A stretch of DNA of 64,000 bases. Origin: Azolla caroliniana. Its lineage: Eukaryota; Plantae; Polypodiophyta. The stretch lies in contig JBHGNT010000011.1 of NCBI GenBank assembly GCA_043228905.1, positions 11,470,001 through 11,534,000 of the forward strand. Direction: 5' to 3'. The notes beneath the pieces are model-generated. The model was not told the origin of the DNA and made no database searches. It saw only the letters and a program-made list of their open reading frames with translations. Positions 1 through 64,000 of the stretch are shown here, piece after piece. Numbering within the stretch: position 1 is the first letter of the stretch; each line of letters opens with the position of its first letter. Made by a program: the position numbers and the translations under genes.

Positions 1-66
1 CCGCTCTGCCATACTTTCCTTGCCGTCGCTTCCCCGGCATAGTGTCCTCCGGCAACCCCACAGTTT

Positions 67-76
67 TGGCGACCAC
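67..76 (+). promoter_or_regulatory. Primer-binding site, probably tRNA-Arg
   Basis: TGGCGACCAC is complementary to the ...GUGGUCG-CCA end of plant tRNA-Arg(UCG) as I recall it; only a 10-nt match. It lies 35 nt upstream of the gag ATG. Confidence 0.6.
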
Positions 77-111
77 GATTCCTGCTTTCTCGCAGCGAAC
101 GACGGTAATGG

Positions 112-3100
112 ATGACTAGACCAACGCACGACTTGGTTACAGACCGAGCTCGACGCCTCGCCGAACGGCAAAGACGGCGTGAGACTTTCCAGCAAGCAGC
201 GCAGGAAATTCGCTCGGATCGTTCGTTCTCCAACGAGATCCGGAGAGTCGCGGAGGAATCTCTCCGGTTACGGCAAACTCGCGACCAGGACGACGGAAGC
301 AGTCTAAGTAGTCTCCGGGAAACCGAACGACTCCTGGCGGCGCTGGCAAGCGGAGAAAACGAGGCAGAAGCCTTTTCAGCCTACGAATCGGATTCCGAAG
401 GGGGATACAGCGTGCACACGAACTACTGGAGCAGCAACGATACCCCCGGCGGCCCGGAGGACGACGGGTCGGATACCGTGCCGACTCTAGAACCGGAACC
501 GCTCAACCAGGGCTATCCGGAACCGCAAACGGAAGCCGTCAACCCACCAACACCGGAATTGGAAGAAGCAAAACCACCGACACCAACGAAAGAGCCGGCA
601 AAGGTACCGGAAGAAGAGCCGGTGAAGGAACCGGAAAAAGAACCGGAAAAAGCACCGGCAAAAGAACCGGAAGTGGAACCGGAGAGAAAACCGGAAAGTT
701 ATCAACAAACGCCACTAAACCGCGGCCTAATACTGGACGACGACATGCCGTTCCAATATTCAAAGTATCGCGATGATCCGGACGCGGAAGCGCATGTTCA
801 TGACTTCGAGCAGACGTGGGAAGCAAATCACACGTCCCAGCGAATGACACCGGAGGAAGAGGAACGCTCGAAGATAGCGGAATTCGGAGTCACGTTGGAG
901 GGACCGGCGACACGATGGCGGCGTACGCAGGACCCGGCGACCATCACAACCTTTGCAGAATAAAAAGCAAAATTCTTGCATTTTTTCCACAAGGAGGTCG
1001 ACCAGACGACAATGGTGGGCCTGTTTTATACGATCCGGCAGGGGGCAGGGGAAAGCATTCCCCAATTCGTCATCCGTTTCCAACGAATGCATAGCCAGCT
1101 GGCCCGTGCACCCCCGGAGGAGGAATTACGAACGATATTTTTAAACGCACTCCGGGAACCGTTACGCACGGTGTGTACGGTAATCGACTTTCGAGGATGC
1201 ACCATCGACCAGGTCATTGACCGGGTCAGAGAAATGGAAAAGACAAGCTCATGGCTTACGCTGGGAACACTGCAACGGGCGTTACCCACCGAGGAAGATC
1301 TCCGGTTCCGGCAGGCAATTCAATGCACAATCTGCTTGAATGCTGGACACTCGGCAGTAGAGTGCACCATGCGCACTCAGTGTGTGATTTGTCAATCCAA
1401 GAGTCATACAACGGACCGGTGCGAGTACAACCTGTTAAATCGACAAGCACCACCCGTCCGACGGATCGAGCCAAGAAGCAGCCGAGACGAAGATGACGAT
1501 CGTTGGCAAAGAATGAACCGGTACCCACCGGCACAGGATGTCCGGTACGGGGACAGGCAAGAGAATGATGGCCGGTACGGGAATCGGCGTGATAACTACG
1601 ACCGGTATGAGCGATCGGACCGTTATCGGGAGCCCAACAGACGACACGAGCAATACGACAGAGACCATTCCCCGGGTTACCGAAGGCACCAGGAGGACTA
1701 CGGCCGATTTTACGATCTACCACGACCGGACTACCGAAATAAAAATAAGAATAATAAGAAACGTAATTTCAAGAAAGGTGGTCACACTAGGGACCCGGAA
1801 CAGGGAACCCCAAGGAGCCAACCGGCACAGAACGCACCACTCACTACGGGACCGACCCCGGCTACCAGCAATGCTGAATCCAACAATACCCGTAAAGAGT
1901 ACTGCTACTACTGCAGGCAGGAAGGCCACTACAGTAACCAGTGCCCGGTAAAGAGCTACGAGAAACGACCAGCAGTTAATATGGTGGTTCCGGAAGTGAC
2001 GGATGTACAGCAGGTAACCACACGGTCGAAAGGCAGGGCCAAAGAGTGGGAAACACAAGAGGCCATACGAAAGCAGGCGACGGAATGGGTGAAGGAAGCC
2101 AATGAAAGGAACGTCGCGGACGCGGAACGGCAAAAGGCAAATACCATAGGGAGTGCCGGCGGTAGCCACCCAGAAAACGAGACATGGCAAGCACTGCAAG
2201 AATGTCAGATCACGTTACCATTAGGAAGACTCTTGCAGCTCGTGCCGCGATTCACAGAAGGACTAAAAACGGTCATGACAGACGGTATAGCCCCACCGGC
2301 ACCAGTCCTCTTCTCGAACCCGGAGGAGGGACCGACGGTAGTGGACACTAGCAGTCCGGTGATTACAACTATTGTCAAAGGGCACGAACTGCCCGGCACA
2401 GTAATCGATGGAGGTTCCGGGGTGAACGTAATAAGCCTCCACACGTGTAATGCCTTGGGTATAGATGAATGGGAGCCATGTCCGTTCTGGCTACGGATGG
2501 CGGATACGAGCTCTGTACGGCCGACGGGCTTAATACGGAAATTGGAAGTCACCATAGGAGGTCACACATTCCACATCTCGGCCGTAGTGCTGCAGCTACA
2601 GACGCAAGGCGCGTACCCACTGTTGCTGGGCAGACCATGGTTGAAAACAGCGCACATCAAGCAAAATTGGCGGAAAAATATGATTACCTTCCGGCGCGGA
2701 AAAGCCAAGGTCCGGGTTCCGACACAACCACGGACGAGCAACGGTAAGGAATGCACACCGCTATATGTGGAATGCGTGAACATGCTGGAAGGGTTGGCAG
2801 ACGACGAAGAAGCCCAGTACTTGGAGGAACACCCGAAGATCGTACCACTCTTCGAGATAGACGTGGCTGAAGCCGTAGCGCCATACTTGCCGCAGCGGGA
2901 CGAAACCGAGGCCGAACCAGACAAAGATGCGATTCGGGAATTACGGCAAGCACAGGAAGCGCTGGAACGAGAAATGGCCGTTTCCCAACGGGTAAAAGCA
3001 TCCCAGCTCGACGAAGTGAACCTAGGAAGCAAGGACGAATCAAAGCCGGTACACATCGCCAAAGAAATGAAGCCGGAAGATAAAGCGGCGATGATCAAAC

Positions 3101-5976
3101 TTCTCACGGAGTTTCGCGACGTATTCGCCTGGTCATATGAAGACATGCGAGGGCTGGACCCTCAATTATATCAGCATCAGATCCACTTAGGCAAGGACGC
3201 GAAACCAGTGGCGCAACGACGTTACCGAATGAACCCCAACTACGCCGCCAAAGTGAAGGAGGAAATCGACAAACTCCTAAGAGTGGGCTTCATCCGGCCG
3301 GTAAAGAAAGCGACGTGGCTGAGCCCCATCGTCGTCGTTCCCAAGAAGAACGGTAAAATCCGCGTGTGTGTAGATTACAGGAAACTAAATGCCGCCACAA
3401 TTACGGATGCATTCCCTCTTCCGTTCACGGATGGAGTACTGGATGCCGTCGCCGGCCATGAAGTTTATAGCTTTTTAGACGGCTTCAGCGGATACAATCA
3501 AATCCGGATGCACCCCGACGACCAGGAGAAGACAGCGTTCGTCACCGAATGGGGGGTGTTTGTGGCCAAAGTAATGATGTTCGGCCTAAAAACGGCACCA
3601 GCAACTTTCCAGCGAATCATCATGGAGATCTTCGGCGAATACATTCCTGCCTTCATGCAAGTTTTCCTGGATGATTTTGCAGTCTATAGCCGGGGAAAAG
3701 ACCATTTGCAGCACCTACGGTTATGCCTTGAAAAGTGTAGGTTATACCGGCTAAGCTTAAACCCAGCAAAATGCATCTTTGGGGTTTCAAGTGGAATATT
3801 GCTGGGACACATTGTAAGTAAGGAGGGCATTGCGGTCGACCCGGACAAAGTAAACGCCATACTAGGGGCACCGGCGCCGAAAACGGCCAAAGCACTAAGC
3901 CGATTCTTAGGACAGATCCGGTGGCACAGCCGGATGCTCCGTCACTTGGCTGACTTGGCTACACCATTACACACCGCGGTACATCGGACACCGTTCCAAT
4001 GGACGGATACGGAGGATAAGGCATACAATGCCCTGAAGGTACTTTTATCGCAAGCACCCATCGTGCAGCCTCCGGATTGGAGCAAGGAATTTCACGTATT
4101 CGTGGACGCTTCCGACATCGCTATTGGCAGCGCTTTAATGCAACTTACGGAGCCTAAATGGTACCGGCCGGTATATTACGCCAGCCGGAAGCTGTCACAA
4201 GCGGAGAAGAACTATTCCACGACGGAACGGGAGGCCCTGGGCATGATCTACAGTGTAACAAAGTTTCGTCATTACCTATTGGGAAGGAAGTTCTCCTTCC
4301 ATGTGGATCACTCGGCGCTCCTGTACTTAGTGTCCAAGGCGTCCCTGACCGGTAAGTTGGCCCGTTGGACCTTGCTGTTGCAGGAGTTCGAATTCGAGAT
4401 TTTCCACCGGCCCGGTATCCAGCATGCCGTAGCAGACTACCTGAGCCGGTTAGAGTCCGGAGAACCAGGCGACGGAGTAGTGGATGAATTCCCGGACGCA
4501 GAGTTATTCCGTATCACCCCGAAAACGGCAGCGGACGACACGGTGGCATCAGAAGATAGATGGCTGACAAACATGCACCAGTTCCTAAGCACGGGCCTGC
4601 CACCGGAGGAAATGAACCGGGACGAGAGGAAACGACTGGCGGTGCAGAGCCGCAATTTCTGTCTGTTACGGGACACTCTCTACCACAAAGGAGCAGATGG
4701 AATATGGAGACGGGCAGTCCGTAGTGACGAGAAAGAAGTAATCTTACGGGAAGCACACTGTGGGGTTGCCGGAGGACACTATGCCGGGGAAGCGACGGCA
4801 AGGAAAGTATGGCAGAGCGGCTTATGGTGGCCCACGACGTTAAAAGACGCCGTCAAGTATGCTAAGGAATGTGACCTATGCCAACGAATGGGCCAGCCTA
4901 CGGAGCAAGCACGGATGCCACACCAACCGGTACTTCCACTAGAGCCATTCCAGAAGTGGGGGTTGGATTTTGTCGGACCGTTCAAGCCACCGGCAATGAG
5001 AACAGGTAATCGTTATGTCATCGTGGCAACGGATTATTGCACTAAATGGGTGGAGGCTAAGGCCTTGAGAGACAATACCGCGTCATCCACAGCAAAATTC
5101 CTGTACGAAAACATTTGGTGCCGATATGGATGTCCGATTGAATTAATCAGCGACCAAGGAGGGCACTTCCTCGGCCAGGTAGTGGAAAGCTTAACAACGT
5201 TCTATGCCGTGGTTCATAAACGGAGCACACCGTACTACCCACAAGCGAACGGGTTAGCAGAGTCCACCAACAAAACGCTGCAGAACATTCTCCGCAAAAT
5301 TGTCAATGAAAACCGGACGGACTGGGACACAAAGCTCCATAGCGCGCTATGGGCGTACAGAACGACATACAAAACAAGTATCCGGACAACGCCGTTCCGG
5401 TTAGCATTCGGCTTAGAAGCGGTCATGCCGGTGGAATTTCAGGTACCAAGCTTACGGATCCAACTACGGGAACGGCTGAATGAAAAGAAGTCGGAGGAAA
5501 TGCGGCTAGCAGCACTATGCGAACTGGAGGAGCAACGGCTGGCCAGCATCCTACACATGGAACTGGAGCAACGACGACGGAAAGCGTTCGTTGACCGTCA
5601 CCGGAAAGGTAATGAGAAGATGTTCGAAATCGGAAAGCCGGTGCTAGTATTCCAAACGAGGATGGGCAAGATGCCGGGTAAACTCCGGTTCAGATGGACA
5701 GGCCCGTATTGGCTGACACGGGAATACAACGGGTCCTATCAGATAGGGACACTTGCCGGTGAAGTACTAGGCAAGTGGGTGAACGGATTTCGACTAAAGC
5801 CCTATAAAGGACCGATGCCAAAGAACCCGTTTATGCAGCTCACCGGCACTACACCGGGATCGGTACGGATCGGTCCGGAAGAAAAAGACGACGGGGAACT
5901 AGTAGCAGAGGCGAAGGAAGACACGGCAAACCGTAAGGAAAACGGTAAGGGTCCGAGGGGACCTACGGATGTGTAA
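112..5976 (+). pseudogene. gag-pol: gag-pol polyprotein of element A with a single in-frame stop (TAA 961-963)
   Basis: ORFs 112-963 and 976-5976 are in the same frame (TFAE*KAKFLHFF). Motifs: CCHC knuckles (CTICLNAGHSAVEC, CVICQSKSHTTDRC, CYYCRQEGHYSNQC), protease IDGGSG, RT LDGFSGYNQI/MMFGLK/FLDD, RNase H VDASD/EREAL, integrase HHCC and DFVGP/SDQG/AE. Confidence 0.93.
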
Positions 5977-5993
5977 GGTCACACACCGTCATC

Positions 5994-6037
5994 AAAAAAA
6001 ACAAAAAACAAAAAAAAAAAAAAAAAAAAAAAAAAAA
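5994..6037 (+). repeat. A-rich tract between pol and the extra ORF
   Basis: Run of about 40 A with three C interruptions. Confidence 0.9.
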
Positions 6038-6363
6038 CATTAAAAATCGAGGTATGAACGGACGTGAAAGCAAGGCGCGAAAAGGTACGTAGTGGGCATT
6101 TAAGAGCCGCCACGTACTTAATACTAAATCGGTACACGACGTGCGCATGCTCGAAAAAAGGCGCCAAGACGCACAGAGAAAAAGAAGAGCGCATGGAGAC
6201 CTTCTTTTTTCGCGAGCCAAGAAGCACAGAAGCACCAAGGCAGTGGAAGCTGAGCAAACGCGAACTTGCACGCAGAGAACCCCCGCGCTCAGAACGCTCT
6301 CTCTCTCGCTCTCACTCTCATCACCACTCTACTTTGCCATCTTCCCTCGACCTAGAAGGAGAC

Positions 6364-9063
6364 ATGGAACCACAAACGCTGTCGGAAGCGGCCAGGAAAT
6401 GGTTCAGGCAACACGGACTGGAGGGGTTCTTGGCCATCATGGAGGCACCGCCGCACAGAGAAGCCGACCGGGTCATCAAGGAGCTCGCCACAGAGGTCAT
6501 CACCGAGGAAGCGATCCGCGCGCTAACAGGCCTTCCGGAGGGAGGAATCTTTCAGATCGATAACCCAACCTCGGAGCAACTCATCCGATATTTCGGTGAG
6601 TACTCTGTTGCCGGCAAAGGCTATCGGACGCAGGGCGGCGAAGATCCGCTATTCAGGGAGATAGCTCGAGTGCTCCATGAGTACAGTCACGTGTACCCCC
6701 GACCCCCTGTCATGCCAAAAAATCGGGCAGGGATGATCATAGCCACCTATGAAGGGATCAAGGTGGACTGGCCGGTGTTGATTGCAGACGGTTTGTGCAT
6801 GGCAATCGACATGGTACGAGGAAAGGACGGCAAGGAGGGCCGGAAGCTGTGGCACGCCGTAGCTCAATGGATAACATTGCTCGTGCCGCCGGTCGAGACC
6901 GTCCAGCCAAAGAAGCGGCCAAGAGTATCGGAAGGAAGCACCTCGAAGCCGGCGTCCAAACGACAGCAGCTGCTGGCGTCAAAGGCGAGGAAAGGGAAGA
7001 AACGGGTCCCAGAACCGGAGGAGGTGTCACTGGTCCCACCCGTCAAGATAACCATACGGAGACCGGGACAGAAGGAACCGGAACCCTTGACGGCACAGAA
7101 ACATGCCGTGACACAGGAAGAGGAAATGGAGGAGCCAGAAGAGCACCTCCAACGACGGTCAAGAAGTAGGACCGCCGAGACAGGAGGGGAGCGGTCGTAC
7201 CCGCGAGAGGCAGAAACGCCCCCAACTCAACCTGAGCAAACCACAAGGGAGGAACCGGAACCGGTGCGTAGGGAACCGGTCTTGTCGACTTCTATAGAAG
7301 AAGTCATTCCAACGGCTCCGGAGACGGCGAGAACCGGAACTCAACAGCCGGCGAGCCCAGCCAGAACACACGGCGGCCAAGGAGTAGAACCAGAACGGCA
7401 TATGCAGGCACTCAGGCCAGACAATTCCACAGTGAATGAGCCGACCCGACCAGTACAACAACAAGGCACCAGTAGCATGTGGCTACGGTGGGTAGGCGAG
7501 CAAATCGCCGGAGTGGTCGAGTATATAGAGGCGGAAGAGAGAGCGCACCAGGAACGGTTGCTCGTCACAACCGTAGATCTAGAAACGGCCCGGTCCAGAA
7601 TCCGGAGCCTTGAACAAGACTTGGACAGGGTCACAAGGGAAATGGCTCAATTCGCTTTGACAACACAAGTCCAAGCACCGGTGACTCCGGGCAATGTACA
7701 GAATAAAGCGGCAGATCAACCTGTACATAGCAATCAGACCCCGGCAACGGAAACCGTTCCGGAGAGAAATGCGGCACAAGCCCAAGAGCTTGCGGATTTA
7801 AAGGATGGGCTAGCTGCCCAAGAAGCGCTGAGGAGCCGCGAAAGAGAATTGAAGACGGCAGCGGAGGCAGAACTCAAAAAGACTGCTGAGAATCTACGCC
7901 GGGCCGAGGAGAGCTTACGGAAAGGCCACCAAGCGTACGACCGGCTCAAGGAGGAGAAGGAGAAAATGCTGCAAGAGAAGGAGAGGCTCCGGAGGAACGC
8001 CGAAACAGAAGTAGAGCGCCTGAAAGAGGAACTCCGGCAGGTAAAGGACCGGGAGGACCGGAACCATCGCCAGATCAACGGCAAGCTCAAACAAAAAACG
8101 GAGGAATTTGAGCAATTGCACTGGGAGTATAAACGGTTGCAAACGGAGCACAAGGAACGGACGGATGAGCTCCGGCAAGCAGTTGATCGGACCGCAACCG
8201 CATTCGCCAAGGAACAAGCGGAAAACAGAAGACGGTTGGAAGAGGCGGAGAAGGTTCGGACAGAGCTCCTCAGGCAACAGCAGGCGGAAAAAGAAAGAGT
8301 GGCGGAGGTACTGCAGAGGCTGCAAACGACATATCAAGGGCAGCTGATGCGCTACAGAGAGCAGGCGGAGGATACGGCAAATCTCATCAAGCAGTTGAAG
8401 GAGGAGCGACAAGTGGTGGAAAGCAGAGCACAAATGGGAGCAAGTCGCATCCAGGATATAATGCGGGCCTGGTTGAACCAGACCAAGACCTTGATTGACA
8501 ACGGTTCCGTCAAATGGTGGACCAAGTGGGCCACGAACGCGGCGGAACTCCAATTGCTCCGGGCTGACGTAGAGAACCGGCGGAAGGAGGGAGATGATTG
8601 CTATATGCTGAATTCCGAAGACTTCACCGGCATAAGAGATGAGCTGGCCGAAGACTTTCAAGCCTTGGCAGAGGACCAACTAGAGCAAGTCCGGCAACTT
8701 GTAGCTCAGCTGGACGACAACAGGCTGGAGGCGCAGATCCAGTTTGAAAGCTACGAGAGGTCCCGGATCTGGGGAGAGAAAGAACGAGAACCGGTTACGG
8801 TCAACCTCAGTGATGAGGAACCGTTACTGGAAGGGGACCGGACCGGAAGCAGCCAAACGGAGATGCCAGAGTCAGAGAGACAAACGGAGCAGCCGGAGTC
8901 AGCGAAACAAACGGAGCAGCAGCAGCAAGCAGAGCAGCCGGAGCAGCCTCAGTCCCAACCGCAACCACAGCAGCAGCAGCAAGCACAGCCGCAGCAACCA
9001 CAACCGGAAGAACAAGTGGAAATTCTTGAACAAAGTATTTTGGACAATTTGGGTGAACAATGA
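6364..9063 (+). CDS. Extra 3' ORF of element A (~899 aa from ATG 6364): globular N-terminus, basic NLS-like patch, disordered linker, long coiled coil, Gln-rich tail
   Basis: Frame is open 6064-9063. ATG 6364 follows a pyrimidine tract ending in CTAG; ATG 6193 is an alternative start. A homologous ORF occurs in the diverged copy at 61447-64000(-). Confidence 0.85.
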   Translation: MEPQTLSEAARKWFRQHGLEGFLAIMEAPPHREADRVIKELATEVITEEAIRALTGLPEGGIFQIDNPTSEQLIRYFGEYSVAGKGYRTQGGEDPLFREIARVLHEYSHVYPRPPVMPKNRAGMIIATYEGIKVDWPVLIADGLCMAIDMVRGKDGKEGRKLWHAVAQWITLLVPPVETVQPKKRPRVSEGSTSKPASKRQQLLASKARKGKKRVPEPEEVSLVPPVKITIRRPGQKEPEPLTAQKHAVTQEEEMEEPEEHLQRRSRSRTAETGGERSYPREAETPPTQPEQTTREEPEPVRREPVLSTSIEEVIPTAPETARTGTQQPASPARTHGGQGVEPERHMQALRPDNSTVNEPTRPVQQQGTSSMWLRWVGEQIAGVVEYIEAEERAHQERLLVTTVDLETARSRIRSLEQDLDRVTREMAQFALTTQVQAPVTPGNVQNKAADQPVHSNQTPATETVPERNAAQAQELADLKDGLAAQEALRSRERELKTAAEAELKKTAENLRRAEESLRKGHQAYDRLKEEKEKMLQEKERLRRNAETEVERLKEELRQVKDREDRNHRQINGKLKQKTEEFEQLHWEYKRLQTEHKERTDELRQAVDRTATAFAKEQAENRRRLEEAEKVRTELLRQQQAEKERVAEVLQRLQTTYQGQLMRYREQAEDTANLIKQLKEERQVVESRAQMGASRIQDIMRAWLNQTKTLIDNGSVKWWTKWATNAAELQLLRADVENRRKEGDDCYMLNSEDFTGIRDELAEDFQALAEDQLEQVRQLVAQLDDNRLEAQIQFESYERSRIWGEKEREPVTVNLSDEEPLLEGDRTGSSQTEMPESERQTEQPESAKQTEQQQQAEQPEQPQSQPQPQQQQQAQPQQPQPEEQVEILEQSILDNLGEQ

Positions 9064-9115
9064 AGGGGCCGAGAAGGGTTTGACGTACAAGGTACTGTCC
9101 CACGGGCGTGCCATG

Positions 9116-9534
9116 TGTTACCGGCCGGCAAGGAGTCCAAAATACGGAGTGAAGGAATTAATTAGATATGGTTGTAAATGAGCATAGTGTGGACGGACGG
9201 ACAGGAAACGGTATGCCGTTCCAGATCCGGACGGATCCCGAATAGGTGCGAGAGGCACCGTTTTGTACTACGGGCCGGAAACCTATTTAAAGGCCCGGAC
9301 CCCATTGTAATGACAGCGGATAATTAATAGAGCTTATGATGTTTGTACTTCTGTCTTGATTTCCGTTCTGTAATTACTGTTATATCTTACGCGTGTAATT
9401 AACCAAAGCATTCTAATCGTGTAACCTACGTAAGTTGGTGTAATCGTTGAATCTTAATCCTATGCCGTAATCACCCTTTGGTGAAGTGTCTCCGTGACAC
9501 CTTGTGTTAGGCCTTGTCCGGCTAGCGAATAACA
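9116..9534 (+). repeat. 3' LTR of element A
   Basis: TGTTA...TAACA termini, TATTTAAA box near 9284, homologous end to end with 60957-61391(-). Confidence 0.8.
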
Positions 9535-11975
9535 ACTGATCTTTTAAAAGGTCAAACGCGTAAGTCTACAAAACCTATTGTGTGGAATGCTACACTAGAC
9601 CTTGCCTTTAAGGAACTCAAGGACCTGGTTTGCAAGGCTCCTTCACTTCTTTTACCCGATCCTTCAAAACCTTTTGAGGTTGAAACCGATGCAAGCGATT
9701 ATGCTATAGGTGTTGTCTTGTATCAAGATGGTAAACCAATAACATTCGAGAGTAAGAAACTTGATTCTGCTCAATGTTGGTATACCGTTCAAGAAAAGGA
9801 ATTATTTGCAGTTATACATGCGCTCAAAACATGGCGCCATTATCTTTATGTAAATCACTTTGTGGTAACTACGGACCACGAGTCCTTGAAATATTTTTGT
9901 GACCAACAAGACCTGAAAGGTCGTAAGGCACGATGGGCTGATCTCATCCAGGACTTTGATTTTTCCATACGATATCGTAAAGGTTCCATGAACACTGTCG
10001 CTGATGCACTAAGTCGCATCCGTGAAGTTAACATGCTTAGATTCACTGCAATATCATCAGATCTTTATGATCACCTTCGAGGAAAGTATCCTGATGACAG
10101 TTATTTTGCAAAATACTGGGCAAGAGTTGAGTCTGGAACAGACACCACCACATCCTTGAAGGAATACTTCCACATTGCTAACGGTTTGCTCTACCGTAAT
10201 GGGAAGGTTTGTGTTCCAGATTTACCCGAGGTCAAAAAGAGGATTCTTTTTGAATGCCATGATGCACCCTCAACAGGGCACCCTGGAATACATCGTACAC
10301 TCGTTCTCATCTCCATTCAATTTTATTTGCCTAAGATGCGTCCTGACATACATAGCTATGTGACTAAATGTCACCAGTGTCAGGTTAACAAAGCCGAGCG
10401 ACTTAAAGCCGCAGGACTTTTACATCCCTTGGACATTCCCAATAATAAGTGGGAAAGTATATCCATGGATTTTATTGTTAGCCTTCCTCGCACCCAAAAA
10501 GGTCATGATGCCATCTGGGTTGTCGTTGATCGACTAACTAAAATGGCCAGATTTATTGCTACTAAAACCATGGTAACAGCTCCTGAATTGGCTTACCAAT
10601 TCATTGACGAATTGTTTCGTTTTTATAGTTTACCAATGGATATCGTGAGTGATCGAGATCCAAAGTTTACTAGTGACTTCTGGACACAAGTCTTTAAGAA
10701 GTTAGAAACTACGTTGAGCATGAGCTCCACGGATCATCCTCAATCCGATGGACAGACAGAACGAGTAAATCAAATTATTGAGGACATGCTTCGAGCATAC
10801 GTTGGTGCAAAACCAACAAAATGGGAACGTTATCTCCCAATTTTGGAGTTTTCTTATAACAGCTCCAAGCATACGTCGACGGGATATAGTCCTTTTATGT
10901 TGATGTATGGTTTTCAGCCACGAGCCCCGATTGATGTTAATATACATCATGATGAGTTGCGAAGTACGCAAAACTTTCTTTGGATATGCAAGATATGTTG
11001 CATATTGCACGAGATAATATAAAAACAGCTCAAGATAGAGCGCGTTTTTATGCTGATCATCATAGGCAACCTCGTGTATTCAACCCTGGACAGAAGGTAT
11101 TTTTACGTGTACCTCACAATTCTAAGACATTGTCTACGGGTAAGTGCGCTAAGTTAGCCCCACGGTTTTGTGGACCTTTTACAGTCCTCAAACGCATTGG
11201 GTCATCAGCCTATCGTCTCGCTCTTCCCGATGGTGTCGGAATTCATCCAGTCTTTCATGTGAGTCGTCTAAAAGAACTTCTAGGTTCTGGCGACAATATA
11301 GTTACGACTGAAACTCTGGTTACTTCTGAAGAATTATCTTCTAAACCACATGTACCAGAAAGAATTCTCGATGTTAAAACAAAAAAATTACGTACTAAAG
11401 AAATCCGAGAATTTAAAATAAAATGGAGGGATAAATCAATAAAAGATGCCACATGGGAACGCGAAAATACTCTTAGAACTAACTTCCCTAACTTTCCATT
11501 GCAAGAGTGCAATGTTTTAAAGAGGGGGAGTATGTTACGGGCATGACCATATAATATCCCGTGGTAAGAATTTACCGTAGTATTTTATACACGTGGATAA
11601 GTGTGAGGGTTAAACGAGAGTGTAAAGAAGGGGAGGATTACTTTTAATCCTCGGGATTGAGACAACCCATTAGGTCAAGTGTGAACTTGCCTGGGGGCCT
11701 TGGGTATCGCTATAAATAAGAGGCCTAGCTACCCTCATTTGATCATCTTTTGACTACATCGAGACTCTGCTCGTGTGGTGGGTCAACTCTTGTAGTGAGC
11801 GCGCCAGCACCAGGTACGACTCGACGCCACGACGGTGGTATGGGACGCTGATCGAGGCTCGAGTCCGTCTCGATCCCTTCGCTCGGGGGTGGTCGGGTGG
11901 ATCAGCACCCTTCTTTCTCTTTCTCTTTTCTATCTTTCATTTCTTTATCCTTATCTTAAGCTTACTTTAGTACCT
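9535..11975 (+). mobile_element. Element B: 3' half of a chromoviral Ty3/gypsy (RNase H, integrase, chromodomain, PPT, truncated 3' LTR from 11533)
   Basis: ETDASD...EKEL RNase H; ISMDFI/SDRD/GQTERVN integrase; frameshift near 10980; GPF motif; chromodomain PERILD...KIKW...ATWE; PPT AAGAGGGGGAG then TGTTACG at 11533. Confidence 0.9.
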
Positions 11976-11984
11976 AGATCTATA

Positions 11985-12235
11985 ATAATCTATTTGGATG
12001 ATCTATTGATTTATTCGAAGACCTAGGAAGAGCATGATTCTCATGTACTATTAGTACTAAAATGACTCCGAGAGAATGGTCTTTATGCCAAACTAGAAAA
12101 ATGTAGCTTTGACTGCAAGCAAGTGGAATTTCTAGGCTACGTCATCTTCTCAAAGGGCATCTCCATGGATCTGGCTAAAGTAAAAAATGTGCTAGCAAAC
12201 TCCACGTTCATTACGAGATGTACAATGTTTCCTAG
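11985..12235 (+). pseudogene. RT fragment (YLDD region) of the element J family
   Basis: Closely matches the reverse complement of about 52210-52470 (IYLDDLLIYSKT...VEFLGYVI). Confidence 0.85.
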
Positions 12236-12671
12236 TGTGAAAGTGTTTTTAGAATCTAAGCCATTGAACATTAGAAGAATATAAAGTATGGATAATTCAC
12301 ATTTGGAGGCTAAGAACACGAACCAAGACCTTAGGAAGAAGTCAAAAGTAAAAGTAAGAGACCAAGAGAAAAGTAAAAAGAGAAAAAGCGGACCATAAAA
12401 AACAGTAAAAAAGGAATGGTCACCCAAATATTATGTTTAAGTATGGGTTAGAAAGCTTGTAAAGAGAGCTATCTATAGAGTTTTAAATCACTAAATTCGG
12501 AGCTCTGAGAACGGAGATATGACAATTAGAAGGTCGTTGAGTCTTAGCTAAAAATAGGAGATAAAAAGCTTCTAAAAATAGCGTGAACGAGGAAGAAGAA
12601 GAAAATTATAAAAGAGGAAGAGTCTTAGATGGAAGAACGAATAGGGAGAGGATCCTAATAGAGGAGAGGGA

Positions 12672-12763
12672 TGTTGGGGACAAAGGCCGTGTCGATGCGG
12701 AAGATCAAATAGCATTCGATTGGGGTTGAGTACCTGCGTATGACAGTTTGCAAGATCGTGCAC

Positions 12764-12804
<41 letters not shown>

Positions 12805-15800
12805 CACAAAGCTTCTTTCTATTTTAACAATAATACAACCAACCTTACAAAAAGGTTACAAGGTCACTATATATAGTGACCGACTTAGGGCAACTACCAT
12901 TTATGCTAATTACACAAATGGCCCAAACTTGATCTATACAAAGGGATAGTGTGAATACGTCCATTATACACTTGTATTCGACACTCCCCCGTAATGGGCG
13001 TATACATGGGTTATCTAAGATTACAGGTATAAACCTAGGTTCTCGGACATATCAGTTTTGTTCGAGTCGGCAGGGTTCGAAGGCAGAAGACCGGACTGGT
13101 CGGGTCGGAAGAGTTGAAGCCGATCATTAGGGAACTGATGTCGGTTGTCTGAAACCATCCTGCGCTGTGTCCGGCTCTAACCGGACTGGTTTGTCGTTAC
13201 GCCCATCTGATGCCGAAGGGACCGAAAGCGGTCTGCCGAAAGACACTTGGTCATTCCATCTGCGACATTGTCGGTTGTGGATATTTTCTCTAGACCGATC
13301 TTCCCTGAAATGACGCAGTCCCGAACGAAGTGATATCGAACGTCGATATGTTTGGAGGCGTTGTGGTGAACCGGATTTCTCGACAAGGCAACGGCACCTT
13401 GACTGTCGCTATAGACAACTGGAGCCGAGTCATGGTCGACTTGCCGAAACGTGTGCGCCAGTCGGCCGAGCCACAAAGCTTCTTTTGCAGCGTCGGACGC
13501 AGCTACATATTCTGCTTCGGTCGTTGAGGTCGTTGTGCACTCCTGAAGTTTCGACTTCCACGAAATTGCTCCATTGCCGAATTTGAAGCAGTATCCGGTT
13601 GTTGATTTCCGACTGTCTATACAGCCGGCGAAGTCCGAGTCGGTGTAACCGACTACGCCTGAGGTTGAGTTCGGACCGAAAAGAATGCCGTGATCTTTTG
13701 TGCCAGCCAGATATTTGAACACATGCTTGACTGCGTTCCAATGCGATCGGCCAGGATTGTGCATAAATCTGCTAACGACTCCTACGGCATGAGAGATATC
13801 AGGCCGTGTCGCGACCATCAAGTACATAAGGGAGCCGACTGCCGGTGCATACGGTACCGACTTCATATCTTCCCCCTCCGGACCGGATGTCGGGCAGTCT
13901 CGCTGAGAGAGCCGAAGATTCATGGGGAGCGGGGTTGAAGCAGATTTGGCTGATTTCATGTTGAAGTGTTCCAAGACACGTCCGATATAGTCGGTCTGAG
14001 ACAAAAAAAGATGTCGTTTATCGCGATGCCGACTAATCTTCATGCCAAGTATGTGTCGTGCCGGACCGAGGTCCTTCATAGCAAACTTCAACCGCAGTTG
14101 CCGAATGAGATCGGCAAGTTCGCCCGCGTGGCGTCCAGAAATTAGCATGTCGTCCACGTAAATGATGAGAAAGATGGGTGATCCATCTTGAGCTGTGTTG
14201 GTAAAAAGACAATGGTCCTCATCGCTTTTTGAGAAGCCGATCGATTGGATGAAGTCGTCGAACTTCTTGTACCATTGTCGCGGTGCCTGTTTGAGGCCGT
14301 ATAGACTCTTCCTGAGTCGGCAGACTAGATGTTCTTGGCCAGTTGCCACGAAGCCTTTTGGCTGTTCCATATAAATTTCCTCTTCAAGATCACCATGGAG
14401 GAAGGCTGTTTTGACATCTAGCTGAATCAGCTCCAAGTTGTCGGCTGCCACTACGCCGAGTAGAAAACGAAGGGTTGTCATTTTCACCACTGGTGAAAAA
14501 ATCTCGTCGAAGTCGACGCCATATTCTTTTCGGAAGCCCTTCGCAACTAATCTGGCCTTGTACTTTGGGGTGGTCGAATCAGACGTCTCTTTTAGTCGAT
14601 AAACCCACTTGCAGGGAAGAGCACGTCGATTCTTAGGTAGTTCGACCAGATCCCAAGTCTTGTTTGCCCGAATGGACTGCATTTCCGACTCCATCGCCAG
14701 ATGCCAGGTGGCTGAATCGACAGATGTCGATGCTTCTTCGTAAGACGTCGGTTCGCCGGCGTCGGTGAAGAAAATTCCAGGGGAATACCTCTCCCGAGGT
14801 TGCGACAGTCTCTCGGATCGTCGAGGTATGATTTGACTGGTCGCATCGGGTATCGAGGTCGGATGGTCCGAAAGCGAATTATTCTGTTGTGCCGAGTCAG
14901 AGTTGTCTGAGTCGGTGGTGTAGGGTTCAGCTACCTGTGAAGCTGACCGTGTGTTAAGAGCGGGGCCTTCTTGAAGGGTCGGCACATCGGAAAATGTTAC
15001 CCTTCGGACTTCGATCGGTTTTTCGACTGATGGATTCATAGCCGACTCGTTGAACACAACGTCCGAACTTCGAACGATTTGTCTGCGTTCGGGGTCCCAG
15101 AGTCGGTATCCCATTTCGCCGTCTGATCCATATCCAAGGAAAATGCATTTCCTGGACCGCGGTGCAAGTTTTCGGCGATCATCTTTCGGAATAAGGGCGT
15201 ATGCCTCGCATCCGAAGATCCTCAGCTTGTCGTAATTCGGCTTACTGCCGATCCATAGTTCCTGAGGAATTTGAAGTCCTAGAGGTCTGCTTGGCGACAT
15301 ATTGATTATGTGTACTGCCGTGAGTAGAGCCTCTGCCCAGAAGCCATCCGACAGTCCGGAGTGTTGGAGCATGGAAACTATCCGTTCTTGGATTGTCCGA
15401 TTCATGCGTTCTGCAATCCCGTTTTGCTCCGGACTGTGTGGTGCCGTAAATTCACGTCGGATGCCGCGTTGTCGGCAGAATTTGACGAATTCTTCTGATT
15501 TGAACTCTCCCCCATTGTCGGTCCGAAAGCATTTCAGTTTTCGGTCAGTTTGATTTTCTACCATAGCGAGCCAATCGGAGAAGATCGAGAAGACACGATC
15601 TTTGGTGCGAATTGGATAAGCCCACACCTTTCGAGTCGAATCGTCAATAAAACTGACGAAGTAAGAGGCACCGCCGAGAGACTGATGCGGCATTGGGCCA
15701 CAGACGTCCGAGTGGACTAAATCGAGAGGTCTCGTTTCTCTTGGTGCTGATGTCGGGTGTGATGCGGCTGCTTGTTTGCCATACTGGCAATGTTCGCAGA

Positions 15801-18005
15801 ATTGATGGTCCGAGAAGGAGAGTTTAGGGATGTATCCGGCTCTAGATAGGTGCGTAATGCCGGCCTTGCTGAGGTGTCCTAATCTTCTGTGCCATAGTGA
15901 TGACACAGGAATATCCACCAAAAACAGGTTACCCTCTCTGAGCGTAACATGTAACGGATACAGTGAGTGTATCTTGGGTCCTCTAGCAAGCAGGAGGTTC
16001 CCCCTGTGGAGTGTCCACCCTCCCGAAGAAAAACCGGCACGAATGCCGTCTTCATCTAGTTGTCCGACTGAGATCAATGGCCTTGAGAGCTCGGGTACAT
16101 GTCGGACATTACGAAGTACAAGTGTAGAGCCACCTGCAAGGTTGAGCTCTACTGTGCCGATTCCAATGATGTCACAGTGTTGCGAGTTGCCGACTCGAAC
16201 TGAGTCGGAGTGACGGATCGTATATTGCCGAAATTGGGATCGATGAGGAGTCACGTGAAATGACGCGCCCGAATCTAAGAGCCATGTGCTCGATTCTTCA
16301 GTCGTGAGCAGAACTTCTGATCCGACTGGATTTTCGATTGATAGTATATTCGGGTCGTTTGGTAGCACATCAACTGAGAAGCTGACGTAATTGATCTCCT
16401 CATGCCGGCCACTCTTCTTGTCTGATTTCTGAGACTTGTCGTTCTTGTTCTTGAGTGCGCGGCAGTCGGCTTTGATGTGTCCGGGTTTCTTGCAATAGTT
16501 GCAGATTCGATTATCCCGTGACTGGCTCTGTCTTCGTTGATTGTTCGGCTGCCGTGAGGAATCTCTTCCTCGTATGTTCGATCGGTCTGTCGAACCTTGT
16601 ACTACGTAAGCGTCGTCTGTTGAGTCTTTGGCGAAAGACTTTCTCCGAGCTGCTTCGGTCAGGATTGCGCTCGTGACTTCGGAGTATTTAACAGCCGTGG
16701 TTGACGCGTTGCACACGGTTGTGACGAAAGTTTCCCATGATGAGGGAAGGCTGCTCATGAGTATCATTGCTCTGAGTTCATCCTCGATTGCCGTCCCCTG
16801 AGATGAGATTTGGGAGCTTATGCTTTCGTACTCATTGAGATGTGCTTGAACCGAATCAGATTCTTTCATCCGCAAGTTGTAGAGGCGCCGGATCAGAAAC
16901 ATCTTCGTTGCGGCGACCTTCTTTTCGTAAGTGTCCGACAGTGTTTTCCACAGTTCGAATGCTGTCGTACACGATTGCACCGTAAAGTATACCGATTCGG
17001 ATAGGTGCATCCGAATCGTGGCGCGGACGATTCTGTCCAGCTTCTGCCACTCAATTGGTTTGTATCCTTCTGGAGGTTCTTCATTTTCGATGGGATCGAT
17101 TTGCCCCTTGACTATGAGATAGTCCTGCATTTGCTCCTTCCAGAAGTTGAAGTTCGATCCATCGAACTTTCGTAGACTCATTTCTGACGAGCCGGATGTT
17201 GATGCCATCAAATTTGGTTTCGGTTGACGAAGCTCGGTTCGGAGTTGACTACGAACCTTGTTGGAGTGCAGTCGGTTGGCTCACCCGATATCGTTCTAGT
17301 CGGATTTGAACCCGAGTCGGTTCGGCTTCGGATATATGTATTGTTGAACTTGCTCGAATTGACTCCGGTAACTCGAGGGACAGAACCGATTGGTCTTCCC
17401 GAATGTTGCCGAGTCGGAGTGAGCCCGGTTCGCTTCCGAATATATATGCCAAATACCGATTATTGAAACCGATTGTCTGGACCGATTCTGCTTCGGGTGA
17501 CTGCAGTGACGAGAGAGACGGATCCAACTGATCCTCCCGAATGTCGATCAGCCAGATGAAGCACGAGTTGGGGTTGTTGTCTTGAGACCGATCTGCACCG
17601 AGTGGTTACAATGAGCGGCGAGCAGCGTTTGATGACCTCTTCGGATGCCGTTTAACCGAGTGGAGCACGATCGTGTCAATGTTGCACAAGGGGATTTCAC
17701 CTCGAGCGGTTACGATCACAAGGAACAGAGTACAACCGGCTGGCTTACTCCAAGCGAAGATGATCTAACGCGATGAGATGCAAGCCTCGTTTTTTTTTTT
17801 TTCTTCTTCTTCTCTCTTCTTCGAATGACGCGGGAAACCGAATGCTGTGCAGGTTGAGACGACGGCCGACAGCGAGTTGAAGGACCGAATACTGTGCAGG
17901 CTCTGATACCAGATGTTGGGGACAAAGGCCGTGTCGATGCGGAAGATCAAATAGCATTCGATTGGGGTTGAGTACCTGCGTATGACAGTTTGCAAGATCG
18001 TGCAC

Positions 18006-18058
<53 letters not shown>

Positions 18059-18237
18059 CACAAAGCTTCTTTCTATTTTAACAATAATACAACCAACCTT
18101 ACAAAAAGGTTACAAGGTCACTATATATAGTGACCGACTTAGGGCAACTACCATTTATGCTAATTACACAAATGGCCCAAACTTGATCTATACAAAGGGA
18201 TAGTGTGAATACGTCCATTATACACTTGTATTCGACA
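12672..18237 (-). mobile_element. Element C: intact full-length Ty1/copia retrotransposon (Tork/Tnt1-like)
   Basis: LTRs 12672-12983 and 17914-18237 differ only in (GA)n length; TSD AGGGA on both sides; tRNA-Met PBS TGGTATCAGAGC 17900-17911; PPT GGGGGAG 12984-12990. Confidence 0.98.
13177..17208 (-). CDS. gag-pol: Copia gag-pol polyprotein, uninterrupted (~1343 aa)
   Basis: CNYCKKPGHIKADC knuckle, WLLDSGAS protease, WHRRLGH/CEHC and HSDVCGP/TDNGGE/AER integrase, LDVKTAFLHG/YGLKQ/YVDDM RT, YTDSD/TEAEY/KHID RNase H. Confidence 0.97.
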   Translation of the reverse strand: MASTSGSSEMSLRKFDGSNFNFWKEQMQDYLIVKGQIDPIENEEPPEGYKPIEWQKLDRIVRATIRMHLSESVYFTVQSCTTAFELWKTLSDTYEKKVAATKMFLIRRLYNLRMKESDSVQAHLNEYESISSQISSQGTAIEDELRAMILMSSLPSSWETFVTTVCNASTTAVKYSEVTSAILTEAARRKSFAKDSTDDAYVVQGSTDRSNIRGRDSSRQPNNQRRQSQSRDNRICNYCKKPGHIKADCRALKNKNDKSQKSDKKSGRHEEINYVSFSVDVLPNDPNILSIENPVGSEVLLTTEESSTWLLDSGASFHVTPHRSQFRQYTIRHSDSVRVGNSQHCDIIGIGTVELNLAGGSTLVLRNVRHVPELSRPLISVGQLDEDGIRAGFSSGGWTLHRGNLLLARGPKIHSLYPLHVTLREGNLFLVDIPVSSLWHRRLGHLSKAGITHLSRAGYIPKLSFSDHQFCEHCQYGKQAAASHPTSAPRETRPLDLVHSDVCGPMPHQSLGGASYFVSFIDDSTRKVWAYPIRTKDRVFSIFSDWLAMVENQTDRKLKCFRTDNGGEFKSEEFVKFCRQRGIRREFTAPHSPEQNGIAERMNRTIQERIVSMLQHSGLSDGFWAEALLTAVHIINMSPSRPLGLQIPQELWIGSKPNYDKLRIFGCEAYALIPKDDRRKLAPRSRKCIFLGYGSDGEMGYRLWDPERRQIVRSSDVVFNESAMNPSVEKPIEVRRVTFSDVPTLQEGPALNTRSASQVAEPYTTDSDNSDSAQQNNSLSDHPTSIPDATSQIIPRRSERLSQPRERYSPGIFFTDAGEPTSYEEASTSVDSATWHLAMESEMQSIRANKTWDLVELPKNRRALPCKWVYRLKETSDSTTPKYKARLVAKGFRKEYGVDFDEIFSPVVKMTTLRFLLGVVAADNLELIQLDVKTAFLHGDLEEEIYMEQPKGFVATGQEHLVCRLRKSLYGLKQAPRQWYKKFDDFIQSIGFSKSDEDHCLFTNTAQDGSPIFLIIYVDDMLISGRHAGELADLIRQLRLKFAMKDLGPARHILGMKISRHRDKRHLFLSQTDYIGRVLEHFNMKSAKSASTPLPMNLRLSQRDCPTSGPEGEDMKSVPYAPAVGSLMYLMVATRPDISHAVGVVSRFMHNPGRSHWNAVKHVFKYLAGTKDHGILFGPNSTSGVVGYTDSDFAGCIDSRKSTTGYCFKFGNGAISWKSKLQECTTTSTTEAEYVAASDAAKEALWLGRLAHTFRQVDHDSAPVVYSDSQGAVALSRNPVHHNASKHIDVRYHFVRDCVISGKIGLEKISTTDNVADGMTKCLSADRFRSLRHQMGVTTNQSG

Positions 18238-18731
18238 AGGGAGTCTTAGGAAGAGAAATCTTAGTGAAAGAGGAAGGGTCTTAATTGTGGGTTTGAGTGA
18301 TTGGTAGTAAGAAGGTCTTTGGTTTCTTAGTTGAATGTGGAGTTTATCTCCTTTGTATTGACTTGATATTGGAATATCATAACCATCTTATCTCTTTCTC
18401 ATCTTCTCTATCTTTTTTCTTAATTTCTTGAGTCACTCTCTCTAATTCGTAGATACCTTGATCTATATAATATATTATCAGTCACAACTCCATCTAACCG
18501 GTTTGGTCAAGCCCTCATATAGTATAAGATTACCCTTTGTCTCAAACACCTTATCATTTTTCGTGCTCCAGGGAGGGTAGATCCTTTCCGTTTAGGATGG
18601 AGAACTTATCCTTTCTTTGTGTTACTATACTATATTAACTTAGTTATGCAGTTCGCGTTTTCGGGTGAAAGAACACAAGATGCTGGTGCGTTTTTGGCAT
18701 GCTTTGAGCATCATGCCATCTCTATTGGACG

Positions 18732-21700
18732 TGTTGAGAATCAAGCTCAGCTTGGTGTAGTGTGTGAACTCACCTTGAGAGTGAATAGACACTCCAACGG
18801 TCAAGAGTCACCATTATGTCACCTCTCTGTATTCTAGCATTTAGTATGAGTCATAGAATCATATTCTATGACACATAACTTATGAGCTTTCACATTCCCC
18901 ATGCTCCATGAGTCTTGTAGTTAATGAAGAGAGAGGGTGACTATATATAAAGCACCCTCCTCCCACCTTGTATATGTTGAGTCTTTCTCCTTTGTTAAAA
19001 TACTTAACCTTGAGTATTCTCTGCGTCTTACTCTTTGTCTCTCTCACTCTCTCCTTCTCTTACACTCACATAACGCACATCTCTCACCTATTTCGAACAC
19101 AAGAATCATACCCAATTCTTTACATGGTATCTGTGCGATTTGGTAGCTCGATCTAGCCCATTCGCCTCATCGTGATCGTGTGTTGTGCTCTACGCCAACG
19201 ACCAAGAACCGGCTCATCGCTATCGTACCTTTGCTACATAGCTCACATTCGAAGAGAGAAGAAGAAGAAGAAGAAGAAGAAGAATCGACATAATGAATAC
19301 TCAAATGGGGAGTGCTCTCCCTACTGAGAAGTTGGATCAAAACAACTTTGTGTCTTGGGAGTACAAGATGCACCAATACCTTGTCGGACAAGGCTATTGG
19401 AGCTACATCAAAGGAGAGCATGAAGACTGACCCACTGAAGCGGCTCCCAGATACGTGACATGGGAGCAAGACGCAAGCCGCGTGATGTATTGCTTGGCGA
19501 CATGTGTTCACGATCACATGCTCGGCTACATTCGCGAAGCCAAGGCGCCAAAGGAGGCATGGGAAAATCTACGAAAGATTTTTGCGGCGAACACAACCGC
19601 TAGAAGGCTTCAACTTTGCCAAGAGTTGAACAACATTTAACAAAGGGACATGTCCATCACGACATACACCTCGAAGATCAAGGAGCTTTGCGATTTGCTC
19701 GGCTCGATAAGCGTAAATATCGATCATGATGAGATGGTGAAAATATGCCTCGGCGGCCTCGCACCACGGTTCGGTGCGATGCGAACCGCCGTTCTAGCAC
19801 GGGAGAAATCTCCCTCCTTCTTCAAGCTCCAATCAATACTATTGGTCGAAGAAAACCACATGCGTACAAGGAGCAATGAGTTGAAAGAACACATGCTCTA
19901 CACGCACTCGAATGGAGGAAGAGGACGCGGACGAGTGAGAGGTCGATTCGGCCAAGGACAAGGCAGATGAGGTCCGACCTATGACAACAACTCCCAATTT
20001 CCGCCGCAAAATGGAAGCCAACAAGGAACCTTCATAGGAAGGGGGAGCTTCCACTCCGGCCCAAACCGTCAAAACGCAACCGAATGCAGATATTGCGGAA
20101 AGCTCGGCCACCACGAAGAAGAGTGCCGAAAGAAGATGCGGGAATCAGCTTCCACAAGCCGACAACTCACGAACTACGCGCACAATTCTGACTACGAAGA
20201 GTATAGTGGAATGTATGGGCACAACTCCGACTACGAAGATCGTGGCAGAATGTATGCACACAACTCCAACCGTGGCGGAATGTTCATGATGAAACATAGA
20301 GCAAACTCTATGTCGGCCTCTACCTCAACTAGTGCCCTCAATCCGGAGGACCTATGGTTTGTTGACTCCGGATCCTCAAACCACATGAGATCTCATAAAG
20401 AATGGTTTCTCGAACTTCGAGAGCTAGAGCGACCCGGTTTTGTCGAAACCGGAGATGACACTAAGCACCCGATTCGGCACATCAGCAATGTTCCGTTCGG
20501 CGAAAGAGGTAAGCAAACATACATTAAAAATGTCTTTCGTGTTCCCACCATCACGAAGAATTTGATCTCGGTCGGCCAAATGGTTGAGCAAGGGATGCAA
20601 GTACAATTCGACCAAGAAGGGTGCTTCATCGAAAAAGAGGGCTGAATCATCGTGCGCGGAAGAAGAGAGGGCCGTATGTTCATTCTCGATTCACATGAGA
20701 TGAAATCCGCCATGTTCGCAAAAAGCACGAAAGCCGACTCCGACATAGAACTATGGCACAAGAGAATCGGCCACATCAATCTCAACAAACTCAAAGCAAT
20801 GAAATCGAAAGGAGTCGTCATCGGACTTCCGACATTCAAAGAGAAGGATATTGAAGGTGTATGCGAAGCGTGCCAATTCGGCAAGCAACACCGACACCCA
20901 TTCCCAAAAGAGCGGAACGTGAGCAAACGTCTACTCGACGTAGTCCATTCAGACGTATGGGGACTGGCGCAGACGGCTACATTCGGCGGATGCTGATATT
21001 ACATACTCTTCACCGACAACTTCTCTAGGCACACTTGGATCTACCCGATGCGGCAAAAGAGCGAAGTGTTCAGACACTTCCAAAAATTCAAGAATGAAGT
21101 CGAGAAAGCCACAAGCCGACATGCAGGATGCCTTCGATCGGATGGTGGCAAGGAGTACTTCTCGGACGATTTCACGGCGTATCTCCGAAAGGAAGGAATT
21201 CGGTGAGAATTCACTTGTTGACACACTCCGCAACAGAACAGAGTAGCCGAGTGCAAAAATCAGCACATTCTCGAAGTGGCGCGGGCCATGATGAAAGAGA
21301 AGCATATGCCCAAGTCATATTGGGCCGAAGCTGCAAATACGGTCGTCTACCTAATGAACCGGTGCACAACATCCGAAGTGCATGAGGTCACTCGGCACGA
21401 AAAATACTTCGGAAAGAAGTCGGACTTATCGCACACCCTGATATTCGGCGCGATAGCGTACGTGCACATCCCCGACGAGAAGCTTCAAAAGCTTGACCCA
21501 AAGTCGGAGAAATGTATCCTCGTAGGATACTCATTGGAGCAAAAGGGGTACAAGTGCTACAACCCCTCAACTCGAAAATCTCGAGTAAGTCGAGACGTCG
21601 TATTTGACGAGTCCGCATCCTGGTACGCACCAAAGACAACTCCGACTCCGCTCAACCCGGAATCCGCCGAACAAGAGATAGAGGATGAAGATCGCCTTAC

Positions 21701-22875
21701 GCGCATATTCGAAGAAAGTCCGATCACGACCCGACTGAGCGGACCACAAGAGCCTTTGAGGGATCAAAGCACATCACGGCCTAGCCCGAAGATGGACAAA
21801 GGCAAGCGAAAATGTCGGAATACAAAGACGATCGCTTCGACGACGATGAGTCGACTCACTCACTCGATAGTGAGTTCAACGGTTTCGAGGTACCAATCGG
21901 AGCTAAGAAAGCCCTCATCTCTGCAAATGAAAAGCTTCGTCGCTCCACCCGTGAAAAGAATCCGGTCAGCCGATTCGGCTACAACAACTACATGGCATAT
22001 CACTATGCCTTTATGATGAAGGTGGCGACAGTACGCGAGCCGGAAACATTTTCCGAAGCAACCAAGGATCAGCGCTGGATGGAAGCCACGAACGAGGAGA
22101 TGCAGGCACTCCACAAGATTGAGACGTAGTATCTCGTTCCCACCTCACCACACAAAAAGGCGATTGGATGCATATGGATTTACAATGTGAAGTACAACGC
22201 CAACGGTTCCATCAACCGCTACAAAGTGCGACTCATAGCGAAAGGCTGCGCACAAACGCACGGAGTTGACTACGAGGAGACCTTTGCCCCGGTGGCAAAG
22301 ATGACGACCGTACGGACCGTAATTGTGCTTGCAGCGGCGAAAGGGTGGCACCTCCATCAAATGGACGTCAAGAATGCCTTTTTACAAGGCAAATTGGAAG
22401 AGGTGGTGTACATGATACAACCACACGGCTTCAACCCGAGCACCCATCTGAAAGTTATGCCGACTCAAGAAGCCACTCTACGGCCTCAAGCAAGCACCAC
22501 GTGCTTAGCATTCAAAGATAACACAATATCTTCATCAAATCGGCTTCCGTATGTCAAAATCGGACAACTCCCTCTACATACAAAGCGATTTCAAGTCCAA
22601 TCGTCATCATCTTATATGTGGATGATCTAGTCATTGGAGGTGAGCATCTCGTCGAAATCAATAAAGCCAAATCCCTCCTTTCCGACAAGTTCGAGATGAC
22701 GGACATGAAGGAGCTCCACTACTTCCTCGGCATCGAGGTAATTCGGACTCCGGCCAGAATCATGATCTCTCAACGGCACTACATCCTCAACTTGTTATAC
22801 AAGTTCGGTATGGTTGAGTGCAAATCCGCGGCAACCCCGCTCGATCGTAATCTCAAACTAGATGCGAACTTTGGC
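18732..22875 (+). mobile_element. Element D: degenerate Ty1/copia (Ale-like), 5' LTR 18732-19124 to mid-RT, 3' end lost
   Basis: TG...CA LTR homologous to 38046-38446 and 56801-57193; degenerate Met PBS at 19125; gag from ATG 19293; [27 protein letters not shown] and YVDDL motifs with many stops and frameshifts. Confidence 0.93.
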
Positions 22876-23369
22876 CGGTCTAGAGAAAATATCCACAACC
22901 GACAATGTCGCAGATGGAATGACCAAGTGTCTTTCGGCAGACCGCTTTCGGTCCCTTCGGCATCAGATGGGCGTAACGACAAACCAGTCCGGTTAGAGCC
23001 GGACACAGCGCAGGATGGTTTCAGACAACCGACATCAGTTCCCTAATGATCGGCTTCAACTCTTCCGACCCGACCAGTCCGGTCTTCTGCCTTCGAACCC
23101 TGCCGACTCGAACAAAACTGATATGTCCGAGAACCTAGGTTTATACTTGTAATCTTAGATAACCCATGTATACGCCCATTATGGGGGAGTGTCGAATACA
23201 AGTGTATAATGGACGTATTCACACTATCCCTTTGTATAGATCAAGTTTGGGCCATTTGTGTAATTAGCATAAATGGTAGTTGCCCTAAGTCGGTCACTAT
23301 ATATAGTGACCTTGTAACCTTTTTGTAAGGTTGGTTGTATTATTGTTAAAATAGAAAGACTATTTTGTG

Positions 23370-23408
<39 letters not shown>

Positions 23409-23496
23409 ACGATCTTGCAAACTGTCATACGCAGGTACTCAACCCCAATCGAATGCTATTTGATCTTCCGCATCGACACGGCCTTTATCCCCAACA
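22876..23496 (+). mobile_element. 3' end (RNase H tail, PPT, LTR 23190-23496) of a second C-family copy
   Basis: Near-identical to the reverse complement of 12672-13297. Confidence 0.95.
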
Positions 23497-26400
23497 CTAT
23501 GGGTGTCCTTCGTCGCTTCTTCAAAGCTTTCTAGCTCCCCCTCATCGGTTAACAACACGCGCTCTACATCCGGGAATCTCCGGCGGGCCCTTCTCTCTCT
23601 GAGATGACATCTGCGTCTTTGGTTTCCGGCAAACGTGTCGCGTTACTACGCGCGTGCGTGGAGAAACGAGGCGGGACCACCGGGGTCTCGAACCGAAGAC
23701 CAGGTGATAGAAGGGGAAAGAGAAAGAGTGAGACGCCCGATTACGTATGAGCAAAGAAACACAGGGGCACAGCCCGTCAACGCAGAAGACGCGAATGGAC
23801 GCAGAGACAGAGAGACACAAATGTTTGTGTATTAACGAATGACAAATAAACAACAGAGCATGCGAGCGGTTACAACCAAATAGGCCGGCGAACAGATGTT
23901 GATGCCTGTTCGTCTGCACACGAAAGGGGATAGGATGGAGGTGTTGTCGGAAGCACACGGGCGTTCCTCAAAGCAGCGCGAGCCTCCCGAAAACCTGCAG
24001 AGAAGAGCAATAGAGAACAAACAGAGGAGAAGCGTTCGGTTACGGCCCAACAACACTTCGTCCTCCTCAATGCGCGATCCCCTTCTCCCCGCGTCTCCCC
24101 CTCCTTTATAGCTTCAAGAAGGGAGCCGTTTCCCTCATTAACTTCCTACCTACCGAATTTAACTACCTAGGATATACCTTTGTACCTAATCCTCTATTAT
24201 ATACATTAAAGGGCGCGCACGCGTGAAGAGCCGGTTCGCGCGCGCTATGCACCGATTGCGCTAAGGGACAGTTTTCTTCATGACATCCGCCCCTACCTAA
24301 CCGTGCATCCACCAGTATGCGCCAAAATTGGGTTCTAGTTGGAGAAAACCGGTCTGGGTTCCGGTTCCTCGTCCATCGGTTCGTCCTCCGTTTCGGACTG
24401 TTCGTCGTCGCTGTCCGGGCCTCTTACATCCGGTTCGCCGTCGTGGCACTTCTTGAACGCCTTGATCCACTTCCCTGCAACCGGTATCGCCATCCTCATA
24501 CCGTCGAGTTCCGCCAGGTGATACGTCCCGTTGTCGTTGGCGCTCGTTACCACGTAAGGCCCGAACCACCGCTTTGCAAACTTCCGTGTTGCCCGATGTT
24601 GGTTGTCGAGGCTGTTGTCGTAGACTAACACCCAGTCGCCTTCCTCGATTTTCTTTGGTCGGAGCCGGTGCGTTCGGTCGAACCGGGCTTTGTTCCTCAT
24701 CCTCGCCGTCCGAAGTCTCTCCGCCGCTTGTTCCACGTCCCCTGGCCTCCGCTCGAGCTGCTGTATACGCGCCACTAGCAGTTCTTCCCAGCTCATCTCG
24801 TCTCTCCAGTCCACTGTCACCCAAGAGGAGGTCGTCTGTTCCATCGGCATGATCGGCTTCTGTCCGAACATGAGCTCTAACGGCATGAACCCGGTTACCG
24901 AACTGTGCGTTGTCCGGTCCGCCCACAAGGCATAAGGTAACAGTCGTGGCTAGTTCCCGACCTGGCCTCCGCATGCCCGGACTAGCGCTTTGACGATCGG
25001 TCCGTGTCCGCGCTCCACCTTCCCGTTCGCCTCCGGATTGTACGCTGTGGTGAGCGAGAGCTTGACCCCTAACCGGTCAAACAGCTCCTCGGCCTCTTCG
25101 GCGTCCAACTCCCCGCAGTCAGCCACGATCTTCCCGACACACCCGTACCAGCATATCACGTCCTCGATCAGGAACCGACACACGGCCGCAGTCGTTTTGT
25201 TCTACAGGGCTCGGCCTTCCACTTGGTTCGTCAGGTCCTCCCGGGCCAGCACCAGATATCGCATCTGCCCTACGCCCATCGGCATTGTCACTAAATCTAC
25301 CATCCATTTGAAGTGGATGGCCGGAGGGTATGTAGGGTGAAGCTCGTCCCGATGTCGGACTATGGAGTGTATCTGACAGCTCCCACAAGTCGTCACGAAC
25401 CGATGCACGTCCCGGTACAGTCCCGGCCACCAGTACTTCCCTTTTAGTTTCTCGAACGTGGCCCACATCCCACGGTGTCCAGCTCAGGGGTTGTCGTGGT
25501 AGGCCTTCAGCAACTCCTCCTGTTCCTCCTTCATCGCCACTACTTGGAGCGGGATGCCGTTTCTCTTCTTCAGGTGCTTCCACAAGTATCCGTCCCGGAG
25601 AAAGAATCGATACGCTTTCTTCCGGATCCAGTTGGCCTCGTCCTTTGTCCATGACGTGTCCGGCGTCATCGTCCTTAAGAATCCCCCAATCTGCAGCCAC
25701 TCCCTGTCGTACTTGCTCTCGTTGAAATCGTTAAGCGCCGGAGTGCTCCCCCCCTCGGTTGTTACGTACGCCGCCTCGAAGAAGTCCACGCCGACTTCCT
25801 CATCCTTCAAAACCATGCCACCCTCGTCGTCGAATGGCGCCCTCGAAAGCATGTCGGCCATGGCATTGTCTTTCCCGGAAATGTGTCGTATTTCCGGATC
25901 CAAAGACTTGATGTACGCTATCCACCTGAGCATTGCCAGGTCCGGGGTTGCGCATCCGGAGACCATGCCGAGAATCGGCAGGCAGTCCGTCTCGATAATC
26001 ACCTCTGTCCCGATCAGATAGTCTTTATCGGCCTTCACCGCCGAAACGATACCCCAAAGTTCGCGTTTAACCTGGGCGTATCCTCGTTGTCGCTCGCTGA
26101 GGACCTTCGCGCCGAACCGGATTGGGAATCGAATGTCGTCCTCATCTTCTTGGTTGACGACCCATCCGATCCCGGTCGGACTTGTATCTACCGTTATGTA
26201 GATGGGAGTGCCTTTCTCGTAGACAACCTTCCGGAGTGCCGGAGCTGCAGCAAGAGCCTCCTTCATCTTTCGGACCGACTCCGTATGCTCGTCTCGCCAC
26301 TCGAATTTTCGCCCCTTTTTTAGCAACCTGTATAGCGGCTCGGCAACATGGGCGTAATGCGGGATCCATATGTGGTAGAAAGCGCATGCTCCCAAGAACC

Positions 26401-29400
26401 TCCGTACCTCCGTGACCGAGTTACAGTCGGGCTTCATTGCGGAGATGGCTTCCACCTTAGCCGGAGACGGTTTCCGGCCATACGGTCTGCATAGATGTCC
26501 GACGACCATGATCTCTGATTGCCCGAAGGCCGATTTCTCCCCGGAGAAGGTGAGCCTCGCGTCCTCTAGCCTCTACAGCACCCTCTCGCAGTCGTCAATG
26601 TGTGTCGCCACGAACCTCCGGCATCCGTCCGGTCCGATCGTTTCGTCCTTTTCCTCCACCGGACATCCCTTGATTGGGATGTCGTCCAAGAATGGCATGG
26701 TGATGTCCGGGATACAATCCCTCAGCACGTTGTTCATCACATTCACCATGTGGGCCACCAAATTCGTCCCTCCTTGTGGCAGGGTACACATCCACACTAG
26801 GCCGAGAGGAGTCCGCATCGTCGTAATGTCTCTGCTCTCTACGGCTAGTTGGAACTGATCGTACCCCGAGTACAGATCATCGACCGAGTAGATCGGCCTT
26901 CCGGCGAAGGCCTCCGCGAACTTTTCTATCGTTGGTCCGATTCCTGCGTTCCGAATGGTCACTCTGTTGACCGGTTGCAGGTCTTGAATGAAGCACAACG
27001 TCCCGTTCTTCTTCGGTACTGTAAACCACCGGTTTGAGTACGGGGCACTCGACGGTTCGAGGATGCCCATATCGATTTTCTGCCTCAACAGCTCCATCAG
27101 CTCCGGGATGTGAGCTCTCGGTACCGGAATTGGTTTGAGATTCCATGGCACATGCGGTACTGTGAATATCACCATCGGCTTCACGACTGTCGGGTCTACG
27201 CACCCGATCTCTCCCGGTGAGAATGCGAAGGCTTTCCCGTGCTTTCCGAGCATTCTCCGAAACCGGTCTTCTTCCGCCAGCAGTAGGAACCCGCCCCCAC
27301 CGATTTTGAGCTCCCGTAGCGTTTTGTCGGTGAAGGCATGTCCTATGCAGGCCGGATCTCGTAAACAGGGGTCCGACGCAACCCCCTTGATTCGCAACTT
27401 GCTGCCCTCCGGTAAGGGTGCCGCGACTGGCTTTACCTTCCGGTCCACAGTCTTGTACTTCGTGTTAACCCGGGCCGTCCGATCCAACTCGAGCCTTCGA
27501 CTGAAGTCCGCGATGACTTCGTACATCTCTTCTAAACAAACCGGTATCGTCCGGTCCTATTTAAGGCCCTCTCCAACCACCTCTCGCAGTATTCCCAAGG
27601 TATCGTCGAAGGAGACCGCCTCCACGGCTCCGTTGATTTCCTCGTTGGGCCCGAGAACTCCGCACGCCCGAAGTCGCTCTTCCGCCCTTGTCTTTTCTCG
27701 GCCAACGACGCCGACTATCGTACACCCTCCGTGGTCGGAGAAACAAAACTTCCTACTTATGGTACAAGGTTTCTTCGGTTTCGCCTCTATCGTACATTTG
27801 TGGGGTTTTCCCGGAGTGTCCGGACTGTTGCGGCCCCACGCCTTGACAGCCCTCTCTAAAAATCCTCTCGGTTCTCGCCACCGAGGGACTCGCGGTTTTG
27901 CTCGTGGTTCGGTCGCACTGCCAGGAACTGAACCGAATGACGCCCGTCTTGACTCTTCACCCTCGCGTAAGCCGACCCGTTGTCCAGCACCTTGGTCTCC
28001 ATCCGTGCTGCCGTAATGTACGGTTCTCCCAGTATGACCGGGTGCGAGGACGTCTTCTGCACAAAGAAGTGTTGATCTATCTCGACGTCGCCGATCTTGA
28101 CTCGCACGTTTGGGTAGGCCCCGTGTAGTTCCTCGGTGGCGCGCGTCGCCGCCTGTATCTTCCACCCGTGCTTGGTGTTGATCGGCCATTTCCCCTTCTT
28201 GTAGAAGTCCATGGACATCAGGTTTATTTCCGAACCGTGGTCCACCAGCACCACCACCGGTTCCTGAACATCTCCGATCTTCACCAGGGTTTCCGTGGTC
28301 GCTCGGGCCCAGTGTGGCCTCGAGTAGTGGCTCTCCGCCCACTCGTCTTCCAGTGCCATGTCCTCTATGTGCGTCGTCCGCACCTCCACCGGCCTTTCCG
28401 GTTCTGTCTCCGTCGACAACCTCTTCCTCTTCACCAAGTCTAAGATGGAGTCGTGGAACTCCTTCTTGGCGATTCCGAGCACCTCCCGCAACGACAGTTC
28501 CACCTTGCTGTCGAGGATTCGTTCTTCCAGGACCTTTCGTAGGTCCGTGGTCCTTTCGATCTCCGTGCCCAACCGGTATCCGCCCTTCTTGTGGTTATCC
28601 CGGGCACTGGTCTCACCGGCCTCGTTCTGTTTCGGCCTGAATCGGCTTTCGTATCTCTGTGAGGGTTTGGCCCCTCCGGTGTTACCTACCTGTTTGTCTT
28701 CAACCAGAGCCTCGTAGTTCTGGCAAGCTGCTTCGACGAAACCCATCTTTTCTTCGACCGGATCACTCCACCCGGTTACCTCCTGGACCCGCTTCTCCGC
28801 GCGGTCCGCCTCGTCCTTCTTTAGTCAGGCACCAGCGAGGCCTTCCAGCACCGTCGGCCAGAACCTCGCTTTGCTCTCCTTCCGGGCCTCGCTGCCACCA
28901 ACCCGAATACCAGCCGACGCCAAGTAGTGGACGGTCTCCGCGTGCCGGGCTGCCGCCTCTTCCATCAGCCTTTTCATTCCTCCTCGCCCGTCGTTTCGGT
29001 TCAGGGCCCTCCGGGTATTGCTGGCGTGCACCCGACCTTCCCACAGGTACACTACCCGGCTTCTCAAAGCCTCCGCAAAGTCCCCGCAGTCTTTCCGGAT
29101 GTGGCCGACCTCGTCGCACCACATGCACCTATTTCCTGCCGGAGGCCGTCGGTCACGAGCCTATTCGCCACATTCCCTCCGAGCCTGGGCGATCTGGAGA
29201 TCCTTTACCGCCCATGTCAACTCCTCCAAAGTTGTCCCCCCGGACGAGCCTCTGACCACGCCGGTCGAAGCCGAACCGTTTTGGAGCCACTCCCGGGTCT
29301 CTTCCCGTTCGCCTCCGGTATCGGTTTGAGCTTCCTTGCTGCGACAGGACCCACCTCGGTCGCCCCTGTATCAGCCCACTCCCACCGTTTGTCAAAACGG

Positions 29401-32400
29401 CCGCAGACTCTTTTTACTGTGGCCCAGTCCGCCGTCAGCCCGTCTTCAGTTTCCAGTAAAGAGCCCACTTGCTCCCGATCCCGTGCGTCAACCGATTTGA
29501 CAAACAGTAGGACACGACTTGTGTCCAGAACAGTCCGATCGAGCGCCGAAAGGCGCGCAAAGCGATCCTCAAACTCTTGGAGGACTGCCGACGCATTTCT
29601 TCCTTTGTCGGGGGACTCCACCCACCCATGAAGCCCCGCTTCGAAAGTCGAAGCGCGTCATCCAGTCCGTATTTCTCCAGGAGCCGTCCTTCGAACTCCT
29701 CCCAGGTCCGGCTCTCCGCCCGGACCTCGAGCACCTCCGCATGGATGCCCGGCATCGCCACTCGAGGGAATCCGGCAAGACGCCTCTCTTCCAGAATATC
29801 CCTCATCAACATCTCCGCCTGGTAGGACACCAAATAACTCGTAGCATCCTTTCCACTGAACCGGCCGATCATACCGACATTCGCCTCAATAGCCCTGTCA
29901 AGGGCGCCGGTGCCCTCGCGCGCGCTCACTATCCGGTCCACGGCCGAAGCCATGGCCTCTGCAAGATCCAACCCCCTCATCTTCTGCTCCTCCGCCTCCG
30001 GTTTCACGTGGGGTTCACCAAATATGTCGCGTTACTACGCGCGTGCGTGGAGAAACGAGGCGGGACCACCGGGGTCTCGAACCGAAGACCAAGTGATAGA
30101 AGGGGAAAGAGAAAGAGTGAGACGCCCGGTTACGTATGAGCAAAGAAACACAGGGGCACAACCCGTCAACGCAGAAGACGCGAATGGACGCAGAGACAGA
30201 GAGACAAATGTTTGTGTATTAACGAATGACAAATAAACAACAGAGCACGCGAGCGGTTACAACCGAATAGGCCGGCGAACAGATGTTGATGCTTGTTCGT
30301 CTGCGCACGAAAGGGGATAGGATGGAGGTGCTGCCGGAAGCACACGGGTGTTCCTCGAAGCAGCGCGAGCCTCCCGAAAACCTGCAAAGAAGAGCAATAG
30401 AGAACAAACAGAGGAGAAGCGTTCGGTTACGGCCCGACAGCACTTTGTCCTCCTCAATGCGCGATCCCCTTCTCCCCGTGTCTCCCCCTCCTTTATAGCT
30501 TCAAGAAGGGAGCCGTTTCCCTCATTAACTTCCTACCTACCGAATCTAACTACCTAGGATATACCTTTGTACCTAATCCTCTATTATATACATTAAAGGG
30601 CGCGCACGCGTAAAGAGCCGGTTCGCGCGCGCTATGCACCGATTGCGCTAAGGGACGGTTTTCTTCACGACAACGGCTCCTCTGTTTGTTCTTCATCCGA
30701 ATCTGATTCGGGGTCTAGGTCGGTTCTAGTTTCTACTTCTTCTTCTTCTTCAGTCGGTTCGGTTTCCTCTTCGTAAACGGCTGGTTCTTCGAGTGTCAAC
30801 CGGCTCTTAGTTGGGTAGGTCTGTATCTCATCGAACCGATTCTTACCGGTCAACTCGGAGTTCATTATCTTCTTCTCCGACTCCCAGTTGGCAAGGGTCT
30901 TGTCCTCCATGAAGATAACATCTCGACTCCGGAAAAACTTCTTGTCAAACAGATCCGACACTCGGTAGCCAAACTCATCATCGTTGTATCCGAGGAATAT
31001 GCGAGTCCGGGACTTTGGATCCAACTTTGCTCTCTAGTCCTTTGCAACATGCATGTAAATGAGACACCCGAACACCTTCAGATGCTAGTAAGACACTTCC
31101 TTACCGGTCCACACTCTCTGCGGCGTGTCTTCGTCCAAGGGCACCGAGGGTGATCTGTTTATCACGTACATCGTTGTCGCCTACGCCTCAGCCCAAAACA
31201 TCTTGGGTAACTTAGCATGTGCTAGCATACTCCGGACCCTCTCCATTATGGTTTGATTCATCCTCTCGGCCAGCTTGTTTAGTTCCGGCGTCTTCGGCAC
31301 GATAAATTCGAGCCAGATGCCCTTCGAGCGACAGTACTCCTCAAACTACCCCTGGTATTCGCCTCCGTTATCTGCTCGAACCGCCTTCAACTTCCGGCCG
31401 GTTTCTCTTTCCACTCTCGCGTGGAGCTCGTTGAAGACGGATAACACCTAAGCCTTCGTCTTCAACGGTGTGGCCCACAGCTTTCGGTTGTGGTCATCTA
31501 TGAACGTCACGAAGTACTGCGATCCGGCATGTGACTTCGTGTCCACTTGACACACATCGGTATGCACCAGCTCCAGTGGTGCATTACGTCTCATCGATGG
31601 CCTTGAGTGGAAGGAGGTCCGGTTTTGATTACCGTCCAGGCAGTCGGTGCACTTCTCAAGATGCACGTCTTTCACCGGAATGAGGTTGTCATCGGCCAGT
31701 CTCTTCATCCCCTTCTCCCTCATGTGACACAGTCTCTTGTGCCACAGCTCACCGGCAGTGTCAAATGCAACGTTCACTTCTTCCGGGCACAACCGGGCAT
31801 TCATCAGGTACAATGTGTTGACCTTCCAGGCCCGAGCCACTATTAGGCTCCCTTTGCTGAACTTCATGACTCCGTTCCGGATGCTACCCGTGTAGCCTTC
31901 ATCGTCTAGCCGATCGGTTGATATTAGGTTCAGTCGAACCTCTGGAACGTGCCGGACATCCTTCAGCAGCAACTTGCATTCGATTGGTGTTGTCAGCCAC
32001 ACGTCTCCTATGCCGACAATTGGGCATGTACCTTCATTCCCCATCCGGACACAGTCGTGATCGCCGGCTGTATAGGATGAGAAGCATTTCCGGTCCGGGG
32101 TCAGATGGAACGACACTCCGGAATCAACAACCCACGTTGTCTCGTCGCCGGCAAGGTTCAACTCACTCTCCTCGGTGATGAGCATCAACTCTTCTTCACT
32201 TGCCACGATTGTCGTCGTTCCCTTCCGGTCCGGTCCTCTCCGGTCTATGTCGTTTCGTTCCGGTCCGGTGACCGCTTCGAATCGGTACTGTCGGTTTCCT
32301 TGTCTTTCCAGAAATGCCGACAATTCTTCTAGAAGTGCCCCGGCTTCCCATAGTAGAAGCAAGTGGGCCTTCCCCTTAACTTTGACCGTGTCCCTGACTT

Positions 32401-33737
32401 TTCCCGGTTCTGGGGACTCCGGTTCCTTTGTCTTCCGCGTTCTGATTCGGTAAGGAGCGCTTTGGAATCGGATCCTGTATCCTTGTCTTTTCGATGCGCC
32501 TCCTCATCTAGCAGGCTCGACTTGACTCTTGCTAGGGATAATTGTTTTCCTTCCGGCCTGGCGTTGCCCAAAGTGACAACCAACGTCTCCCAACTATCCG
32601 GGAGCGAACCGAGCACGAGCAGTGCTAGTACCTCATCAGCGAGAGGTACTTCCAACGATGTTGCCTGGTGAATCGGCCCCGGGAAGGTATTCATGTGCTC
32701 CGCCATACTGGAGCCATCTTGGTACCGGAGCCTCACTATATTCCGAAATACCGAAACCCGATTTATAGCATTTTTGTTCTGAAACATAATGATGATCTTC
32801 TCCTAGAGCTCATGAGCCTTGCTCTCTTCATTGAAGTTGTTGTACAGGCTCATGTCGATGAAGCACCATATGTAAGCCGTTGTCTTCATGTGCATCATCT
32901 CCCACACCGTGGCGTCGATCTTGTCCGGTCTCTTGTCCACGAATTGAACCGGCAACCAGAGATCTTTGCCCATGAGCATGTCCCTCATCTTCGACTTCCA
33001 CACTGTGTAGTTGGAGCCAGTGAGCTTGAACATGTCGTCCAACGATTCTTCCATTTTCTGTGTTGTTTCGCTCTAATACCAAATTGTAGAGAATATGCGG
33101 AATAATGCTCGGCCACAACCGAGTCTTCAATCACTTCGTTGGGAATTACAAACATAGAAATGGGAATGTGGAGATAGATGCACGTACACACAAAACATTG
33201 TAAGCAAGAGAGTACACAAGATATTAATGTGGAAAACCCTGAGAAGGAAAAACCACGGGAGCCCATAGACCCCAAGCTATCACTATGTCAAAAGAATACA
33301 ACAGAGGAGCACAGAGGCAATGACCTTGTGCTCACTCTCTTCGCCGGCAATGGTTACAACATAGAATCACTCTATGTCTCTCTCTCTCTCTCTGTTACGC
33401 TTTGTACAACGGTTACTCATACAATAACTCTATAAAACGATAATGACAACAACCACATTCTCTGTTTGCCCTAGGTCATATTTATACTAATATGACTTTC
33501 GGGCTATTTACAAATATAGCTCCAGTGGGCTCTCTGGAACATGTTTACATATATATGTCCCTTCATCCGGTGAGAGGTTCTCACGAGGCCTGCAACATCC
33601 GGTTCTCACCGGGTCTTCCTTGCCGAGTACTCATCATCCGGTTCTCACCGGGCCTTCATCCGGTTCTTACCAGGCCTACATCATCCGGTTCTCACCGGGC
33701 CGTCATCATCCCATCCAAAGGGACCAAAGTCCTAATA
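23497..33737 (-). mobile_element. Element F: degenerate Ty1/copia (Tork-like); 5' LTR 33085-~33737, coding 33054-30673, continuing 23635-23497
   Basis: Met PBS 33070-33081 with one mismatch; WVVDSG, WHKRLCH, HTDVC motifs. The frame EEP|FAGN...TDEGELESFEEA is continuous across element E. The LTR has CATCCGGTTCTCACCGGG tandem units at 33564-33712. Confidence 0.88.
23636..30672 (-). mobile_element. Element E: full-length degenerate Ty3/gypsy with tRNA-Trp PBS
   Basis: LTRs 23636-24285 and 30025-30672 (TGTCG...GACA); PBS 30003-30020; PPT GGTAGGGGCGGA at 24286; gag-PR 29980-27856 (CMWCDEVGHIRKDC, VDHGSE); pol 27865-24335 (DLYSGYDQ, LPQGGTN, FLDD, VDTS, GKVERGH, GPY). Confidence 0.95.
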
Positions 33738-34118
33738 GAAATTTAGTGGACGAAAGGGTCAAATATATGAAGTCTGCCAGTTAGGGAAGCATCATTGGCT
33801 TCCATTCCCCAACGAGCCTAATTGGGGCCGAAACAAGCTCGATTTGATCCATTCGGATCTATGGGGACCATCACAAAATGTGAGCTATGAGAACAGCCAT
33901 GTACCTTCAAAATCGGATATCTATAGTTGGAGGAAAAGTGTTGCCACATGAGTTGTACTTCGGGAAGAAGCCAAACTTGGCACACTTAAGGGTGTTCGAC
34001 AACATTGCATATTTGCATGTGCCGAAGGAGAAGCGAAGGAAGCTAGATGCCAAAGCCAAGAAGTGTATCTTGGTTGGCTACTCGAATGAGCAGAATGGTT
34101 ATAAGTGTTATAAACCCC

Positions 34119-37100
34119 TAAAAACGATTACTTGCGGAAGCGTTAGAAAACAGAGAAGGCAGAGAATACACAGAGTACACGGGAGAGATAGGGAGAGCAG
34201 AACCTCAAGGCTATATTCAAAAATATATAAAACACTCTGTCGCTACAACTGTGCTCAGTACAACTATTTATACAAGTCCCCGTGGGACTGACACAAGTAC
34301 CTCGTACTTTAATGCTCACACGAGCTTCTGACACTTACTACGAGACTATAATTGCCTAGTAGTCTAAACTAATATTAGGCTTCCGGTTACCGATGGGATC
34401 TGACTATCCGGCTCCCCAGCTCACCGGCTTTGTTGCTTGCCGGCTCGGTTGCTCATGGCTTACCGATCCGTCTCGCTTGCCGGCTTAGGCTTATCTAGCC
34501 GATACGGCTCCAGTTGAGCTTGCCGCTCAACACTTCCCCTCAAGCTCAACTTGAGGTTGGATCCTAGTGTCAGCCTCTATGGAAGTCGGTTCTTCCAACT
34601 GACTTCTTCTGACATCGCTCCGCCTTGCTCGCGCTCCTCGTCCAGTCTGGTTCTGTTTGCCGCGACCCCTCTTGTTCTGCGCCCCTGGACCTTCTCGGTC
34701 GGTATGTCTGCTCAATAGCCCCTCTCAGCTCCTTCACTACTATCACTCCGGCGCTTATCGATCCGTTGGTTCCTCTACGATGGCATCGACTTTCGCTGCA
34801 TCCGTGTCTGCTTGGCCTTGAATTGATCTAGTTCTTCCGAATCTGTCTGTTGAACCGAATCGACTGTCTCCGATTCATTCTAGCTCTTGTCCGAATCAGT
34901 TGCTCCCGATTTGTCTTCTGGTTCCAAGCCCATTACCACATCGGACCATGTCCGGGTCTTGGCCTTCTTCCTTCAATCGGCTCTGTCCTTCTTGACTCTG
35001 CCGCCTTCTGTTCTTCCCTCAACGGCGCAATCGCCAGTCTCTTTGCCTTTGCCCGTTCCGGTGTCTTTGCCTATTCTCCCCCTCAAGTGTGGCACGTCGA
35101 GATGCTGAACACCAAGCATGTCGGTAAAGTGCTGCAACTTGTCCGATCCGAGCGGCTTGGTGAAGATGTCGGCAACTTGCCGATCCGTGTGAACATACCG
35201 TAGTTCAACTTCACCGCTCAGGACCCGCTCACGCACAAAGTGATAATGCACTTCTATGTGCTTCGTGCGAGCATGGAACACAAGGTTCTTGGCGAGCTGC
35301 ATGCTACTGATGTTATCACAATAAATCAGGATCCGGGTCGGTACCTCGATCCGCAAGTCTCGTAGCAGTTGCCGAAGCCAAATGGCTTCGCAGGTAGCAA
35401 CGGTCGCACCTCGGTACTCAGCCTCAGTGCTTGACAGAGCCACTGTTGGCTGCTTTTTGCTGCTCCACGCAACAGCTGCACTCCCAAGGGAAAACATAAA
35501 ACCAGAACTGGATCTGCAATCCGACGCATCGTCGGCCCAATCGGCATCTGTGTAACCGACTAGCTCAGCGGTTATACCTCGTCGGTATAACAGTCCTCGA
35601 TCCTTCGTGCTGCTTCCATATCGCAGTATCCACTGCGCGCACTGAAGGTGCTCCACGGTCGGCTTCTGCATGAACTGACTTATCATTCCGACCGGATAGC
35701 TGATGTCAAGTCGTGTGATAGTCAAGTAAATAAGGCTTCCGACAATTTGTCGGAACCGTTTCTCGTTGCAGGCCGGTTTGGAGTTGGGACGAAGCTTCTA
35801 GTTCCGGTCCAAGGGTGTGGAGACAGGTCGGCATTCTGTCATGCCGAACTTGTATAGCATATTCAAGACGTAATGTCATTGTGAGAGCAATATGTCGTCG
35901 GGGGTTCGAATCACCTCGATCCCAAGAAAATAATGAAGGTCCCCCAGGTCCTTCATCTCAAATGCGTTCGACAACTGGGACTTGACGCAGTTGACTTCTG
36001 GAAGACCCGGTCCGGTGATGACTAAATCATCAACATACAATAGGATACATACCAGACCATCTGAGCCTTGCCGGATGAACAACGAGGAGTCGGACTTGGA
36101 GACCGTAAATCCCATCTTACATAGTTGGTGTGTGATCTTCGCATCCAAGCTCGAGGGACCTCGCTCTTCCGCTCAATGAGGTAGATCCATGTGTGCCGCG
36201 TATAGTCGTCGATGAAGGAGAGAAATATCGACTCCCGCCAATGCTAACATTTTGTGCCAATCCCCACACACTCGAATGGATAAGGTCAAGATTGTTATGG
36301 CTCTGGTTACGTTCAGTGGGGAATGGAAGTCGGTGTTGCTTCCCGAGTTGGCAGGCTTCACATACTTGGGCCTTCTGGCTGTTGAACTTCAGCAAACCGA
36401 AAACAACTTTTTTCATTTGCAGGTCTTGAAGCCTCCGGTAATTGACGTGGCCTATCCGGTTGTGCCACAGGTCAATGTCTGATTCGACCTTCTGTCCTTG
36501 CCGGATCCGGATTTGTCCGAATCGGCGCGCTTTCTCCAGCATTCGCTTTCTCTGTGGCCCTTCTTGCCACAGTACTAGCATTCCGTGGCAAATTTGTCAT
36601 GCCGGCCTCCGACACCGCCTTGACTCCCCCTGCCTGTGGAAGTCCCGGAACTGCTGTTGGCACGTTCTCTGTGCCTTCGTTCTTGCTCTTGCCAGCCGTC
36701 TCCATTGCGTGCCGACCCGCCTCATCCACCACGCCCACAGGACCGATCCGCCTCCGTGTACAGCATCCGGCTATCAATGGGTGCGCTAGTTGACGCACCG
36801 GCGTGGTTCTCCTCTACAAGGAGCATCGACTGTAAGTTGAAAAATGACGACGTATTCTCCCTTGTACACACCGCCGTTCGGAATGCTCTGAACTTAGACA
36901 TTAGGCCCCCAAGACAGACCTGTACAATCTCGTCTTCCTCTACGGTAACGTTGATGGAGGCAAGCGAGTCACAGATCTCTTTGATCCGGGCCGTGTAATC
37001 CGCCACCGACATGTCCTTCTGTCTGACATTGCTTAACTCCTGTCGGAGTTGCAGCTTCCGGGTTGTAGTGCTCACGGCGAAAACCTTCTTCAGGTTACCC

Positions 37101-37860
37101 CAAGCCTCCTTCGGCATCTTGGCGTCTCGGATGTGACCCAGCAACTGGTCTCCAACACTGGACGCGAAGCAGTACATCACTCTGCTTGTCGATTGTTCCC
37201 ACACTGGGAAATCCTTATGTGCCGCATCATGTGTTGTTTCGTTGGCTCCTTCGACGAAACTCCAGTAGCCATGCCCAAGTAGGTACTGGTGCATCTTGTA
37301 CGACCAAGATGCGTAGTTGGATCTGTCGAGTTTCTCCACAAGGAGTGAGCCAGCCATGCCTCTATCCATCACTTCTCTGTCTATTGTTCTTACGACCTGT
37401 TAGGTTTTGCTTTCAAGCGTTTGTCGGTTGCAAAGGTTCTCAACCTTCGCGCTCTGATACCATGAAAACGATTACTTGCGTAAGCGTTAGAAAACAGAGA
37501 ACGCAGAGAATACACAGAGTACACGGGAGAGACAGAGAGAGCAGAACCTCAAGGCTAAATTCAAAAATATATAAAACACTCTATCGCTACAATTGTGCTC
37601 AGTACAACTATTTATACAAGTCCTCGTGGCACTGACACAAGTACCTCGTACTTTAATGCTCTCATGAGCTTCTGACACTTACTACGAGATTATAATTTCC
37701 TAGTAATCTAAACTAATACTAGGCTTCCGGTTACCGATTGGATCTGGCTAACCGGCTCCCCAGCTCACCGGCTCGGTTCCTCACGGCTTACCAATCCGTC
37801 TCGCTTGCCGGCTCAGGCTTATCCAGCTGATCCGGCTCCAGTTGAGCTTGCCGCTCAACA
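34119..37860 (-). mobile_element. Element M: internally deleted Ty1/copia (Ale-like)
   Basis: LTRs 34119-34532 and 37463-37860; TSD ACCCC; Met PBS 37451-37462; PPT at 34533. Contains gag, pre-integrase, RT C-half and RNase H; protease, IN core and RT N-half are missing. Confidence 0.93.
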
Positions 37861-40800
37861 ACCCCAAACGAAACAGATCTTAGTCGAGATGTCATATTTG
37901 ACGAGTTAGCTTCGTAGTACTTGCCTCCATCTCTAAACCCCCATCAACTCCATTCTGAATTCTAAAGATAAGGGCAATGAGGCTGATCCTCTAGTTGAGG
38001 AAAATATTGTTGAAAAACGAATCGTCAATCCACTAGAAAAGGAATTGTAAAGAATCGGGTATCATTCTTGTGTAGCAGAATAGGTGAGAGATGTGCATTA
38101 TGTTAGTGAGAGAGAGAGAGAGAGTGAGAGAGTGAGAGAGACAAGGAGTAAGACATAGAGAATACGCAAGGTTAAGTATATTAACAAAGGAGAAAGACTC
38201 AACATTATACAAGGTGGGAGGAGGGTGCTTTATATAGTCACCCTCTCCGTTCATTAACAACAAGGCTCATGGAGCACAGGGAATGTGGAAGCTCATAAGT
38301 TATGTGTCATAGAATATGATTCTATGACTCATACTAAATGCTAGAATACAAAGTGGTGACATAATGGTGACTCTTGACCGTTGGATTGTCTATTCACTCT
38401 CAAGGTGAGTTCACACACTAGACCAAGTTGAGCTTGATTCTCAACACGCCCCCTCAAGCTCAAGTCGGGTCGGTTTCACACAGTATCCGAAATCCGCTTC
38501 AACTCGCGATCCGGAGTCCGCGTTGACTCGCATCTATGCGGAGTTGCGGAATCCGTGCTCTAGCTTGTGTTGTCCATAATTCAGCTTGCGTCTTTCTTCT
38601 TTGCGCGGTAGATCGGCTCTTCGCAGCTTCGTTGCGCGGTTGCGGAATCCATGCGTTATAATCCACACGTTCTTGCGTTATAATCCCCCTCTAGATTGGC
38701 AGGTCAGGGATCGTGAATCCGAGATTGCTCATGAATTGCCATAGCTTGTCGGCTCCTAAGTCTTTAGTGAAGATGTCGACCATTTGAAGATTGGTGCTAA
38801 TGTGTTGTAGGTCGACATCGCCAACTAGAACACGCTCTCGGATGAAGTGATGAGACTCCCGATGAGTTGCCGATACTGAGTCGGCTCACACGCTTTGGTG
38901 CCGGAGGTCGCATCTAGTTTGAGATTGCGATTGAGCGAGGTTGCCGCGGATTTGCATTCAGCCATACCGAACTTGTATAACAAGTTGAGGATGTAGTGTC
39001 GTTGAGAGATCATGATTCTGGCCGGAGTCCGAATTACCTCGATGCCGAGGAAGTAGTGGAGCTCCTTCATGCCCGTCATCTCGAACTTGTTGGAAAGGGG
39101 GGATTTGATCTTATTGATTTCGACGAGATGCTCACCTCCAATAACTAGGTCATCCACATATAAGATGATGACGATCGGACTTGCGGAATCGCTTCGTATG
39201 TAGAGGGAGTTGTCCAATTTTGACATATGGAAGCCGATTAGATGAAGATATTGCGTTATCTTCGAATGCCAAGCACGCGGTGCTTGCTTGAGGCCGTAGA
39301 GTGGCTTCTTGAGTCGGCATACAGCTCTCGGATGGGTGCTCGAGTTGAAGCCGGGTGGTTATATCATGTACACCTCCTCTTCTAATTCGTCTTGTAGGAA
39401 GTTGTTCTTGACGTCCATTTGATGGAGATGCCACCCTTTTGCTGCGGCAAGAGCAATTATGGTCTATACCATAGTCATCTTTGCCACCGGGGCAAAGGTC
39501 TCTTTGTAGTCAACTCCGTGCATTTGGGCGTAGCCTTTCGCTATGAGACGCGCTTTGTAGCGGTTGATGGAACCGTCAACGTTGTACTTCACTTTGTAAA
39601 TCCATTTGCATCCGATCGCCTTTTTGTGTGGTGAGGTGGGAACGAGATCCCATGTCTTGTTCTTGCGGAGTGCCTGCATCTCCTCGTTCATGGCTTCGAT
39701 CCATCGCAGATCCTTGGCTGCTTCGAAAAATGTTTCTGGCTCGCGTAATGTCGCCACCTTCATCATAAAGGCATAATGATATGCCATGTAGTCATTGTAA
39801 CCGAATCGGCTGACCGGATTCTTTTCACGGGTGGAGCGACAGAGCTTTTCATTTGCAGAGATGAGGGCTCTTTTAGCTCCGATTGGTACATCAAAGCCGC
39901 CGAACTCATTGTCAAGTGAGTGAGTCGACTCATCGTCGTCGAAGCGATCATCTTCGTATTCCGACATTTTCGCCTTGCCTTTGTCCATCTTCGGGCTAGG
40001 CCGTGATGTGCTTTGATCGCTCAAAGGCTCTTGTGGTCCGCTCAGTCGGCTCGTGATCGGACTTTCTTCGAACATGCGCGTAAGGCAATCTTCATCTTCT
40101 ATCTCTTGTTCGGCTGATTTCGGGTCGAGCAGAGTCGGAGTCGAAGTTGTCTCTGGTGCGTACCAGGATGTGGACTCGTCAAACACAACATCTCGACTTA
40201 CTCGAGATTTTCGAGTTGAGGGGTTGTAGCACTTGTACCCCTTTTACTCCAGTGAGTATCCTACGAGGATACATTTCTCCGACTTCGGGTCAAGCTTTTG
40301 ACGCTTCTCATCGGGGATGTGCACGTACGCTATCGCACCGAATATCCGGGTGTGCGATAAGTCCGGCTTCTTTCAGAAGTATTTTTCATGCTGAGTGACC
40401 TCGTGCACTCCGGATGTTGTGCACCGGTTCATTAGGTAGATGACTGTATTTGCAGTTTCGGCCCAATATGACTTGGGCATATGCTTCTCGTTCATCATGG
40501 CCTACGCTACTTCGAGGATGTGCCGATTTTTTCTCTCGACTACGCCGTTCTATTACAGAGTGTGTCGGCAAGTGAATTCTTGCCGAATTCCTTCCTTTCA
40601 GAGATATGCCATGAAATCGTCTGAGAAGTACTCCTTGCCGCCATCTGATCGAAGGCATCCTACATGACGACCAATGGCTTTTTCCACTTTGTTTTTAAAC
40701 CTTTGGAAGTGTCCGAACACTTCGCTCTTTTGCCGCATCGGATAGAGCCATGTGTGCCTGGAGAAGTCTTCGATGAAGAGCACATAATATTGACTTCCGC

Positions 40801-41607
40801 CGAATGTAGCCGTCTGCACCGGTCCCCATACATCGGAATGGACTACGTCGAGTAGACCTTTGCTCACGTTCCACTCTTTCGGGAATAGGTGTCGATGTTG
40901 CTTGCTGAATTGGCACGCTTCGCATACACCTTCAATCTCCTTCTCTTTGAATGTCAGGAGTCCGATGACAACTCCTTTCGATTTCATTGCTTTGAGTTTG
41001 TTGAGATTGATGTGGCCGATTCGCTTGTGCCATAGCTCTATGTCGGAGTCGGCTTTCGTGCTTTTTGCGAACATGGCGGATTTCATCTTATGTGAATCGA
41101 GAATGAACATCCGGCCCTCTCTTCTTCCGCACAATGATTCAGCCCTCTTTTTCGATGAAGCACCCTTGTTGGTCAAATCGTACGTACTTCCATCCCTTGC
41201 TCAACCATTTGGCCGACCGAGACCAAATTCTTCGTGATGGTGGGAATATGCAATACATTTTTAATGTATGTTTGCTTACCTCTTTCACCGAACGGAACAT
41301 TGCCGATGTGCCGAATTGGGTGCGTAGTGTCATCTCCGGTTTCGACATGGTCGCTCTAGCTCTCGAAGTTCAAGAAACCATTCTTTATGAGATGTCATAT
41401 GGTTTGAGGCTCTGGAGTCAACAAACCATAGGTCCTCCGGATTGAGGGCACTAGTTGAGGTAGAGGCCGACATAGAGTTTGCTCTATGTTTCATCATGAA
41501 CATTCCGCCACGGTCGGAGTTGTGTGCATGCATTCCGCCACGATCTTCGTAGTCAGAGTTGTGCCCGTACATTTCGCTATACTCTTCGTAGTCGGAATTG
41601 TGCACGT

Positions 41608-44600
41608 TGTCGCGAAGTTTCGCGTTCGCGTCTAAGAAGAGGCAGGACCATGGGGGTCTTGGACCAAGGAGAAAGTGAGAGAGAGAGAGTTGCAAAAACA
41701 CAGAAAGAAAATAAGAGCAAGAAACAGGAATACGATTACTATAATCAGTAGTTTACAGCTCGAACAGTTACAACCGGCAAACCGGTAATGGACCTGACAC
41801 GGGTCCTACTCACGCACACAAACGACAACCACTCGACTCAAAGAAACAAAAAGGGGGGAAGGGGGGGAGGAGAGCCTCTGCTGGAAGCACACGGGCTGTC
41901 CACGAAGCAAAGGCAGCGAACTCTCGACACCCACAGTGAACGACGATCGGAGGAGAGAGAGCTCGGCCCTCGGTTCTGCAACAGCACTTCGTCCTCGCCA
42001 ACGCGCGATCCCTTTTCTTCCTTCTCTCCCTCCTTAAATAGTTCGCAAAAGGGAGACCCTTCTTCCCTAGTCCAATCGCTTTATTCCATGTCCCTTTCGA
42101 AAGAGATACGTCCAAATCCCCTAATAGATGCGTACTACCTAGTATTTACATCAGCCGACCTAATTATGAATTATGTACAAAATATCAATTCTCGCGTCCA
42201 CCCATGTAAGAGCCGGTTCATGCCCCTTTTTCTCCGATTCCGCCTATGGCCGGTTTTCTTCACGACATCCACCCCCACCAAACCGTGCATCCACTGGCAT
42301 GCGCCAGAGACGGGTAGATACCGAAGAAAACCGGCTTCACTCATCGCTCTCTGATTCTTCGCTGGGCCCGAACCGATCTTCGTCGTCGCTCTCGCTCGCC
42401 GGCTCTGGCTCGCCTTCGAACCGCTTCTTGAACGCTTTGATCCGCTTCCCGGCCACCGGTACGGCTAACCGTATCCCGTCGAGTTCCGCGAGGTGGTACG
42501 TGCCGTTGTCGTTCGCGCTCGTCACCGCGTAGGGCCCGAACTATCTCCTAGCAAACTTTCGCACCGCCTTGTGCTGATTGTCGAGGCTGCTATCATACAC
42601 CAAGACCCAGTCACCTTCCTCGAACTTCTTTGGTCGTAACCGGTGCGTTCGGTTGAACCGGGTGTTGTTCCGCTCCCTTGCCGCCCGCAGCTTTTCCTTC
42701 GCCCGTTTCATGTCCTCCGGCCTCCGCTCGAGTTGCCGAATCCGCGTTGCCAGCAACTCCTCCTGGCTCATCTCGTCCTTCCAATCTACCGCTGCCCACG
42801 AAGAAATCGTCCATTCCACCATCATGATCGGCTTTTGTCCATACATCAGCTCTGCCCGCATCAACCCTGTCACCGAACTGTGCATAGTTCAGCCTGCCCA
42901 TAGTGCGTAAGGAAGGAGCCGCGGCCAATTCCCGACCTACCCTCCGTATGCACGCACCAACGCCTTTACGATCGGCCCGTGCCCATGTTCTACCTTCCCG
43001 TTCGCCTCCGGATTATACGCCGTAGTGAGGGAGAGTTTGACCCCTAGCCGGTCGAACAACTCCTCAGCTTCTTGCGCATCCAGCTCTCCCCGGTTTGCCA
43101 CGATCCTCCCGACACACCCGTACCGACACACTACCTCTTCGATCAGGAACCGGCATACCGTCACGGTTGTCTTGTTCTGTAGTGCACGGCCTTCCACCTG
43201 GTTCGTTAAGTCTTCCAGCGCAAGCACCAGGTATCACATCTGTCCTACTCCCATCGGCATCGTCACCAAGTCCACCATCCACTTGAAATGGACCATAGCG
43301 GGTAGGTCGGCTGTAGCTCGTCCTGATGTCGGACTACGGAGTGCATCTGACAGCTTTCGCAAGTCGTTACGAACCGATGTGCGTCCCGGTATAGCCTCGG
43401 CCACCAGTACTTCTCCTTCAGCTTCTCGAATGTGGCCCACGTTCCGCGATGCCCGGCCCAGGGACTCTAGCGAAATGCCGCCAGTAATTCCTCCTGTTCT
43501 TCTTTCTTTGCCACTACTCGGAGCGGGATGCCGTTTCTTTTCTTTGGGTGCCTCCATATGCACCCGTCCCGTAGGAAGAATCGGTACGCCTTCTTCCGTA
43601 CCCGGCTCGCCTCTTCTCTCGTCCACGTTGCGTCCGGCGTCATCGCCCGTAGGAACCTCCCGATTTGGAGCCACTCCCCATCGTACCTGCTTTCGTCGAA
43701 TTCGTTAAGAGCCGAAGTGTCCCCTTCCCTCGTCGTCACGTTAGCCGACCCGAAGAAGTCCTCGCCGACTTCTTTGTCATCCGAAACCATGTCGTCTTCG
43801 TCATTGAACCTCGCTCTCAAAAGCATGTCGGCCATGGCGTTATCCTTTCCGAAGATGTGCCGTATCTCTGGGTTAAGGGACTTAATGTACGTTATCTATC
43901 GGAGCATTGCTAGGTCCGGCGTCGCGCATCAGGAAACCATGCCGAGTATCGGCAGGTAGTCCGTCTCGATTATTACCTCCGTCCCGATCAAGTAGTCCCT
44001 GTTGGCCTTGACTGCCGAAACGATACCCCATAGTTCACGCTTGACTTGGGCGTATCCTCGCTGCTGCTCGCTCAATACCTTCGCCCCGAACCGGATCGGG
44101 AACCGTACGCCGTCCTCGTCCTCCTGGTTGATCACCCACCCGATCCCTATCGAGCTCGTGTCCACCGTCACGTAGATGGGGACTCCCTTGCCGTAAACCG
44201 CTTTACGGAGAGCTGGCGCTACCGTAAGCGCCTCCTTTAGTCTCCGGATCGACTCCGTGTGCTCCGTCCTCCACTCAAAGCTACGCCCCCCTTTCAATAG
44301 TCCGTAGAGGGGTTTCGCGACATGTGCGTCCTCCATATGTGGTAGAATGCGCATGCACCCAAGAATCTGCAGACCTCCGTAACCGACCCGCAATCGTTCC
44401 TCATCGCGGAGATGGCCTCTACCTTTGCCGGAGACGGTTTCCTACTGTAAGGCCCGCACAGGTGTCCGACCACCAAGATCTCTAACTGCCCAAACGCCGA
44501 TTTTTCTCCGGAGAAGGTGAGTCGTGCGCTCTCGAGCCTCTACATCACCTTCTCGCAGTCGTTGATGTGGTTCATGACGAACCTCCGGTATCCGTTTGGC

Positions 44601-47600
44601 CCGACAGTCTCGTCTGCATCTTCCACCAGACACCCCTTTATCGGGATGTCGTCCAAGAATGGCATGGTGATGTCCTGGATGCAATCACTCAGCACCTTGT
44701 TCATTGCGTTCACCATATGCGTCACCAAATTCGTCCCGCCTTGTCGTAGGGTACACATCCGTACTAGGCCGAGAGGAGTTCGCATCGTCATGATATCCAT
44801 GCTCTCCATGGCTAGCTAGAACTGGTCGTACCCCGAGTATAAGTCACTGACCGAATAAATCAACCTTCCAGCGAAGGCCTCCGCAAACTCGTCTATGGTC
44901 GGTCCGATTCTTGCATTACGGATGGTCACCTTGTTGACCGGCTGCAGGTCCTAAATGAAGCGCAGCGTGCCGTTCTTCTTCGGCACCGTAAACCACCGAT
45001 TCGAATATGGGGCACTCGACGGTTCGAGGATGCCCATCTCCACCTTTTTCTTCAAAAGCTCCATCAACTTCGGGATGTGAGCTCTCGGCACCGGAATCGG
45101 TTTGAGATTCCACAGTACATGCGGTACCGTGAAGATCACCATCGGTTCAACGACCGTCGGGTCCACGCACCCGATCTCCTCCGGTGAGAACATGAAGGCT
45201 TTCCCATGCCTTCCAAGCATTCTCCGAAACCTGTCCTCCTTCGCCGGCAGTAGAAAGCCACCCTCGCCGATCTTGAGCTCCCGTAGCATTATGTTGGTGA
45301 ACCGGTGCCCTATGCCAGCCGGATTCCGTAAACTTGGGTCCGACACGGCCCCTTTTATCCGCTCCTCGTTGCCCTCCGGCAAGGGTGCCGCGACTGGCCT
45401 CACCTTCCGGTCCACAGTCTTGTACTTTGTGTCCACGCGGGCCGTCTGATCTGACCCGATCCTTTCCCCGAAGTCCGCGATGACTTCATACATTCCCATC
45501 GAACCAACCGGAATGGTCCGGTCTTCTCTAAGGTCTTCACTGATCACCTTTCGCAACTCACCCAAGGTGTCATCAAAAGAGACTGCCTCCACGGCGCCGC
45601 TGATTTCTTCATCGGGGGAGAGGACTCCACATCCCCTGAGCCGCTCCTCCGCTCGTTTCCTCTCCCAGCCGTTGACGCCGGCTATAGTACAACCTCCGTT
45701 TTCGGAGAACCAAAACTTCCTACTTACTATACATGTGTGGGGTTCTTCCGGTACGTCTGGACTACCGCGGCCCCACACCTTGATAGCCCTCCCTAAAAAT
45801 CCCCTCGGTTGTCGCCACCGAGGGTCTCGCGATTCCTCTCATGGTTCAGACGTACGGTCATGAATTGGACGGAATGCCGACCGTCTTGGTTCTTGACACG
45901 CGCGTACGCTGAACCGTTGTCCAACACCTTCGTCTCCATGCGTGCTGCCGTAATGTACGGTGCGCCGAGAATCATCGGGTGCGAGGATGTTTCTTGCACG
46001 AAGAAATGTTGATCTATCTCGACATCACCGATCTTTACGCGTACATTTGGGCACGCACCATGCAACTCCTCCGTAGCACGCGTCGTTGCGGGTATCTTCC
46101 ACCCATGCTTGGTGTTGATCGGCCATTTACCCTTCTTGTAGAAATCCATGGACATCAGGTTGATTTCGGATCCATGGTCTACCAAGGCCACCACAGGTTC
46201 CGGAACATCGGCGATCCGCACAAGGTTTTCCGTAGTTGCCCTGGCCCAATGCGGCTTCCCGTAGTGGCTTTCCGCCAACTCGTCTTCTAGGCCCATGTCT
46301 TCTAAGTACATAGTCCGCACCTCCATCGGCTTCTCCGGTTCCGGCTCCGTCAAGAGCCTCTTCCGCTTCACCAAGTCTACGATGGAGTCGTGGAACTCCC
46401 TCTTGGCGATTCCCAACACCTCCCGCAACGACAGCTCCACTTTACTGTCAAGGATCCGCTCTTCAAGAACCTTCCGTAGGTTCGTTGCTCTCTCGATTTC
46501 GGTGCTCAACCGAAACCCCACCTACTTCTTCCCATCCAGCGCGCCTGGGTTGCCGGCATCGGTTGGTTTCGGTCCGAACCGGGTCTCGTACCTTTGTAGG
46601 GGACCGACCCCTCCGGCCTTTCCTGCCCATTTGTCTTCCACCAAAACCTTGTAGTTCTGGCAAGCGGCTTCTACAAAGCCCGTCTTCTCTTCAACCGGAT
46701 CGTCCCATCCGGTGACCTCCTGGACCCGCTATTCAGCGCGGTCCGCCTCTTCCTTCTTCAGCCAAACTCTGGAGAGGCCTTCTAGCACTAGCGGCCAGAA
46801 TCCGGAGTCCTTCGCCTTCCGGGTCTCGTCACCCCCGACCCGAATTCCCGCCGACGTTGAGTAGTTAACGGCTTCTTCATGTCGTGCGCGGCCTCTTCCA
46901 TCAACCTCTTCATTCCACCGCGCCCCGTATTCAGTTCTAGGGCTCTCCAGGTCTCGCCCGCGTGCACCCACCCGTTCCAGAGGTACACCACGTTGGTCCT
47001 GAGTGCGTCGGCGAAATCCGCGCAATCCTTCCGAATGTGACCGATCGCGTCACACCACATGCACCGCTGCCCAGCCGACGGCCTCCGGTCGCGAGGTTGT
47101 TCGCTGTTGTCTCTCCAGGCCTGTGCGATCTGCAGGTCGCGCACCATCTGTGTCAGCTCCTCTAGAGCCGCTCCTCCGGATGGGCCTTTGACCACATCGT
47201 TCAATGCCGACCCCGACTCCAGCCAAATTCGGGTCTCTTCCTTCCTACCGGTTGGCACCGATACCGGCTCCTCGAGCCTCCTCGCCGGGACTGGTCCTGA
47301 CTCCGACGAGCTTTCATCGCTCCACTCGTGCCGTTTGTCAAAACGGCTACAGACCCATTTTACCACGGCCCAATCTGCCGTGAGCCCTTCGTCTGTCTCC
47401 AATAAGGGACCCACCTTTTCCCTGTCGAGCGCGTCCACCAACTTGACAAACATTAGTACTCGACTCATTTCGAGCACGGTCCGGTCCAGCGTCGACAGCC
47501 GCGTGAATCGTTTCTCGAACTCCTGGAGGAGCGCCAACATGTTCCGCCCTTTTCCGGGGCTTTCCACCCACACCATGAAGTCCCGTGTCGACAGCCGAAA

Positions 47601-48630
47601 AGAGTCATCAAACCCGTACTTCTCGAGGAGCTGCAGCTCGAACTCCTCCCAAGTCTGGCATCCGACTAGCACCTTGAGCACCTCCGCGTGGATGCTCGGC
47701 GTCACCACCCGAGGGAATACGGACAGCCGCCTGTCCACCGGGATATCCCTCATGATCATTTCGGCCCGGTAAGCCTCCAAATAACTCGTGGGATTCTTCC
47801 TACCGAATCGGCCTATGCTGCCGACAATCGATTCAATGGCTCTGTCGAGGGTACCCGTCCCCTCACGAACGCTCACTAGTCGGTCGACGGCTACCGCCAT
47901 TGCCTCTGCTAGCTCCGATCCCCTCATCTTCCGACTCCTTTGTCGCCTGTTCACGTCGGGTTCACCAATTATGTCGCAAAGTTTCGCGTTTGCGTGTAAG
48001 AAGAGGCGGGACCACGGGGGTCTTGGACCAAGGAGAAAGAGAGTGAGAGAGAGAGAGAGTTGCAGAAACATAGAAAGAAAATAAGAGCAAGAAACAAGAA
48101 TCTGATTACTATAATCAGTAGCTTACAGCTCGAATAGTTACAACCGGCAAACCGGTAATGGACCTGACACGGGTCCTACTCATGCACACAGATGACAGCT
48201 ACTCAACAGAAACAAAAGGGGGGGGGGGGGGGGAGAGCCTCTGCTGGAAGCACACGGGCTGTCCACGAAGCAAAGACAGCGAACTCCCGACACCCACAGA
48301 GAACGACAATCAGAGGAGAGAGAGCTCGGCCCTTGGTTCTGCAGCAGCACTTCGTCCTCGCCAACACGCAATCCCTTTTCTTCCTTCTCTCCCTCCTTAA
48401 ATAGTTCGCAAAAGGATGACCCTTCTTCCCTAGTCCAATTGCTTTATTCCCTGTCCCTTTCGACAGAGATACGCACAAATTCCCTAATAGATGCGTACTA
48501 CCTAGTATTTACATCAGCCGACCTAATTATGAATTATGTACAAAATATCAATTCTCGCGTCCACCCATGTAATAGCCGGTTCATGCCCCTTTTTCTCTGA
48601 TTCCGCCTATGGCCGGTTTTCTTCATGATA
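41608..48630 (-). mobile_element. Element H: full-length degenerate Ty3/gypsy of the same lineage as E (different LTR family)
   Basis: LTRs 41608-42267 and 47972-48630; PBS 47950-47967; PPT GGTGGGGGTGGA at 42268; gag-PR 47927-45793; pol 45802-42337; flanks ACGT/GCGT. Confidence 0.95.
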
Positions 48631-49587
48631 GCGTAATTTGTGAGTTGTCGGCTTGCGGAAGCCAATTCGCACATTTTCTTTCGGCACTCTTCTTCGTGGT
48701 GGCCGAGCTTTCCGCAATATCCGCAATATCCGCATTCGGTTGTGTTTTGACGGCTCGGGCCAGAGTGGAAGCTCCCCCTTCTTGCGAAGGTTCCTTGTTG
48801 ACTTTCGTTTTGCGGCCGAAATTGGGAGTTGTTGTTGTAGGTCGGACCTCGTCCACCTTGTCTTTGGCCGAATCGGCCTCTCGCTCGTCCACGTCCTCTT
48901 CCTCCATTCAAGTGCATGTACAACATGTGGCCTTCCGACTCATTGCTCCTTGTACACACATGGTTTTCTTCGACCAATAGCATTGATTGGAGTTTGAAGA
49001 AGGAGGGATATTTCTCCCGTGCTAGAACAGCGGTTCGCATCGCGCCGAACCGTGGTGCGAGGCCGCCGAGGCATATTTGCACCATCTCATCATCATCGAT
49101 ATTTATGCCTATCGAGCCGAGCAAGTCGCAAAGCTCCTTGATCTTCAAGGTGTATGTCGTGATGGACATGTCCCTTTGTTGAATGTTGTTCAACTCTTGG
49201 CGGAGTTGAAGCCTTCTTGTGGTTGTGTTCGCCGCAAAAATCTTTCGTAGATTTTCCCATGCCTCCTTCGGCGTCTTGGCTTCGCGAATGGAGCCGAGCA
49301 TGTGATCGTGAACACATGTCGCCAAGCAATACATCACGCGGCTTGCAGCTTGCTCCCATGTCACGTTGTCGTGATGTTTTCAACACATAGTGTGAAACCA
49401 CCACAAAAAAAGAATAAAGTAGTAGTTGAAATAAACTAATATTGTGAAGTCAACTTTTGTAATAAATGATGAAAAGATAAGAAGGTAGAAGCGAATTTTC
49501 AAAAGCAGAAAAAAAATAGATAAAGTAAAAAAATAATAATGATAATAATAATAATAATAACACAAAAAAAACGCAAGGCGTGGAATT

Positions 49588-52500
49588 TGTCAGGAATAGT
49601 ACTAAGCAGAGATGGAATTAGTACTAAAGAAGAGCAGTACTATTAGTACTAAGAGGACGGGACTGCGTAAGTCTCCCGAGAGAGAGAGAGAAAAAGAGAA
49701 GCAAAAAGAGAGATAGCGAGGATGAGAGAGAGAGAGAGAGATGATGATGACAGCCAATATATTATGTGAAGGATAAGTACAAAATGGCTAAAAGGCTTAA
49801 GACTGGCTTTGAACCAATTTGGTTCAAAACAATGCCTTGTGCCTCCTTTTATAGTGTTTTTAGGAATAATCCTGAAGCTTCTAGAATGTTCCAAAGAGAT
49901 TTGGAATATACATCAATTTTCTATGATAAAGCATAAATGAAAATAATATCCTACAAATTACAATTCATAGTCTAATGGTAAGAGCTCGACCCATGTAGTA
50001 TAAGGTCATGGGTTCGAGTCTTGCCATATCATGACACTATTTCCCCCTTCAAGACGACGAGTGGAACGAGTCGGCGCTGGTTGCGGACCGGGTTTGTCTG
50101 GATACTTTCAGTGGAAATCAGCAAGAAGATCCTGTGCATTGGCAACATGCTCGACGGGTTCCCAAGTACGTTCGCTTGGACTATAACCGAGCCAATCGAC
50201 CAAGTAATAAAGTTTGTTGCGAACAAGTTTGGAATCGAGGATGGCAGCAACTTCATACTCCGGGCCGGCGTCCAACTCCAGCAGGGGCGGCGGTGGTGTC
50301 ACACGATCAGGAATGGTGTTTGCTTTATAAGGTTCAAGAAGAGAACAATGGAAAACCGGATGTATCTGAAGCTGCGGAGGGAGATCAAGGCGGAATGTGA
50401 CATCATTAATCTTACCCGTAATACGGAAGGAACCGAGTCGTCGATAATCCAACTTGTCGCACGGTCGAGTAGTCTTGATGTGAAGACGTAAGAGCCATAC
50501 TCGATCTCCGATGGCAAAAGAGGAGGGAATCCGATGACGATCCACATAAGTCTTCTGTGTGTGTTGAGCATGACAAAGGTGAGTAGAGAGATCCATCTGG
50601 ATCTTGTGTAGCCTCTCCAAATGATCCTCGGCACGAGGGTTGGTAGGTAGCTCCAGGGTGTCGATCACCGACCAGCGAGGATGGAAACTGGTATATAAGC
50701 GAAAAATGGGGAGACCCGAGTCGAGGAGTGAATAGCATTATTATACGCAAACTCCGCAAAGTGGAGAATCTCGGCCCAATCGTCCTGTTGATAACTCAGG
50801 AAACACCGAAGATATTGCTCCAGCGTTTGGTTTGTTCGTTCCGCCTGCCCGTCGGTCTGAGGATGGTAGCCGGAGGAGAGGTTGCAAGAGACCTTGAGCA
50901 TCTTCAAGAGATGCTGCCAAAATTTGGAGACAAATTGCGGTCCTCGGTCACTGATGATATTATCTGGGAGGCCATGATGCCGAAATACCTCACGCATAAC
51001 AAGGGCGGCGGTTTCCTCGCTAGTGATGGCTTTAGTACACGGCACAAAATGTGCCATCTTCGTATATCGATCGACGACGGTTAGGATAGCATCGAACCCC
51101 TTCGAGACCGGCAGATCTGTGATAAAATCAAGACAAATAGACTGCCACAGCTTACTTGGAATCGGTAAGGGTTCCAACAAGCCATATGGATGGTGTCGTG
51201 GCATCTTTGCTCTTCAGCAAGCATCATAGGTCTGAACGTAGTCGTCGACAAAACGGCGGATGTGGGGCCACCAAAAAGATCGTTGCACTATCTCCAACGT
51301 CTTAGTACTACCGAAATGTCCCGCCGTATGGGTGTCGTGACAATGCTGGACGATTTGAAGGCGACAGGAGCCATCGGGGACATATACGCGCTTTTTAAAG
51401 AATAACAAACCCTCATGATATTCGAATTGTCGGTAGTCAATACCTGGTTGTTGACACTGAGAACAGGATGCCCGAGAAGTATCAATGTGCGCCAGGATGT
51501 CTTGAGCAAAACTATCCGTCTTCAAGGTTGCACGTATGTCATCGGTAATCCGAGAATCCATCGAGGTGTGAAAATCCGCGTCGTGTGCAATCGTGTTGGT
51601 CCCAAGATTACTTGCTTTTGATTATCAAATGTTGCATCACCAGGACGAGGTGCAAGATATGAACGTCGTGATAGTGCATCTGCTTTTCCTTGCTGCTTCC
51701 CCGGTCAATATGTGATTTTGAAGTCGAAACGCGTGAGGAATTGAGCCCACCGAGCTTGCCGTCGATTTAGTACGCGAGCGTTCTGAAAATAAGCAAGATT
51801 TTTATGATCGCCAAAGACAATGACCTGATGTGGAGAGCCCTCTAAGAAATGCCGCCATTGCACAAATGAATCCACGATGGCTAATAACTCCTTGTCATGT
51901 ATTTCGTAGTTGATTTCTGCGACATCAAATTTGCGCGAATGGAAAACCACCGGATGCAACTCTTCTTTATCTCCTTGTTGAGAAAGGATGCTACCGAGGG
52001 CGAAATCTGATGCGTCGGCCTCCATCATGAATGGTTTGCTTGTATCCACATGAGCTAGAATCGGTGCTGATGTAAAGGCTTTCTTAAGATGCTGAAAAGC
52101 CATATCTGCTTCGATGGACCAAAGAAATGCTTGGCCCTTCTTCGTAATTTGTGTGAGAGGTAAAATAATCTTCGAGTAATCCTGTATAAACTTACGGTAG
52201 AAGTTAGCAAAACCTAGAAAACATTGTACATCTCGTACCGACCGTGGAATTTGCCACTCTAGTACAGTTTGGATTTTAGTTGGATCCATGGCGATGCCTT
52301 TTGAGGAGATGACGTAGCCTAGAAATTCCACTTGTTTGCAATCAAAGCTACATTTTTCTAGCTTGGCATAAAGACCATTCTCGCGGAGTCACTTTAGTAC
52401 TAAGAGTACATGAGAATCGTGCTCTTCCTGGGTCTTCGAATAAATCAATAGATCATCCAGATAGATGATCAAACAAATATCCAAGAGGTCTCTGAATATA

Positions 52501-55500
52501 TCATTTGCCATGTGTTGGAAGACTGCGGGTGCATTGGTTAGGCCGAACGGCATAACAGTATACTCGAAATGCCCATACCGCGTGCGAAAGGCGGTCTTCC
52601 ATTCATCTCCTGGTCGGATCCGCACAAGGTTATACGCTCCTCGTAGGTCGATTTTAGTAAAAAACTTGGCACCATTAACTCGCTCTAAAAGACTTGATAT
52701 AAGAGGAAGTGCATACCTATTCCGGATGGTGACTTTATTCAATCCACGGTAATCAACGACGAGACGAAGTGAGCCATCTTTCTTCTTGACAAAGAAGATG
52801 GGTGCACCGGCCGGAGATTTCGAATGACGGATGAACCCGCTTGCCAAGTTCTCCTCTATGTAGGCTTGAAGGACTTCTAACTCGGTGGGTGACAAGTTGT
52901 AAATTGGTCCCCATGGTGGCTCGGTTCCTGGTTGTAAATCGATGGGACAGTCATAGGGACGGTGATGAGGAAGGGTACCGGCTTTTACCTTGTCAAATAC
53001 ATCGGCATAAGGATGATATTTTGCCGGAAGTTGTACTGAGGAGTCCTTCTTAATAGTGCTGGAAGGATGTACTGATATGGCAAATAGGAACATTGCCTCC
53101 TTGGGTCCTTCGCGTAGTTGATGGAGTGAAATGGTCGAAACTCGGTGAGTTGATTCTTGGGGTGGTCGATATCGGACTTCTCTTGTTCTCCAATCTATGG
53201 CTGGATTATGTAATTCAAACCAAGGTAATCCTAGGACAATGGGATGCTCTAGACTACTAATTATATTAAATGATATTATACACACAAAACTACCTAGGAC
53301 AACTTGAATGGGTTCTGATTCTTCTACAATATTCCCGGAAGCAATGGGACGACCATCAATGACTACTACAGATGCGGGACAAGGAAGTTTTCTTAAGGAT
53401 ATCTGAGAAGCTTGGGCAAAATTTCGATCCATGAAACAGGAATTAGCTCTGGAATCTAAAAGTGTTAGGACGGGTACTGGGGGAGTACTTTTAGTACTAA
53501 CAATGACTTGGTCTAGGAACACATTGCTAACTTGCTTGGAAGGAATGGAACCACTAATGGGCTGTACAGATCTAGGCCTGCTGTCCAACCAAACGGCGCC
53601 TATTTTGGCTGGACTCAATCGTTTAACTCTTCATCTAATTGACTAAGGATTTCAAATTTATTTGAGATACTTGGGCTATTAGTACTATGAATACTATCTG
53701 ACACTCTATTAGTACTATTAATACTATCAGACACTCCGAAGGGAAGAATTGACTCGGGTTTAGTACAGGCGACTATTTGATTTACCTATCTTCTTGGCCT
53801 ATGGGGACAATTGATGGCGATATGCCTTGGTCCACCGCAATAAAGACATAATCGATTGGCACTTCATCGTTGCTTTTCTTCTTCCGATAACGGGCCGCAT
53901 CGACGCATGATATCGATCTGCATCGGTGTCGAAGTATTTGCTTGAGGTATGTCTCGTGCAAACGGTTTAGCCGCGACTGCGACGTAAGTGGGCTCCGGCC
54001 TAGAGCATGGTATCTGTAATTAACGTTCTGAACGTCGTTCGAAAAGGCGGTTGTCACATCGGACCGCTCGACTAATTGCCTCCGTAAGAGACTTTGGTTC
54101 TTCGGGGAAAGTTAGAAGTAGATCTTCGACATCGTTTCGCAAGCCATAGCGAAACTGCTCCATTAGTGCTTGATCATCCCAGGGTATATCTGAAGCAAGT
54201 AGGCGGAAATCCGCCGCGTAGGCAGAGGCTCAACGATCGCCTTGACGCAATCGCCGGATCTTGTTGATCGCCGTCCTGATGCTGTCTGTTACCCGGACCC
54301 GGACAGTCAGTTTTACCGAACAAGTGGGAAAGCGTCGAAAACGGAGTCGGTTCGGATCGACTGTTCGGATCAATGACTCAGCAGTAAACGAAGAGAACTA
54401 AGTTAGTTAGATAATTTTGTAATTCTTGATAGTAAGTAGGAATAGTTCTTGATGAGAAAAGACCTTCGGTATACCTATAAAAGGGAACCGAAGGCATTGT
54501 AAGAAAGGTCGTTTTATTTAGTAATATAAGTTTAAGTTAGGAATATCCTGTACGGATTCTGTGTTCTTTCTATTGTCTATGTTGTTAAGTGCAAGCTTCC
54601 TAATTTATAACTAAGTAACGATCACGGTATTTACCGATTAATATAGTATAATTCCGTTCGTAAAACACAATTCCTTGTTAGAACGTTGAGTAGCGATGTT
54701 CACTCTTCTGTATCGGTAGTAGTTAGTAATTAGCCGATTAACACTGTTGGTGTCTCCAAAGCAGGCTTTAAACTCACTAATAAAATCTTCAAAGTTATTA
54801 AGCAAGGGCGATTGTTTTTCTAGAAGCGGAGCGAACCATGGTAAGGCTGAGCCGCTAAGCAATGTGCCTATTAGGCAGACTCGAGATGCATCATTGGGAT
54901 AACGGGAAGGATGCATTTGGAGGACTAATCGTACCTGATTAAGGAATCCCCTGAATTGCGATTGCGTTCCATCAAATCTCATAGGAAGTCCAATCTTCAA
55001 CTCTTTATGAAATCCTTGGGGACTTGATCCTTGTTGTTGCAATGCCGCTTCGAGTTGTTGCACCCGTAACGCTAACTCCCCATGTTGTTGCTGCGTTTGT
55101 TGTTTTTCTAGAGCGATTTGTTGCAGATCCCCTATCAGTCGTTGGTTTTCTTGTTCCAAGGCAACAAATTTTTCTTTTAAGCATTGTAGCTCGGAGAAAA
55201 CGGATTGATATTCTTGGGCGCTAACAGTAGCCATAGTATAGGGAAAAGGGTAGGAGGATGAGGGAGAACGACAAGTAGGTTGGAGAAAAGAAAATTGGTT
55301 CAAATTGTCAGGAATAGTACTAAGCAGAGATGGAATTAGTACTAAAGAAGAGCAGTACTATTAGTACTAAGAGGACGGGACTGCGTAAGTCTCCCGAGAG
55401 AGAGAGAGAAAGAAAAGCAAAAAGAGAGATAGCGAGGATGAGAGAGAGAGAGAGAGATGATGATGACAGCCAATATATTATGTGAAGGATAAGTATAAAA

Positions 55501-55752
55501 TGGCTAAAAGGCTTAAGACTGGCGTTGAACCAATTTGGTTCAAAACAATGCCTTGTGCCTCCATTTATAGTGTTTTTAGGAATAATCCTGAAGCTTCTAG
55601 AATGTTCCAGAGAGATCTGGAATATACATCAATTTTCTATGATAAAGCATAAAGGAAAATAATATTCTACAAATTACAATTCATAGTCTAATGGTAAGAG
55701 CTCGACCCATGTAGCATAAGGTCATGGGTTCGAGTCTTGTCATATCATGACA
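49588..55752 (-). mobile_element. Element J: full-length degenerate Tcn1/Tf1-like chromovirus
   Basis: LTRs 49588-50036 and 55306-55752; TSD GAATT; PPT GAAGGGGGAAA; PEG10/sushi-like gag from ATG 55234 (RFDGT..FRGFLNQ, CLYCGGPRHIAINC); RT IDLRGAYNL/YLDD; RNase H EADASD; integrase; chromodomain EYEVAAILD...YLVDWLGY...TWEP. Confidence 0.95.
54287..54743 (+). repeat. Solo LTR K inserted in gag of J; distant relative of the A LTR
   Basis: TGTTA...TAACA termini; flanks CTGTC/CTGTT; ACCTATAAAAGG...CATTGTAA resembles ACCTATTTAAAGG...CATTGTAA in the A LTR. Confidence 0.85.
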
Positions 55753-57552
55753 GAATTGAGGAGCAAGATAGAGAAAAAAGCTCATAATTTCTTCATCCGG
55801 TGTCCAAATTAGACAAGAAAACATTCATAAGAAAGCTAACTCAAAGGGCTTTCCAAAAATAGATTTCATGTCTAATTTGGACTTACAAAAATAAAATAGT
55901 GATAGAAATAAAACACAACTCATATAGACAAGCTTTTTTTTAGGAGAAAAATAAAGCAAACCATAGTAAACCTATAAATAAGAACTTATTTTAAGAAGAA
56001 GATAGACGGGGATTGAATAAGAAAAGATTTATATTTCCTCTCTCATACTCTTATACCCCAAAAGGGGAGATAGGAAAAAAAAAAAATCATGTATCAAAAC
56101 AAGTCCATTATATTGATGATTTAGTAATAAAAACTTTCCATATTTCTTCTCTTATGCTCTCTTATTTTAAACATTGCTTATGTATAAATATAATTAAGTG
56201 TCATTCATACTCCCGTAATCTAAGCTTTTCTTACTTATTAGCATTATTAAGTATTATTCAATCTCACATAATCTCCTACTCGAAGATTTGCTTATGCATA
56301 AATGTAATTAACTATTATTCGATCTCTTATACTACCAATTTACTCTTATTAGAGGGAAATCACTCGTCTTTAAGCCTAAAATACATTAAGTGTTAAGCCC
56401 TAAATCCTTCCCGTCCAGAACCCCGGCGGTTCCGCCTCACGATCCGCGCTTATTGGCGGATTTTCACGACAGCGTATCCGAGAGCCGTTTCGATGGGTCG
56501 GTCTTCGTGCGCTCCTTTGATGTAGCTCCAATAGCCTTGTCCGACAAGGTATTGGTGCATCATGTACTCCCAAGATGCGAAGTTGTTTCGATCCAACTTC
56601 TCGGTTGAGAGAGCGCTCCCCATTTGAGTATTCATTATGTCGATTCTTCTTCTTCTTCTTCTTCTCTCTTCGAATACGAGCTATGTAGTCGCACTACGAT
56701 AGCGATGAGCCGGTTCTTCTTGAACGTCGGCGTAGAGCTCAACACATGATCACGATGAGGCGAGTGGGCTAGATCGAGCTACCAAATCGCTCTGATACCA
56801 TGTAAAGAATCGGGTATCATTCTTGTGTAGCGGAATAGGTGAGAGATGTCCGTTATGTGAGTGAGAGAGAGAGAGACTGAGAGAGAGACAAGGAGTAAGA
56901 CACAGAGAATGCGCAAGGTTAAGTATATTAACAAAGGAGAAAGACTCAACATTATACAAGGTGGGAGGAGGGTGCTTTATATAGTCACCCTCTCTCTTCA
57001 TTAACTACAAGGCTCATGGAGGATGGGGAATGTGGAAGCTCATAAGTTATGTGTCATAGAATATGATTCTATGACTCATACTAAATGCTAGAATACAAAG
57101 TGGTGACATAATGGTGACTCTTGACCGTTGGATTGTCTATTCACTCTCAAGGTGAGTTCACACACTAGACCAAGTTGAGCTTGATTCTCAATAGGAATAT
57201 GCTGAAATACACAACTCTAAAGCACAAAAAATAGTGTACACAAATTTAACGTGGAAACCCTAAAGCATGAGAAAACCACGAAGAACGGAGCTTCACTATA
57301 TAGTGGATATACAACAACGAGATCAGAGTACAACATTGTGTAAATAGCCTCTCAGGGCTCTTGGCATATGCTATTACAAAACACAATTATGGCATCGCTC
57401 ACTCTCTCACGCTCTCATACACACACTCTTCTCTATCGCACTACACCACAAAGGCTCACACATCTATCTCTCTACGTGTTCTGTTTGCCCTAGGTGTATT
57501 TATACTAATACACAGAATGGGCTATTTACAATCATGGCCATTATTATTATCC

Positions 57553-57582
<30 letters not shown>
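57553..57582 (+). repeat. (AAT)10 microsatellite inside solo LTR O
   Basis: Direct reading. Confidence 0.9.
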
Positions 57583-57583
<1 letters not shown>

Positions 57584-60500
57584 GTCTTACTAATCAGTCG
57601 ACTCATTCGTCGACTATCGGGTCGGTCCGACTAGTCGGCCTGATCATCGACCATCCGGACGGCCCGACTAGTCGGTCGTGTCTTCAACGTCGATCAACTC
57701 TCTCTAAGTCGACTCCTCAACTATCGGTTCTCATCCGATTAGTCGGTTGCTCCCTATCTTCGACTATCGGCTCTCTCCAAGCAGTCGGCTCTTCCCACTG
57801 GAGGGACATATTCCTAACAGATATTGGGACTCTTGAGGAGTGTTTGATTTCATTTCGGCTAAGTGGGCCAAATGAGGGACTGAGTTGAAATGACCACTTG
57901 GATGAGGAGCCAACGAGTGATGGAGACTCGGACGTGCAATCCCCACAGGTGAAACCGAGGAAACAACCTACTCGCAAGGAGAAAGTGAAGAAGAAGATAT
58001 TGGGATACGGCACAAATACGGGCACATCATATTGAAGTGAATCCGATGGAGCCATGAGCAAAGATGGACCTTTGAAGTTGAGGTCGGAATCGGCTAGAAG
58101 GGCCTTAAACTCGGCCAATGAAAGGTTGCACCGTTTGACTCGCCACAAGAACCCAATGATCTGATACGGATACAATGAGTACATGATGCATCATTATGCA
58201 TACATGACGAAAGTGGTAGAGATACGCGGGCCGGAGAGCTATGTGGAGGTGGCACAAGATGCATGCATTGGCCGAAAATGAGACTTGGGACCTAGTTGAT
58301 GCTCCCAAAGGAGTAAAGCCGATCAAATGCATGTGGGGTGTATAAGGTAAAATACAATGCCGATGACTCGATCAACAGGTACAAGGCCCGACTAGTGGCC
58401 AAGGGCTACACACAAACACACATCATCAACTACGATGACACATTCGCATCGATAACAAAGATGACGATCGTCCATGTGTTGCTAGTTATGGTAGCAGCAA
58501 AGGGGTGGCATCTACATCAGATGGATGTAAAGAACGTGTTCCTGCAAGATGAGCTTGAGGAACAGGTGTACATGGTACAACCCCCTAAATTTCTATCCAA
58601 ATTGAACACATCGGCAATTTGCCGACTGAAGAAGTCCCTCTACGGATTGAAACAAGCCCCCTGAGCCTAGAATACAAAGATCACGCAAAGATTGCGTCAA
58701 ATGGAGTTTCAACCATCGAAATCATACTCTTCCTTGTTCATTCGACAAAGTGGAACCGAACCGGTTAGCATACTGTTATATGGTGATGATTTAGTCATTG
58801 CCGGTGCCGACCTGGAGGAGATCGGCCGAGTCAAGTCTCAACTAACGGCACCGTTCGAGATGAAGGATCTAGGAGACCTTCATTACTTCCTCGGGATCGA
58901 AGTGATTTGCACCCTAGAAAGCATATTGATCAGCCAAAGGCATTATATGTTGAGTATGCTCTTCAAGTTCGGAATGACAGATTGTAAATTTGTCTCAACT
59001 CCACTAGACAAAAACATTAACCTTCGTCAAGGGTCTGAAGCAGTGTGTGACGCGACACAGTTCCGACAAATTGTCAAAAGCCCCATCTACTTGACCATCA
59101 CCCGGCCGAACCTGAGTTATCCGGTAGGTCTGATCAGTCATTTTATGTCGTAGACAATGTCTGACCACCTTTAGTGCGCACATTGAATCTTGTAATATGA
59201 GAGCAACACGAAGGATAAAGGGTTGTTATATCAGGCAAGTGTAGTCGAACAGCTAGTTGGCTACACAAATGTTGATTGGGCTGAAAGTGCAAGTGATCGT
59301 CGATCAACAACAGGATATGCATTCTCCTTAGGGACTGCGGCGATCACCTAGTGCAGCAAGAAGCAGCTAACAGTGGCACTATCAAGCACTGAGGCATGAT
59401 TGTCACTACATGCGAAGCCATTTGGCTGAAGCGACTATTGAAAGATTTGTAGGTAGAGGTGTCTGATCCAACGGTAATCTACTGTGACAACCTCAACAGT
59501 ATCCAGTTAGCCAAGAACCTCGTCTTCCATGCTCAGACAAACAACATAGAAGTGCACTACCACTTTGTGTGTGAGCATGTCCTCTCGTGTGAAGTGGAAC
59601 TACAATATGTTCTGACTGATTGGCAGGTGGTCGACATCTTCACCAAACCTCTCGAACTCGACAAATTACGACAATTCTCAACCATGCTTGGTCTACAACA
59701 CGTCGATATGCCGAACTTGAGGGGGAGAGTAAATTCGGCTGAGGAAACCAAAATTCGACGTGAGAATGATTGGAAGAAAATCGGCTAAGGAAAGAACAGC
59801 CAACTGTAGTGGAAGCAGAATGAGAGAGTCGGAGCCAAAGCCAACCGAACAAGGGGGAGGCAAAACCGAGAGAGGCGAGAGAGGTGGAAAAGCCAAGAAG
59901 GGCAGAGCCAACCTAAAGATGAAGGCTAGGTCCATGACATGGTCGGATGTGGTGAAGGGCTTGAAGGAGGATGAATCGGAGACAACTGATTCAAACGAGA
60001 GGAGTGGCTCGGACGAACCGAATCATGTAAAGGCCAAGCGAACGAGAAGGCAGCTAAAGATAATGCCAAGGCAAGAGAGCCGACGAATCGAGGAGCGCCG
60101 AAGTTGCAGAGGCAAGAAGAAAGCAAATGAGTGCCTTAGGAGCAGACAAGCTGACCAAGTACATCGAGGAGCGCGGGACCAGATGGGTCGTAGAGCGTAG
60201 GCAAGAAGGCAAGCAGTCGGGAGATGCTGGGGCTGACGAAGATCCCCAAGTTGAGCTTGAGGGGGAAAGTTGAGAGACAAGCTCAACATGAGTCGAATGA
60301 CTAAAGGACGATAGGGAAATCAGCTGAAGAAGCTGACAATCGAGTCGACTAAGGAGAGTCGGCTGAATAAGCCAACAACTGGGTCGGCCAAGAAACAGGT
60401 CGTTAGGGCCTATGCTCCTATTTATAGTAATAGAAATATCTTTAGGAGTTTGTGTCAGATGCTCTTTATGAGCATTCAAGCACTGATAGTACTTGTGTTA

Positions 60501-60956
60501 GCCCACAGTCAGGGCTTGTATAAAGAGTGCTCAATGAGCACGTTTTGATGTACAGAGTGTTGTATTGAATTAAGTTTTTGTGTTTGCTATCTCTTTGTCT
60601 CTCTCACACACACATTGTGTATTCTACATTCTTTGTGTTTACCTAATTGATTGTCATTGTTCAGCTCAATCAATTGTGTTTGTGTACAAGCTTCCGCGTC
60701 TTATTTTCTACAATTTCCCTTGCTCAAGTACCATTACTAAATATGTCAAGGAGGGTGTGAAGTCCTCAATGTTATTTTTTGTGTTTTAGCAAGTTGAGAG
60801 GGAGTGTTTTTTACATGAGTATTCATGGAGAAACATGTGAACTAAACTTAAATTAGCACTAAGTAAAAAAATATCCTACCATTGAAAAACATTAACTCCT
60901 TAATTTGTAGTTCACACTTGTTTCCATTGGTATGAACTCGAAAGTCTTGGTCCCGT

Positions 60957-63900
60957 TGTTAACTCTTAGGGCCGGACAATGGCCTAACACAGGGTGTCTA
61001 CGGAAGACACTTCACCAAAGGGGTGTTACGGCAATAGGATTAGACTCAACGATTAATCCGACTTAATTAGGCTACTTAGCAAGATCGTCCTTAATAATCA
61101 CACGCGTAAGATATAACAATGAATGCAGAACGGCAATTAACACAGAGAGATAAAAAACACTAAGCTTCATTAATTATCCGCCTCTCATTACATTATATCC
61201 GGGCCTTTAAATAGGTTTCCGGTCTGTAGTACAAAACGGTGCCATCCGCACCTGTTCGGGATCGGTCCGGATCCGGAACGGCATACCAATTCCGGTCCGT
61301 CCGTCCACACTCATAGCTTACTTACAACCATTCCTAATAATTAATTAACTCCTTCGTTGCACACTCATAGCTTCTTTGCCAGCCAGTAACACATGGCACG
61401 CCCGTGGGACAGTACCTTGTACGTCGAATCCACCATCCGACCCTTGCTATTCTTCGTCCAAAATATCCATAATGCTTTGTTCGAGAGTCTCCAATGGTTC
61501 ATCTGGAATTTGTTGTTGTTGTTGTTGTGGTTGTTGCTGCTGCTGTTGTTGCTCTGTTGATGGTTGTTGCGACTGGTCCTTTGATGGCTGTTGCGGCTGC
61601 TCCTCCGTTTGTTGCTCTGACACCGGCGTTTCCGTCGTTACTCCCTCCGTCGTAGTGGTCTCCGGTTGACTGGTTCCGGCTTGGCCCTCGGCCGGCGACG
61701 GTTCCTCATCACTAAGAAGGTTAACCGTTGTCGCTTCCCGTGCTTTTTCTTCCCGAACCCGGGACCGCTCGTAGCTTTCAAACTGGATTTGAGCGTCCAG
61801 CCTATCATCGTCTAGCTGAGCTACGAGTTGTCGGACCTGCGCCAGCTGTTCATCCGCCAGGACTTGGAAGTCTTCGGCCAGCTCGTCCCGTATGGCGGTG
61901 AAGTCCTTGGAAGTCAACCTGTAACAATCATCTCCTTCCTTCCGCCGGTTTGCCACGTCTGCCCTTAGCAATTGGAGTTTCGCCGCATTTTGTGCCCACT
62001 TTGTCCACCATCTTACGGAGCTTTCGTCAATCAAGCGTTTTGTCTGATTTAGCCATGCCCGGAGGATGCACTGAATCCGGCCCATTCCCAATTGCGATTT
62101 GATCTCCGCCGCTTGTCGTTCCTCCTTCAGTTGCTTGATGATTTTGACGTTGTCTTCCCCCTGCTCCTTGTAATGCGTCAATTGCCTTTGATATGTGCTT
62201 TGTAATTTTTGCAATACCGTTGACGCTCTCTCCTTTTCTTCCTGCTGCTGCCTCTAGAGATCCATCCGGACCTTCTCCGCCTCGTCCAACCGTCTTGTAT
62301 TTTCTGCACGTTCGTCGGCGATCGCCGTCGCGGCCCGATCAACTTCCTGCTGGAGTTCGGCCATCCGTTCCTTATGCTCCGTTTCCAGCCGTTTGAAGTC
62401 TCGGTGCAGGTGCTCAAAATCATCTGCCTTTTGCTTGAGCCGTGCGTTGATCTGTCGACGGGCCCGGTCCTCGCAGTCCTCGTGGTCCTTCTGCTGGCGG
62501 AGCTCTTCCTTTAGCCGTTCAATTTCCGTTTCCGTCGTCTTCCGCAGCTTGTCCTTTTCCTGCAGCACTTTGTCTTTTTCCTCCCTTAGCCGGTCGTACG
62601 CTTGATGGCCTTTCCGGAGGCTCTCCTCTGCCCGGCGGAGGTTCTCAGTAGTCTTCTTTAATTCTGCTTCGGCCGCTGTCTTCAATTCCCGTTCCCGGCT
62701 CCTTAGCGCTTCTTGTGCGGCAAGTTCATCTCTCAATTCCGCAAGCTCTTGGGCTTGCGCCGCATCTCTCTCTGGAACGGTTTCCGTTGCCGAGGTCTTA
62801 TTGGTATGTACAGGTTGATCTGTTTCTTTATTCTATACACTTACCGGAGTCACCGGTGATTGGATTTGTGTTGCCGTTAAGGCCATTTTGGCCATCTCTA
62901 CCATGACCTAATCCAAGTCTTTTTCAAGGCACCGGATTCTGGACCGGGCCGTCTCTAGTTGTTCGGTTGTGACAAGCAACCGTTCGCTTTGCGCTCTTTC
63001 TTCCGCCTCAATATACCCCACTGCTCCGGCAATCTGTTCGCCTATCCACCGGAGCCACAGGCTACCGATGCATTGTTGTTGTGCTTGCACAGAGGTTTGA
63101 CAGATATGCTCGCTTGTAGATGGGTGGTCTCGCCTGATTGTGCCGAGTTGCAATTCTGTTTCTGCCCGTGGACCACCCTGTTGTCCTGGTTCCCCTTGCG
63201 CTTCTTCTTGGTTGGCCGAGGGAGGCTGTATTGACCTTTCCGGCTCTGGCGGAATGGGACTTGCCGGTGCTGCCGGTGGTGCAGGGGCTTCTAATTCCGG
63301 TGTCGTGCGCACCGGTTCCGATTCCTCCCTTGGCGTGGGAGTCTCAGTATGGGGAGCCGGTGTTCCCTCCATCTGAGGGTTCGAACGTTTCCCGGCTGCC
63401 TCAACAGTCCTTGCCGACGACCGTCGCTGGAGGTGCTCCATAGGCTCCTCCTCTATTTCCTCTTCCTGAGTCCCGACATTGAGTTTTGCCGCCAAGGGGT
63501 CCGCTTCTCTATTCACCGGTCGACGGAGTGTAACCTTTACGGGCCATAGCGGTGGTTCCTCCTGCGCATCTGTTGGCCGCTTCCGGCTGGCGCTCTCCTT
63601 TCCCGCCTGTTCTGCGTCCGCCGCCTTCCCCTTAGTGGCCTTAGAAGCCAACAGTTGTTGTCTTTTGGAAGCCGTCTTTGGGGTGCCGTACGCCACTCTT
63701 CCCCGCTTCTTGGGCTCGACGGGCTCAACGGGTGGCACAAGCAAGGTGAGCCACTGCGTTACTGTGTGCCATATCCTCCGTCCTTCTCAGCCTTCTTGGC
63801 CGTCTTTTCCTCTGACGATCTCGATCTCCGCACACAAACCGTCTGCGATCAATACCGGCCAATCCACCTTGATCCCTTCATAGGTGGCGATGATCATCCC

Positions 63901-64000
63901 TGCCCGGTTCTGTGGCATGACAGGGGGTCTGGGGTACACATGGCCGTATTCGTGGAGCACACGGGCAATCTCGCGGAACAGCATATCTCCGCCGCCCTGT
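60957..64000 (-). mobile_element. Element A': diverged A-family copy; 3' LTR 60957-61391 plus disrupted extra ORF running off the window
   Basis: ORF pieces 63984-63787, 63744-62908, 62736-62254 and 62214-61447 align in order with the A extra ORF (e.g. FREIARVLHEY, EAEER, WWTKWA, RRKEGDDCY); LTR homologous to 9116-9534. Confidence 0.93.

What the first reader, a model, noticed from the sequence alone, without database searches (positions are those of the whole stretch)
47950..47967. tRNA-Trp-primed gypsy lineage with non-standard, fungal-like pol motifs
Seen: PBS TGGTGAACCCGACGTGAA in H, and with one mismatch in E (30003-30020), 4 nt from the LTR; the gag ATG is only about 22 nt further. From memory this matches the 3' 18 nt of plant cytosolic tRNA-Trp; plant elements normally use Met, Arg, Asp, Asn or Lys. 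The motifs DLYSGYDQ, LPQGGTN, PFLDDIPIKG, RFGAKVL and protease DHGSE are unlike Athila, Tat or chromoviruses and recall fungal/charophyte gypsy elements (inference). Two LTR families plus solo LTR I suggest a diversified resident clade.
Basis: partly seen in the sequence, partly recalled or inferred. Interest (0 to 1): 0.75.

Follow-up and report, generated by a model that had tools for sequence, protein, structure and literature searches.

The report
Phygy-type tRNA-Trp-primed plant retrotransposons
These are two decayed plant jumping genes whose primer site likely pairs with a tryptophan tRNA and which inserted at CG-centred 4-base targets, the signature of an already described moss lineage (Phygy) to which they likely belong; the less familiar point is that their enzymes group with fungal and Chara elements rather than with the other plant Gypsy elements beside them.

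Summary
The 18-nt site is at 47950-47967 (element H, exact) and 30003-30020 (element E, one mismatch), 4 nt from the LTR and 22 nt before the gag ATG.

The claimed surprise is mostly wrong. REXdb lists tRNA-Trp as the main primer of Phygy (81%) and TatI (75%), and names Phygy as the only plant lineage preferring NCGN targets. All 6 insertion junctions I could read have CG at positions 2-3; two are confirmed as 4-bp duplications by empty sites. There is no chromodomain, extra RNase H or extra ORF. Named close relatives are liverwort and fern proteins (53-70%). This is very likely Phygy, but no Phygy reference sequence was available for the defining tree.

The fungal/Chara resemblance is real but deep (35-38%). 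E nests in a land-plant clade inside a 100/100 group with fungal and Chara elements; grouping with the window's Athila-like element is rejected. Recent transfer is not supported.

Side finding: gag-protease and RT-RH-IN are separate frames joined at G GAU UUU UAG, a likely -1 frameshift site. Verdict: new member of a known kind.

The parts
47950..47967 (-). PBS of element H, 18 nt, likely complementary to the tRNA-Trp 3' end
41608..48630 (-). Element H, 7023 bp Ty3/gypsy, decayed (stops and frameshifts), inserted in a copia element
47972..48630 (-). H 5' LTR (659 bp)
   Evidence: 93.9% to the 3' LTR, K2P 0.065
41608..42267 (-). H 3' LTR (660 bp), preceded by a G-rich PPT-like tract at about 42268-42279
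48631..48634 (-). H left target copy ACGC; right copy ACGT at 41604-41607. The empty site in the paralogous copia near 20176-20179 holds ACGC once: 4-bp NCGN duplication
45793..47927 (-). H gag-protease region (CCHC-type knuckle, DUF4100 hit, DHGSE); broken here, one 721-codon frame in relative L001
45793..45802 (-). H G GAT TTT TAG: end of the protease frame and likely -1 slip into the RT frame
42373..45778 (-). H RT-RNase H-integrase, no chromodomain and no extra RNase H; broken
30003..30020 (-). PBS of element E (one mismatch)
23636..30672 (-). Element E, 7037 bp; LTRs 30025-30672 and 23636-24285, 96.9% alike (K2P 0.032); flanks CCGT / CGT, inserted in a copia coding region
27856..27865 (-). 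E G GAT TTT TAG, the same likely frameshift site
24392..27838 (-). E RT-RNase H-integrase, one frame with 5 in-frame stops from 27553 down
49367..56471 (+). Solo LTR-like element I of the same clade (940 bp net; shares the U5 motif and TGTCG...CGACA ends); target copies ACGT / GCGT, empty site ACGT. A chromovirus (49588-55752, 5-bp duplication GAATT) is nested in it

Best explanation
E and H are decayed Ty3/gypsy retrotransposons with an 18-nt primer site and CG-centred 4-bp target duplications, likely members of the Phygy lineage of non-seed land plants and likely primed by host tRNA-Trp. Inferred cycle: the element is transcribed from the 5' LTR. Gag and protease are made from the first frame, and a fraction of ribosomes slips -1 at G GAU UUU, just before the UAG, to add RT, RNase H and integrase. 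The 3' 18 nt of tRNA-Trp anneal at the PBS and prime the first strand; the G-rich tract before the 3' LTR primes the second. Integrase makes a 4-bp staggered cut centred on CG. Shown: layout, PBS conservation, duplication length and motif, the split reading frames, the tree position. Inferred: primer identity, frameshifting, Phygy membership. The 'fungal-like' motifs are old features of a wider clade that also holds fungal and Chara elements.
For: REXdb Phygy profile (PMC6317226 supplementary file 5, read whole; section 13): 4-bp TSD NCGN 100%, tRNA-Trp 81%, no extra domain, no extra ORF, and the only plant lineage with a target motif.

Junctions: 6 of 6 readable junctions have CG at positions 2-3. 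They are H and I (duplication confirmed by empty sites), E (3 of 4 letters agree), L001 and L017 (one flank each) and one contig of run X6 (one flank, table 5c). Background NCGN frequency is 0.064 per site.

PBS in relatives: in 10 of 20 metagenome loci that reach upstream of gag it has 0,0,0,0,1,1,2,2,3,5 mismatches.

Domains: no chromodomain or second RNase H by Pfam in P0001/P0002, the E integrase tail, P0123 or L002.

Hosts: all species-named hits listed are liverworts or a fern (15 of 120; 34 of 120). E nests with Riccia sequences. Phygy is already reported from a liverwort (PMC12885004, passages).

Frameshift site: present in E, H and L001, the 3 copies that span it. The heptamer is the one used by umbraviruses (PMC4737148, passages). 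Of 75 relatives of 1000-1250 aa, 74 lack the protease motif in their first 400 residues.
Against: No Physcomitrium Phygy sequence could be obtained: REXdb files 1 and 3 are too large to read, and no moss-named protein appears among the listed hits. The defining tree test is therefore undone. At 7.0 kb the elements are below the Phygy range of 7.66-9.97 kb. E's duplication lacks one letter. The host tRNA set was not available, and none of 171 loci scanned held a tRNA gene. The hairpin after the slippery site is not significantly stable (z -0.9 to -1.5).
Confidence: 0.82

Rival explanations
1. A separate, undescribed plant lineage that shares Trp priming and NCGN targeting with Phygy but has a different, fungal-type RT.
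For: No direct comparison with Phygy was possible. The elements are shorter than listed Phygy. Grouping with the window's Athila-like element is rejected (AU p 1e-61), whereas REXdb files Phygy under 'non-chromovirus' together with Athila/Tat.
Against: It needs the same rare primer, the same unique target motif and the same compact layout to arise twice in non-seed plants. REXdb treats Phygy as a clade separate from OTA and says the relation of non-chromoviruses to non-plant elements is unclear, so the AU result does not conflict with Phygy.
Confidence: 0.12
2. Recent horizontal transfer of a fungal element into this host.
For: Shared motifs and a shared DUF4100 region with fungal elements. 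The nearest ESM Atlas feature clusters of the RT piece were mostly Basidiomycota (few members have a taxon record).
Against: RT-RH identity is 36-38% to three named fungi against 59-66% to Riccia and 66% to Adiantum over RT. The land-plant clade is 100/100 and spans liverworts. The family is diverse and shared by several organism labels.
Confidence: 0.02
3. TatI or Selgy element.
For: TatI uses tRNA-Trp (75%) and 4-bp duplications; Selgy is compact with 4-bp duplications.
Against: TatI always has an extra archaeal RNase H between protease and RT; none was found. An OTA affinity is rejected, using the window's Athila-like element as a proxy. Selgy uses tRNA-Ala, has no NCGN preference, and splits its frames before the protease.
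Confidence: 0.04

Closest known systems
Phygy (non-chromovirus Ty3/gypsy, REXdb; Neumann et al. 2019, PMC6317226: sections 8, 13, 15, passages and supplementary files 5 and 6 read)
   Same: tRNA-Trp-type PBS; 4-bp NCGN duplication; no chromodomain, extra RNase H or extra ORF; coding region fills the interior; non-seed plant hosts.
   Different: 7.0 kb against 7.7-10.0 kb. Host not shown to be a moss. REXdb left the ORF layout undetermined, while here it is gag-protease / RT-RH-IN with a likely -1 slip. Sequence identity to Phygy untested.
TatI (OTA superclade, Selaginella; same paper)
   Same: tRNA-Trp PBS and 4-bp duplication.
   Different: No extra RNase H; RT far from the Athila-like proxy.
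Fungal non-chromovirus Gypsy elements (Ylt1-like and SN_1006; PMC2864245 and PMC3248453, passages) and Chara braunii GBG86999
   Same: Named basidiomycete, ascomycete and Chara proteins share the RT motifs and fall in one 100/100 clade with E; 3 of 4 also hit DUF4100.
   Different: Only 35-38% RT-RH identity. That this fungal clade is Ylt1/SN_1006 is a lead only; no reference sequence was available.
Umbravirus -1 frameshift signal (PEMV; PMC4737148, passages)
   Same: Heptamer G GAU UUU next to a UAG stop.
   Different: Here it joins protease to RT in a retrotransposon; no significant stimulatory structure shown.

Membership tests
Phygy | RT-RH-INT cluster with P. patens Phygy elements (the primary definition) | not testable with these tools
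   REXdb sequence files too large to read; no moss-named hit listed; no Phygy sequence found in the supplements searched
Phygy | 4-bp target duplication with NCGN preference | tested here: met
   6 of 6 junctions CG-centred; 2 confirmed by empty sites, E with 3 of 4 letters
Phygy | PBS complementary to tRNA-Trp | tested here: met
   16 of 18 match to the Rfam RSV PBS; complement is a CCA-ending plant small RNA; not compared with the host's tRNAs
Phygy | No chromodomain and no extra RNase H | tested here: met
   Pfam scans; the same scan finds the chromodomain of the nested chromovirus
Phygy | No extra ORF; coding region fills the interior | tested here: met
   ATG 22 nt after the PBS; integrase match ends about 105 nt before the 3' LTR
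Phygy | Length 7.66-9.97 kb (descriptive; the authors call size relatively insignificant for classification) | tested here: not met
   7023 and 7037 bp (ranges; statement)
TatI | Extra archaeal RNase H between protease and RT | tested here: not met
Selgy | PBS for tRNA-Ala; GAG / PROT-RT-RH-INT layout | tested here: not met
   Trp-type PBS; protease in the gag frame
Chromoviruses (including Tcn1) | Chromodomain after integrase | tested here: not met
   24% RT-RH identity to the window's chromovirus
Ylt1 / SN_1006 fungal clades | RT-INT cluster with Yarrowia Ylt1 or the SN_1006 elements | not testable with these tools
   no reference sequence in the supplement searched; named fungal proteins do share the wider clade

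The most novel reading that the evidence does not exclude
Phygy-type elements are not relatives of Athila/Tat at all. They are the land-plant branch of a fungal-rich Gypsy clade that entered early land plants from fungi, separately from the Chara branch, then spread through bryophytes and ferns. They combine CG-targeted integration with a plant-virus-type -1 frameshift placed after the protease.
Probability: 0.3. Interest if true: 0.55.

Novelty: new member of a known kind. Interest (0 to 1): 0.27.

Why it matters
The headline (Trp priming) is already in the reference classification, so it matters little. Two points could interest a specialist. First, REXdb left open how plant non-chromoviruses relate to non-plant elements; here a Phygy-type clade groups firmly with fungal and Chara elements and not with an Athila-like element, which makes a second ancient fungus-plant link beside Tcn1 testable. 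Second, REXdb could not determine Phygy's ORF layout; these copies point to gag-protease plus a -1 slip at G GAU UUU UAG, which a simple reporter assay can test.

Tried and rejected
Host tRNA match: no genome held and no tRNA in the window. Pattern scans of prokaryote and viral collections gave 120 and 31 loci, none with a tRNA gene by ARAGORN. Paper searches for a printed tRNA-Trp sequence tied to this 18-mer found none.

Phygy reference: not obtainable. The P. patens RLG paper (PMC7466625, passages and one supplement) does not map RLG2/RLG3 to Phygy, and its trees are pictures. The Riccia sorocarpa genome paper has none of the 4 terms searched. Four further papers only list the name Phygy. 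'DUF4100' appears in no paper searched; my recollection that Pfam describes it from Physcomitrella is unverified and not counted as evidence. REXdb supplementary files 1 and 3, which I could not see, bear directly on membership.

Naming distant relatives: of 20 representatives looked up, 5 carried species names (1 Riccia, 3 fungi, 1 Chara). A search from fungal-side P0360 listed 120 hits without species names. Most rows of the wider clade therefore have no known host.

Streptophyte monophyly: holding the plant clade together with the Chara clade is not rejected (AU p 0.135), so vertical descent from algae remains open. The trees use RT-RH only and LG+G4 without a mixture model. One search used 36 rows picked by hand from the 162. 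The RT-only Adiantum and Calypogeia hits were dropped for short coverage.

Expression: no RNA holder listed. Three poly(A) runs added by species label gave 325, 214 and 616 laid reads from about 12 million each, nearly all under 95% alike, so they come from other copies. The downstream frameshift hairpin is not significant. Earlier-findings look-ups returned nothing on this lineage.

Full report
Setting. The window is a nest of plant LTR retrotransposons; no whole genome is held. Self-comparison gives two related minus-strand Ty3/gypsy elements: E (23636-30672) and H (41608-48630). Each is about 7.0 kb, with LTRs of 648-660 bp that begin TGTC(G/A)TGA (TATCATGA in H's 5' LTR) and end GCGACA. 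LTR pairs are 96.9% (E) and 93.9% (H) alike; between families they are about 75-77% alike with many gaps. Both elements carry stops and frameshifts and are dead copies.

Observation. Of 20 related metagenome loci, 10 reach upstream of gag. Four carry the site exactly, two with 1 mismatch, two with 2, one with 3, and one is degenerate with 5; the mismatches fall at scattered positions. The quoted pol motifs are present, except that H reads LRQGGTN.

Which tRNA. I could not compare with host tRNAs. Two indirect lines agree on Trp. The Rfam scan aligned the site to the Rous sarcoma virus PBS consensus at 16 of 18 letters (the model as a whole is not significant), and RSV priming by tRNA-Trp is established knowledge. 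The exact complement, ending in CCA, is an abundant small RNA in a conifer, filed there under miR894 and mapped to a gypsy repeat (PMC5846777, passages). That it is the plant cytosolic tRNA-Trp end is otherwise my recall.

Is Trp priming unusual? No. REXdb names tRNA-Trp among the main primers of plant non-chromoviruses. Its supplementary table gives Phygy: 186 elements, 4-bp duplication, NCGN in 100%, tRNA-Trp 81%, no extra domain, no extra ORF; and TatI: Trp 75%, with an extra RNase H. The text says Phygy is the one exception to random target choice.

H sits in a copia element that has a paralogue in the window; its flanks are ACGC and ACGT, and the paralogue holds ACGC once. A solo LTR-like element I (49367-56471, +) shares the U5 motif and termini; its flanks are ACGT and GCGT, and the empty site holds ACGT once. 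E has CCGT and CGT, one letter short of a 4-bp duplication. Two metagenome loci whose LTR start abuts non-PPT sequence show ACGT and ACGC (L001, L017; in L002 and L005 the LTR follows the PPT). One contig of run X6 continues from the LTR edge with GCGT. So 6 of 6 junctions are CG-centred, against a background of 0.064. The chromovirus nested in I has an ordinary 5-bp duplication.

Domains and layout. Pfam finds RT, RNase H and integrase, and no chromodomain or second RNase H; DUF4100 lies just before the protease. Coding sequence fills the interior. In relative L001, gag and protease are one 721-codon frame ending at G GAT TTT TAG, and RT-RH-IN starts in the overlapping -1 frame. E and H have the same ten letters at the same place. 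G GAU UUU is the slippery heptamer of PEMV and four other umbraviruses, and a stop at or near the site is usual in these viruses (PMC4737148, passages). Of 75 relatives of 1000-1250 aa, 74 lack a protease motif in the first 400 residues, so the split looks lineage-wide. Frameshifting is inferred; the downstream hairpin is not significant.

Relatives. Species-named hits to the RT piece are Adiantum nelumboides, Riccia sorocarpa, R. fluitans and Calypogeia fissa (15 of 120 listed; 34 of 120); none is from a seed plant or fungus. A search of all cluster representatives reached a second tier at 32-44%, in which the named members are Phenoliferia, Tilletia, Zalerion and Chara braunii. RT-RH identity to E is 85% for the closest unnamed protein, 59-66% for Riccia, 35% for Chara, 36-38% for the fungi, and 23-24% for the window's Athila-like and chromovirus elements.

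Trees. In the 36-row IQ-TREE (subset of the 162-row tree), E nests with Riccia (97/96) in a 12-row clade (100/100). That clade lies inside a 30-row clade with the fungi and Chara (100/100, branch 0.63); the order of branches inside the large clade is weak. Holding the plant clade with the Athila-like element is rejected (AU p 1e-61); holding it with the Chara clade is not (p 0.135). Fungal non-chromovirus Gypsy elements are described as Ylt1-like and SN_1006 (PMC2864245, PMC3248453, passages); whether this is that clade I could not test. One search for Ylt1 + gypsy + clade + Physcomitr returned only that first paper, and the passages I saw do not link Ylt1 to a plant lineage.

Abundance. Twenty public runs hold parts of E, under four organism labels plus leaf metagenomes. 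Thousands of divergent contigs lie on its LTR in each of four DNA runs: a large resident family.

Verdict. The element works like Phygy in every diagnostic feature I could test and is likely a member (0.82). It is slightly short, and the defining tree with REXdb references remains to be run. Phygy was described from one moss and has since been called in a liverwort, so this is a new member of a known kind. What remains of interest is the deep tie to fungal and Chara elements, a point REXdb left open, and the likely post-protease frameshift.

Noticed in passing
window 27856-27865 (-), 45793-45802 (-); L001:4948-4957 (+): The protease frame ends at G GAT TTT TAG, the umbravirus-type slippery heptamer plus stop, overlapping the RT frame; a likely -1 frameshift after the protease rather than after gag.
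   Followed up: partly
window about 9083-9115 (+) and 61391-61424 (-): Two Athila-like elements have no purine tract before the 3' LTR but a conserved stretch ending in CCA two bases from the LTR, like a tRNA 3' end. Earlier notes on this genome describe the same feature.
   Followed up: no
window 964-9063 (+): Athila-like element with an uninterrupted 1670-codon gag-pol frame and a 1001-codon 3' extra ORF without a Pfam hit.
   Followed up: partly
window 49588-55752 (-): Chromovirus with SH3 and chromodomain hits, a 5-bp duplication and no TGG-type primer site after its 5' LTR; Tcn1-like by these features, not tested by tree. Nested in solo LTR I.
   Followed up: partly
window 12670-18237 (-) and 22876-23496 (+): Young copia with an open 1367-codon frame and near-identical LTRs, plus an inverted solo LTR of the same family.
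   Followed up: no
window 47950-47967 (+): The PBS complement is the small RNA catalogued in many plants as miR894; it is likely a tRNA-Trp 3' fragment that could target this lineage's PBS.
   Followed up: partly
window 28400-28700 and 46350-46520 (-): Pfam DUF4100 marks the stretch just before the protease in E, H, Riccia, Chara and two basidiomycete elements; it looks like a retrotransposon region typical of this clade.
   Followed up: partly
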